Positions 1-64,000 of a DNA stretch of 64,000 bases are shown here, piece after piece. The notes beneath the pieces are model-generated. The model was not told where the DNA came from. It searched no databases and saw only the letters and a list, made by a program, of their open reading frames with translations. The DNA lies in contig CAIMUM010000194.1 of NCBI GenBank assembly GCA_903844685.1, positions 17,292-81,291 on the forward strand, in the 5' to 3' direction. The DNA is from an uncultured Dehalococcoidia bacterium (GTDB lineage: Bacteria > Chloroflexota > Dehalococcoidia > GIF9 > UBA5629). Made by a program: the position numbers and the translations under genes. Position 1 is the first letter of the stretch. Each line of letters opens with the position of its first letter.

Positions 1-942
1 CGCGGGCTCTCCGGGGCTAACGGCGGCATCGGCATCATCACAAAGGCCGCAGTCAAGATGACCCCCTGGTATGGACCTCCATCCATCAAGCCGCAAGGCA
101 AACCCAATATTTATCAATACAACGTCCCCGAGAATTTCATCGTGCACCAACTTGTTTTTCCCGGACGGGAACAGATGAACGACTTCTACCGCGCCGTCGT
201 TGAGGAAGGCATCGCGCACGGGCTGCAGCGCAATGGTGTGGCCGTGGCCCTGATGCTGGTAACGTCGTCCAACGACGATTTCTGGGATGCCATCAAGGAC
301 TCTCCCCCCGAGATGGCGGAAGTTTACAAATTCGCCGGCAGCATATTGGTGGACTCCGCTTCGCCTCGGGAACTGGCCTACCGTACCAAGCTGCTTGACT
401 CCATGCTGGATAAATGGGAGATAATGAGCTTTCCGCTCGATGACACGCTGAAGGCAAACCTGTTCTACAACCTCGTGACCGGCCAGGGTACGCAACGCGC
501 CTTCCGGCTGTCAGGCTCCTTCCTTTCCGGTTTCGGCAACCAGGAGGCCTGGGACGCCATGAGTAATGCGTCACGCCGCGCCGCCGAGGACATCTGGGCC
601 AAGTACGAAGCAGGGGGCAAGGTGGCAGCGGCGGGTGAGGCGCCCTGGGGCGCCGCCTTGGGCGACACCTGCTCCCACGTGGAAAGCGTCGTTGTCTACG
701 ATCAGCTCGATCCCGAGTCCGTTCAGGCCGCACGTGATATCATCCTGGAATGCGACGAAAAAATGCCCAAATGGCACCTGGGCATGGGCTCGTTCGAAGG
801 CTGCCTCAGCGTCGGCGCGCGAGCGCAGAAGTTGGCCGCACCCTACTGCCTGGACTTTATGAAATACGAAAAACAGGTGAAGAAGCTATTAGACCCCAAC
901 CTGGCCGCCGAGGCCAGCTGGTATGTGATGCCGGATGATTAA
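1..942 (+). CDS. FAD-linked oxidase (VAO/PCMH-type), 5'-truncated at the window edge; C-terminal domain
   Basis: The frame is open from base 1 (RGLSGANGGIGIITKAAVKM...), which resembles the FAD-linked oxidase motif that joins the FAD and C-terminal domains. The stop is at 942. The track start at 58 is an internal Met. Confidence 0.5.
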   Translation, partial: RGLSGANGGIGIITKAAVKMTPWYGPPSIKPQGKPNIYQYNVPENFIVHQLVFPGREQMNDFYRAVVEEGIAHGLQRNGVAVALMLVTSSNDDFWDAIKDSPPEMAEVYKFAGSILVDSASPRELAYRTKLLDSMLDKWEIMSFPLDDTLKANLFYNLVTGQGTQRAFRLSGSFLSGFGNQEAWDAMSNASRRAAEDIWAKYEAGGKVAAAGEAPWGAALGDTCSHVESVVVYDQLDPESVQAARDIILECDEKMPKWHLGMGSFEGCLSVGARAQKLAAPYCLDFMKYEKQVKKLLDPNLAAEASWYVMPDD

Positions 943-1030
943 GACCATACGATATTATTGCGAGCCACGCAGTGGCCCGGCAATCTTATGATTGCAGTGT
1001 TATCGCCCTAAGGGGGAGGTAGAACAAATC

Positions 1031-3007
1031 ATGATCGAATTTAAACTGTTGTTCAGCCCCTTCAATATTAAGGACCTGGAGCTCAGAAACCGCATCGTTA
1101 TGCCGCCCATGACCACCAATTTTGCCGCAGAGGACGGGGCCGTCACCGATAAGATGGTGGACTACTACGCGGCACGTGCGAAGGGCGGCGTGGGTTACGT
1201 CGTCGTAGAGGCCGCCTGCATCGAGCCTGCCGGCAAGCTTATGGCCTTCAGCCCGGGCATCTGGAATGATGCCATGGTGCCGGGCTGGAAGAGGCTGGCC
1301 GAAGCCTGCCACAAATATGGCGCCAAGATAGCATTACAGATCGCGCATGCCGGGCGCCAGACCACTCCCATGTTCACGGGTGAACCAACAAAGGGGGTAT
1401 CACCGCTGGCCGATCCGCTCACGGGAGAACTGCCGGTCGAGCTTACACTCGACGATATTAAAGACCTGCTGATCAAATATAAAGAAGCGGCGCGGAGGGC
1501 CGTGGAGGCCGGCTATGATGCAGTCGAGATCCACATGGCACACGGATACCTACTGGCGCAGTTCCTATCACCACATTTCAACCGGCGCACCGACCTGTAT
1601 GGTATCGGAATAGCTGGCCGGCTCAAATTCCCGCTTGAGGTCATAGCTGCCATGCGTGGGGTGGTCGGGAAGAATTACCCTCTGCAGTGCCGGCTCAATT
1701 TAGAGGAGGCCGTGCCGGGTGGCCGCAAGCTGCCCGAAACGCTGCTGCTCCTGCCGGTTTTGCAGGATGCGGGGATAGACTGTTTCCACTTCACCACATC
1801 GGTTTTCAGTGACCTCATTTACGCGCCGAAATTGCCTCAGTGGGCTTCCAATATCGCCAATATGGGCACACCGCTGGCCTGCTATACACACCTGGCTAAA
1901 CAGGCCAAAAGTGTGCTAAAAGTTCCTGTCATCGCCGCCAACCGTATCAAGGACCCGCTGACAGCGGAGATGGTATTGAGGGAGGGCCGCTGCGACCTGG
2001 TCTCTATGGGCCGAGCGCTCATCGCCGACCCCGAACTGCCCAACAAGGCCAGAGCCGGCGACATTGATGATATTAACCCCTGCATAGGCTGCAACGAGGG
2101 CTGCGTGCAGCGGCTCAACTTCGCTTCACCCATCACCTGCACTGTTAACCCGTCAGCAGGTAGAGAAAAGGAGTTTGAGATCAAGCCTGCCACTGTGAAG
2201 AAGAAGGTCTTCGTGGCCGGAGGCGGCCCAGGGGGCATGGAGGCTGCGCGAATAGCTGCCCTGAGAGGTCACAGAGTTACCCTTTATGAGAAATCTGACC
2301 GACTGGGGGGTCAGCTTAACCTGGCCTGTATGCCGCCTACCAAGCAGGAGCTGGCCGAGACGGTCTTCTGGCTCTCGCGCCAGGTTCACAAAACCGGGGT
2401 GAACGTAAAGCTCAATATTGAGCTGACGTCTGACGAGATCAGCAAAGGTAAGCCCGACGTTGTGATCATAGCCACGGGCGCCGGGCCGACGCAGGTGGAT
2501 ATCAAGGGTGCCGGCGGCAGTAACGTGGTAACCGCCTGGGATATTTTAAGCGGTAAGACCTGGGTCCCCTTCCGATTGGACCTCTCGCCTGCGAAAATAG
2601 TTGTGGTCGGCGGTGGCGAATTGGGCGCGGAGGTGGCAGACCTTTTGGCCGAGGGCAACAAGGCGGTCACAATCGTGGCTTCAAGCGAGGATATCGCCCT
2701 TGAGATCAACACGATGCTGCGCCCTGCGCTTTTATCGCGCCTGGCCTTCAATGGCGTCAAGATTATTACCGAAGCCCGGGTTAACGAGATCACCGAAGAT
2801 AGTGTCATCTATGAAAAAGACGGCTGTGAGGAAACCGTTACCGGCCTCGATGCAGTTGTACTGGCCATTGGAGTGAAACCTTCGGCTAAACTGGCGGAGG
2901 AGGCAAAGGGTAAGGTCGCGGAGCTATATATTATCGGTGATGCCAAGGAGCAGCGCAAGGCCCTGGATGCGATCGCAGAGGGCGCGGATGTGGGACGGAC
3001 GATATGA
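1031..3007 (+). CDS. Old Yellow Enzyme-family NADH:flavin oxidoreductase with C-terminal FAD/NAD(P) domain (2,4-dienoyl-CoA reductase / enoate reductase-like)
   Basis: The N-terminal TIM-barrel OYE motifs are present (PPMTTNFA, HMAHGYLLAQFLSP). CIGCNEGC is the 4Fe-4S Cys cluster. GGGPGGMEAA and VVGGGELGAEVA are dinucleotide folds. The start was moved to the ATG at 1031, which lies behind AGGGGGAGG. Confidence 0.8.
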   Translation: MIEFKLLFSPFNIKDLELRNRIVMPPMTTNFAAEDGAVTDKMVDYYAARAKGGVGYVVVEAACIEPAGKLMAFSPGIWNDAMVPGWKRLAEACHKYGAKIALQIAHAGRQTTPMFTGEPTKGVSPLADPLTGELPVELTLDDIKDLLIKYKEAARRAVEAGYDAVEIHMAHGYLLAQFLSPHFNRRTDLYGIGIAGRLKFPLEVIAAMRGVVGKNYPLQCRLNLEEAVPGGRKLPETLLLLPVLQDAGIDCFHFTTSVFSDLIYAPKLPQWASNIANMGTPLACYTHLAKQAKSVLKVPVIAANRIKDPLTAEMVLREGRCDLVSMGRALIADPELPNKARAGDIDDINPCIGCNEGCVQRLNFASPITCTVNPSAGREKEFEIKPATVKKKVFVAGGGPGGMEAARIAALRGHRVTLYEKSDRLGGQLNLACMPPTKQELAETVFWLSRQVHKTGVNVKLNIELTSDEISKGKPDVVIIATGAGPTQVDIKGAGGSNVVTAWDILSGKTWVPFRLDLSPAKIVVVGGGELGAEVADLLAEGNKAVTIVASSEDIALEINTMLRPALLSRLAFNGVKIITEARVNEITEDSVIYEKDGCEETVTGLDAVVLAIGVKPSAKLAEEAKGKVAELYIIGDAKEQRKALDAIAEGADVGRTI

Positions 3008-3017
3008 TATGGTGATT

Positions 3018-4334
3018 TTAGACACCGGACCCTTTGACGAAATCCGTCATCGCTCTGACGTTTTCCACCTTGGCCTCATCAGGGATACCTATATCGCCAT
3101 CCACAATCAGGCCCCCGTTCCTGCCGACGACATCGATCAGCTTTTTGCAGTATTGCCTGACTTGTTCGGGCGTGCCAGTGCACATGAGCGATGCGGGTAT
3201 GTTGCCCTTGATACAGACGCGGTCGCCCAATACCTTTTTGGCCTTGAAAATGTCGGTCCTCTCAAACCAGTAGATGGCTTTCCCGGCAGGGATATCCTTG
3301 ATTATCTCCAGCCGGTCGGTATAATCCGCCTCGAAACACGGCATGGGCACCAAACCCTGCTCGATCAAAGCCAGCATCAGCTTATGGAGTGTAGGCCAGT
3401 AAAAGGTCTTGAATTGCTCTTGTGACATGAAGCCCATCTGGCCCTTGTGGAGCGGTATGAATACCACGGGACTCAGCGATGTCATGCTGGAAGAGATCCC
3501 CATTTGAATGGCGGTCGGCAGCAGTTTATCCAGCGCCTTGAGCAGCTTGTCGGGTTGACGGTACATATCCAGCATTATCCCATGTGTACCCCTCAAGGAA
3601 TCGCCGATGGTATCGAACGGCGCCTGTGAAGCCCCGCCCATCATAATCGGGAATCCCATCGCCTGCATCTCGGCATTGAAGGTACCGACGCTGATAGCGA
3701 GCTTCATAAATTCCGCCTGTGCCTTGATTATAGACTCGAGGGCAGAAACCGCCCCGGTGAATGCCACCCCGGCCATCATCATGGTGATACCCAGGTGATA
3801 AGGCACTATCATGGTCAGCGGCGGCAGCAACTGGAGCGGCGCCAACGTACCGCAAATGCGGGGTAGATAAGCCCTGACCAAGAAATCGGAGGGATCATCA
3901 AGGAAAGCGTCATATTCGTTGGCCTTCATGTATTCGCCTTCCACAAACTGGTAGGTGCGGTTGGCGGCCACTCCGTGCCCAGGCCATTTAAGCTGCTTGT
4001 AGTCCAGCGCTTCCAACATGTTCCCACACAGGGTGTTTATGTGGTTCATTGCTGTGTCCCATTGAAAGTCCACCGCCACTTTCTTGAAGGCAGCGTAGGC
4101 TTTATCGGGATCATACATTACATCTTGCATCGTCATACCTGTATATTGAGCGGGAAAGAAAGTCACCAGGGGCGCTATGGGCACCCGGTCCGGTATTTTA
4201 AGCTGGATGACATCCGAGATTCTGCGGGATCTTTGCCTATAATCCTGCTCTGCCTGCGGGCTGGCGAACGCTATACCGGGAGCCGAGCACCATAGATCCA
4301 GTTTTTCTTTTGTCGTATCAACGTTGGTTTCCAT
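3018..4334 (-). CDS. Uroporphyrinogen decarboxylase (URO-D) family methyltransferase (MtaA/CmuA/MT-I-like)
   Basis: URO-D fold similarity over the whole 438 aa. A GGGGGAGG RBS precedes the start. A corrinoid protein gene lies immediately upstream in the same orientation. Confidence 0.65.
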   Translation of the reverse strand: METNVDTTKEKLDLWCSAPGIAFASPQAEQDYRQRSRRISDVIQLKIPDRVPIAPLVTFFPAQYTGMTMQDVMYDPDKAYAAFKKVAVDFQWDTAMNHINTLCGNMLEALDYKQLKWPGHGVAANRTYQFVEGEYMKANEYDAFLDDPSDFLVRAYLPRICGTLAPLQLLPPLTMIVPYHLGITMMMAGVAFTGAVSALESIIKAQAEFMKLAISVGTFNAEMQAMGFPIMMGGASQAPFDTIGDSLRGTHGIMLDMYRQPDKLLKALDKLLPTAIQMGISSSMTSLSPVVFIPLHKGQMGFMSQEQFKTFYWPTLHKLMLALIEQGLVPMPCFEADYTDRLEIIKDIPAGKAIYWFERTDIFKAKKVLGDRVCIKGNIPASLMCTGTPEQVRQYCKKLIDVVGRNGGLIVDGDIGIPDEAKVENVRAMTDFVKGSGV

Positions 4335-4362
4335 CGTTATCGCCTCCCCCGATATTACGCTT

Positions 4363-4995
4363 TCATTTAGTCCCCACCCACTTTTTGGCCAGGGCTACAC
4401 CTGCCATGGCATCCATCCCATATGCATCAGCACCAGTATACTTCCTGATATCATCGTTCATCTGCCCACCGCCGATCATGATCTTCACCTTGTCACGTAG
4501 CCCGGCAGCTTTTACAGCCTCTACAGTCTCTCTCATGGCATCGAAAGCAAACGTCAGGAAGCCGCTTAACCCCACAACTCTACTACCGGTCTGCTTTATT
4601 TTATCGACAAAATTTTGAGGCACCTGGTCGACTCCGATATCGTATACTTCAAAACCATTGACGTCCAGCATGAAGGAGACAATATTCTTGCCAATATCAT
4701 GTATATCACCGGACACTGTGCCTATGATGACCTTGCCCAACCGATTGATGTCCTGCACTTTGGCCAATTTTGGTTTCACAAGTTCCGCTATTTCCTTCGC
4801 AATCTCGCCTGAATATATCAGTTCAGGGATAAAATACTCATTTTTCGCAAACCGCTTGCCCACAATTTCCATGGCTTTCCGGCTGTCATCGAGAATTAAT
4901 AACGGGTCTTCACCGGCATCCAGCCTCCTCCTAACAATTGTCAGAGTTTCCTGTTCCTTCAGATTCGCCATTAAGTTAATCAATTCGTTTGACAT
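4363..4995 (-). CDS. Cobalamin-binding corrinoid protein (MtaC/MtbC-like)
   Basis: The DxHxxG B12-binding motif (GDIHDIGKNIV) and the Rossmann-type B12 domain follow an N-terminal helical cap. The start was set to the second Met (MSNELI). Confidence 0.8.
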   Translation of the reverse strand: MSNELINLMANLKEQETLTIVRRRLDAGEDPLLILDDSRKAMEIVGKRFAKNEYFIPELIYSGEIAKEIAELVKPKLAKVQDINRLGKVIIGTVSGDIHDIGKNIVSFMLDVNGFEVYDIGVDQVPQNFVDKIKQTGSRVVGLSGFLTFAFDAMRETVEAVKAAGLRDKVKIMIGGGQMNDDIRKYTGADAYGMDAMAGVALAKKWVGTK

Positions 4996-5300
4996 CAACT
5001 AAATAACCCCCTTTGGAAACAGTGTTACATTCTACTATCATTGGCAGAACCACCTCCAAATCAATGGTAGTATTGTACGGCAAAAGCGTAACATAAATAT
5101 GCAAAGCGAGCATCTATTTGCTACATGTATGATGGTTGCTAATAAGTCTACCACGCTGTGCGCCGCCGTTATACTCATCACACACGATGCTCATTAATTC
5201 CAAATTTAGGATTTTGTTTATGCGATACCAACGCATAATGTAATTTATATAACTTGTTCACCGCCTATATGAAGTTAGACATATAATTATCAACCTCAGT

Positions 5301-6710
5301 TTACAAACCTTTCTCAAACTCAATAGCAATGACAGTCGCGTGAGGTTCGATGACTGATTCAGGCACCATGATTACAATATCACCCACGGGGTCATTGAAT
5401 TTGACCAGCTCTTTGCGGATTTGGTCAAACAGCGTGATGCGTTTGGTGTATTGCAGCTCAGTCCCTGATCCCAGCACATACACTGCCTTAACCTTGTTAA
5501 CATGCACGCTGCGCACCGTGACTGACTCGTAAGGCTTTGAAAGCAGGTGAAGGTAGACGGTGTTTCCTTTCTGCGTGGACGGACCGTAGAATTGCCATGC
5601 CTCCAGTCCCGGTTTGGTGCCGATGATACTGTCATGATTGCGTGCCATCCAGGCAGCCATATCGTTTAAACGCTGCATTTGTTCGGGCGGAAGCTGGCCA
5701 TTCCCCATAGGACTGACATTCAGCAGCAGGTGACCTCCCTTGCCGGCAATCTCGCAGAGCGTCTGGATAAGCACGGTAGAAGATTTATACGATGGATCGT
5801 CTTTATTGTAGCCCCAGGAATCGTTCATGGTCAGGCACGTTTCCCAGGGGCGTGAAGGTGGTACGGCCGGCAAGAACTTTTCTGGCGTGTCGAAATCTCC
5901 CTGGCCGGGCAGGCGGTCATTGATCTTTATGCCTGGTTGCAGCGAACGTATCATGGCTGCAAGCTCCTGAGCCTTCCAATCAGTGGGCTTATGCTCCCAT
6001 TGGCCATCAAACCAGATTTCATCGATTTTACCGTAGTTGGTAAGTATTTCCCGCACCTGGCCAAACATAAAAGCCAGGTAATTTTCCCACCTCTCTGGGG
6101 AAGGCAAGGGTGCGCCGGTATAATAGTGATAAGGCTTATCAGCATCAGTTATAGCCGGGTAGTCTGGGTGGTGCCAGTCTGCCAGGGAATAATACAGCCC
6201 GACGCCCATACCCTCAGACCGTACGGCGTCAACGTACTCACGTATCAGGTCCCTGCCGACAGGTGAACGCATAACCGAGAAATCCGAGAGTTTAGTATCA
6301 TACATCGCGTAACCGTCGCAGTGCTTGGTGATCATGACAGCATACTGTGCACCGGCTTTCTTGAAAAGCCGGGCTAAGGCAACCGGGTCCCATTTGCTTG
6401 GGTTGAAGCTAGCCGCGCTGCTCTGATACTGCTCGACAGTCATGCTCTGGCAATAAGGCATAGTGGAAGTCCCTCCCACAAGGGGCCAGGAAAGTTCCAC
6501 GCCCTGCTGTGAAGAGTGCGACCAGTGTATAAAGATGCCGAGCCGAGCATCTTCCCAGGTGGTGAAGTTATCCCCGGTATATGCCGCCGCAGATGGCGCC
6601 TGCACGGGGGCTGAAGTACAACCCGACGTAGCGAGGAATAATGCACAAAACAGAATCGAAACAGGCAAAATACAGTAATTCCACCAGGTAACACGTATTA
6701 ACTTCGCCAT
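5301..6710 (-). CDS. Alpha-L-fucosidase, GH29 family, with N-terminal signal peptide (possible lipoprotein)
   Basis: GH29 signatures are present (HWSHSS, MITKHCDGYAMYDT, EIWFDGQWE). The N-terminus is hydrophobic and ends ...LATSGC. Confidence 0.8.
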   Translation of the reverse strand: MAKLIRVTWWNYCILPVSILFCALFLATSGCTSAPVQAPSAAAYTGDNFTTWEDARLGIFIHWSHSSQQGVELSWPLVGGTSTMPYCQSMTVEQYQSSAASFNPSKWDPVALARLFKKAGAQYAVMITKHCDGYAMYDTKLSDFSVMRSPVGRDLIREYVDAVRSEGMGVGLYYSLADWHHPDYPAITDADKPYHYYTGAPLPSPERWENYLAFMFGQVREILTNYGKIDEIWFDGQWEHKPTDWKAQELAAMIRSLQPGIKINDRLPGQGDFDTPEKFLPAVPPSRPWETCLTMNDSWGYNKDDPSYKSSTVLIQTLCEIAGKGGHLLLNVSPMGNGQLPPEQMQRLNDMAAWMARNHDSIIGTKPGLEAWQFYGPSTQKGNTVYLHLLSKPYESVTVRSVHVNKVKAVYVLGSGTELQYTKRITLFDQIRKELVKFNDPVGDIVIMVPESVIEPHATVIAIEFEKGL

Positions 6711-6737
6711 CCTACCTCCAATGCTTGCTAATTCGGA

Positions 6738-6920
6738 TTACTTCGGCAGCGGCATCGTAACGCCGCCCACCGGGTGGTCCACGTCCCACAGCGGGTTATC
6801 ATTCAGATAAACCATTTCGGACCCTCTCACTATGCCCATACCACAGAGATAACCTACCACCACAGGTGAGCTGTAGGTCTTCTCTCCAGGTGCCCCCCCG
6901 TTAAATATTATCTCAGACGC
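6738..6920 (-). pseudogene. C-terminal remnant (~60 aa) of a LivK-family substrate-binding protein
   Basis: ...YSSPVVVGYLCGMGIVRGSEMVYLNDNPLWDVDHPVGG aligns with the C-terminus of the intact SBP at 10313..11587 (...YGSPVVFGFPCAMSIIKGNESVYLNEEPLWDVDHPLVN). The upstream part of the frame overlaps livF and has no homology. Confidence 0.55.
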
Positions 6921-7629
6921 CGAGGTAAGCCCTCTTGACTTCGTCATCATTGAGCAGTTGTGCGCTCGTGCCTTCCTTGCGCAGTTCGCCGTTTTCCAGT
7001 ACGTAACCGTAGTTGGCCAGGCTGAGACCCATACGGGCGTTCTGCTCCACCAGCAGCAGTGTCTTGCCCTCATTGTGCAACGCCTTCAACTGCCTGGAAA
7101 GCTGCTGGCAGAAGATAGGGCTAAGACCCAGCGAAGGCTCATCAAGCAAAATCATCTTCGGATTAGCCATCATAGCCCGCCCGATGGCCAGCATCTGCTG
7201 CTGTCCCCCGCTCAAGCGGATTCCCTTGGCTGTGGGACGCTCCTTCAGCGCCGGGAAGAGTCGGTAAACGTTTTCAAAGTTCTCGGCAATCTTCTTCTTG
7301 TCACGCTGCATGAAGGCCCCCACCATCAGGTTCTCTTTCACTGTGAGCAGCGGGAATATCTTTCTGCCCTCAGGGACCTGTATCACTCCCCTGCCGGCTA
7401 TCTGGGGTGGTGTGAGCCGGTCAATGCGCTCGCCGTTGAACCAGATCTCACCTTTTGCCGGTTTGACCAGCCCGCTGATAGCGTTGAATACGGACGATTT
7501 GCCGGCCCCGTTGGCCCCGATCACGGTGACGAAGTCACGCTCGGTTACCCTGAGCGATACCCCTCTAACCGCCTCCACACCCAAATAGCTTATGTAAACA
7601 TCTTTCAGCTCAAGCAGTGCTTCAGTCAT
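6913..7629 (-). CDS. livF: Branched-chain amino acid-type ABC transporter ATP-binding protein LivF
   Basis: Walker A (GANGAGKS), the ABC signature (LSGGQQQML) and Walker B (LLDEP) are present. It is the last gene of the liv-like operon. Confidence 0.85.
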   Translation of the reverse strand: MTEALLELKDVYISYLGVEAVRGVSLRVTERDFVTVIGANGAGKSSVFNAISGLVKPAKGEIWFNGERIDRLTPPQIAGRGVIQVPEGRKIFPLLTVKENLMVGAFMQRDKKKIAENFENVYRLFPALKERPTAKGIRLSGGQQQMLAIGRAMMANPKMILLDEPSLGLSPIFCQQLSRQLKALHNEGKTLLLVEQNARMGLSLANYGYVLENGELRKEGTSAQLLNDDEVKRAYLGV

Positions 7630-7631
7630 TG

Positions 7632-8390
7632 TTACTCCACCCCCAGGTAGGCCTCGATCACGTCCTGCCGTTTCAGCACCTCTTGGCCTGATCCGTCAGC
7701 TATCTTGTGCCCGAAGTTGAGCACAATGATACGTGGGCACAGACTGAGGACGGTCTTGATATTATGTTCCACCAGTATGATGGTCACACCACGTTCAATA
7801 ATCTTCTTGATATTCGCCAGCACGATCTCCATTTCGTAGGCATCCATCCCCGCCAGCGGCTCGTCCAGCAGCAGCACGTCCGGGTCGGCCGCCAGTGCCA
7901 TGGCCATGCCCAGTGATCTCTGCTTGCCGTGTGGCAGTCCCTGCGCCAGCGAGAAGCTGAAATCGCCCAGTCCGAATAGTTGCACGATCTCCGACGCTTT
8001 GGCCCACAGTTCCTTATTCTCTTTGACCCAGGCCGGCGTGTTGAAGAATGATTGCCAATAATTTGTTTTCGCGGTGAGGTAGCAGGTGCGGTATACATTT
8101 TCCAGCGTCACGGTGTCCCAGTAGACTATGTTCTGCTGGAAGGTACGTATGATGCCCATCCGGGCTATCTGGTCAGGCCGCATCCCGCTAATCTTGCGCC
8201 CTTTATAAAGGACCTCTCCACCCGACGAGTGGTAGTAGCCGCTGATGACATTGAGCAGCGTGGTCTTGCCCGACCCGTTGGGCCCCACGATACCCAACAC
8301 CTCACCCTTATTTACGCTGAGTTCGATATCGTCCAGCGCGAGCAGGCTGCCAAAGGCCTTCTTAACGTGATCTAATTTAAGCAGGGGCAT
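7632..8390 (-). CDS. livG: ABC transporter ATP-binding protein LivG
   Basis: Walker A is GPNGSGKTT. The LivG-type extended C-terminus is present. It overlaps the livM stop. Confidence 0.85.
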   Translation of the reverse strand: MPLLKLDHVKKAFGSLLALDDIELSVNKGEVLGIVGPNGSGKTTLLNVISGYYHSSGGEVLYKGRKISGMRPDQIARMGIIRTFQQNIVYWDTVTLENVYRTCYLTAKTNYWQSFFNTPAWVKENKELWAKASEIVQLFGLGDFSFSLAQGLPHGKQRSLGMAMALAADPDVLLLDEPLAGMDAYEMEIVLANIKKIIERGVTIILVEHNIKTVLSLCPRIIVLNFGHKIADGSGQEVLKRQDVIEAYLGVE

Positions 8391-9387
8391 CCGGCACCTT
8401 TCCCTTCTTTTTAAACAGGCTCTTGACCCACGCAGGGAACCTGTACTGCAATTCGACCAGCCCGTTGGGCATGAACCAGATCAACACGATGACAAGTACC
8501 CCGAAGACCAGCGGCCGCAGGCCTTCCAAATGTATCTGCATCATTGTGCCAAAATAGCTGACGATAATCGCGCCGATGATTGGGCCGGATACCGCCGACC
8601 ACAACCCGCCGATCACACACATGATCAGGGCCACCGTGGACTGCGCCCCGGAAAACAGCGGCGGCCCCACCCAGGACAGGTAATAAACGTAAAACGCGCC
8701 GGCTACGCCCGTCACAAAGGCGGCCAGCGTGAACATGATGACGCGGTATTTCATCAAATGTATGCCGGCATGCTCCGACATGACCGGCGCCACCGCCACG
8801 CTCCTGACAACGGTGCCCAGGCGGCTGCGGTCGATACGCCAGAACATTAATGCGGCCATTATCACCAGCAACACTATAATGTAGTAATAAGGCAGCTTGG
8901 TGGTGGCAAAGTTGATGGTAAGCTCGCCTATCTTAACTATGGGTGCGTCGACGGCGATTCCCGTCATACCCGAGGTCACGGAATCCCAGTTCTTGGCGAT
9001 GATGATGGCTATCTCGCCCAGCGCCAGCGTGGCGATGGAGAAGTACAGCCCACCCATGCGCAATATCACGATGCCCAGCAGGAAGGCGACGATGGCCGAG
9101 CTTAACCCCCCACCCAACAGGGACAACCAGAATGGCAGCCCGGCCTTGCTGGCAAGGAGAGCGCCTGCATAGCCACCGACCGCCAGGAAGGCAGCCTGGC
9201 CCAGGCTGAACTGGCCGCTGCGGAACACCGCGGCGAACCCCAGGGCGAACAGGCACATCACCCCCGCCTCGATCAGGATCGAGAGAAGAAAGCGGTCCTT
9301 TACAATCAGCGGGAAGATAATTGTAAAAATGATAAAAGCCAGCAATAATATCAGCGGTAGCTTTGCTTTAAGTTTCGCTTTGTCCAT
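8377..9387 (-). CDS. livM: ABC transporter permease LivM
   Basis: Polytopic membrane protein of the LivM type. Confidence 0.8.
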   Translation of the reverse strand: MDKAKLKAKLPLILLLAFIIFTIIFPLIVKDRFLLSILIEAGVMCLFALGFAAVFRSGQFSLGQAAFLAVGGYAGALLASKAGLPFWLSLLGGGLSSAIVAFLLGIVILRMGGLYFSIATLALGEIAIIIAKNWDSVTSGMTGIAVDAPIVKIGELTINFATTKLPYYYIIVLLVIMAALMFWRIDRSRLGTVVRSVAVAPVMSEHAGIHLMKYRVIMFTLAAFVTGVAGAFYVYYLSWVGPPLFSGAQSTVALIMCVIGGLWSAVSGPIIGAIIVSYFGTMMQIHLEGLRPLVFGVLVIVLIWFMPNGLVELQYRFPAWVKSLFKKKGKVPDAPA

Positions 9388-9393
9388 CTTCCC

Positions 9394-10242
9394 TTATTTC
9401 TCCGATTGACCGAATAGCCCCTGAGGGCGAAATAGCAGTATTACAATTACAATACCGAATGAGATGAGCTGCGACCAGAAACCGATATAATAGGCCAGCA
9501 TGCTGCCGATCATACCCAGCACGATGCCGCCAACCACGGCGCCACCCAGGCTGCCCATACCCCCGATCACTATGGCCAGCAACGCCATTACCAGCGGCTG
9601 GCCGCCGATCCACGGGTCGACGTAAAACATGGGTGCCATGATACCACCCGCCAGCGCTGCCAACCCGCAGCCGATCCCCATCACCAGTGTTGAAACACGC
9701 GCCACCTGTATGCCGAATAACCCGGCCGCCACCGGCTGCTGCGCCGCCGCCCTCAGCGCCAGTCCCAGCCTTGTCCGCTGGATGAATAAGTAAAGAGCTA
9801 TAATCAAAATCACGGCGATGACCACAGTAGCCAGCCTCTCGCTGCTCAGGCTGACGCCGAAGATGTCGACATTGCCCGGGAAGGCAGATGTCACCGAATG
9901 TGGCGCCGGTCCGGCGATTAGCGTAATCAGGCCTTCAAATACCGATATCAACGCAATGGTGACCACCACCGCCTGGATAGGCTGCCCGATGGGGCGCATG
10001 ATGTACCTTTCGATTAGTATGCCCACGAATCCTACAATGGCAGCAGATAGCGCCAGGCTGATAAAAAAGTTGATGCCGGCCTGTTGGAACAGGTAGAAGA
10101 TGGCATAGGCGCCCAGCATATAGAACTGGCCGTGGGCAAAATTGAGTATGCCCATGATGCTGAACACCAGCACCAGGCCGGAGGCCATCAATATATACAT
10201 GGAGGACAGCACCAGGCTATCTATAAATATTGCTGGCGGCAT
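9394..10242 (-). CDS. livH: ABC transporter permease LivH
   Basis: Polytopic membrane protein of the LivH type. Confidence 0.8.
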   Translation of the reverse strand: MPPAIFIDSLVLSSMYILMASGLVLVFSIMGILNFAHGQFYMLGAYAIFYLFQQAGINFFISLALSAAIVGFVGILIERYIMRPIGQPIQAVVVTIALISVFEGLITLIAGPAPHSVTSAFPGNVDIFGVSLSSERLATVVIAVILIIALYLFIQRTRLGLALRAAAQQPVAAGLFGIQVARVSTLVMGIGCGLAALAGGIMAPMFYVDPWIGGQPLVMALLAIVIGGMGSLGGAVVGGIVLGMIGSMLAYYIGFWSQLISFGIVIVILLFRPQGLFGQSEK

Positions 10243-10312
10243 GGATAATCCTTAGCTATCAGTATCATTGACCTTGTTCTTATGCAACGCGTTTTTCCGG
10301 TCAAATGCAATC

Positions 10313-11587
10313 TCATTCTTTAATCAGGTCGGTTACGTTAACCAGCGGGTGGTCCACATCCCACAGCGGCTCCTCATTGAGGTAAACGCTCTCGTTGCCT
10401 TTTATGATGCTCATGGCACAGGGGAAACCGAATACCACGGGTGAGCCGTAGGTCTCATTTCCCGACAGCGTGTATTTACCTAAAAATGTCTCTACGGTCC
10501 CACCGCGCAGCACCTTCATCACCTGGTCCGGATCTGTGCTGCCGGCCATGCGCACGCCCTCGAGGTACTGTCCCATCATGGTAACACCTACCCCAAAAGC
10601 ACCGGCATAGGGCTCTTTCCCTTCGTATTTCTGCTTATATGCCTCACGGATACGGTTGGCCATATCCAGGTAACGCGGCGCTATTTGTACCTTCTTCAGC
10701 AGCCAGGGGTAGCAGAAATCACCGCAGATGTTCTGCATTGCTTCCTCGCTGCCGGCCAGGCCTTTTACGATTTTGGTATCCAGGATCGCCCCGTTAGCCG
10801 CTACCGGCCACTTATAGCCAAGCTGGTAACGCTGCCTGGCCATCAAACCTATCTCCAACGGTGTCCCGAAGCTGAACAGCACCTCGGCCCCCATCTCGGC
10901 CATCTTGATCAGATAGGGTGTGAAATTGGTGGTGCCCTCTGGGTAGTACAGCCTGATGCTCCTCACGCCGTACTTCTTCTGTATCTCTTCATCAACCGGA
11001 GCGTAGATCTTCTCGATGTCCACATTGCCGCCCTTGGTAGCGGTCCAGCATAGCGTCTTGTACTGCGGGAAGGCCTGCATCACCGCCATGGCCTGGTTTA
11101 TGCTCATCTCTATCGCCGGGAATCCGAAGATTGAATAAGGTTCCCGGGATGCGCTATAGGCACCCATACTGATGGTGCTGGTATTAAAAACCACTTTTTC
11201 CGCGTTGCAAATAGGGGCCACGGCTGAGTAACCAACGCCGAAATAGCTGACGATGGCAGATACCTGTTTATCGTAAATGAGTGTTCGCGCCGCCGCCGCG
11301 TCGGCCTGAACACTGAAAATGGGGCCGTCGGCGAAATACAGCTCAATAATGTATTTATCATCACCCACCTGCCATCCGCCGTCGGCGTTAATAAGGTCGC
11401 GGTATATCTCCATCACCGGTTTGATCGATTCACCCCACATACTGGCAGGGCCGGAGAATGGCATGATACTGCCGATTTTGAGGATTTTAGGCGGCGCCGG
11501 CGCTTTGGCCGCCGGTGCGGCGCAGGACGTAATTATAGATAGTACCAGGACAACCACCAGAGCTATATAAATAAATTTCCTTTTCAA
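10313..11587 (-). CDS. LivK-family periplasmic substrate-binding protein (lipoprotein signal); ligand not inferable
   Basis: A signal peptide with a Cys follows a TTG start behind an AGGAGAGG RBS. The type I periplasmic binding fold is present. It is the first gene of the K-H-M-G-F operon. Confidence 0.75.
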   Translation of the reverse strand: MKRKFIYIALVVVLVLSIITSCAAPAAKAPAPPKILKIGSIMPFSGPASMWGESIKPVMEIYRDLINADGGWQVGDDKYIIELYFADGPIFSVQADAAAARTLIYDKQVSAIVSYFGVGYSAVAPICNAEKVVFNTSTISMGAYSASREPYSIFGFPAIEMSINQAMAVMQAFPQYKTLCWTATKGGNVDIEKIYAPVDEEIQKKYGVRSIRLYYPEGTTNFTPYLIKMAEMGAEVLFSFGTPLEIGLMARQRYQLGYKWPVAANGAILDTKIVKGLAGSEEAMQNICGDFCYPWLLKKVQIAPRYLDMANRIREAYKQKYEGKEPYAGAFGVGVTMMGQYLEGVRMAGSTDPDQVMKVLRGGTVETFLGKYTLSGNETYGSPVVFGFPCAMSIIKGNESVYLNEEPLWDVDHPLVNVTDLIKE

Positions 11588-11778
11588 TTCTGCCTCTCCT
11601 ATTTAATGGGTCCGGAATCGCTGTGCCGAGCAGTTATCATAACTTATTAATTTTCTTTTGTATAGTGGTGGTGCTTCCGACATTTTACCGCGTCATTGCG
11701 AGCGAAGCGTGGCAATCTGCCCATTTCCTTGCTGCAGCACTTAGATCGCCACGTCGCTATGCTCCTCGCGATGACGTG

Positions 11779-13458
11779 TTAGTTCTTACCCTCCTGCTTC
11801 GCGATCTCTTCATCGCGGAGCTGGCGCTTGAGTATCTTGCCAACCGGGCTGACTGGCAACTCTTCCCTGAACTCGACAAATTTTGGTACCGAGTAGGAGG
11901 CCAGCTTCTCCTTGCATAAAGCAAGTATATCCTCTTCCTTCACCTTGTTTTTATAAGCTTCCCTGAGCACTATGAAAGCCTTGACTCGATCGCTGCCCGG
12001 CCTGTCCTTATCTGGCACGGCCACAGCCGCAGCCAGTTCCACACCCGGATGCTCGTAGAGCACCTTTTCCACCAGTATAGTATAGACCTTCATGCCTGAT
12101 ACGTTGGCCATATCTTTTACGCGGTCGGTAATATAGAAGTAGCCATCGTCGTCCATCCTGACCACGTCGCCCATGGGTAGCCAGCCATCTTCCACTAGGC
12201 CGCTGCCCGGCGTGGGCCAGTAACCCTGCATGATCTGCGGGCCGCGTACCCACAGCTCACCCTCCTTGCCGGGCTCGGCATCCTTGCCGGTCTCGAGATC
12301 GATGATCCTGGCTTCAACGTCCGGCATGGGAACCCCTATTGCGCCAAACTTCTTGACCGCGCACAGATCCGAGATGGATAAATTGGCATGGGTGCCCCCA
12401 CCCATCTCTGAAGCGCCGTAGCTATCGCCGATACTTGCCCCAGTCTCCTCTTTGAATTTGTCTATCATGTCCTTGCGCAGCGGCGCGGTTGAGGATACAA
12501 AGCCCGTTTTCACCTGCCCCAGTCCCATTTCCAGCAGCTTGGCATACTGGGTGGGTACACAGGATGCGCCGGTAGGCTCATTCTCCTTGATCACCTTCAT
12601 CAACGTTTTCAAATCGCGCGGGTCGGCGACCAGGTAGACTTCAAATGCCCAGAAGATACAGAATTGTGTATAAGTCATACCGAACTGGTGATATAGCGGT
12701 ACACCGATCAGCCAGGATATCTTCCCTTTTAACAGCGATTCCATGGGGCTGAAAGCCCAAGCCATGTGGCTAAGGTTGGCCATGCGACTGTTGTGCGTCA
12801 GCATCACTCCCTTGGGTATTCCCGTGGTACCGCCGGTGAAGATAAGCTCGGCCAGGTCCTTGCCCGGGTCGATGTCCACCTTCGGTGGCTCGGGCGCAGA
12901 CTTATCTATCAGGTCGCGGAACTGGTGTGCTCCGGGCACATGCTTCAATGATTCAGGTTGTATAGAATAATCTGCTACCGAGGTCACAATAATGCGAGTT
13001 ACCTTCGTATAATCTTGCATCTTGGTGACCACTTCGAGCATTGTGTCCATGCAGATGACGGTCTCCGCGCCAGACTCGCTAATTTCAGAAATTAGCTCGT
13101 TTTCCTTGTGCAGCGGGCTGCAGGGCACATGCGCGGCCCCGGCTTTGAGTATGCCAAAGTCACTGATGATGAACTGCGGGCAGTTGGCCAGTATGGTCGC
13201 TACCCGGTCACCTTTCTTTATGCCCAGCTTCACCAGTGCAGTGGCAAACCTGTCGGCCAGTTCCTTCAGTTCCTTGTAGGAGATAACCTTATCCATGTAA
13301 TGCACAGCCGGCCTATCGGCATAGTCACGCGCGCTATTGTCCAGCACGCTGTAAAGGGGCACATTGGGATAAGGTTTAATCGACTCGGGTAACTTAACAA
13401 GTCCCTGCTGTCCCAGGTCGTATTGTTTGAGCCAGGGTTTGGCTGCCGGTGATACCAT
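11779..13458 (-). CDS. AMP-dependent acyl-CoA synthetase/ligase
   Basis: AMP-binding motifs are present (TGGTTGIPKGV, YGASE, GDVVRMDDDGYFYITDRVKD). The start was moved to MVSPAA behind an AAGGAGGA RBS. Confidence 0.85.
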   Translation of the reverse strand: MVSPAAKPWLKQYDLGQQGLVKLPESIKPYPNVPLYSVLDNSARDYADRPAVHYMDKVISYKELKELADRFATALVKLGIKKGDRVATILANCPQFIISDFGILKAGAAHVPCSPLHKENELISEISESGAETVICMDTMLEVVTKMQDYTKVTRIIVTSVADYSIQPESLKHVPGAHQFRDLIDKSAPEPPKVDIDPGKDLAELIFTGGTTGIPKGVMLTHNSRMANLSHMAWAFSPMESLLKGKISWLIGVPLYHQFGMTYTQFCIFWAFEVYLVADPRDLKTLMKVIKENEPTGASCVPTQYAKLLEMGLGQVKTGFVSSTAPLRKDMIDKFKEETGASIGDSYGASEMGGGTHANLSISDLCAVKKFGAIGVPMPDVEARIIDLETGKDAEPGKEGELWVRGPQIMQGYWPTPGSGLVEDGWLPMGDVVRMDDDGYFYITDRVKDMANVSGMKVYTILVEKVLYEHPGVELAAAVAVPDKDRPGSDRVKAFIVLREAYKNKVKEEDILALCKEKLASYSVPKFVEFREELPVSPVGKILKRQLRDEEIAKQEGKN

Positions 13459-13617
13459 GACATCCTCCTTTTTCAACCTCAATTTGTTAGCGTAACATCA
13501 CTGTTTGAACTTGATCTCTACGATAGAATTGCTGCTCTGCCTTTGTGGTTAGTTCCGCAAAGACAATGATTATTGTAACACAGACATCAAAATTGGAAAA
13601 TACATAGAAAAAAATCA

Positions 13618-13646
13618 TTGACAGGGCAGGATATTAAACCTAAAAT
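13618..13646 (+). promoter_or_regulatory. Sigma70-like promoter (TTGACA-17 nt-TAAAAT) for the SCP2-led operon
   Basis: Consensus -35 at 13618-13623, an exact 17-nt spacer and the -10 at 13641-13646 lie ~30 nt upstream of the SCP2 RBS and ATG. Confidence 0.5.
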
Positions 13647-13678
13647 GTGGTAAATTTATCCATAACGGGAGGTAGAAA

Positions 13679-14086
13679 ATGGCCGTATTTGCTACACAGG
13701 AATGGCTCGACGAGATTGCCAAGCTATTGAATGAAGATCCCGCTTATGCAGAGGGCGCCAAGGGCTGGGAAGGGGATTTCCTGTATATCATCGAACCTGA
13801 CGAGCTTCAACCGAACCCCAGCTACTATTATATGGACCTGTACCACGGGAAATGCCGCAAGGCAGTAGTGCTCAAGGACCCCTCTAAAGTGAAGGCTGAA
13901 TTTGAGCTGTCAGCTACTTACTCGGTCTGGAAAAAGATACTGACTGGTGAACTCGACGGCATGAAGGCCATGATAACGCGCAAGATGAAGTTCAAGGGCG
14001 CTATCGCCAAGGTGATGAAGGACACCAAGTCCCAACAGGCCTATGCCAAGGCCCTTGCCCCACTTAAGACAGAATACGTTAAATAA
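13679..14086 (+). CDS. SCP2 sterol-carrier domain protein
   Basis: 135 aa SCP2-fold protein (…ITRKMKFKGAIAKVMKD…) behind a GGGAGGT RBS. Confidence 0.7.
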   Translation: MAVFATQEWLDEIAKLLNEDPAYAEGAKGWEGDFLYIIEPDELQPNPSYYYMDLYHGKCRKAVVLKDPSKVKAEFELSATYSVWKKILTGELDGMKAMITRKMKFKGAIAKVMKDTKSQQAYAKALAPLKTEYVK

Positions 14087-14161
14087 CTATCCAAATGCAT
14101 CCCAGTGCTGTGCACCATAGTATGCCTGTCCGCACTGATAATATTTCAGGAGGTAGCTCAT

Positions 14162-15325
14162 ATGTGGTATTTCCGTAATCCATTGATCGTGTTCGGTGAT
14201 GACGCGCTGGAACACCTCAGGGAGATTAAGGGTAAGCGCGCCCTAATTGTGACCGACGCAGTACTGGTCAAACTGGGTTTTGTAGATAAAGTCGCTAGAG
14301 AACTGAAGCACGCCGGTATCGAGCATCGCGTTTTCTCCGAGGTGGAACCGGACCCATCCGTTGATACTGTCAGAAAGGGCGCACAGGTTGCGCTTGAATA
14401 TGAACCTGACTGGCTGATCGGACTGGGTGGCGGTTCGGCTATGGACGCGGCCAAGATGATCTGGATGCTATATGCGCAACCCGACACGGAACCGTACGCC
14501 ATCGTACCCTTCCAGGATTACGACGCGCGCAGTAAAGCCCGCATGATATGCATACCGACCACGGCGGGCACAGGCTCAGAGGTGACCTGGTTCATGGTGG
14601 TTACGGACACAGTCGAGAGAAGGAAGATAGCCGTGGGCACTCCTGAGGCCTTACCGGATATCGCGATATTGGATTTCCGCTTGGTGGGAGATATGCCGAA
14701 GGGCCTGGTGGCCGATACCGGCATGGACGCGCTGACCCACTGTGTTGAGGGATTTGGCTCGACCTGGCGTACGGATTTCACCAATGGCCCTGCATTGATG
14801 GCAATGAAGTTGATCTTCAAATACCTTAAGCGCTCATACGACGACGCTTCGGATAAGGAGGCCAGGGAGCACATGCTCAACGCCTCAGCGCTGGCCAGCA
14901 TGGCCTGGAGCAACGGCATGGCCGGACTGGCGCATAATATGGGCCACGCGCTGGGCGGCTTCTTCCATGTTACACATGGCAAATCCGTCGGACTCTACCT
15001 GCCTTACAACATGCAGTACCTGACCGAGGCCGGGGCCGAAGTCTTCGCTGAGGCCGCCCGGTTCATTGGTCTGAAAGGGAAGACCGATCTTGAACTAACC
15101 CGGGGGTTAGTCAGCGGAATAAAGGATATGGCCCGCCATCTGGGACAGCCGTCATCAGTAAAAGAGCTTAACATTGACAAAGCCGCCTATGAGAAGGCGC
15201 TGCCGGAGATGGTTGCTCGGGCCATCGGTGAGGCCTCCACCCCCACTGTCCTGCGCGTACCGGATGAGAAGGACATGGAGCGCATGTTCCTCTATGCTTA
15301 TGAGGGCAAAACTATAGACTTTTAA
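14162..15325 (+). CDS. Iron-containing alcohol dehydrogenase
   Basis: The Fe-ADH family is indicated by GGGSAMDAAK and the His-rich metal site (HCVEG, HNMGHALGG). The start was set at MWYFRN behind AGGAGGT. Confidence 0.85.
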   Translation: MWYFRNPLIVFGDDALEHLREIKGKRALIVTDAVLVKLGFVDKVARELKHAGIEHRVFSEVEPDPSVDTVRKGAQVALEYEPDWLIGLGGGSAMDAAKMIWMLYAQPDTEPYAIVPFQDYDARSKARMICIPTTAGTGSEVTWFMVVTDTVERRKIAVGTPEALPDIAILDFRLVGDMPKGLVADTGMDALTHCVEGFGSTWRTDFTNGPALMAMKLIFKYLKRSYDDASDKEAREHMLNASALASMAWSNGMAGLAHNMGHALGGFFHVTHGKSVGLYLPYNMQYLTEAGAEVFAEAARFIGLKGKTDLELTRGLVSGIKDMARHLGQPSSVKELNIDKAAYEKALPEMVARAIGEASTPTVLRVPDEKDMERMFLYAYEGKTIDF

Positions 15326-15371
15326 GAGCCATGGATTATCGTTAAATTTTACATTACTTGGAGGTATATAC

Positions 15372-16556
15372 GTGGATTTCAGATTAACGCCTGAACAGGA
15401 AAAGCGCAGACAGGAATATCACGCGGTGTGCAGCGAGTTGGCCCTCAAGGCACCGCACCCTATCCTGGGGGAGAAGGGGATTTTCGGCACTGAGCATGGG
15501 TGGAAGTATTTTCGCTATTGTGCTAAAGAGTTTGCCAAAAGAGGCTGGCTGTCGCTGAGTTGGCCGGCGGAGTACGGCGGCAGGGGCGACCGTATGGACC
15601 AGGTCCTGCTGGCTGAGGCCATGGGTTATAACGGTGTCCCCGGCATCGACCCCTTCGGAGTAGGCATGCTGGCTCCCACCCTGCTGGCAGTTGGCAGCGA
15701 AGAGTTGAAAAAGGAGTTCCTACCACCTATAGCCAGATCTGATGTGATGTGGTGCGAACTCTGGAGCGAACCCAATGCTGGATCCGATCTTGCAGCTCTG
15801 ACAGCAACAGCCATCCGTAAAGGCGACGAATATGTCATCAACGGGCAAAAAACCTGGAACACCAATGCCCACAACGCCGACTGGGGATTTGGCATCTTCA
15901 AGAGTGACCCGGAGGGGAAGAAACACAGGAACCTCAGCTTTCTTCTGATGGATATGAAGACGCCCGGTATAACCGTGCGCCCGCTGTATTATATGAACGG
16001 CGGCCACATCCTGAACGAGGTATACTTCGACGACGCGCATGTGCCGGCCAGGAATCTGGTTGGAAAAGAACATGGGGGATGGGCGGTGGTCAACGTTCTG
16101 GCGGGGTTTGAGAGGTCCAACATGGGAGCGGTCGCGGGTATGCGCCGTGCGTTGGAAGAGATCGTCCACTACTGCAACGAAACAATTGTGAACGGGCAGC
16201 TTCGGTCACGGGATCCCATTATTCGCAACCGCCTGGCGCAATTAGCCTGCGAGATCGAGGCTATGTCTACACTGGGTTACCGCATCGCCGACCAGCAGAA
16301 CAGGGATGAAATGGGATTGATGGATGCCTCAGCTATGAAAGTGTTCTCGACCGAATTGGAAGAGCGTTTCGCGGCGCTGGCAGTAGACATTTTCGGGCCC
16401 TCCGGCCAGATTACGGAAGGCAGGTGGGCTCCCATGGGAGGGCATTGGATCAATGCCCTCCAGGAGAGCTTTGTGGGCACAATTTCCGCCGGTACCAATG
16501 AGATTCAGCGGAACATTATAGCCTGGTACGGGCTCGGCCTGCCCAGGATGAAATAA
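15372..16556 (+). CDS. Acyl-CoA dehydrogenase (ACAD) family
   Basis: GTG start behind GGAGGT. The ACAD N/M/C domains and the C-terminal GTNEIQRNII motif are present. It is a paralog of 62800..63984. Confidence 0.85.
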   Translation: MDFRLTPEQEKRRQEYHAVCSELALKAPHPILGEKGIFGTEHGWKYFRYCAKEFAKRGWLSLSWPAEYGGRGDRMDQVLLAEAMGYNGVPGIDPFGVGMLAPTLLAVGSEELKKEFLPPIARSDVMWCELWSEPNAGSDLAALTATAIRKGDEYVINGQKTWNTNAHNADWGFGIFKSDPEGKKHRNLSFLLMDMKTPGITVRPLYYMNGGHILNEVYFDDAHVPARNLVGKEHGGWAVVNVLAGFERSNMGAVAGMRRALEEIVHYCNETIVNGQLRSRDPIIRNRLAQLACEIEAMSTLGYRIADQQNRDEMGLMDASAMKVFSTELEERFAALAVDIFGPSGQITEGRWAPMGGHWINALQESFVGTISAGTNEIQRNIIAWYGLGLPRMK

Positions 16557-16739
16557 TTGGCAAGGTTGAGTTTGACACGCGCATGAAATCGCTGTGATTG
16601 CTTTTCGCGGTAATGATAAGGTAAGATTCAGAGGCCCGTTAAAGAGAGAGGCCACAATACCTCTGGAGATCGAGGTTTGAGCTAAAGGCATAGTCAACAC
16701 AGTATACACAAAATATTTTGAGGAGGAGGACGACCCAAT

Positions 16740-17702
16740 ATGCAAAGGCCGGTTTCGGCTTACACAGACCGTGATGACGCGTTGCATCCTTATGCTAATC
16801 CCGCGTATTACGAGTGGTGGTATTTAGATGCAAGGTTTGATAACGGGTATTCATGCGTCCTGTCCTGGCACTGGCTTAACGAGTTTTTAAAGCCTCACAT
16901 ACCCACCGTACAAATCTTCATTTATACGCCGGAAGGCAAGAGGTATGTAGGTATGGACGGGATAGATCCTAAAGACTGCTCCGCGAGCCAGGAGTATTGC
17001 AATGTCAAGATGGGGAGCAGCTACCTGCGGCAAGAGGGCAAGGTTTACAATATGTCAATGCACAGCCGTAATATTGGTTGCGATCTTACGTTCCAGGGCA
17101 CTATACCAGGTTGGAAAATCGGTGACGGCAAAATTCCTATTAATGGTGGAGAAATGGTTCAAGGTTGGGTAATTCCCTGCCCCAGGGCAAGGGTGGAAGG
17201 TAAACTATTTATCAAGGATAAAGAAATTCAGGTCAAAGGAGATGGATATCACGACCATAACTGGGGAAACGCCGATCTGTACGACATTTTCCATGGCTGG
17301 TACTGGGGGAGGTTAAACGATCCGAAATATACGATTATTTTCTCCAACACCCGGGCTTTAAACGGCCAGGTCCTGCCCTATCTCTACGTTGCCGATAATA
17401 AATCGACCCTGTTATCAACCGATAAATACGATTTTATCGTTGAGAAGGAGGAACCTGATACAGCTACCGGGCAGACGTATGCCAAAGCCCTTACACTAAA
17501 ATACAACGGCGACGATATGAAATTAAGGTGCAGGCTTGATACCAAGAGCGTGGTCGAACACACTCCACTCCCCAAGGTTAATGAATACAACATGTTCAAC
17601 TGGAGATTCCTGGCAGATTACGAAGGTGAGATCACGTTCGACGGTAATACCGATAAGATTAGAGGCGAAACAATTCACGAGAGGTTCCTTTTCAGGGGTT
17701 AA
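16740..17702 (+). CDS. Hypothetical protein, CrtC/AttH-like (carotenoid 1,2-hydratase family) lipocalin-fold hydratase candidate
   Basis: The N-terminal ...PAYYEWWYLDARFDNG... is reminiscent of the EWWY hallmark of the CrtC/AttH family. No cofactor motifs are present. The gene sits inside the beta-oxidation operon. Confidence 0.4.
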   Translation: MQRPVSAYTDRDDALHPYANPAYYEWWYLDARFDNGYSCVLSWHWLNEFLKPHIPTVQIFIYTPEGKRYVGMDGIDPKDCSASQEYCNVKMGSSYLRQEGKVYNMSMHSRNIGCDLTFQGTIPGWKIGDGKIPINGGEMVQGWVIPCPRARVEGKLFIKDKEIQVKGDGYHDHNWGNADLYDIFHGWYWGRLNDPKYTIIFSNTRALNGQVLPYLYVADNKSTLLSTDKYDFIVEKEEPDTATGQTYAKALTLKYNGDDMKLRCRLDTKSVVEHTPLPKVNEYNMFNWRFLADYEGEITFDGNTDKIRGETIHERFLFRG

Positions 17703-17789
17703 TTCACTGAATCTTCGTAGATCAAATTGAGTTTGCGGATTAATATTACGGTGTCCTGGAAAAATAATTAACGGAGGGTTTATACGGAT

Positions 17790-18935
17790 ATGCCTGACAG
17801 AGTTGGAATAGTGGCGGCCGCAATGACGAAATTTGAGGCGGCCAAACCCTGGCAACATCTCGCTGAACTGGTGCTGGAGGTGACGGACAAGGTTGTCGAA
17901 GCTGCCGGCATCTCACTTCAAAAAGATGTGGAAAGCATAGTCAGCTGTTCACAGGATCACTGGGACGGCAGGACGATTTCCTCGATGCCCATACCTGATG
18001 TTACCTGCGGCCACCTGAAGGATGAGTCAAAAGTAGCTGACGATGGCGCTTATGCCGTTCTCTATGGCGCCATGCATATTCTTTCGGGCGATCATAAATT
18101 AGTACTGGTTGTCAGTCACTGCGCTGAATCGCACACCGACGGCACTATTATTGAGAACTGGTCGATCGATCATATTTTCACGCGTATGCTTGGCCTTGAT
18201 TACACTTTGGCAGCAGCCATGCAGGCCAGAAGATATATGGACAAATACGGTATTACCCCCGAACAATTTGCCAAAGTGGTGGTTAAAAACAAGGGTAATG
18301 CCAAAAAGAATCCATACGCGCAGGATTCGGCAACATTGAGCGTAATTGACGTTCTGAAGTCGCAGATGCTGGCGGATCCTATTACGGTGATGGACAGGAA
18401 ACCTGTATCCGACGGCGCCTGTGCCATGATACTTGCCACGGAGGAGATCGCTAAAAAACTAACCGACAAACCGGTGTGGATAAAGGGAGCCGGCAACTGT
18501 TATGATCCACACTTTCTGGGGGACCGCGAACTGGCCGATTGCGACGCCCTAGAAACTGCATCCAAGAAAGCGTATAAGATGGCGGGCATCAAGAACCCGG
18601 TTAAAGAGATAGATGTTGTGGAACTATCTGAATATTATTCCTACCAGGAGCTTTTATGGACAGAGGGCCTTGGTTTATGCAAACGGGGAGAAGGCGGGAA
18701 GTTCATCGATAGCGGAAAGACACAATTAAATGGTGATATACCGGTTAACCCGTCGGGTGGCTTGCTATCTGGTATTCCCATTACCGTAGCAGGGATGTCA
18801 AGGGTTGCGGAGGCTGTCTGGCAATTGCAGGGCCGGTCGGGAGAGAGACAGATCCCTGGCGCTAAGCTGGCAGTAGCCCACGGCTGCGGTGGAATCTGCG
18901 GCCAGATGCATTGCGTCCTGGTATTGGGAAATTAG
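17790..18935 (+). CDS. SCP-x/Ltp-type thiolase-fold protein (catalytic His replaced: ...SGIPITVAG...)
   Basis: The thiolase superfamily fold resembles the paralogs at 20099, 21350 and 50052. The GHP motif is absent. A DUF35 pair follows. Confidence 0.7.
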   Translation: MPDRVGIVAAAMTKFEAAKPWQHLAELVLEVTDKVVEAAGISLQKDVESIVSCSQDHWDGRTISSMPIPDVTCGHLKDESKVADDGAYAVLYGAMHILSGDHKLVLVVSHCAESHTDGTIIENWSIDHIFTRMLGLDYTLAAAMQARRYMDKYGITPEQFAKVVVKNKGNAKKNPYAQDSATLSVIDVLKSQMLADPITVMDRKPVSDGACAMILATEEIAKKLTDKPVWIKGAGNCYDPHFLGDRELADCDALETASKKAYKMAGIKNPVKEIDVVELSEYYSYQELLWTEGLGLCKRGEGGKFIDSGKTQLNGDIPVNPSGGLLSGIPITVAGMSRVAEAVWQLQGRSGERQIPGAKLAVAHGCGGICGQMHCVLVLGN

Positions 18936-18968
18936 TAGAACTACGGATTAATTGGAGGTAATAGATAT

Positions 18969-19457
18969 ATGAAAGCTAAGCCGCAATTAGAACTGATTTA
19001 CCTGGATATGACCCTCAAAATGCCATTCAAGTGGAACACCGGTGAGCCACTGGGAGAATTTTTCAGGGAACTGAAGGCAAACGAAAAGATCTATGCAAAT
19101 CAATGCCCCACCTGCGGACGTAATTACTGCCCCCCGGCAAATATCTGTACCAGGGATCATTCGAGATGCAACGAAAAAGATAAATGGGTAGCCGTGGGGC
19201 CCAAGGGCACACTCTTAACCTTCTTCATCTGCGAGCAGTCATTTTTAATCCCAACCACAGGCGAGATGCTGGAGGTACCCTTTAGCGTGGGACTCGTTAT
19301 GCTTGACGGCGCGCCGGTTGTGCTTCAGCACTGTTTGCAGGAGACCGATGTGGAGAAAATTAAACCCGGCATGCGGGTAGAAGCCGTTTTCAAACCTAAA
19401 GAAGAGCGCAAGGGCAATATTTTCGACATTATACACTTCAAGACTATCAAGGAATAA
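18969..19457 (+). CDS. DUF35 protein (rubredoxin-like Zn ribbon + OB fold), thiolase/aldolase partner subunit
   Basis: A CPTCGRNYCPPANIC Zn-ribbon is followed by an OB-fold region. It is the ChsH2-DUF35 / BbsA type. Confidence 0.75.
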   Translation: MKAKPQLELIYLDMTLKMPFKWNTGEPLGEFFRELKANEKIYANQCPTCGRNYCPPANICTRDHSRCNEKDKWVAVGPKGTLLTFFICEQSFLIPTTGEMLEVPFSVGLVMLDGAPVVLQHCLQETDVEKIKPGMRVEAVFKPKEERKGNIFDIIHFKTIKE

Positions 19458-19481
19458 TAACTTTAAGAAGAGAGGCTAATA

Positions 19482-19952
19482 ATGGCTAACGAAGTTGTAA
19501 AGAAAGAACCTATGTTCACCGAAGGCTATGTGATCATGCCTTATAAGTACTCTGTGGGTACACTGGCAAGCAAGTTTTTCATCGAGATCAGAGACCATAA
19601 GAAAATAAACGGCGTGAAATGCCCTAAATGCAATATAGTAATAGTCCCTCCCCGGTCTGTATGCATAAAGTGTTTCAACAAAATCGAGGATCTGGTTGAA
19701 TTGAGCGGGAAAGGTACCCTGGTAACTTATACAGTGGCTCACTACGATTCGGCTGTTCAGGCGATGAAGCCACCGTATGCAATCGGAGTGATCAAGCTGG
19801 ACGGCGCTGATACAGCGATAACGCATTTTATCGGCGAAGTCGATTTCAAGGAGCTTAAGGCCGGCATGAAGCTGGAAGCTGTATTCAATGAGACCAGGAA
19901 TGCCAATATCCTTGATATCAAGTATTTCAAGCCGGTTAAAAATAAAGGATAA
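19482..19952 (+). CDS. DUF35 protein (Zn ribbon + OB fold), second copy
   Basis: The Zn ribbon is CPKCNIVIVPPRSVCIKC. Its architecture and size match the preceding gene. Confidence 0.75.
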   Translation: MANEVVKKEPMFTEGYVIMPYKYSVGTLASKFFIEIRDHKKINGVKCPKCNIVIVPPRSVCIKCFNKIEDLVELSGKGTLVTYTVAHYDSAVQAMKPPYAIGVIKLDGADTAITHFIGEVDFKELKAGMKLEAVFNETRNANILDIKYFKPVKNKG

Positions 19953-20098
19953 AAGCATTAAATTATCTCAGCTTTCAAATGAACCGGGATCATAATCATT
20001 AGGCATTTGCCCGGTGACCAAGAAATGCAATTGAGATGATTATACAGATTTGATCCGCTTTATATTACCCCTATTCTTTAATTGTTGAGAGGTGAATT

Positions 20099-21265
20099 AT
20101 GACACAACGTGTAGCTATAGTCGGCATCGGCCAGACCAACCATTCGGGAAGGCGTCCTTATCATAACGACGGTGAGGTAATCTACGATGCTATCAGCGCA
20201 GCCCTTGCAGATGCCCAGTTATCTATAAAAGACATTGATAACGTAATTATAGGTGATATGGAACTCTTCGAAGGCCATAGTCTGAATGACGCCATGTTGC
20301 TGGATTACACGGGCGCTGAGGGCAGATCCGGCTTCAAGATGAACACGGGTGGAACCGTGGGCTCTATGAATGTGATCTCAGGCTGGTATAACGTAGCATC
20401 CGAATTCAGCGATACTACCCTGGTTATCGGTTGGGAAAAGCACGACGAAGGACCGACCACTTCAGCTATAACCACTATCTGGGACCCCGCTATAAACCGG
20501 CCATTTGAAGTCGGCGCCATTTCCGGTCTGGCCATGATCTCCAATGCATACATGACGAGGAGCGGCTGTCCCCTCGAAGTCGGGGCGATTGTCCGTGCTC
20601 AGGCCTCGGACAATGCAGCGAGAAATCCCAAGGCTCATTTGAGGGAAAGGTATACTGTCCAGGACGTTATGAGCGCAAGAATGGTGCTATATCCGCTGAA
20701 TTTGCTGATGATCTGTCCCACAAGCCTGGGTGCATGCGCCCTGGTATTGGCCGGCGAGAAAAAAGCCAGGAAAATAAATAAAAAACCGGTATGGATCAGG
20801 GACCATGCTACTGCACACCAGGTAACCCGCGGCATGGATTTCATGGCCGAAGCGGGGAAAATAGACACGTCAATGACTGTAACGGGAAGGAAAATTTTCC
20901 AACGTAACCATATTACCAAGCCGATGGAAGAGATACAGGTCTTCGAGATGTACGATCCGTGCGCTTTTTGCCAGCCTGCCTGGCTGGAAGAATTTGGCCT
21001 CTGCGAGGCTGGTCAGGGTTGGCGCCTGATTGAAAAAGGTGTTACGGCCAGAGAAGGATCGTTTCCGGTTTCTCCCTCCGGCGGTACATTGTGTACTAAC
21101 GCTATAGGCGATACAGCCACCGTGCGTGTGGCCGAGGCGGCTTTACAATTGCGGGGCGATGCCGGAGAACACCAGGTGACCAGGGAAGTGAAAATGGCTC
21201 TGGCCAGCGGTTACGGTGGTATGTACTGGACCGACCTGCTGCTGCTCAGCAATACGCTGGATTAG
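20099..21265 (+). CDS. SCP-x-type thiolase-fold protein lacking all thiolase catalytic residues (aldolase/scaffold candidate)
   Basis: It aligns with the bona fide thiolase at 50052. NFCATGS becomes NTGGTVGS, so the nucleophilic Cys is absent. CFGHPIGASG becomes CTNAIGDTAT, so the His is absent. The C-terminal Cys is also absent. Confidence 0.75.
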   Translation: MTQRVAIVGIGQTNHSGRRPYHNDGEVIYDAISAALADAQLSIKDIDNVIIGDMELFEGHSLNDAMLLDYTGAEGRSGFKMNTGGTVGSMNVISGWYNVASEFSDTTLVIGWEKHDEGPTTSAITTIWDPAINRPFEVGAISGLAMISNAYMTRSGCPLEVGAIVRAQASDNAARNPKAHLRERYTVQDVMSARMVLYPLNLLMICPTSLGACALVLAGEKKARKINKKPVWIRDHATAHQVTRGMDFMAEAGKIDTSMTVTGRKIFQRNHITKPMEEIQVFEMYDPCAFCQPAWLEEFGLCEAGQGWRLIEKGVTAREGSFPVSPSGGTLCTNAIGDTATVRVAEAALQLRGDAGEHQVTREVKMALASGYGGMYWTDLLLLSNTLD

Positions 21266-21349
21266 CCTGCGGGGCTGGTTAGATTTTGGATGGCAGGAAT
21301 CTCATTAAAAGGGATTGGCAATACTAAAAATAGATTTTAGGAGGCCGGT

Positions 21350-22519
21350 ATGTCACATAGAGTTGCTATTACAGGAATAGGGCAGACACGTCACTCAGGC
21401 CGCCGGCCTTACCATAACGACGGTGAGATGATCCATGAAGCGGTGAGCCTGGCCCTGGCCGATGCCGATATCAGCATTAAGGACATTGACACTGTCATCA
21501 TCGGCAATATGGACTTGTTCGAAGGACATTATCTTAACGATGCTATGCTAGCGGACTATTCCGGTTCCATAGGTAAATCAGGCTTTAAAATGAACACGGG
21601 CGGCACGGTAGGCACCATGGAAGTCATTACAGCCTGGTACAATATCGCTTCAGGACAAAGCGATACAGTTCTGGTAATCGGCTGGGAGAAGCACGACGAA
21701 GGCCCGGTTACCTCGGCCATCACCACAATTTACGAACCTGCCTACACGAGGTGGTTTTCCGTGGGTGCGCTATCAGGGTTGGCACTATTATCGGACGACT
21801 ATTTACGGCGTGCAAACTGTCCGATGGAAATCGGCGGGATTGTCCGGTCATACATGTCGGAAAATGCCTCCCGCAATCCCAATGCCCATTTAAGGGAAAA
21901 GTATACAGTTCAGGACGTAATGAACGCCCGCATGGTACTCTACCCCCTCACTCTGCTCATGATCTGTCCAACCAGCCTGGGCGCCTGTGCCATGGTGCTG
22001 GCCAAAGAAAGCAAGGCCAAAAAGATGACTAAAAAGCCGGTCTGGATAAAAGATCACGTCACAGTCCATGCCGAGGAGGGTGGCGGGCTCTTTGATGCCC
22101 TGAGCGGAGGACCCCGCCGCACTACAGAGACGGAAGCAGGCAAGACTATATTGAAGCGGAACCACATCACCAAGCCCCTGGAAGAAATACAGCTCTTCGA
22201 AATGTACGATCCCTGCCCATTCTTCCACCCCTTCTTCCTTGAGGATTTCCAGCTCTGTCCTGAGGGTGAAGCGTGGAAACTCATTGAGAAGGGGTTAACG
22301 AGCAGGGAGGGCTCATTCCCTATCTCTCCATCTGGTGGGGTCATGTGCACCAATGCCATCGGCGATTCCGGCACCTTGCGTGTGGCCGAAGCTGCCCTTC
22401 AACTGCGCGAAGACGCCGGCGAACATCAGGTGACCCGCAAGGTAACGCAGGCCCTGGCCAGCGGGTTCGGCGGCTCGAACTGGACCGATCTCTTCCTGCT
22501 CACCAATTCGCTGGACTGA
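21350..22519 (+). CDS. SCP-x-type thiolase-fold protein lacking catalytic residues, tandem paralog of 20099..21265
   Basis: The N-terminal ~130 aa are roughly 70 % identical to the previous gene. The same Cys and His substitutions are present. Confidence 0.75.
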   Translation: MSHRVAITGIGQTRHSGRRPYHNDGEMIHEAVSLALADADISIKDIDTVIIGNMDLFEGHYLNDAMLADYSGSIGKSGFKMNTGGTVGTMEVITAWYNIASGQSDTVLVIGWEKHDEGPVTSAITTIYEPAYTRWFSVGALSGLALLSDDYLRRANCPMEIGGIVRSYMSENASRNPNAHLREKYTVQDVMNARMVLYPLTLLMICPTSLGACAMVLAKESKAKKMTKKPVWIKDHVTVHAEEGGGLFDALSGGPRRTTETEAGKTILKRNHITKPLEEIQLFEMYDPCPFFHPFFLEDFQLCPEGEAWKLIEKGLTSREGSFPISPSGGVMCTNAIGDSGTLRVAEAALQLREDAGEHQVTRKVTQALASGFGGSNWTDLFLLTNSLD

Positions 22520-22585
22520 TCGCAGCTATTATCCTAATTTTCCGCAGTCAATCAGTGGTTGACTGTGTATGTCGTAAGCGCCGGC

Positions 22586-22855
22586 CTATTCAGCCTTGAT
22601 AACAGCAGCGATGCCCTGTCCGCCGCCGACACACATGGAAGCATTGCCATACTTGGCGCCTTTCTCTTTAAGGATCCTGGCCAGCGTGCCGACAATCCTG
22701 ACACCTGTAACGCCAAGCGGGTGGCCGATAGCCAGACCGCTGCCGTGGATATTGATTTTCTCCACGGGGATATTAAATTCTTTCATAGCGCACAAAGGCA
22801 CAAGGCAAAGTGCCCGGTAAGGAGCATCGTGAATGGCATTATGGTCACACTGCCA
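22586..22855 (-). pseudogene. Remnant of a thiolase C-terminus (~75-90 aa)
   Basis: ...NIHGSGLAIGHPLGVTGVRIVGTLARILKEKGAKYGNASMCVGGGQGIAAVIKAE is a canonical thiolase C-terminus with GHP and CxGGGQG motifs. An in-frame stop lies 18 codons upstream. It sits directly downstream of the intact thiolase gene. Confidence 0.6.
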
Positions 22856-22950
22856 TCACGCTTTCCTATCCCAGGCACATGCGTTACAGTTTCATTGCTA
22901 TACCGCGTGCTGTATGCACTTCGGCGGGTTTGGTTTTATTTCGCTCAAGG

Positions 22951-24159
22951 CTATCTTTGCAGGTTCTCTATGATCGCGCAGATTCCAAGTCCGCCGCCGA
23001 CACAGGTGCTGAACATACCATATTTCCCGCCGGTGCGGATCAATTGACGCATAGTGAACATGCCGATCCTGGCACCGGAAGCGCCGTTGGGATGTCCGTA
23101 GGCAATAGCGCCGCCCAGCGGGTTCCATTTTTTGCGGTCTACTTTTTCACCTGTTTGCTTTTCAAGTTCCTTTATAACCGCCAGTTGTTGCACAGCAAAG
23201 GCCTCATTGCATTCCATGTGATCGAAATCAGCAATCTTCAGTCCAGACCGTTTCATGGCTATAGGTATAGCGTAGGCAGGGCCAATACCCATGATCTTCG
23301 GGTCGCAGCCGTAATCTGCACCCGTAATCCATCTGGCCATCGGTTTGTACCCCAGTTCCTTGGCTTTGTCAGCGCTCATCATCAGGACGAAAGATGCACC
23401 ATCATTCATACCGGAGGAATTACCCGCGGTTACCGTACCGTCCTTTTTAAACGTGGGCGGAAGCTTGGCCAAACCTTCCAAGGTGGTGTCAGGACGAGGA
23501 TGCTCATCTTTATTGAATACAATATCGGGGGCCTTTTTGCCGCCCGGGATGATCACCGGGACTATCTCATCTTTGAAATAATCGTTGTCCATGGCCATTT
23601 TTGCTCTCATCTGGCTCTGGTAAGCGAACTCGTCGGAAGCTTCCCGCGGAATGCTATACATAACCTGCAGGTTCTCGGCCGTTGTTCCCATACCAACGTT
23701 ATCTTCCGGATTCGGGGACAAAGTAGGCATGACGGGCATTGGGGGGATTTGTTTATATGGCGCCGTAGTCGTCGGGAACTTGTGGTAAAAATTGCTGTGG
23801 GAATCCATGCCGCCTGCTATGATAATATCCGCCTGGTTGGCAAGGATTTTCCATGCAGCATGGTTGATAGTGTCAATAGATGAACCGCACTGCATCTCGA
23901 GAAAGTGCGATGATGTTTCTATGGGTAGCCCGGCCGCCAGAGTAACCCAGCGCCCCATGTTCAGGGTGTTTACACTACCAAATGCAGACCCGGCCATAAC
24001 ACAGTCCACCTTGCCACGCTCTGTAATCTTTGTTTTCTCAATCAGGCCTTTCATAACAATGGCCCCCAACTGATTAGGCAAGATATCGCGGATCGTACCG
24101 CCCATTTTCCCAAAAGCTGACCTCATACCGTCAACGAAAACTACTTCTCTCTGTGCCAT
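22951..24159 (-). CDS. Acetyl-CoA C-acyltransferase (canonical degradative/biosynthetic thiolase)
   Basis: The Cys nucleophile is in EMQCGSS. YGHPNGASG and CVGGGLG motifs are present. The start was set at MAQREV behind GGAGG. Confidence 0.85.
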   Translation of the reverse strand: MAQREVVFVDGMRSAFGKMGGTIRDILPNQLGAIVMKGLIEKTKITERGKVDCVMAGSAFGSVNTLNMGRWVTLAAGLPIETSSHFLEMQCGSSIDTINHAAWKILANQADIIIAGGMDSHSNFYHKFPTTTAPYKQIPPMPVMPTLSPNPEDNVGMGTTAENLQVMYSIPREASDEFAYQSQMRAKMAMDNDYFKDEIVPVIIPGGKKAPDIVFNKDEHPRPDTTLEGLAKLPPTFKKDGTVTAGNSSGMNDGASFVLMMSADKAKELGYKPMARWITGADYGCDPKIMGIGPAYAIPIAMKRSGLKIADFDHMECNEAFAVQQLAVIKELEKQTGEKVDRKKWNPLGGAIAYGHPNGASGARIGMFTMRQLIRTGGKYGMFSTCVGGGLGICAIIENLQR

Positions 24160-24569
24160 TTGTTCCTCCAATAATATAAAACTTATTTGGCGTTTTGATG
24201 TCTGCCATAGTGCGACATCCGCACAATAATTGTATATGATTACGCCCCAAAATCACCAGCGAACGTGTGGCGCCTCTGTCCCCGGCGCTCCTTATATAAT
24301 TAAGCTTGGATTTTACATTATTAGCATGGAAATCACAATTTTCGAAGTCGAAATCCAGCTTTACTAATCATTATCCCTGGGGCGGATAGCACGGCTAAGT
24401 CTAGCTCCGATCTAAGCAGGCGCCCGGACAGCCTGGGTAGCCAGGGTGACAAGGTGGAAGTATTGGCTCTTCAAGGATCAGGAGCGCGCTGAAGTGGCTA
24501 TAGAGAGGATTTGGGTAATAGCTCCGGATAAGGGAGGGTCCAGCAGGCCAGGAGGGCCTGGAGGGGTCA

Positions 24570-24598
24570 TTGACAGTCGTTGGGTTCAGGCATATTAT
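24570..24598 (+). promoter_or_regulatory. Sigma70-like promoter (TTGACA-17-TATTAT) upstream of CoA-transferase gene, with direct repeat TGACAGTCGTT x2
   Basis: The -35 is at 24570-24575 and the -10 at 24593-24598. The 11-mer TGACAGTCGTT occurs at 24571-24581 (overlapping the -35) and again at 24621-24631. Confidence 0.45.
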
Positions 24599-24763
24599 GC
24601 TAACCAAGGGCAAGTAGGGATGACAGTCGTTTTGTTGCGAATCAATATGGGAAATCCCGGATTATATCTTTTTCACATATTAACGCTATGCGGGTTGTAG
24701 ATTAAGCAGCGGTCATAGCATTGTCCGCTGGTTTTATCGAAAAATACTTTTTGGAGGTTTTTT

Positions 24764-25957
24764 ATGCCGGGTTTGATGCTGGAGGGTGTCAAGATCATTG
24801 ATTTCACCACTACCGTCGCGGGACCTGCCTGCTCCCAATTCCTATCACAGTTAGGGGCCGAGGTAATCAAAATCGAGTCGCCAGTCAAGATGGATGATGC
24901 CCGCTATTATCCACCGTACAAAGGTTCTTTCTCTATTTCGTTTGCCGCTGCTAACATAGGAAAAAGATGTGTGACCATCGATCTTAAGAAGCTGGAAGGT
25001 GTGGCACTGTTCAAAGAAATGGCCAAAGCCTGTGATGTCTTCTTGGAGAATTATACACCTGGCACCGTCAAGCGACTGGGTATTGACTACGATGCACTGA
25101 AGGACCTCAACCCCAGGCTCATCATGTGCTCTATCTCTGCCTACGGTCAGACCGGGCCGCTTTCCAGCCTGCCCGGTTACGACGCAACCATCCAGGCTAT
25201 GACTGGACTGATGAGCGTTACCGGCTACCCGGACCGTCCGCCTCTCCGGTCGGGGACATTGGTCGTTGATGTCAGTACGGCATTCTGCGCGGCCCTCTCC
25301 ATCTGCGCAGCGCTCTATGCACGGCAGATATCAGGAATTGGGACTCACCTCGATATCGCTATGTACGATGTAGGTATTAATCTGCTCGAGTCCAAATTTG
25401 TGGATTATGCCAATACGGGCAACGTTCCCACCCGCACGGGCAACCGCTTCCCCTTCATCTCACCCTTTGACACCTACCAGACGAAAGACTCCTACGTAAT
25501 GATTATCTGTGCCGGCGACGGTCCTTTCATCGACCTGTGCAATGGTATGGGAATGCCCGACCTGCCCACAGACGAGCGTTTCAAGGACATCTTCACCCGC
25601 AATGCCCACGAACCAGAACTAAAAAGAATAATTGAAGACTGGTCCACTCAATATACTACGGCAGAGGTAGTTGAGAAGCTCATAGCTGCCGGGGCCCCTG
25701 TAGCCGCTGTACATGATATCAAGCAGGCCATAGACCACCCGCATACACAGGCACGCGGTATGCTCAATGCTGTTGAACAGCCAGGGGTTGGCAACCTGGT
25801 GTTGATGGGCCCGCCGGTAAAGGCCTCCAATTACCAGGTCGGCAAGCCCGGACACACCCATAGTCCAGGGGAGGATAATATATGGCTACTCAAAGAAATT
25901 CTGGGCAAGAGCGAAGCTGAGATACAGAAGATCAGCGAGTCAAAGGTGATGGGTTAA
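24764..25957 (+). CDS. Family III CoA-transferase (CaiB/BaiF; alpha-methylacyl-CoA racemase / succinyl-CoA:acid CoA-transferase type)
   Basis: The CaiB/BaiF fold is present with the conserved Asp region. The RBS is GGAGG. Confidence 0.8.
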   Translation: MPGLMLEGVKIIDFTTTVAGPACSQFLSQLGAEVIKIESPVKMDDARYYPPYKGSFSISFAAANIGKRCVTIDLKKLEGVALFKEMAKACDVFLENYTPGTVKRLGIDYDALKDLNPRLIMCSISAYGQTGPLSSLPGYDATIQAMTGLMSVTGYPDRPPLRSGTLVVDVSTAFCAALSICAALYARQISGIGTHLDIAMYDVGINLLESKFVDYANTGNVPTRTGNRFPFISPFDTYQTKDSYVMIICAGDGPFIDLCNGMGMPDLPTDERFKDIFTRNAHEPELKRIIEDWSTQYTTAEVVEKLIAAGAPVAAVHDIKQAIDHPHTQARGMLNAVEQPGVGNLVLMGPPVKASNYQVGKPGHTHSPGEDNIWLLKEILGKSEAEIQKISESKVMG

Positions 25958-26041
25958 AACACAGCCTGCACAATTGATGTACAATATGCAGGGTTTGCGT
26001 TCCGGAAAGCAAAATTTTAAAAACAAAGGAGTGCGTTCAAT

Positions 26042-26986
26042 ATGGGTGACAGGCTAAAGGGTAAAGTAGCAGTCGTAACCGGTGCCGGCCGCGGCATTGG
26101 CAGGGCAGAGGCATTGGCCCTGGCAGCGGAGGGCGCCAAGGTTGTGGTCAACGACCTAGGTGGCGGCTCAGATGGAGCTGGCGCTTCAGCTTCGCCAGCG
26201 GAAGAGGTAGTCGCTGAAATCAAGAAGATAGGCGGTGATGCAGCAGCCAACTTCGATTCTGTGGCGACCTGGGCCGGTGGTGAGGGCATCATCAAGACTG
26301 CCCTCGATAAATTCGGCAGGATCGACATCGTGGTCAACAACGCGGGTATCCTGCGCGACAAAATGGTTTTCAATATGACTGAGGAAGAGTGGGACATCAT
26401 CATCAAGGTCCACCTTTACGGACACTTCTATGTGACCAGGGCGGCCGCCCCGCACCTGAGGCAGCAGCGCTGGGGACGCATCATCAACACCTCATCCATC
26501 GCCGGCCTGGGCAACATGGGACAGGCCAACTATGGAGCGGCCAAAGAAGGCATCGTGGGCTTTACACGCGTAGTAGCGAAGGACATGGGCAAATACGGCG
26601 TGACCTGCAACGCCATACGCCCCAATGCGGCCACCAGGATGACCGTGACCGATGAGCTTATGGCCGCCTGGAAAAAGCAGTTCGTGGACGCTGGCGGCAC
26701 CGATGAGGCTCAGTTCAAGGCTATGATAGAGAAGATGGTGCTTTCCTCCAAACCGGAGCACATCGCCCCAGTGGTAACCTGGCTGGCCACAGAGGACGCG
26801 GCCAATGTCAATGGCGCTACCTTCTTCATCAGTGGCAACGATATCGGTATCTATTCCGAACCGGCAGTGACGCAGAAGATCACCAAGGCTGAGGGCTTCT
26901 GGACTATTGATGAACTAGTAAAGATTACTCCCAAAGAGCTTACCAACAATTGGGTAAACCCGATGCCGGCAAAGCCAGCAAAATAA
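26042..26986 (+). CDS. SDR-family oxidoreductase resembling the (R)-3-hydroxyacyl-CoA dehydrogenase domain of MFE-2/HSD17B4
   Basis: TGAGRGIGRA is the NAD motif. The NDLGGG...G.G.S insertion is typical of MFE-2-type SDRs. YxxxK is present. 314 aa. Confidence 0.75.
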   Translation: MGDRLKGKVAVVTGAGRGIGRAEALALAAEGAKVVVNDLGGGSDGAGASASPAEEVVAEIKKIGGDAAANFDSVATWAGGEGIIKTALDKFGRIDIVVNNAGILRDKMVFNMTEEEWDIIIKVHLYGHFYVTRAAAPHLRQQRWGRIINTSSIAGLGNMGQANYGAAKEGIVGFTRVVAKDMGKYGVTCNAIRPNAATRMTVTDELMAAWKKQFVDAGGTDEAQFKAMIEKMVLSSKPEHIAPVVTWLATEDAANVNGATFFISGNDIGIYSEPAVTQKITKAEGFWTIDELVKITPKELTNNWVNPMPAKPAK

Positions 26987-27012
26987 GAATCTTAATTAGT
27001 TACTAATCTTGT

Positions 27013-27034
27013 GGGCGGGTCTTTAGACCCGCCC
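27013..27034. terminator. Bidirectional hairpin between convergent genes (GGGCGGGTC-TTTA-GACCCGCCC)
   Basis: A perfect 9-bp GC-rich stem with a 4-nt loop lies between the SDR stop (26986) and the oxidoreductase stop (27050). T/A-rich flanks are present. Confidence 0.55.
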
Positions 27035-27049
27035 CTACATTTATTTATG

Positions 27050-28390
27050 TTAAGAATAATCGGCCTTAATGTGATCAGCGCAGATCATAGCAGAATTGGC
27101 CGCCGCGTTCATGCCTACACCCCTGCCTGTATAGCAGTCGCCCGCAAAATACAATCCCTTCATGCCGGGCATAGCTACTGGCATACGATAATTTCCGGTC
27201 AATCCGGGTGACCTGCCCAGCCCATCAATACCTACATAGTGGCCGTCCACTTTCCAGACTACGTTTTCTTCTACATCAGGGAACATCTGCTTAACAGTCT
27301 CCCAGAACTTGCCCAATGTATCTTTGCGGAACGCCTCATCCCGGGCCTGTTGTGGTGTACAACAAGCGCCGATAAAAGCAATCATATGCCCAGGCGGTGC
27401 AATTGTTTCATCAAAGTTAGTATGCCCGAGAATCTGCAGTGGCAAGCCAACCCCTGGTATCCTCCAGGCCGAAAGATAAACCGGTTCAGTAAACAGCGGC
27501 TTCCTTATTCCCATGGTAAAGCCCATGGATGCGCTTGTCTCATCTTTCAGTCGTACTAATCTGGAGTACCATTCACGCTGCAACGGGTCATCTGCAACCT
27601 CGATTATGCCAACTAATTGCCAGATGGGAATAGCAATAACCACGACGTTAGCATGATAAGATTCAGTTTCTGTAAATAATTCGGTTGTACCATTTTTATT
27701 TACAACCACTTTTATGACCGGTGCACCATATTTTATTTCGCAACCTTTTTGTATAGCGGCTTTGGCCATTGCTCCTGTCATCACTCCGATGCCACCTACT
27801 GGCATGCGGATATTGCCGAAACCGCCGTACCTCGCCCCGAATTTCATGCCCTCACGATAAATGGACACGAATTCTCCTGCTGAGATTATCTCAGCCCGTG
27901 TCAGCGTAGTTTGCACCATGCCGATAGTCTTCAGGTATTCCGCCACAGGTTCGGATTTTACCCGCTGTGAGATAAATTCAGCCAGAGAGGTTTTATCCAG
28001 CACATCTATCTCGGCATCAGTCATAGGTACAAAGCTGTCTTCCAACTCAGCTAATTGCTTGACCTCCGCATCCGTTAAGTTGAAATACTGCCCTGCGTCC
28101 TTCCACTTATCACCATCGAAGATACCCATTCCCTGCATCGGGCGTGTCCAGGCTATGTCCACTCCAATCTTTTTCAGGAGGTCCGCGCAAGCTGATTTAT
28201 CGCCGTTATCCACGCAATGCGTCCCAGTATCAATTCTCCACCCGCCGGGCATCTCCTTGGTTTTAGCCCTGCCACCTGGTGTCCGCGTTTTTTCCAGCAA
28301 CAGTATCCTCATCCCACGCCCTTGTAGCAATCCTGCCACACCTAACCCGGCAATTCCCGCACCAATTACTATTGCATCATAAGCATTCAT
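27050..28390 (-). CDS. FAD-dependent oxidoreductase, CrtI/CrtD/amine-oxidase (phytoene desaturase-like) family
   Basis: The N-terminal dinucleotide fold DAIVIGAGIAGL...LLLEK is followed by GGR. Length 446 aa. Confidence 0.7.
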   Translation of the reverse strand: MNAYDAIVIGAGIAGLGVAGLLQGRGMRILLLEKTRTPGGRAKTKEMPGGWRIDTGTHCVDNGDKSACADLLKKIGVDIAWTRPMQGMGIFDGDKWKDAGQYFNLTDAEVKQLAELEDSFVPMTDAEIDVLDKTSLAEFISQRVKSEPVAEYLKTIGMVQTTLTRAEIISAGEFVSIYREGMKFGARYGGFGNIRMPVGGIGVMTGAMAKAAIQKGCEIKYGAPVIKVVVNKNGTTELFTETESYHANVVVIAIPIWQLVGIIEVADDPLQREWYSRLVRLKDETSASMGFTMGIRKPLFTEPVYLSAWRIPGVGLPLQILGHTNFDETIAPPGHMIAFIGACCTPQQARDEAFRKDTLGKFWETVKQMFPDVEENVVWKVDGHYVGIDGLGRSPGLTGNYRMPVAMPGMKGLYFAGDCYTGRGVGMNAAANSAMICADHIKADYS

Positions 28391-28403
28391 TAGCTAATCC
28401 TTA

Positions 28404-29993
28404 CTATTTTTTTGCGAACTCCTTCTCTATTTCCTTATACAGGTCAAGCTTCTTTACCTTACCGAGTAAAGTGAGCGGTAATTGTTCCCTGAATGATATA
28501 TCCTCAGGTATTTTGAATCTGGCCAACCGGTCTTTCAGAAACCCTTTGATTGCCTCAGCCGTCGGTTGAGTACCCGGCTTCGGAATTACATATGCCCGGC
28601 CTACTTCACCGTACACAGGGTGCGGCCTGCCCACTACAGCTACCATGAAGACATCCGGATGCTGCGCAATCGCCTCTTCCACTTCTGGCGGGTAGACGTT
28701 CTCGCCACCGCGGATATACATCTCCTTTTTTCTGCCCACGATGGTCAGGTACCCGTCTTTATCCAGTACACCCATATCGCCGGTATGAAAGAAACCCTTT
28801 TTATCAAATACCCGCTTATCTTCATCCGGCCGCTTCCAGTAACCCTTCATGACCGCATCGCCCTTGATAGCGATCTCACCTACCTTTCCTTCAGGCAGCA
28901 TATTGTCATCCATGTCCATTATGACCAGTTCAATACCATTAATGGGAACACCCACAGTATATTTGAGTTTTTCTTCACCATGCTCTATCTGCGTGAAAGT
29001 GATCGCACCGCTCACCTCGGTCAAGCCGTAGGCGTTCTGTGGCATTACGCCAAACTTATTTTTAATAGCCATGATCAATTCCGAAGGGCAGGGCTGGCTG
29101 GATACGATAGCAGCTTTGATTGAACTTAGATCATATTTGTCTATATTAGGACTCAGCAGCTCCATGGCCCATTGCGCCGGCACCTGTCCCATCACAGTGA
29201 CCTTTTCATCCTGAATTAATTGCAGTGTTTTCTCAGGATCGAACATGTCCATCATCACCAGTTTATTGCCTGCATTGAGACAGGCGATCACCGCCATCAC
29301 CACACCACCCACGTGATTTAAAGGTATATTTAATAGCAAAGTTTCGTCCGTGCCCTCGAACTTGGAAGCGATCAACTGGCCGTCGGTGTAGGCGATCAAG
29401 TTCTTATGCGTCAGCACCGAAGCCTTGGGTATACCGGTTGTGCCGGATGTAAAAAGGAAAAGCGCAGGGTCATCCGGTTTAACTTTTGCCTTGTATTTTG
29501 CCAGTTCCGAACCTGGTTCGGTCAGGAAAGCTCCCCAGGATATCATACCGCCCGTGGCCTTTTCTTTATTTAGAATAACCACGTGTTTGAGTGTTGGCAG
29601 TTCTCCGCGTATAGTTTCCAGGTTTTTAACAAAGTCCATACCAAAGAAGCCATCTGCCATCACCAGTACGGATATCTCTGCATTATTGATAACGAACTTG
29701 ATTTCCTGAGGAGTGAACCTCCAGCTTATCGGGACGGTTATAGCCCCGATCTTGGCCGCACCTAGGTAAGTGAAGATGAATTCGGGCCAGTTGGGGATAT
29801 ATACTCCAACCCTGTCACCGCGTTGTACACCCAGCTTTATCAGTCCCATGGCAGCCAGGTCCGCTTGCCTGTTGTATTCCGCCCAGGTTACACGCCTGTC
29901 TTTGTATACCAGCGCATCCTTCCCCGCTTTCTCCGCCGCATGTTTATTAAAGAAATCGCCCAGCACCCTGACTGATTTATCTAACTCGCTCAT
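28404..29993 (-). CDS. AMP-dependent acyl-CoA synthetase/ligase
   Basis: AMP-binding motifs are present (TSGTTGIPKA, YGLTE, TGDMGVLDKDGYLTIVGRKKE). The RBS is GGGGAGG. Confidence 0.85.
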   Translation of the reverse strand: MSELDKSVRVLGDFFNKHAAEKAGKDALVYKDRRVTWAEYNRQADLAAMGLIKLGVQRGDRVGVYIPNWPEFIFTYLGAAKIGAITVPISWRFTPQEIKFVINNAEISVLVMADGFFGMDFVKNLETIRGELPTLKHVVILNKEKATGGMISWGAFLTEPGSELAKYKAKVKPDDPALFLFTSGTTGIPKASVLTHKNLIAYTDGQLIASKFEGTDETLLLNIPLNHVGGVVMAVIACLNAGNKLVMMDMFDPEKTLQLIQDEKVTVMGQVPAQWAMELLSPNIDKYDLSSIKAAIVSSQPCPSELIMAIKNKFGVMPQNAYGLTEVSGAITFTQIEHGEEKLKYTVGVPINGIELVIMDMDDNMLPEGKVGEIAIKGDAVMKGYWKRPDEDKRVFDKKGFFHTGDMGVLDKDGYLTIVGRKKEMYIRGGENVYPPEVEEAIAQHPDVFMVAVVGRPHPVYGEVGRAYVIPKPGTQPTAEAIKGFLKDRLARFKIPEDISFREQLPLTLLGKVKKLDLYKEIEKEFAKK

Positions 29994-30385
29994 GTTCTGC
30001 CTCCCCTTAAATATTTGTTTATGGATTGCCTGAACCGTACCTTGCCCTATGCAACTACCTCACAATAAATATATGTACCAGTATTTCCCATTTCAACTCG
30101 CAACTAAGCAATTATCATCCTTCACTAACTTTGATTACGATAGTATCCCTCTGCCGCGCGTATGTCAATGCCTCTTCCGGGCTCTCCCGGCCTGACCCAT
30201 CACACTATGGTTTTAGCACAATATAGACCTGAAGCACGAGGAAGGAATAATATTACAGGACTGGTGAGCACAAAGATACTATTCCACCAGACTTACACCC
30301 GCTTTCCCGATAAGGTTATACACATCATTGATAGTGCAAACAAGTTAGTCCTTGCAAACTAGAATGAGTACTCGCTGACAATGGG

Positions 30386-31519
30386 CTAAAGACCAATCTG
30401 CCGGGCAACTATGTCTCTATGGAAGTCTGCATCTCCATAGGCAAGCTCACCAGCCTTGGCACGGCGGAAGTAGAGATGCATGTCATGATCCATGGTAAAG
30501 CCGATCGCGCCAAAAATCTGGTGGGCAAGTACGGCCACACGCTTGAATGCCTCGCTGGTCCAGGCTTTAGCTATGGATACCTCCTTGTCAGCGGGTAATC
30601 CCTCACTGACCGCCCAGGCTGCTTTATAGGTTATAAACCGTGAGCCATCCACATCCGTAACCATATTGGCGCAGTAGTGCTGGATTGCCTGGAAACTGCC
30701 GATGGGACGGTTAAACTGCACCCTTTCCTTGGCATAATTTACCGCCATATCCAGCGAGGCCTGAGCGCCTCCTACCATCTCCGCACACTTGGCCACGGCT
30801 GCCTTCTTTAACAAGGATTGGATTACACTCCAGCCTTTATCCAGATTACCTATAATATGCGCTTTGGGAACACGGACGTTTTCAAGTATAACCTCGCACA
30901 ACTTATCGCGTGCCAGCGTCTTCAGCAGGGTGTATTTAACGCCGGCACTTTTTGCATCGACAATGAAAATAGTGATCCCATCATCCGGATTTGCACTCTT
31001 TTTGGTCCTTGCGACAACTAAAATATAATCGGCAACATTGGCATCGGGCACGAAAAGCTTGGTACCATTCAACACATAGCCATCCCCTTTGGCTTTCGCA
31101 GTGGTATTTATCGATGCGGCATCATAGGTGCCATCCAGTTCCGTAAGCGCGACGGTTATTATCAGCTCCCCCGTGCATATCTTACCCAGATATTCCTTTT
31201 TCTGCTCCTCATTGCCGGCTTCAAGGAGAGTATAACCGGCTAAAACAACTGTTGAAAAGAAAGGACCTGGTACAATGTTATAGCCCATCTCATCGAGGAG
31301 CACCGTCAAATCAAGAAAACTACCCCCGTTGCCCCCGTATTTCTCCGGGAAGGATAGCCCCATCCAGCCCAACTGCGCCATCTTATTCCAAAGGTCCCTG
31401 GAATAACCCGTGTCGCTCTCATCCAGTTCCCGGACCAGCTTCTTGGGGCACTCCTTAGCCAGGAACTCTTGCGCCGATTTCTTTAACATCTCCTGCTCTT
31501 CAGTTAAACCCAGATCCAT
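30386..31519 (-). CDS. Acyl-CoA dehydrogenase family protein (short, 377 aa; possible subunit of heteromeric ACAD)
   Basis: ACAD fold. It starts MDLGLTEEQ and is a paralog of 52886..54019. Confidence 0.8.
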   Translation of the reverse strand: MDLGLTEEQEMLKKSAQEFLAKECPKKLVRELDESDTGYSRDLWNKMAQLGWMGLSFPEKYGGNGGSFLDLTVLLDEMGYNIVPGPFFSTVVLAGYTLLEAGNEEQKKEYLGKICTGELIITVALTELDGTYDAASINTTAKAKGDGYVLNGTKLFVPDANVADYILVVARTKKSANPDDGITIFIVDAKSAGVKYTLLKTLARDKLCEVILENVRVPKAHIIGNLDKGWSVIQSLLKKAAVAKCAEMVGGAQASLDMAVNYAKERVQFNRPIGSFQAIQHYCANMVTDVDGSRFITYKAAWAVSEGLPADKEVSIAKAWTSEAFKRVAVLAHQIFGAIGFTMDHDMHLYFRRAKAGELAYGDADFHRDIVARQIGL

Positions 31520-31572
31520 TTTAACCTCCCTGATTTGTGTATTTAAAAATACCGCTAATGCGTGTGAATAAT

Positions 31573-32769
31573 CTATTTGCGAGGAAGCCCTAACCCTCTC
31601 TGCGCAATGATATTACGCTGGATCTCGGACGTGCCGGCGCCGATAACTGCCGAGATAGAATCAAGGTATCCTACGCTGTACTGCCCACGCATGGGCGCAT
31701 ACTTGGAATCATGTTCCAGCTGTCCATAAATTCCTAATATCTCGGTCCCAACACTGGCCAGCTTCCTGCTTAATTGAGTTGCAAAAAGCTTTAGTACAGA
31801 AGCTTCAATATTGGGCATCTGGTTATTATCCATCATCCAGGCAGTCTTAAAGAAGAAGTTATAGGCAACCTCGATATCAATTGCCAGGTCAGCCAGCTTC
31901 CGGCGCACTGACGGGTTGGCTGACAGCGGTTCCCCGTTCCGGGTAGTCCCCTTGACGTATTTAACCAGTTCATCGAATTGGCGGCGGAAACCGCCAATGG
32001 CAATAGCAAGACGCTCGTAATCCAATGCGACCATGAGATAAAGAAAGCCAAGATTCTTCTCGCCAACTATATTTTTCTTGGGCACACGGACATTGTCGAA
32101 AAACACCTCGTTGAAGGAATGAAAGCCAACAATATTTATTAATGGACGTATCGTTATGCCCGGTGTTTTATTATCTACGATAAATAATGTCGTGCCTTTA
32201 TGAGATGGCACTTTCATGTCCGTCCTGGCCACCATCCAGGCATAATCGGCTATATGCGCTCCACTGCTCCATATCTTTTGCCCGTTAACAATCAGGTCAT
32301 CCCCGTCTTCTACCGCAGTCGTCTGGATAGCCGCCAGGTCTGACCCGGCATTGGGCTCACTGTAGGCCAGCCAGAACCTGAGATTGCCCTTGATAATCCT
32401 GGGTATCCACTCCTTCTTTTGCTCTTCGCTGCCAAAGCGCATGATGGTAGGCGCGGCAATCAATGTGGAGATGTCCGTTCCCGGCGCCCTGTGATAGCTC
32501 AGGCGCTCGGCGAAAATCGCCTGCTCTATGAACGAGTGTCCGCCACCGCCGAGCTCCTTCGGCCAGGCCATAGTCAGCCAGCCCTCCTCACCCATCCTTT
32601 CACGAAAACGGTCTATAGCGGGATCACGCTCTTCGAACTCCAGTATTGCCCCGTATGCCCCCGGCCAGTAGAGGCACCTGTCGGTATACCCGGGAGGCAT
32701 CGCTGACAGGACAAATTGCTCTGCTTTTTGTTGAAAGGCCTTTTCAGTTTCACTTAATTGGAAATCCAT
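31573..32769 (-). CDS. Acyl-CoA dehydrogenase family protein
   Basis: ACAD fold with the C-terminal GTSEIQRNIIAQRGLGLPRK motif. Confidence 0.8.
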   Translation of the reverse strand: MDFQLSETEKAFQQKAEQFVLSAMPPGYTDRCLYWPGAYGAILEFEERDPAIDRFRERMGEEGWLTMAWPKELGGGGHSFIEQAIFAERLSYHRAPGTDISTLIAAPTIMRFGSEEQKKEWIPRIIKGNLRFWLAYSEPNAGSDLAAIQTTAVEDGDDLIVNGQKIWSSGAHIADYAWMVARTDMKVPSHKGTTLFIVDNKTPGITIRPLINIVGFHSFNEVFFDNVRVPKKNIVGEKNLGFLYLMVALDYERLAIAIGGFRRQFDELVKYVKGTTRNGEPLSANPSVRRKLADLAIDIEVAYNFFFKTAWMMDNNQMPNIEASVLKLFATQLSRKLASVGTEILGIYGQLEHDSKYAPMRGQYSVGYLDSISAVIGAGTSEIQRNIIAQRGLGLPRK

Positions 32770-32808
32770 TATATTCCCTCGTTCTACCGTATTAAGAAAT
32801 CAATATGC

Positions 32809-33999
32809 TTATTTCCTTGGCAATCCCAGTCCCCGCATGGCGATGATATTTTTCTGTATCTCGTTGGTCCCTCCTCCAACGCCAATGGACAAAGATGCCA
32901 AATAGCTTCGCGCTATCTCAGCCTGGCCAATTGCCCACTTGGAGCCATTCATCAATTGGCCGTACTTGCCGAGCACTCGCATGCCGACGTCTGTCATACG
33001 CCTCAGCAGCTCGCTGCCAAACAGCATAGCCATCGAAGACTCATAGTTTGAATGGCCGCCCGTTTTGTAAATCCAGGCGATGCGGTAACACAGCATCCTC
33101 GCCACCTCAATTTCAATTGCCATTTCAGCTAATTCATTTCTTAGCGCAGGATCCTCGGATAAAAACCTGCCATTGCGTTTGGTGGACTTTGCATATCCCA
33201 CTAAGAAATCGAGAAGCAACTGATTACCTGCTGCCGTCTGCACACCGGAGCGTTCAAAATCGAGAGCGACAGCCAGCTGGAACCATCCGTTATTTTTTTC
33301 TCCGACAAGGTTCTCCTTAGGGATGCGCACATCATCAAAAAACACTTCGTTGAATGAGTGGCAACCCAAGATATTAATCAAGGGGCGAACCGTGATTCCG
33401 GGGGTTTTCATATCAACAACGAACATGCTCATATTTCTATGCTTGGGAACATCGGGATCGGTTACGGCGGCCAGCCAGCAGTAATCCGCATAATGAGCGT
33501 AGCTGCACCATATTTTTTGGCCGTTGATAATGTACTCATCCCCTTTCTCCGTAGCCCTGGTTTGAAGTGAGGCAAGATCGGAACCCGCGTTAGGTTCGCT
33601 GTAACCGAGACAGAATACGATATCGCCTTTCGCAACCCTGGAGACGTAGTCCTTTTTTTGCTGTTCATTACCGAAATGTTGCAAAGCCATGCCTACCCAG
33701 TTAACCGTTATCTCGGTCTCAACGCCTACTGGTGCATTGTGATAGGTGAGTTCTTCAGCGAGTATCAGCCTTTTGATATGTCCCAGGTCGGCCCCACCAT
33801 ATTCTCTGGGATAAGCGGGAGCAAGCCATCCCTTAACGCCAAGTTTTTTTTGGAATGCCCTGGCAATCTTCCAGGATTCGTCAGTTTCCTGCCAGTAGCC
33901 CGTGGTAAGCTCAAACCAGCGGGGAGGTATATTTGCCTTCAACCAATCCTTGACTTCCTGCCGGAATGCTTCTTCCTCCGCTGTGAATTTGAAATCCAT
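32809..33999 (-). CDS. Acyl-CoA dehydrogenase family protein
   Basis: ACAD fold. The start was set at MDFKFTAEEE behind GGAGGAGG. The track ORF extends 38 codons further upstream without an RBS. Confidence 0.8.
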   Translation of the reverse strand: MDFKFTAEEEAFRQEVKDWLKANIPPRWFELTTGYWQETDESWKIARAFQKKLGVKGWLAPAYPREYGGADLGHIKRLILAEELTYHNAPVGVETEITVNWVGMALQHFGNEQQKKDYVSRVAKGDIVFCLGYSEPNAGSDLASLQTRATEKGDEYIINGQKIWCSYAHYADYCWLAAVTDPDVPKHRNMSMFVVDMKTPGITVRPLINILGCHSFNEVFFDDVRIPKENLVGEKNNGWFQLAVALDFERSGVQTAAGNQLLLDFLVGYAKSTKRNGRFLSEDPALRNELAEMAIEIEVARMLCYRIAWIYKTGGHSNYESSMAMLFGSELLRRMTDVGMRVLGKYGQLMNGSKWAIGQAEIARSYLASLSIGVGGGTNEIQKNIIAMRGLGLPRK

Positions 34000-34122
34000 C
34001 TGGAACCTCCTCCCTGTTATATTACTGATAAATTGGTCTGAATGATGGGATTGTTCAAATAACGGCTGTATCGCATAAAATTCCACACTATATACTGGGT
34101 GCACTGAATTCAAAGAGGAATA

Positions 34123-34580
34123 TTACAGCATTATCAACGTTAATTCAATAATTAATTGAACCTGACCTTGTATATTAAACAAGGTGGCAGAATATCTTCC
34201 GGAGTCAGGGTGTGGCAGGCCTATTTGGCCTGCCACCAATAACGCTACCGCTGATTTCTTCGTTGTCCCGGTTAAAATGGTCTCCGAGGCCGGTGGCTGG
34301 TAATTCCAGGCGCTGTGTGGTCGGATCTGATCATATTCCCTCCGCCACTGGTTAACCAATACCTTCGCCTCTGTCATAGTAGTGAATATTCCCGGTCCAG
34401 TAATTCATCTCGCATCTTCCCATTGAAGGATTCGATGTACCCGTTCTCCCAGGGACTCGCCGGCTCAATAAATAACGTCTTGACTCCCAATGCAGTCAGC
34501 CATTTCCTCACCACCCGCGCCGTAAACTCCGGCCCATTGTCGGAACGGATATGCTCCGGAATACTTCTGAAACCAAACAA
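34123..34580 (-). mobile_element. IS3-family transposase OrfB remnant (C-terminal DDE integrase core, frameshifted, N-terminus and OrfA missing)
   Basis: Two adjacent frames carry IS3-type integrase-core signatures: ...SDNGPEFTARVVRKWL...PASPWENGYIESFNGKMRDELL... and ...WRREYDQIRPHSAWNYQPP.... No inverted repeats or intact orfA were seen. Confidence 0.7.
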
Positions 34581-35406
34581 ATTGATAAACAGGAACTACC
34601 ACAGGCGCCCGCCCTCTCCCAGACCCAAACGCAACACCACACAGCCCGGACACCCGGAGGTCGGTCGCCTATCATCAGCATATCTGCTGGTGAAAACGCT
34701 GAGCCGGTCCTCCCGTACCGCCTTTTTTCCCATGGCGGACCACAATTAGGCAAGCTGACTACTCGCATACCAGCTTCATTTTAAAAAATTTTGTCTAGCT
34801 TTAATTGTTGCCGGAATCTTTATACAATTAACAAATAAGACTGTGACCTGCCCACGATAGTTGTCCCACCTGTTGAGTTAGAGTCATTGCCACTGGAGCT
34901 GCCTTCATGTTTCTATCCATTTTATCTACCTCTCAAGAACCACCACTTCTGAAAAATATAACAAGCTAACTTCGAGGGCAACGGTTCATTGTTGCTATTT
35001 TATGGTTATTCGGTGAACCACAGCGCTAATCTGGTACCACACTCTATCAATAATAGTGAGACGCGATCTGTCGAATAGACCTATTGACGCCTTGGCTATA
35101 TCAAACCAATGCTTTTATCTGGAGTATCTTCCGATCAACATCAGCTCTTCAAATTATCCATGGGCGAGAACTTGTGGTGCTGGGACTCACCGATGCAAAT
35201 TTCATATACTATTGGTTAAAACTAAATGAAAATCCCGGACTTAGATAATAAGAAAGGCAATCCGTTCTCTATATTTGTAATCGATATCTCTTCGAGCTTC
35301 GTTTTTTCCATATAAACTGCTATTTGACCTGAGAACCAGTTTATGTGTCTCCGAAGTGGGCAGTGTAAGATCAAGTTAGCTCTTTATATTTTCAGGAAGA
35401 AATATG

Positions 35407-35745
35407 CTATAAAACTACTTTGCCGAGTTCTTTCAGGCCGGCATCCAGGCCGCGCCCGAACAACTTCAATTTAATCGGCTCACCGTTGCCATATTTTCTA
35501 TATACCTGGCAAACCTGGCAGACGCTGGTATCCCTGCCGGTGGATCCGCGGTTATCGAGCTTGCAATAAGTCCCCTCAATCTCCCAGCAGGGCAAGAACT
35601 GGTACCTGGCAGCAGGGCACTCAGCCTTTATCATTGGCGGGCAATGGCACTTGTCCCAACAAGATTCTTTGCCATACCAGAAGTTGACTTTCGCGGTATC
35701 CTCAACTCCATCAATTGTTCTCGTTTTTACTATTGTTTCTGCCAT
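35407..35745 (-). CDS. Small Cys-rich protein with two CW motifs (two-CW-like domain), co-oriented downstream of the CI-like repressor
   Basis: An AGGAGG RBS lies 8 nt before MAETIVK. Ten Cys residues sit in motifs such as SCWDKCHCPP...ECP...PCWEIEGTYC...CQVCQ. The longer track ORF upstream lacks an RBS. Confidence 0.5.
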   Translation of the reverse strand: MAETIVKTRTIDGVEDTAKVNFWYGKESCWDKCHCPPMIKAECPAARYQFLPCWEIEGTYCKLDNRGSTGRDTSVCQVCQVYRKYGNGEPIKLKLFGRGLDAGLKELGKVVL

Positions 35746-35962
35746 TGTCTTTGCCTCCTGTACTGAATTAGTCCGGCGTTTACTTTTATGCCCTAAATAT
35801 AACATCCGGCTAATTGTGCGCCATCGGCCTGAACGCTTAAATGCATTTGCGCATTTACGCACAGACGGCCGGTAACAGGTCAGCAAAAATGCTTATGTGG
35901 TACTGAATTGGAATTGGGTAGAGCGATGTATCAGGTTAAGGCACTATCTGCCTGTAGTAATG

Positions 35963-36544
35963 CTAATTCAGATGCTTAACAACCCTGACTACCTGGATGA
36001 TGAGGGCGAAGATATCCTCTTTTTTATTGTACGGGGCTATGATCATTTGTTCGCCTTCCATTTTCAGACAAAGATCCCCGGGGGACGGTTGCATATCTTT
36101 TCCGCAGATAATGATATCGCCCTTATGCACGATGTTACCGTACTCCAGATCGCTGGATTTTATGCCTATTAGTTTCATCTCTCTACCTCCATCAACAGCC
36201 AATTCCCTTGGTACAAAGGCATATTCAATTATTTGCTTGCTATCAATATCGGCATATACCGGCACAATTGCCGGCAACGATAATGATAACTCATTAATTA
36301 TTTCATAAGGCGTTTTCTTTAGCAAATCATCTTTCGGCCCTTTTTCCAAAACAAGATTGCTCATTTCATGGACAGAAACTTTTAACGCCCTGGATAACTT
36401 GCTAAGCGATGCTAAGGTTACGGATTTATAATCGCCTTTCTCGATGCGGCAAATAAACGACGGCGAGAGATCAGCCAATTTGGCTAACTCAGCTTGCGAT
36501 AAGCCCCTCTTGGAGCGAGTTTCTTTTACATAGTCACCTAACAT
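35963..36544 (-). CDS. CI/LexA-like repressor: XRE-family HTH + S24 peptidase-like C-terminal domain
   Basis: The HTH is LSQAELAKLADLSPSFICRIEKG. The C-terminal ...KSSDLEYGNIVHKGDIIIC...GEQMIIAPYNKKED resembles the S24 Ser/Lys fold. The start is either the ATG at 36544 (GGAGG 11 nt upstream) or the GTG at 36562. Confidence 0.65.
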   Translation of the reverse strand: MLGDYVKETRSKRGLSQAELAKLADLSPSFICRIEKGDYKSVTLASLSKLSRALKVSVHEMSNLVLEKGPKDDLLKKTPYEIINELSLSLPAIVPVYADIDSKQIIEYAFVPRELAVDGGREMKLIGIKSSDLEYGNIVHKGDIIICGKDMQPSPGDLCLKMEGEQMIIAPYNKKEDIFALIIQVVRVVKHLN

Positions 36545-36572
36545 ATCTTTACCATCCTCCACTAAGCTATTA

Positions 36573-36660
36573 ATTTACCATAGTAAATGTTTTCTGCAAT
36601 TATTGAAAAGGGCTCTAAAACCTATTGATTTTAGTAAATTATTTGTTTAATATAGTAAAC
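36573..36660. promoter_or_regulatory. Divergent control region with three TAGTAAA(T/C) operator-like repeats, one a perfect palindrome (ATTTAC-CATA-GTAAAT)
   Basis: TAGTAAAT occurs at 36581-36588 and 36632-36639, and TAGTAAAC at 36653-36660. The palindrome is at 36573-36588, between the divergent cI-like and cro-like genes. Confidence 0.5.
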
Positions 36661-36882
36661 ATGATACTACAGGCTGAGCTTTACAGGATAATGCAGCAGG
36701 AAAAACTGACCAACGCCAGGCTGGCATCCAAGCTGGGCATTTCCCCTTCGATGCTGTGCCTGGTGCTGATTGGCGATAAAAAGCCAGGCCGGCGTTTCCT
36801 TCAGGGATTAGCCATGCATTATCCCGATATTTGCTTGAAATATTTACGGGATCGAACACCGGCCCAGCCGCAAGGCGGTTAG
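36661..36882 (+). CDS. Small Cro/XRE-like HTH protein (divergent from the CI-like repressor)
   Basis: ...LTNARLASKLGISPSMLCLVLIGDKKPG... is HTH-like. Start alternatives are the TTG at 36625 and the ATG at 36661. Confidence 0.45.
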   Translation: MILQAELYRIMQQEKLTNARLASKLGISPSMLCLVLIGDKKPGRRFLQGLAMHYPDICLKYLRDRTPAQPQGG

Positions 36883-37076
36883 GAAATATGAACCTGAAAC
36901 AATCTTTAACAAGACACCATGCCGCTTTACCCGGATGTGTCTTTACTAAAGTGAATGCCCGTGTTACACGGGGAAGAAACCCGGCGAGCTTATAAAGGTG
37001 TGATCCAACGGTTCCGGGCCTGCGACCTGGCGGGGGCGACCCGGGGACCGTGGAAATAAATAATAGGAGGTTCTTC

Positions 37077-37187
37077 ATGGACGGTAATGAATATATGGTG
37101 GGACTGGTATCTTCTCTGATTGGCGCTTTCATAATTTCTGCCTTCATTGCTGCCTTTTCAATAGTGGTATGGGTGTTGTCATTATGA
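37077..37187 (+). CDS. 36-aa hydrophobic peptide (MDGNEYMVGLVSSLIGAFIISAFIAAFSIVVWVLSL), translationally coupled to the next gene
   Basis: An AGGAGG RBS lies 7 nt upstream. There is a single predicted TM helix. Its TGA stop overlaps the ATG of the downstream ORF (ATGA). Confidence 0.4.
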   Translation: MDGNEYMVGLVSSLIGAFIISAFIAAFSIVVWVLSL

Positions 37188-37564
37188 TAAAGAAATTAGC
37201 TTCCGTAAAAATCGGCGTCCTGGAATTCGTGTACAAGTTCCTCATTGTACTTTTCGTTATCATGCCGGTATGCATGGGCGTATGCTTCTGGATAGGGGTG
37301 CAGGCTGACGCCGCGCTCAATATCCACTTACTGAAGTTCATCATGCCATTCGTCGGTTCAGCAGTGGGCTTTTTCTTCACCGCTCTGCTCATCTTGGCCG
37401 GGCACAAGCAGGAAGCCCCCACCACCACGGAGGAATCAGCCCAACCGTATTCAGACAGACTGGTCAGCAGGCATGTCGAAGCGGCGGAAGCGGCATCACT
37501 GCCGAAGCCATCGATACCGCGCGCCGGCTTCGCCGCGCCATATTCTGTGCAGGGAGGTAAATAG
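37184..37564 (+). CDS. Hypothetical membrane protein (2-3 TM helices, acidic/Ala-rich tail)
   Basis: A hydrophobic N-terminal half is followed by a polar tail. The ATG at 37184 overlaps the upstream peptide's stop. No homology was recognised. Confidence 0.4.
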   Translation: MIKKLASVKIGVLEFVYKFLIVLFVIMPVCMGVCFWIGVQADAALNIHLLKFIMPFVGSAVGFFFTALLILAGHKQEAPTTTEESAQPYSDRLVSRHVEAAEAASLPKPSIPRAGFAAPYSVQGGK

Positions 37565-37570
37565 TACATC

Positions 37571-37981
37571 TTATTTTTCTACCGGGTAACCCGAGTCCAA
37601 CCAGGCGTCGAAATTGCCCTTGAGGGCATACACATTCTTAAAACCTGCATCTTTAAGCAGTTGGGCGCTGTTCAGGGGTGCTCCCGTCCAGTGGCTGTAG
37701 ACTAAATATGTCGCATCCTTGTCCCAACCTGATATTGCCGCTGGAATCTCATCCTTCGGATAATTGACTGCGCCGGGCAAGTGGCCCTTTTCGTAAAAAC
37801 GGGACGACAGATCTATAATGACCACGTCAGTGGTCTTGTCGAGCAGTTGTTTGGCTTCCTGGGGAGTTAGCCACAGCGGTGAGACATCTGACGTGGTATG
37901 CTTGTATGTAAATCCTGCTACCACTACCGCCGCAATCGTGAAAAATATCGCGTAGAATACCATTGCATGTGATGCTTTCAC
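37571..37981 (-). CDS. Membrane-anchored rhodanese-like domain protein (active-site Cys apparently absent)
   Basis: An N-terminal TM helix is followed by the rhodanese fold (…VIIDLSSRFYEKGHLPGAVNYP…). The CX4R loop position reads SHWTGAPLNS. Confidence 0.6.
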   Translation of the reverse strand: MKASHAMVFYAIFFTIAAVVVAGFTYKHTTSDVSPLWLTPQEAKQLLDKTTDVVIIDLSSRFYEKGHLPGAVNYPKDEIPAAISGWDKDATYLVYSHWTGAPLNSAQLLKDAGFKNVYALKGNFDAWLDSGYPVEK

Positions 37982-38556
37982 TGGTTTACTCCTTTTAATT
38001 TAATTCCAGTGTTTCGACCTTTAATAAACCTGGCAGCAACAATCTCCGGAAACCCTTCTCCCATGAAGACCGCTCATATCACCATGCGGTCATTGAATCG
38101 TGTACCTCTGCTTATTGGCATCTGTTCAAGCCGGATATTCACTGGCACCGGCTCAATTCATCTTTATTAAAGTAAACCACATCCCTGAACGATGTACATC
38201 GATTAGTAAGTTTATTATTTTCGGAAATCAGTAAGTTAAAGGCGTACCCCGAAATGCTTAGTTGAATTGCCTACTTACACAATTTACTTTAATAAATCCG
38301 GTTTCTATTACTTGATTAAGAGTTGTACGGTACTGGCATTTGCCGCGGTAATCAAAAATACGACTACAGGAATGAGGCTGAATTATTTCAATTTTGATTA
38401 AGAGATTCCATATTGTAAATCTAACCACCTGCAATGCTGGCACTTCAGGCCATTTCATAATTGAAAACTCCCGGGGCCAAATGACGCTGTTTATTGACCA
38501 GATTATTAACCTCTCCTTATGGATTTGATATAATCGTGTATCTAAAGGAGGTAGCA

Positions 38557-39168
38557 ATGGATCTCTCAGTTTTCGGCATACTTTGGGCTCTAATCGAACG
38601 CGCTTGCCTTGTGCTGGTAGTATTCCTGCTGCTGTTCCATCTGAAGTTCTTTAAGCGTATGGTTGAGCAAAAATTAAATACCCTCGACCAACTGATCCTC
38701 TCAGTATTGTTCGGTTGCTTCGCACTATATGGCACGTATAGCGGGATACAAACTTCAGGAGCAATTGCTAATATCCGCAATGTCGGACCCGTTATGGGAG
38801 GCCTGCTGGGCGGCCCCCTGGTCGGCCTGGGCGCCGGGCTGATCGGCGGTATTCACCGCTATCTGATGGGCGGGTTCACAGCTCTGCCCTGCGCCATCGG
38901 AAGCATTTTGAGCGGGTTGATCGCAGGGGTGTTGTTTATTTTCTGGAAGGGGAAAATCGGCGTCTGGAAACCAACTTTATTCGCCTTTTTAATGGAAATC
39001 GCCGATATGCTGCTGCTGTTATTAATTGCCCAACCATTCGACAATGCATTAAAACTGGTTAGCATAATAGCGGCTCCGATGATACTTGCCAATACTTTCG
39101 CGATAGCGGTATTCGCTTTCCTGCTCAGAGATATGAAATCAGAGCAAACTCAAGGCAATAAAATCTAA
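38557..39168 (+). CDS. Hypothetical polytopic membrane protein (5-6 TM; ECF-S-component/5TM-receptor-like size)
   Basis: An AAGGAGG RBS precedes MDLSVFGILW. It has a Gly-rich TM core. Confidence 0.45.
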   Translation: MDLSVFGILWALIERACLVLVVFLLLFHLKFFKRMVEQKLNTLDQLILSVLFGCFALYGTYSGIQTSGAIANIRNVGPVMGGLLGGPLVGLGAGLIGGIHRYLMGGFTALPCAIGSILSGLIAGVLFIFWKGKIGVWKPTLFAFLMEIADMLLLLLIAQPFDNALKLVSIIAAPMILANTFAIAVFAFLLRDMKSEQTQGNKI

Positions 39169-39218
39169 ACAAAGCTGATTACTGGTTGCTACGGGATTGC
39201 CGTGAGAATGGCTTAAGG

Positions 39219-40526
39219 TCAGAGCAGGTACATATCTTCCGCTTCCCTGAGCAGGGAATCGCGAAAACGGGGATCGGCCAATGATATTATGTCTAATGCT
39301 CTTTCACGGGTCGATTTGCCCTTTAAATTGATCGCGCCATGCTCGGTCACCAGGTAGTGCACATCCATCCTGGGCGTAGTTATAACAGCACCGCTATCCA
39401 GCCTCGGCACTACCCTGGAGACCTGCCCTTTCCTGGCCGTTGAATAGAAGGCCAATATCGACTTCCCGCCACGGGAATTATAAGCTCCGCGTACGTAGTC
39501 GAGTTGACCGCCGGTTCCACTGTATTCAGACCCTGACAGAAACTCGGCATTGCATTGACCCAACAGGTCAACCTGAATGATGGAATTGATGGAAACCATA
39601 TTATCATTACGCGCAATAATATCCGGGTTATTGGTGTAGGAAACGGGGTAGCTCTCCATACTGGGGTTATCGTGCATGAAGCGGTACATCTCCTCTGTGC
39701 CCTCGGCCACGGTAAAAACATTTTTCATGGGATGCAGGTTCTTCCTGCGGCCGGTCACTACACCTTTCTTGATCAGTTCTACCATGGCCGGACCGAATAC
39801 CTCGGTATGTATACCCAAATCCCTGTGATTCATCAGCTTCATGGCAATAACATTGGGCAGGCCACCAAAGCCTAATTGCAGCGTCGCACCGTCGGGAACG
39901 AGATCAGCCACCAGTTTACCGATGGCGTCGTCCTCCACCCTGGCACCCGGCCACTTGAACTCGATCAGCGGTGTTGTGCTCTCAACAACTGCATGTACCT
40001 CAGAGATATGCAGGAGTGCATCCCCAAATACGCGGGGCATGTTTTTATTGACCTCCACGATAAGCCGTTTACAGCACCTGGCTACAGTGGACGTATAATC
40101 GTTGGACGTGCCGAAGCTGAAAAAACCCGCCCTGTCCATAGGCGAAACCATAGTAACGGTTACATCAATATCCAGGTTCTCTCGCATCAGCCTGGGTACC
40201 TGGTGAAAATGATTGGGCACGTAATAGTTAAGCCCCACCCTGACGGCCGAGCGCGATGCCTTGCTGACAAACCATGAAAAAGCCTGCACGCAATCGGCCA
40301 AATCCGGGGAAAGCAATGTTTTGGAAACATTCTCCATGGGCAGCAGAGAATGAACGTTCAGATTCTTGAGTGCGCCAGCCCGGACACGGTCCGCAATCGC
40401 CTTCAGCAGCGCGGGCGGCTCAGCAGCAGCCAGGCCGTGTACTAATGTGCTGCCGTTTTTAATCCCGCTTACGGCCTTTTCAGGCGAGGTAAGCTTGCGC
40501 CTATACTGTGCACGGTATGTTTGCAT
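39219..40526 (-). CDS. Acetyl-CoA hydrolase/transferase family protein (4-hydroxybutyrate CoA-transferase/Cat-like)
   Basis: Two-domain CoA-transferase family I architecture, 435 aa. Confidence 0.75.
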   Translation of the reverse strand: MQTYRAQYRRKLTSPEKAVSGIKNGSTLVHGLAAAEPPALLKAIADRVRAGALKNLNVHSLLPMENVSKTLLSPDLADCVQAFSWFVSKASRSAVRVGLNYYVPNHFHQVPRLMRENLDIDVTVTMVSPMDRAGFFSFGTSNDYTSTVARCCKRLIVEVNKNMPRVFGDALLHISEVHAVVESTTPLIEFKWPGARVEDDAIGKLVADLVPDGATLQLGFGGLPNVIAMKLMNHRDLGIHTEVFGPAMVELIKKGVVTGRRKNLHPMKNVFTVAEGTEEMYRFMHDNPSMESYPVSYTNNPDIIARNDNMVSINSIIQVDLLGQCNAEFLSGSEYSGTGGQLDYVRGAYNSRGGKSILAFYSTARKGQVSRVVPRLDSGAVITTPRMDVHYLVTEHGAINLKGKSTRERALDIISLADPRFRDSLLREAEDMYLL

Positions 40527-40528
40527 AA

Positions 40529-40867
40529 TCAGCCGGTGAAGCTATTGTTAGCCGCATCCTCGTTTTCGAAGATGTTGAATAGCTGTGTGAACCCGGCAAT
40601 ATCGAATACTTCTCTGATATTGGGCTTCATGCAGGCGAGCTTAATATCGCCTTGCTGCTTGCGCACCTTTTTCAATTGTGATAGAAAGACCCGCAGGCCG
40701 GAGCTGCTGATATACTCGAGCCCCTCCAGGTTCAACACTATTTTTACACAGCCGCTCTCGATGACAGCATCAAGTTTTTTCTCAACTTCAGCGGCACTGT
40801 ACGCATCAAGCCTACCAGTCAAACCCAGAATATTAACATCACCCGATTTCTTCCCGGTTAAATCCAA
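40529..40867 (-). CDS. STAS-domain protein (anti-sigma-factor antagonist, SpoIIAA-like)
   Basis: 112 aa STAS fold with the conserved Ser in ...YISSSGLRVF.... Confidence 0.7.
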   Translation of the reverse strand: MDLTGKKSGDVNILGLTGRLDAYSAAEVEKKLDAVIESGCVKIVLNLEGLEYISSSGLRVFLSQLKKVRKQQGDIKLACMKPNIREVFDIAGFTQLFNIFENEDAANNSFTG

Positions 40868-40982
40868 TGTGGTCTCCTTTATATCTCCAAATTTCTACAG
40901 CATATCATCATGCATCGATTTTAACATTTATATAGTTTAGCCACGTTAACTTAACATATTTTTAGGAAACCCGTTAAGGCAC

Positions 40983-42437
40983 CTATACTCCTTCCACGCT
41001 GGAAAGCACGTTGTCAAACCTTTTCAGAGCATCATCAATCACAGCATCCGTATCAGCCATGCTGGTATACATGCGCGAGCCTGCCAGTGTAATCAGACCA
41101 TTTGCCATAAAGGCCGCACCCATTTCTTCCATCATGTGCTTACGTGGTTTGACCTCATTCAATAGCCGCTCGATATTATTGAAATCCAGAAATGTTACTC
41201 CGGAAGTTTCCAGATGAACGATTGAGCCCTGGTTATAAACCACAAACGGCAGCTTAAGGCGTTCAATTGTATTTTGCAAGCCTTTTGTAAGTCTGTCGCC
41301 TGCCTTTCCTGCAATTACAGGGGCGTTGGTGCGCTCCATTTCAAGCAACGCGTAGTAACCGGCAACGCAGGAGAGTGGGTTGGCCGAAAGCGTCCCGCCT
41401 ACGTAGGCGCGTTCGCCCGTTCCCTCGACGCCGGCAGCAAAACATTGGATTATCTCGGCCCGGCCACCCACACCACCTGCCATTGGGTAGCCTCCGGTGA
41501 TACACTTGCCAAAAATCGTCAGGTCGGGTTTTACGCCGAAATAGCCCTGTGCCCCACCCATTCCCAGCCTGAAACCTGTCACGACTTCATCGAAGATGAG
41601 CAGTGCGCCAAACTCATCGCATAGTTTGCGGACCTTACTATTAAAATCAAAAGGTACCGGGCGAGTGCCGCTTTCAGGCCCGACCGGCTCCACGATGACG
41701 GCTGCCGTTCCGCCGATACGGCGGTTGGCTACCAGTCTGCGTTTCAGCGCCTCCAGGTCATTCGGGTAGAACTCCTGTGTATTGGAGGTCGCACCATTCG
41801 GGATGCCGACGGCTTCCATTCGTCCTGTGCCGGGGATATGCATCCCATAAACCATTGAATCGCTCCAGCCGTGGTAGGCGCCACCAACCTTGATGATCTT
41901 CTTCTTTTTGGTAAATACTCGCGCGCCCCGGATGGCCGCCATCACGCTCTCGGTCCCGGAGCCCAGCATGCGGAACATCTCAACAGCCGGCATGAAACGG
42001 TTAATCAGTTGCGCCAGTTTAAGTTCGTATTCATGGAATAGGCCGGTGACAGGTCCGCAGGAATTCAGCATTTCCACGACCTTTTCACGTACCGGTGCAT
42101 AATTGTTGCCCAGCATGATCGGCGCGCCGGCCTGTAAAAAATCAATGTATCTATTATTATCCACGTCCCAGAGGTAAGCTCCTTCGGCTTTCCCGATGGC
42201 AATCGGGAACGGGTAGTTGAAGGCCAGGTTATGCTGGACGCCGCCCGGGATATACTTCTTGGCTTCGTCGGTCAACGCCCGGGACTGCGTACATTTTGTA
42301 TCGAAATAAGCAAGATATTCCTTCATCTTTTCCGATCGCACCCGTCGCATCGGCTGGCTGACAAGAGCGTCCAGCCGCCGGTAAACTAGGTCAACGTCGG
42401 GATACTGAGAAATTGCATATTTCTGCGTATCACTCAT
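40983..42437 (-). CDS. Class III (PLP) aminotransferase / aminomutase family protein
   Basis: AT-III motifs are present (FDEVVTGFRLG, GKCITGGYPM). The start was set at MSDTQ behind GGAGGT. Confidence 0.8.
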   Translation of the reverse strand: MSDTQKYAISQYPDVDLVYRRLDALVSQPMRRVRSEKMKEYLAYFDTKCTQSRALTDEAKKYIPGGVQHNLAFNYPFPIAIGKAEGAYLWDVDNNRYIDFLQAGAPIMLGNNYAPVREKVVEMLNSCGPVTGLFHEYELKLAQLINRFMPAVEMFRMLGSGTESVMAAIRGARVFTKKKKIIKVGGAYHGWSDSMVYGMHIPGTGRMEAVGIPNGATSNTQEFYPNDLEALKRRLVANRRIGGTAAVIVEPVGPESGTRPVPFDFNSKVRKLCDEFGALLIFDEVVTGFRLGMGGAQGYFGVKPDLTIFGKCITGGYPMAGGVGGRAEIIQCFAAGVEGTGERAYVGGTLSANPLSCVAGYYALLEMERTNAPVIAGKAGDRLTKGLQNTIERLKLPFVVYNQGSIVHLETSGVTFLDFNNIERLLNEVKPRKHMMEEMGAAFMANGLITLAGSRMYTSMADTDAVIDDALKRFDNVLSSVEGV

Positions 42438-42599
42438 ATAAACCTCCACTAATAAATATCAATTGTACCAGCTTTCACCTTTCGTTTATATCCCTCGTCT
42501 GATCCCGCATTGCCGCACCGGACCATCTTCATCCGGCGCGGCAATTTCTATCAGGACCAGGTTAACAGCATCCTGCCGATTGTTCATCCAGCATATAAA

Positions 42600-43913
42600 T
42601 TATGCTTCTTTCTTGAACGTCTTGAATGGATCGGCCCATTGTTTGACCGAAGCTGCAAGTTCTTTATGTGTCTTGGAGTATTCCTCAAGAGAAATACCCT
42701 TGAGCGTGGCGTCTATCGCCTGTCTGAAGGCCTTCCCTCCTGCTACAGGACCCAGTGGGTGAGCATGAATTCCCCCACCCGAGCCAATTACGATATCATT
42801 CCCCAGCTCCTGCATCACTTTGGGTACATGTGTCGGGGTAATACCACCGGATGCCATTGGCCACGTCGGTTTAAGCTGATATAAAGGATACGTTAGATTT
42901 CTGGCCATAGAATCGAACTTCTCGACAATGACCGAGGCCTTCCCGTAAGGAGCGGGAATAACGACTATGTCGGCGCCGGCCAGTCTTGCCAGTTTACCAA
43001 GTACCAGGTGAGAGCTCATACCGTGTTGAGGCGACATATACAGCGCCCCTGCCACATCCATATGTCCCAGAATGGGGACGCCTATTTTCGGGTCCTCTGC
43101 AAGCGCCTGCAAGACCGGAATCCCAACTGCAATATAATTGACCATGATAGCGTTGGCACCCAATTCTACCGCACGCCTGGCATTTTCGAATATTTTCGGC
43201 ACCGAATCGGTGACATTGACCGTGTAGAGTGTACGCTCTCCTGTCTCCTCAAAGACCTGCTTTTCAATTTCCATGTATCGCTTAACACGGCCTTTGATCG
43301 AGTTAAAGGAAGCATCCGCGATCAGTTCGTCATCCTTAACTATGTCGCAACCACCCAACGCGGCAAGCTTGAACAACTCGGCCCCCACCTCAAGTGGATA
43401 TCCTGTACATGGTTTAACCATGTTGTTCAATAACGGCCTCTTCTTAACTCCCAGGAGTTTCCTGATCCCATCAATTCCGAACTTGGGACCCTGGAACCCG
43501 GCGACGTATTTCTTAGGAAATCTTATGTCAACCAGTTTTATCGGGCCTGCCATGGATATATTGCCCACAACGGTGGTTAGCATCATAGGTATTTGCGATC
43601 CAACATTCACCAAGGGAAAGGCCATTTGCACGAACCAATTTCTGTCCTTAACGTCGGAAGGAATACTATACTCGTAATCAGGCATCTCATAACAGCCAAT
43701 TACCTTCGCCACATGGCGCCTGCGCACTTCCGGGGTCTCACCAGGAACTGGCACCCAGGTCCCTGTGCTTTGCTCAATGGCCAGCATCGGCGCCAGCTTG
43801 GGCATGGGAAACATGGCCGGATACGTGACAATGTAGGTACCGATGATGTAATCATCGTAGTCAATCCCATCTGGCAATGCTACAGGTTGGCTTAACATCT
43901 CATCATTCGTCAT
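42600..43913 (-). CDS. RuBisCO large-subunit-like protein (form IV RLP)
   Basis: GGCDIVKDDE matches the RuBisCO GG(L)DFTKDDE motif, so the carbamylated Lys and the Asp/Glu are kept. VLGKLARLAG, PMASGGI..THVP and GSGGGIHAHP match RuBisCO C-terminal motifs. KPKLG has become KPCTG. The RBS is AGGAGG. Confidence 0.8.
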   Translation of the reverse strand: MTNDEMLSQPVALPDGIDYDDYIIGTYIVTYPAMFPMPKLAPMLAIEQSTGTWVPVPGETPEVRRRHVAKVIGCYEMPDYEYSIPSDVKDRNWFVQMAFPLVNVGSQIPMMLTTVVGNISMAGPIKLVDIRFPKKYVAGFQGPKFGIDGIRKLLGVKKRPLLNNMVKPCTGYPLEVGAELFKLAALGGCDIVKDDELIADASFNSIKGRVKRYMEIEKQVFEETGERTLYTVNVTDSVPKIFENARRAVELGANAIMVNYIAVGIPVLQALAEDPKIGVPILGHMDVAGALYMSPQHGMSSHLVLGKLARLAGADIVVIPAPYGKASVIVEKFDSMARNLTYPLYQLKPTWPMASGGITPTHVPKVMQELGNDIVIGSGGGIHAHPLGPVAGGKAFRQAIDATLKGISLEEYSKTHKELAASVKQWADPFKTFKKEA

Positions 43914-44219
43914 TTATGTTCCTCCTATTTTATACTTGAGCTTAATCACACGTTAATTTGTTTGGCCTTGCGCAACATCGCTACAGACCCACCTACACTT
44001 CAACATATAAGCGATCAACGTAACCCTGGCAACCGGACATAGAAATGGCAAAAGCTTCATTTTCTCGAAATCCGTACTGTAAAGTTCCCGCTATTACCAC
44101 GAGATTACCTCTGGCAACAAGGTTTTGCGCAGTCTCAACGATTGGCCATCTATCAGGGCCAAATTGCCCCATACTTCACTTCCAAGTTTCAACTTTACAA
44201 TGTCAGGATTATAAATCGC

Positions 44220-44252
44220 AATCTTGACGCTGTCAAGATTAGACAGTAATAT
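44220..44252 (+). promoter_or_regulatory. TetR operator palindrome (AATCTTGAC-GCT-GTCAAGATT) overlapping -35 of a TTGACG-17-TAATAT promoter; near-leaderless TetR
   Basis: A perfect 9+9 inverted repeat lies at 44220-44240. The -35 is at 44224-44229 and the -10 at 44247-44252, 6 nt from the TetR ATG (44259). No SD is present. Confidence 0.55.
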
Positions 44253-44258
44253 TATCTC

Positions 44259-44933
44259 ATGCCTGTCAAAAAATATCATCACGGTGACCTAAAGAACGCA
44301 CTAATTAAGGCAGGGATTGAAATCCTCTCCAAAGAGGGCGTTCATGGCCTTAGCCTGCGTAAAGTGGCACAAAAAGCAGGCGTCAGTCACACGGCACCCT
44401 ACTCACACTTTGCCGACAAGCAGTCGCTTATAGCCGCCATCTCGATAGAAGGCTTCCGGACAATATATGAGCTGTTGGATGGCGTAATTCAGCGTTATCA
44501 GGGCAAACCTCTCAGGCAATTGGTGGAAGGCGCCTGGGCGTACGTTCAATTCGCACTCAGTGACCCGGCACATTTCAAGGTGACCTTATCCAGCGTACTG
44601 GAGAGGGAGAAAGACTATCCCGCGTTCGTTGAGATGTCTCACAAAGGCTTTGGGACGGTCGTCGGGATAGTCGAGACGTGCCAGGCAGCAGGTGTGCTAC
44701 GCCCCGGGCCAGCAGATGTGGAAGCCATAAGTGTTTGGAGCACTGTCCACGGGTTTGTATCTCTTCTTCTGGAAGGACAAATCTATCATTCGATTCTGGA
44801 GCGCTATACGGTGCGTGAATTGCTGATTTCTTGCCTGGCACATGTTACCCTGGTCGAACTGACTCCTGAAAGCTATTCGGAAATGGAGCCCTCCGGGATA
44901 TATATTTACCCTGCCATAAGTACACCAGCCTAA
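44259..44933 (+). CDS. TetR/AcrR-family transcriptional regulator
   Basis: The N-terminal TetR HTH is LSLRKVAQKAGVSHTAPYSHF. Confidence 0.85.
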   Translation: MPVKKYHHGDLKNALIKAGIEILSKEGVHGLSLRKVAQKAGVSHTAPYSHFADKQSLIAAISIEGFRTIYELLDGVIQRYQGKPLRQLVEGAWAYVQFALSDPAHFKVTLSSVLEREKDYPAFVEMSHKGFGTVVGIVETCQAAGVLRPGPADVEAISVWSTVHGFVSLLLEGQIYHSILERYTVRELLISCLAHVTLVELTPESYSEMEPSGIYIYPAISTPA

Positions 44934-44994
44934 GACGCATCACGTAATCAGGGATGTAACGAATGGTTGGCAACCTGGCCGAATCAGGATATCG

Positions 44995-46530
44995 CTATAT
45001 CTGACTACACCTCGCTTTATTTATCCTCTCGTAAAATCCCTTCAAATCAGGATACAACTCCTTATAGGAACGGTAAAGGAAATCATAAACCTCGCGGTTC
45101 TTGGCCTGAGGTTTAAAAGTATATGCGACGCCAACCACTTTTTTCAACGACTCAAAATCCTTGTATATACCAAGCCCCACTGCTGCTGCCATTGCCACTC
45201 CCACCGCCCCTGCCTCCTGGGCATTACGCACCGGTTCTATTATCTTGCCCGTAACATCGGCGATAATTTGCATCCAGGGATGGCCCAGAGCTCCGCCTCC
45301 AATTACCCTGAGCGAGGGTAAAGGAAATTTATATTCCTTTTCCACCCTTTCGATTATCCAGCGGATATTATAGGCCACACCCTCATATACGGCGCGCAGC
45401 AGGTGTTCGCGTGTATGCTCAGGTGTGAGATTCAAGAACCCGGACCGTATATAGCTATCCGCTACCGGCGATCTCTCTCCGTACATCCATGGCATAAATA
45501 TAAGGTAGTCAGAGCCCGCAGGCACTTCCATTACCTTGCCGTCCATATAACCATATATATTGGCAATAGTGGCATCGGCGTTCTCGGTCCTGCATACCTG
45601 TTCGCCCAACCATTTAAGGCAACCGCCGGCCGTTTCCATCTGTGCCAGGAGCAGGGCTTTGTCCGGATCAGCCGACTGAATGGCGGCGATACCATTTTTT
45701 CCGGTCGGGGTCTTCCGCGTAACAACCCCAACCCAGGCCGACGTCCCCATACTTATGTGGCCATCTCCCTCTCCCACCGCACCTGAACCAACGGCGGCAG
45801 AGGCCGTATCTCCGGCTCCACCCATCACAGGCGTGCCCTCAAGCAGTCCAAACTGTTCCGCAGCCTCTTTCGTCAGGCTACCAATTTTGTCAATAGAGCG
45901 TGTTAGCGGCGGCAATTTCGATGTGTCAAATCCGACGTACGCGAAAACAGCTTTCAGCCATTCCTTTTTCTTTAAGTCCAGGCCGAAACCCGAGGCATTG
46001 TTCCAGTCCATGGACATACTTCCGGTGCAACGGTATTTCAGGAAACCGTTTAGATCCAGAAAGAATTTCATTTTTCCATAGGTTTCCGGCTCGTTTTTTT
46101 TGAGCCAGAGCAGTTTGGGCATCGCATCCTTCCCGTTAATCTCTGCTCCCGCTATGGCAGCAAACACCGAAGGGCCCAGAAACTTGTTCATCATAAATTT
46201 GGCCTCTTCAGCCGCGCGGTTATCCATCCATATTATTCCCTGCCTTAAAGCCACCCCTTTTTCATCCATCGGCACAATGCCAAGCATCTGGGTGGAAAAC
46301 GTGAGGCATAAAATGTCCGCAGGCGACACTCCGGTTTCTGACAGAAGTTGCTTTGTGGTACTGGTGACGGCGCTCCACCAATCTTCAGGGTCTTGCTCCG
46401 CCCACCCTGGCCTGGGATATTTAATATCGTATGGATGAAGTACCTTGCCGTGGACTTCCCCCCCCACACCCACTAGAACCGCCTTGTTGTTAGTGGTCCC
46501 CACATCATGAGCAATTATGTATTTCGCCAT
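44995..46530 (-). CDS. FGGY-family carbohydrate kinase (xylulokinase/glycerol-kinase-like)
   Basis: The FGGY N- and C-terminal domains are present (HDVGTTNNKAVLV, GGGALGHPWMQIIADV). Confidence 0.8.
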   Translation of the reverse strand: MAKYIIAHDVGTTNNKAVLVGVGGEVHGKVLHPYDIKYPRPGWAEQDPEDWWSAVTSTTKQLLSETGVSPADILCLTFSTQMLGIVPMDEKGVALRQGIIWMDNRAAEEAKFMMNKFLGPSVFAAIAGAEINGKDAMPKLLWLKKNEPETYGKMKFFLDLNGFLKYRCTGSMSMDWNNASGFGLDLKKKEWLKAVFAYVGFDTSKLPPLTRSIDKIGSLTKEAAEQFGLLEGTPVMGGAGDTASAAVGSGAVGEGDGHISMGTSAWVGVVTRKTPTGKNGIAAIQSADPDKALLLAQMETAGGCLKWLGEQVCRTENADATIANIYGYMDGKVMEVPAGSDYLIFMPWMYGERSPVADSYIRSGFLNLTPEHTREHLLRAVYEGVAYNIRWIIERVEKEYKFPLPSLRVIGGGALGHPWMQIIADVTGKIIEPVRNAQEAGAVGVAMAAAVGLGIYKDFESLKKVVGVAYTFKPQAKNREVYDFLYRSYKELYPDLKGFYERINKARCSQI

Positions 46531-46700
46531 ATGACTACCCCCCTTTAAATCGCGTTAATATATGATATCACCGTTGTAAATTGTGCATTATCATACATAA
46601 CATCCCGTATTGAATCAATACCCACAATGCTATACATATATAGTATTTTGACGATAGCCTCGATTCACCCCTATACTTCCAGGTAAAATTGGGGTCAGGC

Positions 46701-47681
46701 ATGACAGAGCGCACATATATCACGTTATATAAATCCGGAGAATTAGCAGCAAGAGCTGTCGCACTCCAGGAGCAGCTATATGACTGTGATATCTGTCCGC
46801 GCGCATGCCACGTAAACAGGTTTGAGAATATGCGGGGATTTTGCGGGTCAGGACAACTTATCTCGGTCTCAAGCTACTGTGATCATCACGGAGAAGAACC
46901 TGCCCTATCGGGAACAAGAGGTTCCGGGACAATATTTTTCCATAACTGCAACCTGCGGTGCAAATACTGCCAGAATCACCAGATAAGCCAGGGTACTGAT
47001 AACCGGTCACAGACTTTAAGCAGCAAAGAACTGGCAGCAATAATGCTTCATTTACAGAATGATTTACGCTGCCACAACATTAACCTCGTATCACCCTCGC
47101 ATTATGTGCCGCAAATAGTGGAAGCCCTGTGCCACGCCATTCCCGGAGGACTGCATATACCTTTAATATATAATACCAATGGTTATGATTCCCTGGATAC
47201 CCTGAAAATGCTGGACGGGGTCATAGATATTTACCTGCCTGACCTTAAGTACGCTGATAACCGGTATGCGGATGAATTTTCTCATTGCAGCAATTACGTG
47301 GAATCAAGCAGGCCTGCGATAAAGGAAATGTACCGGCAGGCCGGCAATCTTGTCAGCGACGAATCCGGTATCGCACAAAGTGGACTGATTGTGCGTCATT
47401 TAATCCTGCCAAACGATATTGCAGGCAGCGCTGACTCCCTGCGCTGGTTGGCAAGGGATATCTCAAAGGATGTAACGGTCAGCGTTATGGCCCAGTATTA
47501 TCCCTGCTTTCTCGCCTGGCAGGAACCAATGCTTTCCAGGAAAATCACGTCTGCAGAATACGCCCGGGTCGTGGAAATACTGCAGTCACTGCATTTAGAC
47601 AATGGCTGGTTGCAGGAAATAGATTCATCCGAATTCTACCTGCCTGACTTCCAGCGTCAAGGACACCCGTTCTCACAGTAG
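46701..47681 (+). CDS. Radical SAM protein, AmmeMemoRadiSam-system / PflA-like activase type
   Basis: An N-terminal CDICPRAC (CxxCPxxC) precedes the radical SAM CNLRCKYCQNHQIS motif. A TTG at 46689 is an alternative start. Confidence 0.65.
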   Translation: MTERTYITLYKSGELAARAVALQEQLYDCDICPRACHVNRFENMRGFCGSGQLISVSSYCDHHGEEPALSGTRGSGTIFFHNCNLRCKYCQNHQISQGTDNRSQTLSSKELAAIMLHLQNDLRCHNINLVSPSHYVPQIVEALCHAIPGGLHIPLIYNTNGYDSLDTLKMLDGVIDIYLPDLKYADNRYADEFSHCSNYVESSRPAIKEMYRQAGNLVSDESGIAQSGLIVRHLILPNDIAGSADSLRWLARDISKDVTVSVMAQYYPCFLAWQEPMLSRKITSAEYARVVEILQSLHLDNGWLQEIDSSEFYLPDFQRQGHPFSQ

Positions 47682-47696
47682 TAAGAGGGCCGGCAA

Positions 47697-48401
47697 TTAC
47701 AACCTATCTTTCAGGTCGCGTCTAAAAAGACCTCTTATAAAGTTATGGCCTGATTTGGCCCAAATTTCCTTTATCCTTGGTATATACATCAAGACGGGCA
47801 CAGCAGTAAGAAAAATGGCGTATATAAACAAACCTGTATCTTTGTATACAAACCAGGCAATAAGCCAAAATGCGATAAAAGATATGGCATATGCCGCAGT
47901 TGGCCAGCGGGTAACCAATGTCAGAATAAGGAATGATCCAAGGAATATCAAATCGCCCAGAGGAATGGGCAGTTTAATGGACCCCATATCCACCCAGTTT
48001 ATCCACGCAAGCAGAAAGGCCAGAACACCGATAGCAGTGGCGCCGCCTTTTCCGCCTTTGAAATTGAGGAACACCGGGAAATTATGTCCGGCGATAACTG
48101 CTATTCCCGCAGCCATTTCAACAGGAACTACCATGTTGCCTGCAACCACAAATAAATATGTTGCTATCAGATATGATAGCAGTACGGCCAGGATACCTTT
48201 ACATACATCTGACGCTAATACCAGCATACCCGGCCAGAAACCTATGGTATAAAAGGTATTCATAGCCCCCATATTGTGACTGCCGACTTTCCTGATATCA
48301 ATCCCTTTGAAGGCCCGCCCAACCAGGTAGGCCGAGGGGATGGAACCTATCAGGTAACTAACGACCATTGATGTCATGAATGCTAATACTGTATTTATCA
48401 T
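47697..48401 (-). CDS. plsY: Glycerol-3-phosphate acyltransferase PlsY
   Basis: PlsY motifs GSHNMGAMN and HNFPVFLNFKGGKGGAT are present in a polytopic membrane protein. Confidence 0.85.
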   Translation of the reverse strand: MINTVLAFMTSMVVSYLIGSIPSAYLVGRAFKGIDIRKVGSHNMGAMNTFYTIGFWPGMLVLASDVCKGILAVLLSYLIATYLFVVAGNMVVPVEMAAGIAVIAGHNFPVFLNFKGGKGGATAIGVLAFLLAWINWVDMGSIKLPIPLGDLIFLGSFLILTLVTRWPTAAYAISFIAFWLIAWFVYKDTGLFIYAIFLTAVPVLMYIPRIKEIWAKSGHNFIRGLFRRDLKDRL

Positions 48402-48473
48402 ACTAATTACCCACCATGACCATATTATAGACCTAAATTACACTAAATGTGCGTACGCAGAACTACGTATTTC

Positions 48474-48944
48474 TCAAAAACTCAGGAACTGGTTTCTGGC
48501 GATCAGCGCCACCTGTCCACGCTGATTAGTATAGGTCGTTTCCACGGTAGTAACCATGGTGGGCCCCATCCTGGTTTCCTTGCCCTCGATATTGGCAATC
48601 TTGATAACGGCGACCAGCATATCACCGGCGCCGATGGGCGCCTTGAACTCATATTCAACGCTCCCGTCCAGGTTCCCCCGCGGCGCGCCGGCGGCAATGA
48701 GTTTCTCTACAAATTGAAACATATCAAAACCGCTGGTAACAGGCCAACCAATAAAGGAGGGCGGCGCTTTAAGCCTGCCAAATTCGCTCTGCGCTGCGAA
48801 TTCCACATCGTTATGCGTGGGGTTGGTGTCACCGACAGCCCGGGCGAATCGTTGGATAGCGCCTTCTTCAATCTTATAAAGCAAAGGCGGCTCAGCGGTC
48901 CCAATAAGTTTTTTTAATCCGTCTGTCAATACGAACACTGCCAT
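48474..48944 (-). CDS. MaoC-N-terminal-like hotdog protein (FAS1-DH-N/ChsH1-like hydratase subunit)
   Basis: Hotdog fold. It is a paralog of 49562..50032. The RBS is GGAGG. Confidence 0.65.
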   Translation of the reverse strand: MAVFVLTDGLKKLIGTAEPPLLYKIEEGAIQRFARAVGDTNPTHNDVEFAAQSEFGRLKAPPSFIGWPVTSGFDMFQFVEKLIAAGAPRGNLDGSVEYEFKAPIGAGDMLVAVIKIANIEGKETRMGPTMVTTVETTYTNQRGQVALIARNQFLSF

Positions 48945-49062
48945 TTCAGGTTTCCTCCATTTCAGGTTGTCAGGTAAGCCGTCAACAAAATATCGCTGGT
49001 TGGCATGTACGTCTCATACTCAACCAGCGATACCGGGTTACAACACTATTTTTTATTAATGA

Positions 49063-49530
49063 TTATTTGGCCCTGGATGGTAAAGCCGTGAGCGCACTGC
49101 CGGTGGTAGTTTTCTCTCCCTTCCCATTCTCCACCCAGATCTCGCACTCCACGAGCGATTCTTCACTCTCCACATATTTCTTAGTGACCTTGCCCTTGCA
49201 CAACCAGGTCTCGCCATCATGCGGGTCATCAAAGGTTTTCATCTTGCGCGGGTAATCCATACCACGATAGCGGCATGATAATTTCTTTAACCCGCCTTTT
49301 TCACCTATCCAGTCCGTCATCAGGTTAACCAGCCACGCCCTCTTCAGCAGGCCGTGGACGATCGGTTTGCCCACGCCCAGGCTTTTAGCGAAATCCTCTT
49401 CATAGTGCAACGGGTTGAAATCACCTGACGCGCCTGCATATTGCACCAGCATCCTGGTAGTGGCTATTTTTTTTAGTGGCGTGATCTCACTGCCAACTTC
49501 GACATCTTCGTAATAAAGCTGTTTAGCCAT
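49063..49530 (-). CDS. MaoC-like (R)-specific enoyl-CoA hydratase hotdog protein
   Basis: MaoC dehydratase motif ...GDFNPLHYEEDFA.... The RBS is GGGAGG. Confidence 0.7.
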   Translation of the reverse strand: MAKQLYYEDVEVGSEITPLKKIATTRMLVQYAGASGDFNPLHYEEDFAKSLGVGKPIVHGLLKRAWLVNLMTDWIGEKGGLKKLSCRYRGMDYPRKMKTFDDPHDGETWLCKGKVTKKYVESEESLVECEIWVENGKGEKTTTGSALTALPSRAK

Positions 49531-49561
49531 TGTTCCTCCCGCAAAATAATAAGTTGCCCGG

Positions 49562-50032
49562 TTAGAAATTAAGGAAGGTATTACGCGTAATCAGCGCAAC
49601 TGCTCCCCTTTGATTTGTGAACGTGCTCTCAATGGTCGTGACCATGGTAGGCCCCATCTTGGTTTCACGTCCTTCAATTCCCGCAATCTTTATCTCCATT
49701 ACCAGTATGTCTCCATCGCCTATGGGCGCAAGGAAATCATACTCAACTCCACCGTCGAGCAGTCCCATCGGGGCTCCGGCTTTAGCAAGCCTCTCGAAAA
49801 GCTTGAACATATCGAATCCGCTTGCTATTGGCCAACCGGTGAATCCCGGCGGGGCCATTACGCGGCCCCACTTGCTCTGCGCGGCATATTCAACGTCATT
49901 GAACAGCGGGTTGGAATCTCCCACTGCGCGGGCGTAACGCTGAATTGCCCCTTCCTCGATTTTCATTACAACCGGTTTTTCTTTTTGACCGATCAATTGC
50001 TTTAAACTATCTGTCACAACAAACGCAGCCAT
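49562..50032 (-). CDS. MaoC-N-terminal-like hotdog protein (ChsH1-like hydratase subunit)
   Basis: Paralog of 48474..48944 (…EGAIQRYARAVGDSNPLFNDVEYA…). Confidence 0.65.
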   Translation of the reverse strand: MAAFVVTDSLKQLIGQKEKPVVMKIEEGAIQRYARAVGDSNPLFNDVEYAAQSKWGRVMAPPGFTGWPIASGFDMFKLFERLAKAGAPMGLLDGGVEYDFLAPIGDGDILVMEIKIAGIEGRETKMGPTMVTTIESTFTNQRGAVALITRNTFLNF

Positions 50033-50051
50033 TTATTTCCGTCCTGATATC

Positions 50052-51245
50052 TTACTTGCCCACGATGCATACGCTTACAACGCACATAGAGGGGAAGCCA
50101 CCCATATTATGCGTAAGTCCAACCTTCGGGTCCTTGAGTTGCCTTTTATCAGCTTTGCCCTGCAGCTGTTTATACATTTCATACATCATGCGCAGGCCGC
50201 TGGCGCCGATCGGATGTCCAAAGCATTTCAAGCCGCCGTCGATTTGTATAGGCTGAGCACCGTCATAATTGAACCGCCCTGCATCTATATCGTCCTTTAC
50301 CTTGCCTCGGGCGCTGAACTGCAGGTCTTCCATGGTAACAGCTTCAGTAATGGAGAAGCAGTCATGTACTTCAGCCATGCTGACTTCCTCACGGGGGTTC
50401 TTGATACCGGCCTCTTTATAAGCCATAATACCGGCGCGGTATGAGGGCTCTACATGAGCGCCATCCCACTTGGTATAAAGCATCTCTTCACCCGAGGATA
50501 CTGAAATCTGAATAGACTTGACAAACACGGGGTCCGGCCTGAATTTTTTGACCATATCCGCCCCGCAGACTATGGCTGCGGCTGACCCGTCACTGACCCC
50601 ACAACAGTCAAAAAGCCCGAGCGGCCAGGCTATTACCGGAGCATTCATTACCTGTTCAACGGTAACCTCTTTGCGAAGGTGGGCTTTAGGATTCAGTGCG
50701 CCATTCCTGTGACTCTTGGCTGAAATCTTAGCCAGCATCATTTTTCCATCCTGGGGGTTAAGGTTGTATTTTGAGAAATACTTGGTGGCCATCATGGCGA
50801 ATCCGCCGGGAGCGGTTAAATTGAAAGAATTCAACGGCATTTTATATCCCATGCCGCCCGCCAGGGGCAACCCGCCATAACCGGTATCCTTCAATTTCTC
50901 CATGCCCAATGCCAGGCAGATATCATATGCTCCTGAAGCAACCCCGTACACTGCGCCACGCAGGGCTTCAGAACCGGTGGCACAGAAATTCTCCACCCTG
51001 GTTATGGGGATAAAAGGCAACTTTAATGTGGTCCCGAGGATTGTAGCGCCACGGCCGACACTGATATCGGGCATGTGGACGCCCCACCATGCTGCCTGGA
51101 TATCTTTTTTCTCCAACCCGGAATCCGCCAGGCACTCGACGAAAGCTTCCACCATGAGGTCTTGCGGACTCGCATCAAACCGTTCCCCGAACTTGGTGCA
51201 GCCCATCCCGATTATAGCTACTTTATCTTTAATACCTTCTGCCAT
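50052..51245 (-). CDS. SCP-x-type (nonspecific lipid-transfer-protein-like) 3-ketoacyl-CoA thiolase with intact catalytic residues
   Basis: The Cys nucleophile is in ENFCATGS. The His is in CFGHPIGASG. A C-terminal Cys is present. The RBS is AGGAGG. Confidence 0.8.
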   Translation of the reverse strand: MAEGIKDKVAIIGMGCTKFGERFDASPQDLMVEAFVECLADSGLEKKDIQAAWWGVHMPDISVGRGATILGTTLKLPFIPITRVENFCATGSEALRGAVYGVASGAYDICLALGMEKLKDTGYGGLPLAGGMGYKMPLNSFNLTAPGGFAMMATKYFSKYNLNPQDGKMMLAKISAKSHRNGALNPKAHLRKEVTVEQVMNAPVIAWPLGLFDCCGVSDGSAAAIVCGADMVKKFRPDPVFVKSIQISVSSGEEMLYTKWDGAHVEPSYRAGIMAYKEAGIKNPREEVSMAEVHDCFSITEAVTMEDLQFSARGKVKDDIDAGRFNYDGAQPIQIDGGLKCFGHPIGASGLRMMYEMYKQLQGKADKRQLKDPKVGLTHNMGGFPSMCVVSVCIVGK

Positions 51246-51279
51246 TTTAATTTCCTCCTTGCGTTATCCTTAATTACGA

Positions 51280-52722
51280 TCAGGCAACTATGGGCATGGC
51301 TTTCCAGCCGTAGTTAATAGCAGCGCGTTTTTCATCTGCGGCCTTAATCCTGAAAGCTAATTCGACCGGCATACCAACCTTTATAGTATTCGGATCACAG
51401 TCTGTGAAATCCAACCCGGCGCGTCCGCCACCCTTAAAATCGATAAAGCCGTACGATGCGGGCGGGTCGATGCTTGGAGCCAGGAAGTCGCTGGTATAGG
51501 TAAAGATATCACCCAGCTTATCAGAGAACTTGTAAGCCTCCATCTGGTCAACGGCTCCGCAGTCCGGGTTCGGGCATATCCTCTGGACCGGCCAGCTCGG
51601 CGTACCGCACTTCTTGCACTTGGTTCCAACCATGCCGTAGATCTCCCGGCTCTCGCGCGAAATGATGGAAAATGATGTAAATATCGTTTCCTCGCCGCGT
51701 ATTCCGATTTCGCAAGGCATGAGTTTGCGGAACGCGAGGTATTTTTCATAGCTGCCCAGGGCTACTTTATTGGCGAGATTACGCTTGATTGCTTTCTTAT
51801 CCTTTATCATGGCTATTTTATCGGTAACGGTAAGATACATGGCGTCGCACCCCTGTCCAAAGCTGATGACCATAATCTTGTCACCGGGTTTAGCATCTTC
51901 TAATGCGGCCACCAGCATCATCAAAGTCTGCGCTACACCCGTATCGCCAACCGTTGTGAGCATGGGTTCCTGCACCTGTTCCGGCGCCAGTCCCAGAGTC
52001 TTACCAAGGGCTGCATGCGCCCCTGTAAAAGCACAGGCGTAGATGACCTTACTGAAATCCTTGGCAGTTAAATTATATTTCTTAACCAACCCCGCTGCCG
52101 CCTCCGGTATAAACTTCATGTATCCGGCGTCCCTTATAAAGCGTTCCTCCCACATATGCTCGAGGCGCTCACCCTCAAGACGGCGCCGGTCAACAAAATC
52201 ATGAGTAGTGCAGTACGAGCCATCGATAGTAGCAACCACATCATCCTTCCCCAACAAAAAGGCAGCTCCACCATCACCATAGGTATAATCGCCATTGCTG
52301 CCAACCTTGCTCACGCGGCAATCAGCTGCCGATATCAGGCAATTATTCAAAGAACCCGATGAAACCGCATCCGCCGCCGCCAGTAGTGCTGCAGTACCGG
52401 ATTTGGTGGAATCTGTGAAATCGGCTGTCCTGCAATTAGTGTTAAGATCTAATGCAGCAGCTATGATACCCGCATTTTGCCTCAAGGAATATGTCTGAGA
52501 AGTTGTAGCGAAGTAGCATCCATCTACCTTGCCTGAGTCTTCACCCCTAAGACAGTCCTTGGCTGCCGCTACCGCCATTGTAATACTATCCTCGTCCCAG
52601 TTAGCGACCGCCTTTTCACCCCTCAATGGCGCAAAGCCCAAAAATAATAACGCCATCTGCATAATATTGCGATCCAACCGGAACCTGGGGATGTGCGCTC
52701 CATACGACTTGATACCTACCAT
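51280..52722 (-). CDS. HMG-CoA-synthase-like condensing enzyme fused to a C-terminal DUF35 (Zn ribbon + OB fold) domain
   Basis: The N-terminal ~340 aa resemble archaeal-type HMGCS (MVGIKSYGAHIPRFRL..., GCYFATTS active-site Cys region). The C-terminal CKKCGTPSWPVQRICPNPDCG Zn ribbon plus OB fold matches the stand-alone DUF35 genes. The RBS is AGGAGG. Confidence 0.65.
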   Translation of the reverse strand: MVGIKSYGAHIPRFRLDRNIMQMALLFLGFAPLRGEKAVANWDEDSITMAVAAAKDCLRGEDSGKVDGCYFATTSQTYSLRQNAGIIAAALDLNTNCRTADFTDSTKSGTAALLAAADAVSSGSLNNCLISAADCRVSKVGSNGDYTYGDGGAAFLLGKDDVVATIDGSYCTTHDFVDRRRLEGERLEHMWEERFIRDAGYMKFIPEAAAGLVKKYNLTAKDFSKVIYACAFTGAHAALGKTLGLAPEQVQEPMLTTVGDTGVAQTLMMLVAALEDAKPGDKIMVISFGQGCDAMYLTVTDKIAMIKDKKAIKRNLANKVALGSYEKYLAFRKLMPCEIGIRGEETIFTSFSIISRESREIYGMVGTKCKKCGTPSWPVQRICPNPDCGAVDQMEAYKFSDKLGDIFTYTSDFLAPSIDPPASYGFIDFKGGGRAGLDFTDCDPNTIKVGMPVELAFRIKAADEKRAAINYGWKAMPIVA

Positions 52723-52885
52723 TTTTCCTCCTTAAATCTGATTATTATTTATAATCTTGACCAACCCATTAGCCTGTGATTTTACACCATATGCCATTCA
52801 ATCTCAACAGCATTTGTGTATATTTGATTAATTAAATACCGCTGCTATTTAGTGAGCCTGATTTCAATTCTTATTGGCTATCCAA

Positions 52886-54019
52886 TTAAAGCCCGATACC
52901 TGCTGCTACTTTATCCAGGTGCATATCGGTATCTCCCAGCACGAACTCGGCGGCTTTCACCCTCCTGAAATAACAACCGATATCATGGTCCAGTGTGAAC
53001 CCGATGGCCCCGTGAATTTTAATGCCGTCTATGCATACCCTTTGATAAACATCATTAGCCTTGGCCTTGGCCATTGATACGTACATATCAGCCTTCGCTC
53101 CTGTGGATAACAACCATGCCGAATAGTAAACCATATACTGCAATCCTTCGACATCCGTAAGCATATCAACCAACTTGTGTTGAATTGCCATAAAAGCGCC
53201 GATCGGTTTATCAAATTGTTTCCTATCCTTGGCATAAGCCTGAGTCATGTCAAGGACAGCCTGGCAGGCGCCTGATACTTCCGCACATTTCAGTACCGTC
53301 GCCCGTTGCGCCAAATAATTAATGACCTTCCATCCTTTGCCAACCTTTCCCAGGACGTCCAGGCGGCCAGCCTTAACATTCTTGAAGCGCACCCTGCATA
53401 GCCCATCACCGGCAATTGAAGGTATTACATTTATGGTAACACCCCTTGATTTAGTTCTTACTATCAACAGCGTTATACCTTCATCGGCTGACTTTAATCT
53501 CCCGGTGCGGCAGGCGACGATCAAATAATCAGCTACGTGTGCAAAGGGAACAAACCATTTCTCACCGTTAATCACGTAATGCTTATCGTCAAAGCTGGCC
53601 ACAGTATTAATGTCAGATACCTCGAATTTTCCGGATTTCTCGCTTAAGGCCAGCGACCAGATATTTTTACCATCCGCTATCGGTACAAGATATTTTCTCC
53701 TTTGAGTTTCAGTCCCGAATTTGAGGATTGGCAATGCACAAAGGGCAACGGTTGAGAAAAAGGGGCCCGGCAGGATGTTTCTACCCATTTCCTCCATGAG
53801 CACAACAAGATCGAGAAAGTCCGCGCCTGTGCCATTATACTGCTCGGGAAATATCAGGCCCAGCCATCCCAGTTCTACCATCTTGGACCAGATGGAGGTA
53901 TCGTAGCCTTTCGCATCCTTTTCCAATTCCCTGACCCTTGTTTTCGGGCACTCGTTGATCAGAAAATCATGAGCCATGGTCTTCAACATATTCTGCTGCT
54001 CATTAAGATCAAAATCCAT
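52886..54019 (-). CDS. Acyl-CoA dehydrogenase family protein (377 aa; putative heteromeric-ACAD subunit)
   Basis: ACAD fold. Its N-terminus (MDFDLNEQQNMLK) parallels 30386..31519. Confidence 0.8.
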   Translation of the reverse strand: MDFDLNEQQNMLKTMAHDFLINECPKTRVRELEKDAKGYDTSIWSKMVELGWLGLIFPEQYNGTGADFLDLVVLMEEMGRNILPGPFFSTVALCALPILKFGTETQRRKYLVPIADGKNIWSLALSEKSGKFEVSDINTVASFDDKHYVINGEKWFVPFAHVADYLIVACRTGRLKSADEGITLLIVRTKSRGVTINVIPSIAGDGLCRVRFKNVKAGRLDVLGKVGKGWKVINYLAQRATVLKCAEVSGACQAVLDMTQAYAKDRKQFDKPIGAFMAIQHKLVDMLTDVEGLQYMVYYSAWLLSTGAKADMYVSMAKAKANDVYQRVCIDGIKIHGAIGFTLDHDIGCYFRRVKAAEFVLGDTDMHLDKVAAGIGL

Positions 54020-54037
54020 TTTTCGTTCTCTCCTCTA

Positions 54038-55243
54038 TTAATATGCCCTGGGCAAACCGAGCTTAAATTGTCCAACAATATTTTTCTGCACTTCACCCGT
54101 TCCGCCAGCAAGTGCAAGTCCGGGGAACATCATATACAAACGAGTGAAGTTAGCCATTAATTTCGACCATTTATAATTGATATCTACCTGTGAATACGCC
54201 CCGATAATTTCCGTGCCTGTAATCGCCAGGCGCTGCATGACAAAATCGCAATAGGCCTTGTTGCGCGCTGCCTCGTATACCGGTATCAACCCTTTGCTCA
54301 TTTTCCAGGTTATCTCGTAGCCAAACATCTTTAAGGTTTCAAGTTCTATAGCCCTTTCAGCTAATTTATGCCGCGTGACCGCATTAACTGCCAGCGGCTT
54401 ACCATTATAGCGTATTTCATTGCAGAATTTGACCATAAACTCTAATGCTCTCCTGCCTTTACCATAAAACTGCGGCGCGAAACTGTGCCTTTCAAAGGCC
54501 AGCGACTGCATTAAATGATACCACCCGCGGTTTTCTGTACCCACCAGATTCATTACCGGCACCTTCACATTATCAAAAAACAACTCATTAAAAATATGTA
54601 TACCCGCGTAATTTACTATCGGTTTAATTGTTATGCCCGGGCTTTTCATATCAAGGATTATAAGGCTGATGCCGTGCTGTTTTTTGGACGCATTGGGATC
54701 AGTCCTGGCAGCTAACCAGCACCATCGAGCCCTGTGGGCACAGCTTGTCCAAATTTTTTGCCCGTTCAATATATAGTGATCCCCTTCCCTTATCGCATTG
54801 GTTTGAATATTGGCGACATCCGAGCCTGCATTGGGTTCGCTGTAACCGGTACACCATACCCCATCCGGTTCACCGGCAGCAATGGAAGGTAAATATTTCT
54901 TACGCTGCTCCTCACTGCCAAAAATCATAAGGGACGGGCCGACCCATCCGATACCGCTCACCCCCATTGTAGTTCCGGGTATGCCCCAGTAACTCGCTTC
55001 ATCAATATAAACGTGCTGCTCGAAGAAAGAAGCGCCCTGGCCACCATACTCCTTTGGCCACGCCATTGTTAGCCAGCCCTTTTGAGCCAGTTTTTTCGAC
55101 ATGCTCATAGCGAATCCCCAGTCCTCATCACGGCTCTCTTCTTCCATTCCGCTGACGATTTCCCTGCCGGCCGTCTCTGCCCTGGCGAAATTCCTGACAT
55201 CTTCTCTTAACTTTTCTTCTTTTTGACTGAATCTAAATTCCAT
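54038..55243 (-). CDS. Acyl-CoA dehydrogenase family protein
   Basis: ACAD fold. The start was set at MEFRFSQKEE. It lies 18 nt upstream of the short ACAD gene. Confidence 0.75.
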   Translation of the reverse strand: MEFRFSQKEEKLREDVRNFARAETAGREIVSGMEEESRDEDWGFAMSMSKKLAQKGWLTMAWPKEYGGQGASFFEQHVYIDEASYWGIPGTTMGVSGIGWVGPSLMIFGSEEQRKKYLPSIAAGEPDGVWCTGYSEPNAGSDVANIQTNAIREGDHYILNGQKIWTSCAHRARWCWLAARTDPNASKKQHGISLIILDMKSPGITIKPIVNYAGIHIFNELFFDNVKVPVMNLVGTENRGWYHLMQSLAFERHSFAPQFYGKGRRALEFMVKFCNEIRYNGKPLAVNAVTRHKLAERAIELETLKMFGYEITWKMSKGLIPVYEAARNKAYCDFVMQRLAITGTEIIGAYSQVDINYKWSKLMANFTRLYMMFPGLALAGGTGEVQKNIVGQFKLGLPRAY

Positions 55244-55720
55244 CGGGTTCCCTGTTACCACTAAAACATAAAATTCAAAAAAATATTTGCACCAGTTGCC
55301 CTGGTACAAATCCCCGTGCCACAGCACTACATTTGCTGATCGCCGTGACTATTCATTAGCTGGTATTTTATTTGATATGGGAAATACTCTGGTAAACCCT
55401 GTCCTTCCAGACTACGCTGGCGCCAAGGGCACGCCATGCCAAACCATAAAAAAAGTGAGCATTAAGAATGCTGTGCCCAAGTGATGGAAAATAAAAGAGG
55501 GGTTGCCATCCCCATAACTACGTATATCTTTATGTAATCTCAGACTGCCTATCCAAAGTGAGAACGGATAGGATCCCAGCATGAATGCTGCTGTAATCAG
55601 CACTAAAACAATCACTATATCAGCCATATCAACTTCATCCGAAACTTATTTGACAATCCCAATTGCGATATGAAGCCTAAAGAGCTTGGCTGTCCAGTAA
55701 TCTCCTTAACAATAAAGATA

Positions 55721-55794
55721 CGACCCCGATGGGATTCGAACCCACGATCTCCACCGTGACAGGGTGGCATGTTAGACCGCTACACCACGGGGCC
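55721..55794 (-). tRNA. tRNA-Asp (anticodon GTC)
   Basis: The reverse complement folds as a cloverleaf. The acceptor stem is GGCCCCG/CGGGGTC with one G-U pair. The anticodon stem is CCACC/GGTGG with loop CTGTCAC. The T-loop is GGTTCGAATCC. CCA is not encoded. Confidence 0.85.
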
Positions 55795-56000
55795 AAAACG
55801 CACCGCAAAGGGTTTGCGGACTGCTGAAAAATACGGTGAAAGTCTATCAATAGACCCTTACCAGTGTCAAACTTGCCATATTATAAGCGCATCATTGATT
55901 TTTCATCCTGTTTGTTATAAGCTTACATTCGATTTAAACATTACGGTACTATTATGACACTTTATCAGGATAATCCAGGCAGGAGGATTTAGCGAATTCC

Positions 56001-57617
56001 ATGAGGATTCCATATATTTCACTGGCACTATTGATCATCGCCTCTGCAGTACTATCTTTTTTGCCGTCACGTGTTTATGCTACCAGCATAACGCTTGCTC
56101 CAAGTTCAGGTATCACAGGGTCCAAAATAGTGATGACCGGAGATGGCTTTATCGGCAAAGTAGCCACTATCTACTGGGATGATAAAAAAATAATACAGAG
56201 CGTTCCTGTTTCCAAGACCGGCCAAATAAATTATAGTTTTGAGATACCCTCCTCCGCTAAAGGCACTCATATTGTTAAGGTCACTGATGACAGCAACTGG
56301 TCAAATATAACTGCTACCGCAAATTTTTCGATTACGCCAAGCATTATGGCAGAACCACCCTTTGGCAAGATCAATACCCGCATCTATATTTTCGGATATG
56401 GTTTCGCGCCCAATGAAAGCGGCATTAAATACACCTGGGACGGAAAGCCACTTTCCAAATCGCCCATCCAGGCTGATAAAGCCGGGTCGTGGAATTCTCA
56501 ATTTGATGTCCCCCCAGATCCAAAAGGAGAATATACTATCGACGTTATGAGCGACTCGACCGGCAGCGGAGAAGTCCCCGGACTGGTTTTCACGGTTTCA
56601 CCTTTCTGCAAAGCAACACCCGTATCCGGTCCTGTCGGTACCAAAATAACACTTTCCGGTGTTGGATTCAGGCCGGGCGAAGATGGGCTTACGTTTACCT
56701 GGGATGGGCCCATCATCGATACAAACTTTGTTGCACAACCTAATGGATCTTTCAGCATTGTAATTACCGTTCCACCCTGTGTTAAAGGCCGGCATATACT
56801 GGGCATCTACGGCAGCAGTTTTACTCCTATCGGCATCGTACCTGATATTGAGTTTGAGGTGACACCCAGTATTCAACTGACCCCGAGCAATGTAATGAAC
56901 AGCAGGGACTTGAAAATCGACGGGACAGGTTATAACGAGGGTGAAATACTGGCTATTAATTACGACAAGTCCAATACAGGTGTCACCACGACGACGGACG
57001 CAAAGGGTAACTTCAGCGTTACAATCCAGGTTCCCGTAAAGCCAGGCAAAGAACACACCGTTGAAGCCACGGGCAATAAAGGCGGCCTGGCGCAGGCTAT
57101 ATATGTTTCAGGCACATTACCGCCACCGCTACCTCAGTTACTCTTTCCAGGACCAGGGGCAACTGTCCAATCAAATTATTCCGTTGTAGAGGTGATAATC
57201 AGTATATTTAAATCCACCGGCGGTTTATTTAGCGGGGGATCAATTTCCCAGTCAAACAAGCCTGCAGGGATTATAACGGCAATGAATTGGTCGGTCAGCG
57301 GCGACCAAACTGGAGTGACATATTCATTGCAAATATCCAGAACCCCTGATTTCGTTAACGTAGTTGTCAGTAAAGATGGCATCGTGGGGACCACCTATAA
57401 TCTGGATAGATCAAGCCTGGCCTCTGCCGGAACATATTACTGGAGGGTAAGAGCGTCAAACGAGACTGGCGATGTCAGTCCCTGGTCTAATTACTGGGTG
57501 TTTGAATTTGTGCCAACCTCGCCGCTGGTGATGGCCATAGCTGTTACCATTCTCATTCTGATTTTAGCCATGCTGATATTCGCCGTGCTGGCCATCATTA
57601 ACCGTAACAGGAACTAG
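56001..57617 (+). CDS. Secreted cell-surface protein with four tandem Ig-like (IPT/TIG-type) repeats, an FN3-like domain and a C-terminal TM anchor
   Basis: A signal peptide is followed by four ~88-aa repeats that each contain a G(D/Y/V)GF core. A WRVRASNETG FN3-like segment follows. The C-terminus is a hydrophobic helix plus the basic tail RNRN. Confidence 0.7.
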   Translation: MRIPYISLALLIIASAVLSFLPSRVYATSITLAPSSGITGSKIVMTGDGFIGKVATIYWDDKKIIQSVPVSKTGQINYSFEIPSSAKGTHIVKVTDDSNWSNITATANFSITPSIMAEPPFGKINTRIYIFGYGFAPNESGIKYTWDGKPLSKSPIQADKAGSWNSQFDVPPDPKGEYTIDVMSDSTGSGEVPGLVFTVSPFCKATPVSGPVGTKITLSGVGFRPGEDGLTFTWDGPIIDTNFVAQPNGSFSIVITVPPCVKGRHILGIYGSSFTPIGIVPDIEFEVTPSIQLTPSNVMNSRDLKIDGTGYNEGEILAINYDKSNTGVTTTTDAKGNFSVTIQVPVKPGKEHTVEATGNKGGLAQAIYVSGTLPPPLPQLLFPGPGATVQSNYSVVEVIISIFKSTGGLFSGGSISQSNKPAGIITAMNWSVSGDQTGVTYSLQISRTPDFVNVVVSKDGIVGTTYNLDRSSLASAGTYYWRVRASNETGDVSPWSNYWVFEFVPTSPLVMAIAVTILILILAMLIFAVLAIINRNRN

Positions 57618-57628
57618 GATTAATCGGA

Positions 57629-57649
57629 AAGTGGATTTCACTTGTTTTT
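57629..57649 (+). terminator. Weak intrinsic-terminator-like hairpin after the surface-protein gene
   Basis: AAGTG-GATTT-CACTT forms a 5-bp stem that is followed by GTTTTTCC. Confidence 0.3.
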
Positions 57650-57687
57650 CCAAGCGTGCATATGCTATAGTTACCGCGTAGCAGTTT

Positions 57688-57832
57688 AATTGGCCGCTAG
57701 GGGTGCTTAGATCAGTAGGCTGAGACTCCGCGCAGGCGGGGAACCCTCGAAACCTGCCCTTGGTAATACGAGCGTAGGGAAGCGGTAATGGCCAAGGGTT
57801 AAGTATAATATACTGTAACTCTTGGTTTTTTT
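57688..57832 (+). promoter_or_regulatory. TPP (THI-box) riboswitch with terminator-type expression platform upstream of thiC
   Basis: Aptamer elements are present: GGGGTGC (57700), CTGAGA (57720-57725), AACCTG and CGTAGGGAA (57773-57781). A hairpin CCAAGGG...CTCTTGG (57792-57825) is followed by T7 (57826-57832), directly before the thiC RBS-less ATG. Confidence 0.8.
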
Positions 57833-57842
57833 ATTAAAGAAC

Positions 57843-59138
57843 ATGACTCAGATAGAATTTGCAAAGAAAGGTGCAATTACAGCACAGATGAAACATGTTG
57901 CTCAGGTAGAGCAATTGGATGAAAGTATCATCTGCAAAAATATAGCTTCGGGGACAGTAGTCATCCCGGCAAATGCCGGTCACCCGGTAGAAGGGATATG
58001 CGGTATAGGGAAGAACCTGAGAATCAAGGTCAATTCCAATATCGGAACTTCCTCCGACGTGGGTACCCTTGAAGGCGAGCTTGAAAAGCTCAATGTCTCA
58101 ATTCGATATGGTGCGGATACTGTGATGGATTTAAGCACCGGAGGAGATATCAGGAAGATTAGGCGCTCGATATTGAAGAAGAGCAGTGTGCCGATCGGCA
58201 CAGTTCCCGTCTACCAGGCGATGATCGAAGCGGGCGAGAAATATGGCCCAATTGTCATGGCCACTGCGGATGATTTATTCAATGCTATCGAGGAACAGGC
58301 CAGGGAAGGCGTTGATTTCGTTACCGTCCATTGCGGCATTACACAGGCCGCAATCAGCTTACTGAAAAGTCAACGCAGGGTAACGGATATAGTTTCACGT
58401 GGGGGAGCATTCTTAATCGGATGGATGCTTCATCACGACAAAGAGAACCCTCTTTATGAGCACTACGACCGTCTTTTGGAGATCGCCCATAAGTACGATG
58501 TGACACTGAGCCTCGGTGATGGTATGAGACCCGGGAGCATAGCCGACGCTACGGACCGTCCCCAGATCCAGGAATTACTCACGTTGGGGGAACTGGTTGA
58601 ACGTGCATGGAGCGCAGGGGTACAGGTCATGGTCGAAGGCCCGGGACATCTGCCTCTGGACCATATCATGATGAATATGCAGCTTCAAAAAAGCCTATGC
58701 AGGGAAGCCCCATTCTACGTATTGGGACCGCTTGTCAGCGATGTTGGAGCGGGCTATGACCATATAACCGGCGCAATAGGTGGTGCGATAGCCGGGATCT
58801 ACGGCGCCGATTTCCTGTGTTACGTTACCCCTGCTGAACATCTCTCACTTCCGGACTCTGAAGATGTCAGGAACGGTGTAATCGCATCCCGCATCGCCGC
58901 TCACGCTGCGGATATAGTGAGAAGCCAGGGAAAAGCCGCTGAATGGGACCGGCGCATGTCGTTGGCAAGAAAGAATCTTGATTGGGAAACACAGACCACA
59001 CTCGCTATCGATCCGGAGAGGGTCAGGAAGGTTAGATCAAAATACACGGTTAAAGGCCGCGCATGCAGCATGTGTGGAGACTACTGTGCCATGGATCTTG
59101 TTGAAAAATACCTCGGGATAACAGCCAATAAATGTTAA
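57843..59138 (+). CDS. thiC: Phosphomethylpyrimidine synthase ThiC
   Basis: ThiC radical-SAM-like family with the C-terminal CSMCGDYC cluster. The start was set at the ATG at 57843. The track's TTG at 57822 lies inside the riboswitch terminator stem. Confidence 0.85.
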
Positions 59139-59158
59139 CAGGGACTTTATGTCATTAG

Positions 59159-60379
59159 ATGAAGGCAGAAGTAATTTCGATCGGCACTGAGCTCTTACTT
59201 GGCGAGATAACGGATTTAAACGCCGTTTATCTGGCCAGTCAGTTACCTTTACTCGGGTTAGATCTTCACTTCATTTCTACTGTGGGTGACAACAGGCAGC
59301 GGCTTATCGAGACACTTAATCACTCCTGGCAAAGATCCGATATTATCATAACGACGGGTGGACTGGGGCCAACGGAGGACGATATCACACGTGAAGCTAT
59401 CGCTGATTTCTTCCGGGAACCTATATCCATCGATCAATCACTGGTCAAACAATTCAGGGAATTATTCAGCCACTTTAACATGGACATGCCCGAAAGCAAC
59501 ATTAAGCAGGCTTCAGTTATTCCATCCTGCCAGGTGATCCCAAATCCCAGGGGCACAGCGCCGGGTTGGTGGGTGGAGAAGGACAAGCACGTTATCATCG
59601 CCATGCCGGGACCGCCCGGTGAGATGCAGCAGATGTGGTCTAATGTTGTCGCTCCCAAACTTCAAGATAAGTATTGCGATGCCATCATTTTCTCTCAAAC
59701 ACTGAAGACCTTCAGCCTGAGTGAGGCAAAACTCGGCGAAATAACGAAGTCATTTTTACTGGCAAAAAACCCTACTGTAGGAATCTACGCGAAACCCGAC
59801 GGCATTCATTTACGGATAGCCGCAAAAGCCAGTACGCTTGAGGCCGCCAGTCAGTTAGTCGCATCTACCACTAACCAGATCCGTCAATTAGTTGGGGATT
59901 ACATCTGGGGCACAGATACTGATACACTGGAAGGAATCGTGGCAAAGCAATTTAATGATAGAGAGTTAAGCCTCTCCACCATGGAGGCTGGCACCGGAGG
60001 GATATTATCCAACTGTATCACCAATATTCCGCTTAGCTCGGGATTCTACAAATATGGTATAGTGATAAACTTCAATGATCTTGGATCGCAATTCGGCGTT
60101 AATGAAAATGTTATCAAGCAATATGGGATAGTAAGCCAGGAAACGGCCAGGGAGATGGCGGCCGCTGTTCGCAGAGTCCATGAAACCTCGGTAGGAGTCG
60201 GACTGGTTGGAGTGCTGGAATCTGATGAGCAGGGCCACAAAATGGGCAACATAATGATTGGCATTGATAATGGTTCGCACAATTACGCGTTTTCAGCGAA
60301 TTACCCGGGAACGCGCATGCAGATAAAGCAGAGGGCCGCCATTTCTGCTCTTTTTGAATTAAGAAAAATCATGCTATAG
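59159..60379 (+). CDS. cinA: CinA-family competence/damage-inducible protein (MocF-like N-domain + PncC-like C-domain)
   Basis: MKAEVISIGTELLLGEI...TTGGLGPTEDD is the CinA N-terminal domain. 406 aa. Confidence 0.8.
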   Translation: MKAEVISIGTELLLGEITDLNAVYLASQLPLLGLDLHFISTVGDNRQRLIETLNHSWQRSDIIITTGGLGPTEDDITREAIADFFREPISIDQSLVKQFRELFSHFNMDMPESNIKQASVIPSCQVIPNPRGTAPGWWVEKDKHVIIAMPGPPGEMQQMWSNVVAPKLQDKYCDAIIFSQTLKTFSLSEAKLGEITKSFLLAKNPTVGIYAKPDGIHLRIAAKASTLEAASQLVASTTNQIRQLVGDYIWGTDTDTLEGIVAKQFNDRELSLSTMEAGTGGILSNCITNIPLSSGFYKYGIVINFNDLGSQFGVNENVIKQYGIVSQETAREMAAAVRRVHETSVGVGLVGVLESDEQGHKMGNIMIGIDNGSHNYAFSANYPGTRMQIKQRAAISALFELRKIML

Positions 60380-60387
60380 GAGATAAA

Positions 60388-60783
60388 ATGCACCTGATAA
60401 TTGACGGATTTGGAAAAAATAAAGATATATTGCAGGATGAAAATTTCATTTACGATTTGCTGTTTGCGTATCCTAGCAATATAGGCATGACAAAAATATC
60501 CGATCCTATTGTATTCCGATATTCGGGTTCAAAGCCGGAGGATTGGGGCATCTCAGGCCTGGTATTTATAGCTGAAAGCCATATCAGCGTGCACACTTTC
60601 GTGGAAAGAAAATTCATTAATATAGATGTCTTTTCCTGCAAGGATTTTGATGCTGAACGCATCATGCAGGATATGAGAGACAAATTCGGGTTAACCAGGA
60701 TGAGGAGTTGCCTGGTACGGCGTGAGTGGGAGCCTGGCGAACTGAAAGAATGCCAAGAAGCGCTTGAATTAAATTCGATATGA
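60388..60783 (+). CDS. speH: S-adenosylmethionine decarboxylase proenzyme (SpeH/class 1b, pyruvoyl-dependent)
   Basis: ...GLVFIAESHISVHTFVE... contains the E-S self-cleavage site. ~130 aa. The RBS is GGAG. Confidence 0.8.
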   Translation: MHLIIDGFGKNKDILQDENFIYDLLFAYPSNIGMTKISDPIVFRYSGSKPEDWGISGLVFIAESHISVHTFVERKFINIDVFSCKDFDAERIMQDMRDKFGLTRMRSCLVRREWEPGELKECQEALELNSI

Positions 60784-61667
60784 ACCAAGATCCCGGCCGG
60801 TTTTTACAGCAGAGAAATTTCGGCGGGCTACCACCCGCTTTCTCGGATTTTGATACAGCCCGGGTTACGGTGCTTCCTGTACCCTACGACAGTACCACGG
60901 AATGGCACAGCGGCACACGCAAAGGCCCTAAATCAATAATTGAAGCATCCTTTTACCTGGAATGGTTTGATATTGAACTGGGCGGAGAGACTATTAATAT
61001 CGGCATCCATACTCTTCCCGAACTTGAACCCGCGATGAGCAGTCCCAGAGATATGGCCGACCGCGTTGAAGCCGCTGTCAGAAACCTGCTGGATAAATCC
61101 AAATTCGTTGTTACCCTGGGTGGAGAGCATTCTATCAGTTACGGTGCGATACGGGCATATAATGCGAATTACAGGGATTTCTCTGTCCTTCAACTTGACG
61201 CCCACACAGATCTCAGGGACCAATATCTTGGAACAGAGTACAGCCATGCCTGCGTTATGCGCAGGGTGATAGAAATATGCCCGATTACCCAGGTTGGCAT
61301 ACGCAGCATGAGCCTTGAAGAAAATGAATTCGTTGCAACAAAAGGCCTGAAGCCTTTCATTTACAGTCAAGAAGATATTTCATCATCGACAGATAAAATA
61401 ATCCAAACGCTGGCGCCCAATGTTTATATCACAATTGACCTGGACGTATTTGATCCCTCCATTATGTCTTCGGTCGGTACACCTGAACCGGGAGGGATGC
61501 TCTGGCAGGACGTTCTCAACCTGTTATTTGCAGTATCTCATAAAAGAACGGTCGTGGGATTCGACATAGTAGAACTGTGTCCCGATCAGGGGAGCGATGC
61601 CTGCTCATTCCTGGCTGCTAAACTTGCATACAAATTAATAGGCTACTCATTAATGTTTAAAAAATAG
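60780..61667 (+). CDS. speB: Agmatinase / arginase-family ureohydrolase
   Basis: Arginase-family metal-binding motifs are present (GGEHSISYG, DAHTDL, DLDVFDPS). It overlaps the speH stop by 4 nt. Confidence 0.8.
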   Translation: MNQDPGRFLQQRNFGGLPPAFSDFDTARVTVLPVPYDSTTEWHSGTRKGPKSIIEASFYLEWFDIELGGETINIGIHTLPELEPAMSSPRDMADRVEAAVRNLLDKSKFVVTLGGEHSISYGAIRAYNANYRDFSVLQLDAHTDLRDQYLGTEYSHACVMRRVIEICPITQVGIRSMSLEENEFVATKGLKPFIYSQEDISSSTDKIIQTLAPNVYITIDLDVFDPSIMSSVGTPEPGGMLWQDVLNLLFAVSHKRTVVGFDIVELCPDQGSDACSFLAAKLAYKLIGYSLMFKK

Positions 61668-61792
61668 CCTCAGGCGACTGCTACAGCCCGGTATTATAAT
61701 ATGGCTTATTTTAAATATTTTGATATTATATATACGTTCACTTGGTTGACAACTAACCCGGTCTTATTTTAATATTCTTTGGTTTAGCGGAT

Positions 61793-62620
61793 ATGTCCTC
61801 AAAACAAAAGCCTTCTCCCATAAATAAGGGTTTCAGTCTGGGGGAAGCTGCTACCCACTACTTTTCGTCACTACCCTCAGATACAGCCGGGCATATACAG
61901 AAAGAGGTATTTAAATTTATCCGCTGGTATGGAGAGGAAAGGCCGATCATTAATCTCACCGGCCAGGAAGTTGCTAACTACTCGGAGCAATTCGGAGTTG
62001 CGAATACCAAATTCACAGAACATTTACATGAGGTAAAAACCTTCCTGGCCTTTGCATTCAAACAGGGGGTAACCGCAACCAATCTTTCAGTACACATCAG
62101 GATTAAAAAGCCGGCATCCAGGCGCCTGTCTTCAAGCTCCCTGAAAGCTGAAGAACCGATAATGTTGACAAAAAATGGTTATAATGAGATGAAAAGCAAA
62201 CTGACGTCTTTAAAGGAAGAGCGGCCCAGGGTCACGGAAGAGATTAAAAAGGCCGCTGCGGATAAAGATTTCAGGGAAAATGCCCCGCTTCAGGCAGCAC
62301 GCGAAAAGCAGGGGCATATAGAAGGGCAAATCCGCGACCTTGAGGAAACCTTAAAAAAGGCCCGTGTCTTCGAATCCGTTGATAAGACAGGCATTAGAAT
62401 CGCTATCGGTGATACTGTTGCTATAACTGACACAATGTCAGGCGAAAAAATAAATTACACTATCGTCAGTTCTCAGGAAGCGAATATTAAGCAGCATAAA
62501 ATCTCACTCGCGTCCCCGATGGGCCAGGCCATTTTTAACAAGGAAGCCGGGGATTTGCTGGAAGTTAACGCCCCATCCGGGGTGTTAACCTACAAAATCG
62601 TCGAAATCACAAGGCATTGA
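61793..62620 (+). CDS. GreA/GreB-family transcript cleavage factor with ~125-aa N-terminal extension
   Basis: The C-terminal ~150 aa match the GreA coiled-coil and FKBP-like domains (MLTKNGYNEMKSKL..., ...IGDTVAI...GEKINYTIVSSQEAN...ISLASPMGQA). The N-terminal 125 aa are unrelated. Confidence 0.6.
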   Translation: MSSKQKPSPINKGFSLGEAATHYFSSLPSDTAGHIQKEVFKFIRWYGEERPIINLTGQEVANYSEQFGVANTKFTEHLHEVKTFLAFAFKQGVTATNLSVHIRIKKPASRRLSSSSLKAEEPIMLTKNGYNEMKSKLTSLKEERPRVTEEIKKAAADKDFRENAPLQAAREKQGHIEGQIRDLEETLKKARVFESVDKTGIRIAIGDTVAITDTMSGEKINYTIVSSQEANIKQHKISLASPMGQAIFNKEAGDLLEVNAPSGVLTYKIVEITRH

Positions 62621-62799
62621 CCGGGCCGCTATCCGTTTTCCTGAACTGTGACTTTAATTATTCAGGCCGTTAAACTATAATAGAGCGGTTTTGGGATAAA
62701 AACACTGGAAAATTCACCAGATATTTGATGAGTCTAATTGCTTATTGCAACAGGGCAAGTAAAACAAAAATAATAGGAATTTAGTATTAAGGAGGTACT

Positions 62800-63984
62800 A
62801 TGGATTTTCGATTGACTGAAGAACAAATAGCCCGCAGAAAAGATATTTACAAAGTCTGCGAAGAACTGGAGAAGAAAAAACCTAAGAGTTACGTGGGTTT
62901 TGAAAGCCAGTTCGATAACGAGGAAGGCTGGGCATTCCATCGTTATTGTGCCAAGGAATTCGCCAAGAGAGGTTGGCTTGCCCTTGGTTGGCCCAAGGAA
63001 TACGGCGGCACCGGCACCATGATGGACAAGGTGCTCCTGGCAGAGGCACGCGGCTATTATGATCTGCCCGGTTCAGACATTTTCGGCGTATCTATGCTTG
63101 CCCCCACCCTGCTGGCAGCCGGTAGCGAGGAGATCAAAAGGGAATTCCTGCCGAAAATCGCCAGTGCTGAAGTTATGTTTTGCGAACTCTGGAGTGAACC
63201 GAATGCCGGTTCAGACCTCGCGGGGATGACATCCACCGCTGTCCGCAAGGGTGACGAATTCATCGTTAACGGCCAGAAAACCTGGAATACCGGCGCCCAT
63301 TTTGCGGACTGGGGATTCGGCGTATACAAATCCGATCCAAATGCTAAGAAGCATCACAACCTCACCTTCATCCTCAACAATATGAAAGACAAGGGAGTTA
63401 CCGTAAGGGGCATACCTTACATGAATGGTTCCCATGTTTACAACGAGGTTTACCTGGATGACGTCCATATGTCTGCCAAATATATCGTAGGCCAGGAAAA
63501 CGAAGGCTGGGCCGTGGTTAATGTGCTCGCCGGTTTTGAAAGATCAAATATGGATATGGTTTATGGCCTGGTAAAAGCACAGGAAGAGTTTGTGAATTTC
63601 TGCAACGAAACCAAGAGGCACGGGAAGCCGTTATCACAGGACCCCATGGTCCGCAACAAGATTGCCGAATTCGCATGTTCAATTGAGGCTGTGCGAACGC
63701 TGGCCTACCGTGTTGCCGACCAGCAGAACAGGAATGAAATGGGACTGATGGACGCGGCTTCAGTGAAAGTATTTGCCAGTGAGCTACTGGAGAAATTCGG
63801 ACAAATAGCCACAGATTTATTGGGACCATATGGCCAGGTCAAGCATTCCAAATGGGCCAAATTGAATGGATCTGCTGAGTATAACTACCAGGCATGCTTC
63901 GTGCCTATCGTATCAATGGGTACCAATGAAATTCAGCGCAATATCATCGCATGGTATGGCCTTGGCCTGCCCCGCATGAAATAA
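62800..63984 (+). CDS. Acyl-CoA dehydrogenase family protein (paralog of 15372..16556)
   Basis: It starts MDFRLTEEQ behind AGGAGGT. The C-terminal GTNEIQRNIIAWYGLGLPRMK is identical in the paralog. Confidence 0.85.
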   Translation: MDFRLTEEQIARRKDIYKVCEELEKKKPKSYVGFESQFDNEEGWAFHRYCAKEFAKRGWLALGWPKEYGGTGTMMDKVLLAEARGYYDLPGSDIFGVSMLAPTLLAAGSEEIKREFLPKIASAEVMFCELWSEPNAGSDLAGMTSTAVRKGDEFIVNGQKTWNTGAHFADWGFGVYKSDPNAKKHHNLTFILNNMKDKGVTVRGIPYMNGSHVYNEVYLDDVHMSAKYIVGQENEGWAVVNVLAGFERSNMDMVYGLVKAQEEFVNFCNETKRHGKPLSQDPMVRNKIAEFACSIEAVRTLAYRVADQQNRNEMGLMDAASVKVFASELLEKFGQIATDLLGPYGQVKHSKWAKLNGSAEYNYQACFVPIVSMGTNEIQRNIIAWYGLGLPRMK

Positions 63985-64000
63985 TTGAAGACGCATAATT

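Follow-up and report, generated by a model that had tools for sequence, protein, structure and literature searches.

We propose, with a probability of about 0.6, that the gene cluster described here serves a small-molecule pathway without assignment, centred on a clade of RuBisCO-like proteins (RLPs) that is itself uncharacterised, in which a carbohydrate kinase of the FGGY family would feed the RLP and an amine/carbonyl step would be joined to them. The cluster lies in a window of 64,000 nt from contig CAIMUM010000194.1 (assembly GCA_903844685.1; positions 17,292 to 81,291, forward strand) of an uncultured Dehalococcoidia bacterium (Chloroflexota; GIF9; UBA5629), where all the open reading frames of the original prediction were found, with strong family matches. 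Its idea that the kinase and the RLP define an unassigned route is strongly backed by the neighbourhoods: of 102 clade loci, 74 have an FGGY gene no further than 6 kb or three genes from the RLP, and it is because this adjacency is conserved across loci from several phyla that we read the two as one route.

The functions known for RLPs are a handful, namely enolase, isomerase, apiose decarboxylase and transcarboxylase, and hamamelose oxygenase (PMC10176493), and reviews and genome papers consider their range still open (PMC7325909). The present clade is abundant in Chloroflexota of peat, lake sediment and the subsurface and extends to Asgard archaea, and automatic pipelines call it methionine-salvage enolase or RuBisCO. 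Both names mislead metabolic reconstructions, among them inferences of sulfur salvage and of CO2 fixation in these organisms. With a set of three enzymes delimited (the kinase, the RLP and either an aminotransferase or a dehydrogenase), along with a repressor and its putative operator, the function becomes directly testable.

The RuBisCO-like protein and its active site

The RLP (437 aa; 42600..43913, minus strand) presents both domains of the RuBisCO large-subunit superfamily (PF00016, 165.1 bits for a cut-off of 30.1; PF02788, 33.5 bits for a cut-off of 20.7), together with K193, D195 and E196 in the active-site alignment. Among the motifs announced for it, GGCDIVKDDE, GKL, GGGIHAHP and KPCTG, the altered KPKLG loop, were all recovered, but the one given as SGGI..H.P actually reads SGGITPTHVP, with three residues ahead of the His. 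It scores below the cut-offs of the MtnW models (NF007095, 373.9 bits against 409; TIGR03332, 336.8 against 513.6), for which other clade members reach 322-382 bits, and of the RuBisCO models (TIGR03326, 254.3 against 497.45; NF003252, 243.8 against 438; NF010002, 123.6 against 489), and the OiaX model NF042437 gives 194.1 bits for a cut-off of 700. By its sequence the protein belongs to the form IV RLPs, as had been predicted. The nearest solved structures are YkrW enolases (283-287 bits), followed by a Photo-type RLP (218 bits), form III RuBisCO (215 bits) and the R. rubrum RLP (3qfw, 102.1 bits). Phylogenetic placement, which had been suggested as a check, puts the clade in the tree as the sister of the MtnW/YkrW enolases. 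The clade reaches from Dehalococcoidia into Asgard archaea and has members in Clostridia, Desulfatitalea and Actinomycetota; its relatives are labelled DK-MTP-1-P enolase at JGI, and some of them 'ribulose 1,5-bisphosphate carboxylase' at NCBI. That the protein fits no described RLP pathway, another point of the original prediction, holds by model score for MtnW and OiaX and by structure similarity for the R. rubrum isomerase.

The RLP retains 15 of 20 RuBisCO active-site residues, the loop-6 lysine among them (E47, T52, W53, N118, K167, K193, D195, E196, H284, K325, S355, G356, G357, G379 and G380), and the map was validated by form III RuBisCOs, which carry all canonical residues in the same alignment. 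In RuBisCO numbering, the residues kept comprise Asn123, His294 and the pair Glu60/Lys334, besides the lysine that bears the carbamate, the ligands of Mg and the site for the first phosphate. The changed positions are M165, C169, M285, A288 and V318, the last four standing for RuBisCO Lys177, Arg295, His298 and His327; the second-phosphate site (Arg295, His298, His327) is lost and position 177 is an invariant Cys across the clade. The resulting signature, E-T-W-N-M-K-C-K-D-E-H-M-A-V-K-S-G-G-G-G, is nearly unchanged from Dehalococcoidia to Asgard archaea, with deviations of one to three positions each limited to L021, L027, L069 and the Clostridia L065/L066, and it occurs in only one of 92 full-length representatives at 50% identity. 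Compared with form III RuBisCO, identity extends to Glu60, Asn123 and Lys334, whereas Lys177 and the second-phosphate site are replaced. A bona fide RuBisCO (forms I-III) was rejected on these replacements and on the model scores.

The closest characterised relatives, the MtnW/YkrW 2,3-diketo-5-methylthiopentyl-1-phosphate enolases of B. subtilis (2zvi) and G. kaustophilus (2oek), have in common with the RLP the fold, the carbamate lysine, the Asp/Glu metal ligands, Lys175, His294 and a glycine-rich single phosphate site. They differ from it at Lys98, which is Asn in the RLP, and at an Ala which is G380. N118, at the RuBisCO Asn123 position, aligns with K98 of 2oek, the residue that Imker and colleagues reportedly identified in 2007 as the catalytic base of G. 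kaustophilus MtnW; this position holds Asn throughout the clade and Lys in each cluster that has the YkrW signature. In the alignment, the MtnW enolases have lost Lys334, Glu60 and Asn123, which, together with His294, we take to be the RuBisCO residues serving CO2 addition, hydration and cleavage. In its active site the clade stands nearer to RuBisCO than do the MtnW enolases compared, so that its function would also bear on the rise or loss of carboxylation chemistry.

The FGGY kinase, the third gene and accessory genes

The kinase (511 aa; 44995..46530, minus strand) contains both FGGY domains (PF00370, PF02782), and among solved structures it matches 3ifr and E. coli XylB (2itm) best; it stays below the cut-offs of the XylB models (TIGR01312, 335.7 bits for 380.25; NF011601, 203.5 for 912), which leaves it an FGGY kinase of unassigned specificity. 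The neighbourhood comparison covered the 102 related loci, from uncultured microbes of several phyla (67 genome loci plus metagenome loci). An FGGY gene lies within 6 kb of the RLP in 50 of the 67 genome loci and within three genes in 21 of the 25 metagenome loci having upstream DNA; among the 56 genome loci with sufficient upstream DNA it immediately precedes the RLP, in the same orientation, in 42, with a gap below 200 nt in 34 of those 42 (median about 31 nt, 16-66 nt in most relatives). The identities of FGGY and RLP to those of the window co-vary (r = 0.96, n = 45), in part through shared genome ancestry. These comparisons single out the XylB-like FGGY kinase as the partner conserved with the RLP. 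No FGGY gene is nearby in some clade members (Asgard archaea, Clostridia and a subclade with TetR), and in the window the kinase is outside the RLP transcription unit, the TetR gene standing between. MFS transporters were seen in nine loci. Sister RLP families occur in polyol or sugar-phosphate settings, with FGGY kinases, HAD phosphatases, GlpA-like dehydrogenases, a short-chain dehydrogenase and a xylose-isomerase-like barrel.

The next gene (40983..42449, minus strand; PF00202) encodes a class III PLP aminotransferase which, by its similarities, belongs to the subgroup resembling glutamate-1-semialdehyde (GSA) aminomutase; its probable start is the ATG at 42437 behind a GGAGG ribosome-binding site, giving 484 aa as in relatives. 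HemL itself was rejected, the equivalog models being below cut-off (TIGR00713, 275.6 bits for 527.3; NF000818, 294.3 for 398), and the solved relatives comprise GSA aminomutases, D-phenylglycine aminotransferase and beta-transaminases. The aminotransferase is linked to the RLP in 14 + 12 loci (26/102), and it is one of two mutually exclusive third genes: a dehydrogenase-like protein (PF03435/PF16653), resembling carboxyspermidine and saccharopine dehydrogenases, is present in 19 + 11 loci and both together in none. The third gene is thus always one of two amine/carbonyl-interconverting enzymes, never both. FGGY, aminotransferase and RLP are found together in Desulfatitalea (L052, L053), in Actinomycetota (L064) and on several metagenome contigs. 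In the window, spacers of 150 nt and 115 nt separate the RLP from the aminotransferase and the latter from the STAS gene. The first contains a hairpin with a G+C-rich stem of 14 bp (42509..42545, minus strand), followed by no U-tract, and the stem is kept in L004 despite two changes on both arms. Co-transcription of the RLP and the aminotransferase is plausible.

The single-domain STAS protein (112 aa; 40529..40867, minus strand; PF01740) scores 89.2 bits with TIGR00377 (cut-off 53.45) and 68 with the SpoIIAA equivalog (114.75), and no anti-sigma kinase or sigma-factor gene was found near it among the annotated ORFs. Two nucleotides past its stop codon starts a CoA-transferase of the acetyl-CoA hydrolase/transferase family, 4-hydroxybutyrate type (39219..40526, minus strand; PF02550, PF13336; 465 bits to the 4-hydroxybutyrate CoA-transferase 4n8h). 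Each occurs in only 8 of the 102 loci, STAS coming immediately after the RLP in L020, L021 and L112. The neighbourhood comparison, likewise suggested beforehand, thus bore out the kinase, but the operon partners that headed the original prediction, STAS and CoA-transferase, are not the conserved ones and look like accessory genes of few lineages.

Proposed pathway and alternative readings

In the proposed pathway, the FGGY kinase would produce a keto-sugar or keto-polyol monophosphate, which the RLP would bind through its single phosphate site and enolise in the manner of RuBisCO, the proton being removed by the carbamate-Mg centre and not by the lysine used in MtnW; the outcome would most likely be an isomerisation or tautomerisation. 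The aminotransferase, acting before or after the RLP, might generate the carbonyl substrate from an amine or aminate the product. TetR would repress the genes until bound by a pathway metabolite, and STAS and the CoA-transferase would be lineage-specific additions, the latter perhaps supplying the adjoining beta-oxidation-type genes with an end-product acid in activated form.

For an RLP isomerising a keto-sugar monophosphate, our working analogy is the R. rubrum RLP (DeepYkr), a 5-methylthio-D-ribulose-1-phosphate 1,3-isomerase which interconverts ketose-1-phosphate and xylulose-5-phosphate-type skeletons (PMC6302742). The same enzyme was rejected as an identity for our protein on similarity alone (102.1 bits to 3qfw versus 287 to YkrW). 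Of the partners in its pathway, neither a cupin methylsulfurylase nor genes of methylthioadenosine salvage were identified here. The OiaX/OiaT proteins of D-apiose catabolism are likewise RLPs fed by a dedicated kinase in a sugar operon; that kinase, as Carter and colleagues are said to have reported in 2018, is of the DUF1537 family and not FGGY. An OiaX 3-oxo-isoapionate-4-phosphate decarboxylase was rejected on this difference and on the model score. The Brucella erythritol route (EryA kinase, EryB, EryC, EryH, EryI) also runs from an FGGY kinase to keto-phosphate isomerases (PMC11508834). Erythritol and polyol routes follow the same logic as the proposed pathway, and GlpA-like dehydrogenases, xylose-isomerase-like barrels and FGGY kinases occur at loci of the sister RLPs. 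Here it would be an RLP that acts as isomerase, and the set includes an enzyme that handles amines; no Ery orthologue was identified.

Several points weigh against the proposed pathway. XylB-type kinases usually phosphorylate C5, which is not adjacent to the carbonyl, whereas the phosphate site retained in the RLP is that of the RuBisCO C1 phosphate. The position of the window kinase outside the RLP unit, the long spacers with their strong hairpin, the clade members devoid of FGGY and the STAS protein, which has no role in the scheme, also count against it, and the retention of Lys334, Glu60 and His294 would equally suit carbon-carbon bond chemistry. A reading in which the RLP, like OiaX/OiaT, carries out such chemistry on a keto substrate with one phosphate, either decarboxylating or carboxylating it or splitting a diketone or beta-keto intermediate by hydrolysis, with an acid or aldehyde product going to a CoA ester, seems to us rather unlikely. 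It agrees with the residues that the clade keeps and MtnW has partly lost, with the CoA-transferase of the window cluster and of L020, L111, L112 and L117, with the acyl-CoA synthetase and aldehyde:ferredoxin oxidoreductase adjoining Asgard members and with the beta-oxidation-type genes around the window locus, but the CoA-transferase is rare, the OiaX score is low, Lys177 is replaced by Cys and no carboxylate-handling gene is universally conserved. Because the Glu60/Lys334/Asn123/His294 machinery is kept and a single phosphate bound, the RLP may, as a long shot, carboxylate or decarboxylate a keto-sugar monophosphate made by the kinase, or break a carbon-carbon bond in it; if true, this would be a new reaction type for the superfamily, in anaerobic Dehalococcoidia and Asgard archaea, and the clade would link form III RuBisCO to the MtnW-type RLPs as a living intermediate.

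An MtnW-like enolase in a variant, oxygen-independent salvage of methylthioribose or 5-deoxyribose, with FGGY replacing MtnK and the aminotransferase leading to the final amino acid, is improbable. The MtnW models do score best, JGI names the relatives accordingly, an MtnX-like HAD-IB phosphatase follows the RLP in clostridial members, a radical SAM enzyme, which yields 5'-deoxyadenosine, is encoded close by, and kinase, RLP, phosphatase and aminotransferase would parallel four steps of that salvage; however, both scores are under their cut-offs, the Lys98 position is Asn throughout the clade, the radical SAM linkage is seen in Dehalococcoidia-type loci, and the MtnX-like protein, restricted to distant Clostridia loci, reaches 92 bits for a cut-off of 292. 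The MtnW/YkrW partners are MtnK, MtnA, MtnB, MtnX and MtnD, in place of FGGY and aminotransferase here: the annotated ORFs surrounding the RLP yielded no homologue of mtnA, mtnB, mtnK or mtnD, either in the window or at the scanned loci, and those annotated between 32 and 54 kb in the window yielded none of the five genes. A mosaic arrangement in the window, with aminotransferase, STAS and CoA-transferase making up a module of their own, for omega-amino acids or hydroxy acids, that simply borders on the RLP, is quite doubtful. The long spacers and the hairpin would suit it, L004 and L005, whose RLPs are 95% identical, have a second FGGY instead of STAS and CoA-transferase, and 4-aminobutyrate fermentation, which the pair recalls, uses a class III aminotransferase with a 4-hydroxybutyrate-type CoA-transferase; yet in other phyla the aminotransferase stands beside FGGY and RLP without CoA-transferase (L052, L053, L064, L095, L096, L132, L142, L145, L151, L154), STAS can directly follow the RLP, and one and the same position is taken by either the aminotransferase or the dehydrogenase-like gene, never by both. 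As for a true RuBP carboxylase, the 15 residues kept and the NCBI name of some relatives leave it a negligible chance against the four replaced residues, the RuBisCO models all under cut-off and annotated ORFs nearby that include no phosphoribulokinase or AMP-pathway gene.

The TetR region and flanking genes

Divergent from the RLP and convergent with the kinase, the TetR gene (44259..44933, plus strand) encodes a repressor of 224 aa with the helix-turn-helix TetR_N (PF00440, 39.4 bits), the ligand domain TetR_C_33 (PF13305, 48.8 bits) and a palindrome near its own promoter. It is present in 11 of the 67 genome loci and most likely entered an ancestral FGGY-RLP operon. The palindrome of the original prediction, AATCTTGAC-GCT-GTCAAGATT, is real: this perfect 9+3+9 repeat of 21 bp (44220..44240), which we call O1, is a conserved putative operator of TetR-bearing loci, standing 18 nt ahead of the TetR ATG in seven of nine such genome loci, the other two having over-extended TetR ORF calls. 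In an alignment of the TetR-RLP spacers of the window, L004-L007 and L051, O1 has one change in L006, and the block of a second putative operator, O2 (44191..44209), an imperfect copy with three mismatches about 30 bp away, is conserved. O1-like sites with up to three mismatches number three in the window against 0.15 expected by chance, and none lies at the window kinase.

O1 overlaps the TetR promoter and the -35 box, and O2 the -10 box, of a predicted sigma-70-type promoter of the RLP operon (44208..44236, minus strand), which matches the consensus at 12 of 12 positions (TTGACA, 17 nt, TATAAT) and whose hexamers are both conserved in relatives. The layout resembles that of TetR repressors with paired operators over divergent promoters, here with a TetR_C_33 C-terminal domain. 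A leader of about 295 nt (43914..44207, minus strand) separates the promoter from the RLP start; about 250 nt of it are missing from L051 and L007, it has no Rfam match and a folding z-score of -0.6, and the 59-codon ORF within it is not conserved.

Beyond the kinase, the radical SAM protein (46689..47681, plus strand; family match) had been announced as of AmmeMemoRadiSam type, which its score contradicts (TIGR04337, 21.5 bits over residues 27-113 for a cut-off of 220); no AMMECR1 or Memo gene stands beside it among the annotated ORFs, and no solved relative was found. Its position beside PlsY recurs in Dehalococcoidia-type loci, and the gene appears to be a syntenic neighbour only. Genes of beta-oxidation type flank the window locus, and at its left edge a membrane protein of the 5TM-LytS type (PF07694), absent from the original prediction, probably begins at position 38557.

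A kinase-associated RuBisCO-like protein and its active site

The gene order of the window was established from the ORF list together with Pfam and NCBIfam scans, and the genes and order originally read there were borne out. The RuBisCO-like protein (RLP) is encoded at 42600-43913 on the minus strand, and its sequence leaves no ambiguity about the predicted fold. Among solved structures the best matches are the YkrW/MtnW enolases of methionine salvage (283-287 bits), by a wide margin over a Photo-type RLP (218 bits), form III RuBisCO (215 bits) and the R. rubrum RLP (102 bits). The RuBisCO motifs first noticed are present, one of them with a different spacing from that given. The protein scores under both MtnW equivalog cut-offs (373.9 vs. 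409 and 336.8 vs. 513.6), under every RuBisCO model cut-off in the NCBIfam scan, and at 194 for a cut-off of 700 on the model of OiaX, the RLP of the apiose pathway. Together with the active-site residues, these scores rule out membership of the MtnW, OiaX or RuBisCO families; the R. rubrum isomerase being only distantly similar, the original prediction that this RLP belongs to no described pathway holds.

Active-site positions were mapped by alignment to the G. kaustophilus enzyme (2oek) and 70 homologues, among them ten form III RuBisCOs whose complete set of canonical residues validates the column mapping. Retained residues (RuBisCO/window numbering) are Glu60/E47, Thr65/T52, Trp66/W53, Asn123/N118, Lys175/K167, Lys201/K193, Asp203/D195, Glu204/E196, His294/H284, Lys334/K325, Ser379/S355, Gly380/G356, Gly381/G357, Gly403/G379 and Gly404/G380, whereas Met replaces Thr173 and Arg295, Cys replaces Lys177, Ala replaces His298 and Val replaces His327. 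From this pattern we infer a site with one phosphate-binding site, which we take to be the counterpart of the RuBisCO C1-phosphate site, a carbamate-Mg centre and the loop-6 Lys/Glu60 pair, the second phosphate site being absent. The roles given to these residues, and the RLP clade names used, draw in part on general background. The two MtnW enzymes depart from the RLP at the positions of consequence, with Gly at 60, Lys at 123 and Ser at 334; this Lys is Lys98 of the G. kaustophilus enzyme, reportedly identified as its general base by Imker et al. in 2007.

Searched exhaustively, 1.84 billion cluster representatives gave 2142 superfamily members. Of 92 representatives of full length, only P0121, the 50% cluster to which the window RLP belongs, has the exact signature; Glu60, Asn123, Cys177 and Lys334 are kept in several sister clusters (43-49% identity), which vary at 295, 298 and 327, and the MtnW-type clusters form a separate group with a uniform signature. 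Neighbour joining with form III as the root, on a limited sample of reference sequences, places the clade as sister to the MtnW enzymes. The signature is nearly unaltered in Dehalococcoidia, Anaerolineae, Actinomycetota, Caldisericota, Desulfatitalea and Hod-/Heimdallarchaeota, and differs at one to three positions in the related loci L021, L027 and L069 and in the Clostridia L065 and L066. These sequence comparisons point to an RLP family with an active-site signature and a conserved partner set of its own. Uncharacterised RLP clades are as such to be expected; this one is abundant, mis-annotated and unusually RuBisCO-like, and its enzyme set is now defined and testable. We found neither a link between an RLP and an FGGY kinase nor an account of the clade in the full-text literature, RLP papers since 2019 included; key reviews lie outside that literature, and the clade may have been named earlier.

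Two groups within the clade have different surroundings. The Hod-/Heimdallarchaeota RLPs (Asgard loci L055-L059) carry the exact signature beside a ThiS-like protein, an acyl-CoA synthetase, an aldehyde:ferredoxin oxidoreductase and an ECF-type membrane component, with no FGGY gene. L065 and L066 (Clostridia/Eubacteriaceae) form a deep branch (46-50% identity, Asn at 177) in which, at 8.7-12.1 kb, a TetR gene adjoins an MFS-RLP-HAD-IB phosphatase series with no adjacent kinase, the phosphatase being MtnX-like (92 bits vs. a cut-off of 292).

The FGGY kinase and two alternative third genes

Window proteins were mapped on 79 species-level genome loci, neighbouring ORFs were clustered, the survey was rerun with profile searches, and neighbours were counted within 6 kb of the RLP in 67 clade loci. 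An FGGY (XylB-like) sugar kinase, at 44995-46530 (minus) in the window, is present in 50 of the 67. It lies upstream on the same strand in 42 of the 56 genome loci with at least 1.7 kb of upstream DNA, less than 200 nt from the RLP in 34 of these 42 (median about 31 nt); in six loci, with the same pattern as in the window, the gap of about 1.05-1.1 kb corresponds to the TetR gene. Another 35 clade loci came from a scan of metagenomes, with an FGGY gene no more than three genes away in 21 of the 25 having upstream DNA. This adjacency across the clade supports and sharpens the idea, put forward from the window alone, of an unassigned route through a kinase and an RLP.

The third gene is of two kinds: a class III aminotransferase, at 40983-42449 (minus) in the window, was found in 14/67 genome and 12 metagenome loci, and a saccharopine-dehydrogenase-like gene, which usually starts 5-58 nt downstream of the RLP, in 19/67 and 11, respectively. 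The two were never found together in either set. Within the dehydrogenase-like family (PF03435/PF16653), the solved structures closest to it are those of carboxyspermidine and saccharopine dehydrogenases, enzymes which act on CH-NH bonds joining an amine and a carbonyl, and we read the two genes as probable alternative solutions to a single amine/carbonyl step. FGGY, aminotransferase and RLP recur as a group, differently ordered, in Desulfatitalea (L052, L053), Actinomycetota (L064) and the metagenome contigs L095, L096, L132, L142, L145, L151 and L154. Identities of FGGY and aminotransferase to the window each co-vary with that of the RLP (r = 0.96, a value inflated by the shared ancestry of the genomes), which fits inheritance of the three genes as one unit.

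Other neighbours were considered. Further genes conserved around the RLP of the dehydrogenase subclade (clusters c30, c31, c42 and others) were set aside, their sequences looking like unrelated housekeeping or toxin-antitoxin genes. L007 and L048, from a TetR-bearing subclade lacking the kinase, have upstream of TetR an HpcH/HpaI-type aldolase together with a Glu/Leu/Phe/Val dehydrogenase; the latter adds a third type of amine/carbonyl enzyme to those near this RLP. The complete 2.46-Mb Chloroflexota genome OY970123.1 has two FGGY-RLP pairs (loci L014 and L043), one in the order MarR-FGGY-RLP-disulfide oxidoreductase (RLP 85% identical to that of the window) and one in the order MFS-FGGY-RLP-aminotransferase (94%), suggesting two substrates or two regulatory regimes. 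On the 21.6-kb contig DAOTVU010000021.1, the FGGY-RLP-dehydrogenase block occurs twice in inverted orientation (L022/L023), which may be a genuine duplication or an assembly palindrome.

A possible sugar-phosphate route and its main rival

Sequence comparison across loci shows a kinase partnership, a single-phosphate RuBisCO-like site, alternative third genes and a predicted repressor-operator pair. In the route we propose, the kinase would supply a keto-sugar or keto-polyol monophosphate, which the RLP would enolise at its carbamate-Mg centre, and the amine/carbonyl enzyme would act either ahead of the kinase or past the RLP. Isomerisation or tautomerisation would be the most likely outcome at the RLP; analogies are offered by the R. 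rubrum RLP, an isomerase (PMC6302742), and by erythritol catabolism, in which isomerase steps come after the FGGY kinase EryA (PMC11508834). MFS transporters, found in nine clade loci (6/67 within 6 kb), suggest that the substrate is taken up from outside.

The main rival to this route is a carbon-carbon-bond reaction of the RLP, with which the retained Lys334, Glu60 and His294 are compatible, and which the CoA-activating enzymes near the RLP in the window and the acyl-CoA synthetase and aldehyde oxidoreductase of the Asgard loci would also fit. The sugar-phosphate mechanism is supported by sister RLP families, whose neighbours include FGGY kinases, HAD phosphatases, GlpA-like FAD dehydrogenases, a short-chain dehydrogenase and a xylose-isomerase-like barrel, as well as GlpP or SorC regulators.

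These sister families, which score about 380-475 bits against the RLP of the window, occupy distinct sugar or polyol settings: a SorC regulator, a PEP_hydrolase-like protein and UPF0261 (L085, L090); GlpA/GlpB-like dehydrogenases, DUF1667, a PHP domain and a Cof-type phosphatase (L086, L087); two FGGY kinases, the short-chain dehydrogenase and the barrel (L148); and a GlpP antiterminator with FGGY (L110).

Regulation, accessory genes and flanks

The TetR gene (44259-44933, plus), a family found in 11/67 loci, separates the kinase from the RLP and converges on FGGY. The palindrome originally reported was recovered at 44220-44240. This predicted operator, (A/T)ATCTTGACA(A/G)CGTCAAGATT, lies 18 nt upstream of the TetR start in seven of nine TetR-bearing genome loci, the TetR ORF calls of the remaining two being over-extended, and a spacer alignment also places it in L006. 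A perfect sigma-70-type promoter directed at the RLP has its -35 box overlapped by this operator and its -10 box by an imperfect copy 30 bp off (44191-44209); the operator-site search found none before FGGY. Within 44224-44259, a promoter-like site for TetR ends only 6 nt ahead of the TetR ATG, so that this transcript may be leaderless. The promoter-to-start distance of the RLP is about 45 nt in L051 and L007, and the leader of the window's subclade is about 250 nt longer and poorly conserved (43914-44207, 295 nt in total). A riboswitch or known RNA was rejected for it, with no Rfam match at E <= 1 in the leader or elsewhere in 36-50 kb and a folding z of -0.6 vs. shuffled sequence, as was a leader peptide from a 59-codon ORF (43993-44172), frameshifted or truncated in close relatives. 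The start of this decaying ORF coincides with the RLP start position in L051.

Between RLP and aminotransferase (spacer of 150 nt), a 14-bp G+C-rich hairpin (42509-42545, minus) is conserved in close relatives, with two compensatory changes, affecting both arms, in L004. No U-tract follows the stem, ruling out an intrinsic terminator; a transcript-stabilising or processing element may be considered. The STAS gene (40529-40867, minus) follows the aminotransferase after 115 nt, and its stop is 2 nt from the start of the CoA-transferase (39219-40526, minus; 465 bits to 4-hydroxybutyrate CoA-transferases). Both genes had been given prominence in the original prediction, which their frequencies (6/67 and 5/67) do not justify. 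They occur together in the window, L001-L003, L020, L111 and L112, where L001, a Chloroflexota/Dehalococcoidia metagenome-assembled genome, is the nearest genome record (RLP 99% identical, gene order identical) and L111 has the order FGGY-RLP-aminotransferase-STAS-CoA-transferase with no TetR. L017 has RLP, aminotransferase and STAS before the contig ends, L117 has aminotransferase and CoA-transferase with no STAS, and L004 and L005 (95% identical) have a second, distant FGGY in the corresponding place. Because of this patchy distribution, both genes are best regarded as accessory.

The radical SAM gene (46689-47681, plus) had been assigned to AmmeMemoRadiSam; we reject this, since it scores 21.5 bits on that model for a cut-off of 220. 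A search of solved structures gave no relative. It travels with PlsY (47697-48401, minus, in the window) and MaoC genes in Dehalococcoidia-type loci and, like the 5TM-LytS-type membrane protein (38494/38557-39168, plus) and a rhodanese, is placed by conserved Dehalococcoidia synteny outside the predicted RLP system. Also syntenic with the RLP locus in Dehalococcoidia is a beta-oxidation-type cluster at 48474-53989, read mainly from ORF translations, with three MaoC-like hydratase genes, an SCP-x-type thiolase, a DUF35/HMG-CoA-synthase-like gene and an acyl-CoA dehydrogenase. On the other side, an integrase-core (rve_3) transposase gene fragment (34123-34377) in a stretch of lower G+C (0.45 at 34-36 kb) is an insertion-sequence remnant adjoining an acyl-CoA dehydrogenase gene. 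Finally, a cysteine-rich ORF of 159 aa with no Pfam match (35407-35886, minus) is conserved in 10 related loci, adjoining an XRE-type regulator (35963-36562).

Follow-up and report, generated by a model that had tools for sequence, protein, structure and literature searches.

A Predicted (R)-Specific Beta-Oxidation Operon of Dehalococcoidia with a Catalytically Degenerate HMG-CoA-Synthase-Like/DUF35 Fusion Next to an SCP-x-Type Thiolase

Gene Organization of the Locus

The window analysed here is a stretch of 64,000 nucleotides from a contig of an uncultured Dehalococcoidia bacterium. It carries, at positions 48474–55243, seven genes that are all located on the minus strand and whose gene calls and Pfam/NCBIfam domain assignments confirm the gene content, order and domains of the original prediction. 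The first two encode a large, alpha-type (401 aa, 54038–55243, all three Pfam ACAD domains) and a small, beta-type (377 aa, 52886–54019, Pfam ACAD domains) acyl-CoA dehydrogenase (ACAD) subunit. They are followed by the gene of a 480-aa fusion (51280–52722) made of an HMG-CoA-synthase (HMGS)-like N domain, zf-ChsH2 and OB_ChsH2_C, the last two constituting DUF35, then by those of an SCP-x/archaeal-type thiolase (397 aa, 50052–51245) and of three hotdog proteins. The same order was sought elsewhere and found again in six related Dehalococcoidia MAG loci (L001–L006), which indicates that the block is not a chance arrangement.

From the large ACAD gene to the last hotdog gene, the intergenic gaps are 18, 163, 34, 19, 31 and 118 nt. 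The gaps had initially been described as 10–40 nt except for one of 163 nt; this latter is real but a second long gap had been missed, the 118 nt that separate the last hotdog gene from the MaoC gene before it. Furthermore, the 429 aa attributed to the first ACAD correspond to the longest ORF, starting from a GTG at 55327, whereas the ATG at 55243 gives the 401 aa found in orthologues and public gene calls. Within the 28 extra codons upstream of this ATG, there is a hairpin resembling a terminator.

The 163-nt region (52723–52885, minus strand) contains a promoter-like element detected by a consensus scan, TTGAGA-17-TAAAAT at 52807–52779, whose -35 TTGNGA and extended -10 TGTGTAAAAT are kept in seven related loci and which could be a promoter. 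It also contains an inverted repeat directly 3' of the stop codon of the small ACAD gene (acadS), which reads TTGGATAGCCAA here versus TTGACCGGTCAA in relatives. In the 118-nt gap, RNA folding reveals a strong terminator-like hairpin followed by a U tract (48983–49034, minus strand; dG -35.9 kcal/mol, z -3.95), and none of 200 shuffled sequences folds as well. In L003, the corresponding hairpin has other bases in its stem, with compensatory changes. The last hotdog gene has its own GGAGG ribosome-binding site.

The Acyl-CoA Dehydrogenase Pair

Among PDB entries, the large ACAD matches ChsE4 best (4x28_A, 3e-59), then Tcur3483, and it scores 227 bits, under the cutoff, with the NCBIfam PimC-like model. 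The equivalent of ChsE4 Glu247 is kept (“LAFERHS” aligns with ChsE4 “LNHERVA”), as is the canonical “YSEPNAGSD” motif, and this protein is probably the catalytic, flavin-binding subunit. The small ACAD matches ChsE5 (4x28_D, 2.7e-35) and Tcur3481 as well as the NCBIfam PimD-like model (203 bits, also under cutoff). It has no Glu at either known catalytic-base position: Leu replaces MCAD Glu376 (“FVLGD” vs “YEGT”) and, as read from the alignment, Gln stands at the ChsE4-type position. Its “EPxxGSD” motif is degenerate (“SEKSGKFEVSD”) and it is probably a non-catalytic subunit. The homology to ChsE4/ChsE5, together with catalytic and FAD motifs that are lost in a complementary manner, thus favours the earlier view that the pair resembles an alpha/beta heteromer. 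The window encodes no ETF and no other protein that could accept electrons from the ACAD.

The Hotdog Hydratase Subunits

The three hotdog genes are arranged in a hadA-hadB-hadC-like order. The first (156 aa, 49562–50032), whose position directly after the thiolase gene is conserved in Dehalococcoidia loci, matches Pfam FAS1_DH_region (1.2e-20) and the HadA or fused HadA-HadB models of NCBIfam. Its GDSNPLF motif is devoid of His and it is predicted to be a non-catalytic HadA-like subunit. The product of the second (155 aa, 49063–49530; Pfam MaoC_dehydratas, 7.5e-14; NCBIfam HadB, 5e-16) harbours the hydratase-2 motif GDFNPLH. Its best PDB match is HadB from M. tuberculosis (5zy8_B/4rlj_B, 6e-13), with the D/H motif aligned, and it is the predicted catalytic subunit of an (R)-specific enoyl-CoA hydratase. 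The third (156 aa, 48474–48944; FAS1_DH_region, 1.3e-22) is 69% identical to the first and has a GDTNPTH motif, in which His is present. Among 80 related loci, a second HadA-like gene is found only here and in L003, and sequence comparison identifies it as a lineage-specific duplicate. The split hydratase with one catalytic subunit that had been proposed is therefore retained but not its assignment to the ChsH1/ChsH2 type: the hotdog matches include HadB, without ChsH1 or ChsH2, and HadA-HadB-HadC is a closer analogue.

The HMGS-Like/DUF35 Fusion

The thiolase-fold domain of the fusion (residues 1 to about 335, 51718–52722) matches PhlA (9skh, 8e-42; 5m3k, 8e-36) and the archaeal HMGCS (6esq_I, 1.5e-34) and reaches 223 bits with NCBIfam PRK04262, below the cutoff of 244. 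An AlphaFold model (mean pLDDT 72) compared by Foldseek reaches 0.74 with PhlA and 0.79 with 6et9_I (TM-scores normalised on target length). The DUF35 module (residues about 356–480, 51280–51657 including the stop codon), which combines a rubredoxin-like Zn ribbon with an OB fold, matches the DUF35 chain 6esq_E of the archaeal complex (2.6e-17), and the Zn-ribbon cysteines C369, C372, C383 and C388 are invariant in 118 homologues. Pfam, PDB and Foldseek matches thus agree that an HMGS-family domain and DUF35 are joined in a single polypeptide. By descent, this domain belongs to the HMGS family rather than to KAS-III/FabH, yet alignment indicates that its catalytic residues are lost.

Indeed, the tetrad E82/C114/H238/N270 of the archaeal HMGCS aligns with T74/T106/A229/D260. 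In 118 full-length homologues, the residues found there are T, T/N/A/V, A/P/S and D/E, respectively; none restores the E-C-H-N tetrad and none has Cys at the nucleophile position. The original description of the 480-aa protein as a condensing enzyme was thus an interpretation rather than an observation. It was associated with the proposal that the domain acts in reverse, cleaving a 3-hydroxy-3-methylacyl-CoA to a ketone plus acetyl-CoA, as an O2-independent bypass of beta-methyl groups. The HMGS ancestry, the high conservation of the domain core and the location in a beta-oxidation-like operon would fit such an activity, but the substitution of all four residues, by T, T, A and D, makes it scarcely credible. 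Tetrad mutation of the archaeal enzyme abolishes HMG-CoA formation, PhlA, which among solved structures is nearest to the domain, is non-catalytic, and the sole fused-type complex tested biochemically, that of P. fluorescens, has no HMGS activity and performs thiolysis only (PMC12960953). These data give no support to the suggested new way around methyl branches. Most likely, the HMGS-like part holds a real thiolase in place and performs no catalysis.

Residues near the former active site (T74, R81-Q82-N83, D101, S105 and H236) show little or no variation. Such strong conservation, which also concerns D260, exceeds the need of a passive scaffold, so a ligand-binding or other catalytic role is conceivable. 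The domain could have been repurposed as an acyl/CoA chamber or as an allosteric or new catalytic site, or the whole could be a CoA-dependent C-acyltransferase like PhlACB/MucABC, which keep a shared CoA chamber despite tetrad loss and to which PhlA, the best solved match, belongs. We consider repurposing of either kind unlikely; for the C-acyltransferase, the evidence against comes from the thiolase and the gene neighbourhood.

The Thiolase and Its Known Relatives

The thiolase scores 609 bits with NCBIfam PRK06157, above the cutoff of 403. In the PDB, it is closest to 6esq_A (8.4e-61), the thiolase chain of the archaeal thiolase/HMGCS/DUF35 complex, true thiolases being thus much closer than PhlC (5e-22); BbsB is another weaker match (1.8e-42). 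Cys88 (NFCATGS), HDCF (294) and GHP (343) align with the catalytic motifs. As originally predicted, this SCP-x-type thiolase is catalytically competent, judging from its motifs. In contrast, the catalytic subunit of PhlACB/MucABC has lost HDxF and its pocket is remodelled. Furthermore, no PKS/NRPS gene lies near the fusion and the neighbours are beta-oxidation genes.

A dead HMGS-DUF35 protein beside an active thiolase is already known. The ACAT/HMGS-DUF35 complex of P. fluorescens (published in January 2026) associates a fused, tetrad-less HMGS with an ACAT that has Cys, HDxF and GHx (PMC12960953), the likeness to our locus resting on the described architecture. This complex makes neither HMG-CoA nor acetoacetyl-CoA; acetoacetyl-CoA is thiolysed, and the H294Y mutation almost abolishes this activity (PMC12960953). 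PhlA/PhlB and the archaeal HMGCS/DUF35 are structural partners of their own thiolase subunits, a role that we propose for the fusion.

Distribution and Neighbourhoods

The fusion gene is carried by at least 557 species genomes. At E<=1e-30, the matches form 541 clusters (50% identity), and the best 150 are nearly all full-length fusions. Of 80 species loci, 74 have the thiolase gene directly downstream, and contig ends cut five of the remaining six; the pair is therefore widespread. Neighbours in these loci, whose families were checked with Pfam, include MaoC hydratases (44), MFE-2-type SDRs (38), ACADs (37), AMP-ligases, i.e., acyl-CoA ligases (19), and racemase-like CoA_transf_3 genes (14). 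For example, the CoA_transf_3 protein of L079 has the alpha-methylacyl-CoA racemases Far/Mcr as its nearest matches (8.7e-57). In 17 of the 80 loci, a Rosetta-stone fusion is observed: the scaffold runs on into an SDR (SDR-SCP2 in 13 of the 17), for a total of about 690–920 aa, and in 15 of these 17 a hydratase2-SDR(-SCP2) protein precedes it. Other scaffold fusions add two SCP2 domains or an SDR.

The fusion occurs in anaerobic hosts of the Dehalococcoidia and Desulfobacterota, some of them alkane degraders. This argues against a module dedicated to the degradation of steroid or bile-acid side chains (ChsE/ChsH/Ltp-type), to which the match of the large ACAD with ChsE4 from the M. tuberculosis cholesterol side-chain pathway, the ChsH2 name borne by the Pfam DUF35 parts and the heteromeric MaoC hydratases of that pathway could point. 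It is highly improbable here, considering also the HadB-type hotdog matches, the presence of an active thiolase instead of an Ltp2-type aldolase and the absence of steroid-ring catabolic genes from the window.

The Missing Dehydrogenase and the Direction of the Pathway

The operon itself includes no hydroxyacyl-CoA dehydrogenase gene. About 22 kb away, the window encodes an MFE-2-type SDR (314 aa, 26042–26986, plus strand), whose best PDB matches are the yeast MFE-2 (3R)-hydroxyacyl-CoA dehydrogenase 2et6 (3.7e-94) and 17beta-HSD4 1zbq (1.9e-65). It shares 62–66% identity with the in-operon SDR of a sister Dehalococcoidia clade (L010, L012, L016, L018, L019 and L041) and 43% with the SDR domain that Desulfobacterales carry on the scaffold protein. 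Because of this orthology to in-operon SDRs, it is probably the missing fourth enzyme of the module. (R)-specific SDR and MaoC enzymes fit the biosynthetic direction too, as in the archaeal FAS complex.

The locus could also work in the synthetic direction, as a Sulfolobus-like, ACP-independent elongation or reverse beta-oxidation complex associating thiolase/DUF35, ketoreductase and MaoC dehydratase. In Sulfolobus, a DUF35 protein assembles these three enzymes for biosynthesis (bioRxiv 10.1101/2024.07.05.601840). The archaeal ancestor complex drives condensation, and the SDR and hydratase found here belong to the (R)-specific type that serves in synthesis. This direction is nevertheless distinctly unlikely. 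The pulling enzyme, HMGS, being dead, nothing would drive the unfavourable condensation, and the P. fluorescens complex failed to condense acetyl-CoA (PMC12960953). Moreover, the operon has a ChsE4/ChsE5-like ACAD pair as its redox partner, not an MDR-type enoyl-CoA reductase, and the AMP-ligases, racemase-like genes and SCP2 domains of related loci are typical of catabolism.

A Proposed (R)-Specific Beta-Oxidation Module

The locus thus likely covers three steps of a four-step (R)-specific beta-oxidation cycle, with the 480-aa fusion as a non-enzymatic partner of the thiolase. An alpha2beta2-type acyl-CoA dehydrogenase, in which only the large subunit would be catalytic, would produce a 2-enoyl-CoA. 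A heteromeric MaoC hydratase, associating the catalytic HadB-like subunit with either of two HadA-like specificity subunits, would then add water to yield a (3R)-hydroxyacyl-CoA. The latter would be oxidised to a 3-oxoacyl-CoA by an MFE-2-type SDR, most likely that encoded at 26042–26986, and cleaved with CoA by the SCP-x-type thiolase. The HMGS-like domain and the DUF35 Zn-ribbon/OB module of the fusion would solubilise and position the thiolase, and the fusion may also dock the SDR.

We infer that these proteins form a physical complex in the Dehalococcoidia host, that they act in the catabolic direction and that they use the distant SDR. Their substrate is probably a lipophilic acyl-CoA, which may be 2-methyl-branched or bulky in some other way, and the module would correspond in bacteria to the peroxisomal MFE-2/SCPx system.

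Operon Organisation and Genomic Context

The seven co-directional genes of the operon all lie on the minus strand and span positions 48474-55243. The ORF listing and profile searches confirm the gene content initially predicted, and the operon is both real and conserved. In transcription order, it encodes an ACAD of 401 aa (acadL, 54038-55243), a second ACAD of 377 aa (acadS, 52886-54019), a 480-aa fusion protein made of a thiolase-fold N-terminal domain followed by the Pfam domains zf-ChsH2 and OB_ChsH2_C, which together form DUF35 (51280-52722), an SCP-x-type thiolase of 397 aa (50052-51245; NCBIfam PRK06157, 609 bits for a cutoff of 403), a FAS1_DH/HadA-like hotdog protein (hotA, 49562-50032), a MaoC/HadB-like hotdog protein (hotB, 49063-49530) and a second HadA-like hotdog protein (hotA', 48474-48944). 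The successive intergenic gaps are 18 (between the two ACAD genes), 163, 34 (between the fusion and thiolase genes), 19, 31 and 118 nt. There are therefore two long gaps of 163 and 118 nt, and not a single one of 163 nt as first described. In the same way, the 429 aa attributed to the first ACAD correspond to the maximal ORF from a GTG, whereas translation from the ATG at 55243, the very end coordinate that had been proposed, gives 401 aa. This length agrees with orthologues and with independent gene calls on public contigs carrying an identical locus. The putative N-terminal extension of 28 codons contains a terminator-like hairpin.

The exact fusion protein is found on JGI and ENA metagenome contigs, including those of peat and wetland samples (JGI 3300023311 and 3300022653). 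The nearest loci, whose fusion proteins are 81-86% identical to that of the window, come from MAGs of Dehalococcoidia, some of them from SPRUCE peat. Just upstream of the operon, in the region 55412-55795 of the minus strand, are a tRNA-Asp gene (55720-55795) and what is left of a second, diverged PlsY paralogue, truncated to 71 aa (55412-55627); a full-length PlsY gene (47697-48401) lies just downstream. A recent insertion of the operon into plsY was considered and rejected, since the upstream fragment is a diverged paralogue, longer in relatives, and since the flanks (PlsY, radical SAM and FGGY kinase) are syntenic in the related loci L001-L006. The longer upstream copy seen in L003-L006 indicates a decay of the paralogue and no insertion scar. 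An antisense ORF of 156 aa (48447-48917, plus strand) overlaps the last hotdog gene (48474-48944, minus strand) almost exactly; no family match supports it, and it is in all likelihood a shadow ORF.

The 163-nt gap includes a promoter-like sequence, TTGAGA-17-TAAAAT; seven related loci share its conserved -35 hexamer and extended -10 element (TGTGTAAAAT). It also includes, right after the acadS stop codon, a conserved inverted repeat (52860-52885, minus strand) that reads TTGGATAGCCAA in the window and TTGACCGGTCAA in L002 and L004-L006. The putative promoter and the repeat suggest that one promoter may perhaps serve the ACAD pair and another the genes of the fusion, thiolase and hydratase. 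A regulator of the TetR or MarR type could use the repeat as its operator. Neither a riboswitch nor another known RNA was detected in the 163-nt and 118-nt gaps, the tRNA-Asp being the sole Rfam match in 47600-56100.

A MarR gene adjoins the operon in locus L012. In the window, a TetR gene (44259-44933, plus strand) lies within a cluster that has no relation to the operon question (39219-46530), together with minus-strand genes for an acetyl-CoA hydrolase/transferase (39219-40526), a class-III aminotransferase (40983-42449), a RuBisCO large-subunit-like protein (42600-43913) and an FGGY sugar kinase (44995-46530). Encoded beside a kinase, the RuBisCO-like protein may be part of a salvage pathway of the form IV or form III type.

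An HMGS-Like Domain without the Catalytic Tetrad

The architecture of the fusion protein is as predicted: an HMGS-family domain and a DUF35 are joined in one polypeptide. PhlA and HMGCS structures match residues 2-332, and the DUF35 chain 6esq_E of the archaeal thiolase/HMGCS/DUF35 complex matches residues 356-479 (2.6e-17), where Pfam places zf-ChsH2 and OB_ChsH2_C, C-terminal to the thiolase-fold domain. The best PDB matches of the N-terminal domain are PhlA (9skh, 8e-42; 5m3k, 8e-36), then the HMGCS of the archaeal complex (6esq_I, 1.5e-34). Foldseek searches with an AlphaFold model gave the same ranking, PhlA and HMGCS coming first, with a TM-score to PhlA of 0.74 normalised to target length. 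This model, of moderate confidence (mean pLDDT 72, linker and several loops below 50), was used for fold assignment only. Archaeal HMGS models are the top NCBIfam scorers for this domain, all below cutoff, the HMGS models giving 223.3 bits for PRK04262 (cutoff 244), 161.7 for TIGR00748 (353) and 64.6 for TIGR01835 (360). In Pfam, HMG_CoA_synt_N/C have no match in the fusion at E<=0.01, only ACP_syn_III_C being found. A FabH/KAS-III identity, which would have refuted the original prediction, is rejected by the 43 bits of FabH models against 223 for HMGS and by the PhlA/HMGCS best fold matches.

The residues of the active site tell a different story from that of the original prediction, which had an active HMGCS-like enzyme cleaving a 3-hydroxy-3-methylacyl-CoA into a ketone and acetyl-CoA. 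In an alignment to 6esq_I, the archaeal tetrad E82, C114, H238 and N270 is replaced by T74, T106, A229 and D260. Among 118 full-length homologues, the E82 position is occupied by T in 116 and V in 2, and never by Glu; that of C114 by T, N, A, V, S, I, P or M, and never by Cys; that of H238 by A, P or S; and that of N270 by D or E. The four cysteines of the DUF35 Zn-ribbon are invariant in the same set. Judged on these alignments, the N-terminal domain is a member of the HMGS family by descent and is devoid of its activity. Identification as an active HMG-CoA synthase (EC 2.3.3.10) fails, the tetrad being absent and the scores being below curated thresholds. Because the nucleophilic Cys and the general base are missing from the thiolase fold, HMG-CoA synthase chemistry is impossible in either direction, and this removes the basis of the reverse cleavage. 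The latter, contradicted at the residue level and opposed by the biochemistry of the P. fluorescens complex (PMC12960953), is hardly credible. An O2-independent bypass of beta-methyl branches would matter, but this locus offers no evidence for one.

It should be added that the surroundings of the former active site (T74, R81-Q82-N83, D101, S105 and H236) are strikingly conserved. This conservation would be explained by a new function of the HMGS-like pocket, an alternative that seems unlikely to us.

The Thiolase and a Recently Described Class of Complexes

The closest PDB match of the thiolase is that of the archaeal complex (6esq_A, 8.4e-61), followed by BbsB (1.8e-42), PhlC giving only 5e-22. 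Its motifs NFC88ATGS, H294DCF and G343HP align with the catalytic counterparts of the archaeal thiolase. The SCP-x thiolase was announced as active, and its motif alignment bears this out: Cys88, HDxF and GHP are all kept.

Co-located HMGS, ACAT and DUF35 genes are known from 1,030 bacterial loci, of which 1,001 have no PKS or NRPS context (PMC12960953, Nat Commun 2026;17:2196). In the P. fluorescens ACAT/HMGS-DUF35 complex, HMGS and DUF35 are fused, the E-C-H-N residues are absent and the ACAT has Cys, HDxF and GHx. In vitro, this complex formed neither HMG-CoA nor acetoacetyl-CoA and thiolysed acetoacetyl-CoA, an activity nearly abolished by the H294Y mutation. In the view of its authors, no pathway has yet recruited this complex, which they take for an evolutionary intermediate (PMC12960953). 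All the sequence features of this type are found in the window, i.e., the fusion, the loss of the tetrad and an adjoining thiolase with Cys, HDxF and GHx. Matched by architecture and motifs, the locus is thus assigned to this class, which combines a dead HMGS-DUF35 scaffold with an active thiolase. The co-located genes and the lack of PKS/NRPS nearby are also common to both, no PKS or NRPS gene being found in the 64-kb window. However, the P. fluorescens host is an aerobic gammaproteobacterium, whereas that of the window is an anaerobic member of the Dehalococcoidia, in another phylum (Chloroflexota). Furthermore, the P. fluorescens pair belongs to no known pathway, while that of the window, like its counterparts in dozens of anaerobe genomes, forms part of an ACAD/hydratase/SDR operon. 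The thiolase gene directly follows the fusion gene in 74 of 80 related loci, a contig edge ending 5 of the other 6. Together with the P. fluorescens data, this adjacency suggests that the two proteins would form a physical complex dedicated to thiolysis only. Thiolysis without condensation, demonstrated for the P. fluorescens complex, is the activity proposed here.

Other complexes share some of these modules. All three modules of the archaeal thiolase/HMGCS/DUF35 complex are homologous to those of the window (8.4e-61, 1.5e-34 and 2.6e-17), their genes are adjacent in both, and DUF35 is probably the bridging module in both. However, the archaeal HMGCS is a separate, active polypeptide (E82, C114, H238, N270) that pulls condensation toward mevalonate, whereas in the window the HMGS-like domain has lost the tetrad, shares a polypeptide with DUF35 and stands in a context of beta-oxidation, not of isoprenoid synthesis. 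In the Friedel-Crafts C-acetyltransferases PhlACB of P. protegens and MucABC of Streptococcus, PhlA and MucA lack the tetrad and are structural, a role that would also be that of the N-terminal domain of the window fusion, which has lost the tetrad too and whose best solved match is PhlA. Their thiolase-like subunit has lost HDxF, they acylate aromatic acceptors and their genes lie in PKS/NRPS clusters; the window thiolase keeps HDCF and matches a true thiolase far better than PhlC, so that a C-acyltransferase of this type is rejected. Lastly, DUF35 is an obligatory partner of an HDxF-bearing SCP-x-type thiolase in BbsAB and in the Sulfolobus KT/DUF35 FAS complex, but the DUF35 proteins there are stand-alone, without an HMGS-like domain. 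In Sulfolobus, the DUF35 protein assembles thiolase, ketoreductase and MaoC dehydratase (bioRxiv 10.1101/2024.07.05.601840).

A Predicted Heteromeric ACAD and Split Hydratase

The best PDB matches of the large ACAD are ChsE4 (FadE26) of the M. tuberculosis ChsE4-ChsE5 complex (4x28_A, 3e-59) and Tcur3483; those of the small one are ChsE5 (2.7e-35) and Tcur3481. In the large subunit, EPNAGSD is present, Gly occupies the position of MCAD Glu376, and LAFERHS aligns with LNHERVA of ChsE4, whose Glu, counted as residue 247, is reportedly the catalytic base (Yang et al. 2015). In the small subunit, Leu occupies the Glu376 position and Gln that of the ChsE4-type Glu, and EPxxGSD is degenerate; the HGAIGF of this subunit is presumably the Q/HxxGxxG[FY] motif that contacts the FAD of the partner. 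Heterotetrameric ACADs are defined by such a complementary pattern of catalytic and flavin motifs between subunits, so this pattern in two adjacent genes supports, at the sequence level, the alpha/beta heteromer that had been predicted. As in the alpha2beta2 ChsE4-ChsE5 (FadE26-FadE27), the large subunit, which is likest ChsE4, keeps the Glu247 equivalent and the small one has no catalytic Glu. Identity to this pair is nevertheless low, as is that of the hotdog proteins to HadA-HadB-HadC, and NCBIfam scores are far below equivalog cutoffs. PimC and PimD are the top NCBIfam models for the ACADs, but this identity is rejected at 227 bits for a cutoff of 624 and 203 for 653.

Among the hotdog proteins, the middle one (49063-49530) carries the hydratase-2 motif GDFNPLH, aligned to HadB, its best PDB match (6e-13). 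The other two, 69% identical to each other, are FAS1_DH/HadA-like, with GDSNPLF lacking the His (49562-50032) or GDTNPTH retaining it (48474-48944). A subunit with the Asp/His motif thus accompanies a FAS1_DH-type subunit without it, as in heteromeric hydratases. Given these motifs and scores far below the Had equivalog cutoffs, the set is best assigned as an analogue of HadAB/HadBC, not an orthologue. In hadA-hadB-hadC of M. tuberculosis, alternative non-catalytic subunits tune chain-length specificity. The window mimics this order (non-catalytic, catalytic, non-catalytic), and specificity tuning would be an analogy only. HadA-HadB-HadC act on ACP esters and the window proteins on CoA esters. 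Moreover, unlike hadC, the third hotdog gene, which sits behind the hairpin of the 118-nt gap, is a recent duplicate limited to its sub-lineage, since among the 80 loci it is present only in the window and L003.

The ChsH1/ChsH2 identity once suggested for these subunits does not hold, no ChsH structure being found among the hotdog PDB matches. The ChsH1-ChsH2-Ltp2 steroid hydratase/aldolase is also rejected as a model: it combines a MaoC-DUF35 fusion (ChsH2) with the Cys-less aldolase partner Ltp2, whereas in the window DUF35 is fused to an HMGS-like domain and the thiolase Cys is kept. A steroid-specific role of the module, to which the homology of the ACADs to ChsE4/ChsE5 would point, is unsupported beyond this homology and is very improbable.

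Distribution and Neighbourhoods of the Fusion Family

More than 2,500 homologues of the fusion were found in a first search, nearly all of the 120 listed being about 480 aa long. In a library of 1.84 billion representatives, 541 clusters (50% identity) match at E<=1e-30, and nearly all of the best 150 are full-length fusions, 31-45% identical to that of the window. Further representatives add two SCP2 domains or an SDR to the scaffold. The family occurs in at least 557 species genomes, mainly of Dehalococcoidia, Desulfobacterota (Syntrophales, Smithella and Desulfobacterales, including Desulfosarcina alkanivorans PL12 with two copies), Syntrophomonadaceae and Actinomycetota. Nothing specific was found in the literature on its physiological role in anaerobic hydrocarbon degraders.

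The ORFs of 80 loci were classified against reference proteins, with Pfam spot checks. Since many contigs are short, the counts of neighbours are lower bounds: at least 44 loci have a MaoC-type hydratase, 38 an MFE-2-type SDR, 37 an ACAD, 19 an AMP-ligase, 15 a crotonase-type ECH and 14 a CoA_transf_3 protein (racemase-like reference). In a Smithella locus, the CoA_transf_3 protein has as its closest matches Far and Mcr, which are alpha-methylacyl-CoA racemases (8.7e-57).

Four layouts can be recognised. Layout A, that of the window clade, is acadL-acadS-fusion-thiolase-hotA-hotB(-hotA'). Layout B, from a sister Dehalococcoidia clade, is fusion-thiolase-hotA-hotB-SDR-SDR-acadL-acadS with a divergent AMP-ligase. 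Layout C, seen for example in D. alkanivorans (L060), is ACAD-fusion-thiolase-SDR-fused hydratase 2-acadL-acadS. In layout D, from Desulfobacterales, Smithella and Syntrophaceae, the fusion runs on into an SDR in 17 loci (L053-L057, L063-L068, L070 and L075-L079), giving a scaffold of about 690-920 aa made of dead HMGS, DUF35 and SDR, plus SCP2 in 13 of the 17 (e.g., L055:8001-10730). Upstream of the scaffold gene, 15 of them encode a hydratase2-SDR(-SCP2) protein (e.g., L055:5818-7965), a bacterial form of MFE-2 whose domains are permuted, and a thiolase and an ACAD usually lie downstream. Through these Rosetta-stone fusions, the scaffold is physically linked both to a lipid-binding domain and to the step catalysed by (3R)-hydroxyacyl-CoA dehydrogenase. 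D. alkanivorans PL12, a cultivable strain, carries both the scaffold-SDR fused type (L068) and the unfused one (L060), about 30 kb apart; its scaffold-SDR-SCP2 protein has 909 aa. Neither the 1204-aa ORF of L061 nor the 723-aa P0175 seems to be a genuine, informative fusion.

A Probable Dehydrogenase Partner and Other Acyl-CoA Genes of the Window

The operon encodes no 3-hydroxyacyl-CoA dehydrogenase, and the sole SDR detected in the window is found at 26042-26986. No ETF is encoded in the window. The best PDB matches of this SDR are the (3R)-hydroxyacyl-CoA dehydrogenases of MFE-2 (2et6, 3.7e-94; 1zbq, 1.9e-65). It is 62-66% identical to the SDR inside layout B operons and 43% identical to the scaffold-fused SDR domain of layout D. 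These three lines of evidence argue that this MFE-2-type SDR would be the dehydrogenase partner of the operon.

A second acyl-CoA cluster (14105-22519, plus strand) comprises genes for an Fe-ADH, an ACAD, a CrtC-like lipocalin/hydratase, three SCP-x-like proteins, the latter two 70% identical, and two stand-alone DUF35 proteins. The SCP-x-like proteins have neither the thiolase Cys, nor the His of HDxF (SEYY or YDPC), nor GHP; they are therefore not thiolases, and they may act as retro-aldolases of the Ltp2/Sal kind or else be inert partners. If a cleavage of hydroxyacyl-CoA into a carbonyl and an acyl-CoA exists in this genome, this cluster is a better candidate for it than the operon.

The catabolic island continues through 22951-34113. 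Besides the SDR, it carries a YfdE/SUGCT-like family III CoA-transferase (24764-25957) and, on the minus strand, a classical thiolase (22951-24171), a CrtI/amine-oxidase-like flavoprotein (27050-28390), an AMP-ligase (28404-29993), a second small/large ACAD pair (30386-31519 and 31573-32769), whose small subunit is 49% identical to that of the operon, and another large-type ACAD (32809-34113). This CoA_transf_3 protein of 24764-25957 was considered as an alpha-methylacyl-CoA racemase and rejected, its best matches being true CoA-transferases (YfdE, FCOCT and SUGCT) and not Mcr. Other ACADs of the large type, encoded at 15372-16556 and 62800-63984, have the same C-terminus, GLGLPR. An 84-aa fragment that matches the rve_3 integrase core (34123-34377, minus strand) borders the ACAD island and is probably a transposase remnant; several ORFs without family match (34315-37569) adjoin an HTH regulator and a rhodanese.

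The window also encodes a FadH-like OYE plus pyridine-nucleotide-disulphide oxidoreductase (992-3007) and, on the minus strand, a URO-D-like protein next to a B12-binding protein (3018-4998; a pair reminiscent of a corrinoid methyltransferase system), an alpha-L-fucosidase (5301-6710) and a Liv-type ABC transporter (6913-11587) beside an AMP-ligase (11779-13482).

A Proposed (R)-Specific Beta-Oxidation Module

Taken in the catabolic direction, the proteins would catalyse a complete cycle. An acyl-CoA would be oxidised to a 2-enoyl-CoA by the alpha2beta2 ACAD, then hydrated to a (3R)-hydroxyacyl-CoA by the HadAB-like hydratase and converted to a 3-oxoacyl-CoA by the MFE-2-type SDR encoded at a distance from the operon. 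With the dead-HMGS/DUF35 protein as its scaffold, the SCP-x-type thiolase would then release a shortened acyl-CoA and acetyl- or propionyl-CoA. Both this direction and the substrate of the cycle are inferred. The same proteins might instead work in the biosynthetic direction, but this alternative is quite unlikely, given the presence of ACADs and ligases, the inactivity of the pulling enzyme and the outcome of the P. fluorescens assays.

SCP2 domains, racemase-like genes, heteromeric ACADs and alkane-degrader hosts point to lipophilic substrates for the catabolic cycle, possibly 2-methyl-branched, by analogy with peroxisomal MFE-2/SCPx. MFE-2 (17beta-HSD4) and SCPx, with AMACR, oxidise 2-methyl-branched and bile-acid acyl-CoAs in peroxisomes. 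Families and stereochemistry are common to this system and the window (hydratase 2 of the MaoC type, (3R)-SDR and SCP-x-type thiolase), and the SCP2 domains and racemase-like genes of related bacterial loci recall MFE-2/SCPx/AMACR. However, the peroxisomal system relies on an acyl-CoA oxidase and the window on an ACAD. Unlike their peroxisomal counterparts, the window enzymes are prokaryotic and anaerobic, split into separate subunits and supplemented by the dead-HMGS/DUF35 scaffold.

We tentatively propose, as a possible though still doubtful extension, that the tetrad-less HMGS-DUF35 is the hub of a complete and widespread anaerobic beta-oxidation metabolon, a prokaryotic counterpart of MFE-2/SCPx. 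It would dock the (3R)-dehydrogenase and perhaps the hydratase, its former active-site chamber passing lipophilic acyl-CoAs between sites. The substrates of such a metabolon could be 2-methyl-branched, alkane-derived or isoprenoid-derived.

Thousands of members of the family are annotated in public metagenomes as "hydroxymethylglutaryl-CoA synthase", other members being called "OB-fold domain-containing protein". The former annotation is wrong, as the fused proteins cannot be HMG-CoA synthases, and so are inferences on mevalonate or HMG-CoA drawn from such genes in Dehalococcoidia, Syntrophales and Desulfobacterales. What is added to the published picture is that, in many anaerobes, the class is embedded in modules of (R)-specific beta-oxidation. 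The sole published study of the fused architecture found no pathway (PMC12960953), whereas the conserved gene neighbourhoods, along with the scaffold-SDR-SCP2 fusions, lead to an assignment open to testing, as the thiolase module of (R)-specific beta-oxidation in anaerobes, including the alkane-degrading Desulfosarcina and Smithella. If true, the metabolon would overturn the view of an intermediate without pathway and would provide a function for a family present in at least 557 species.
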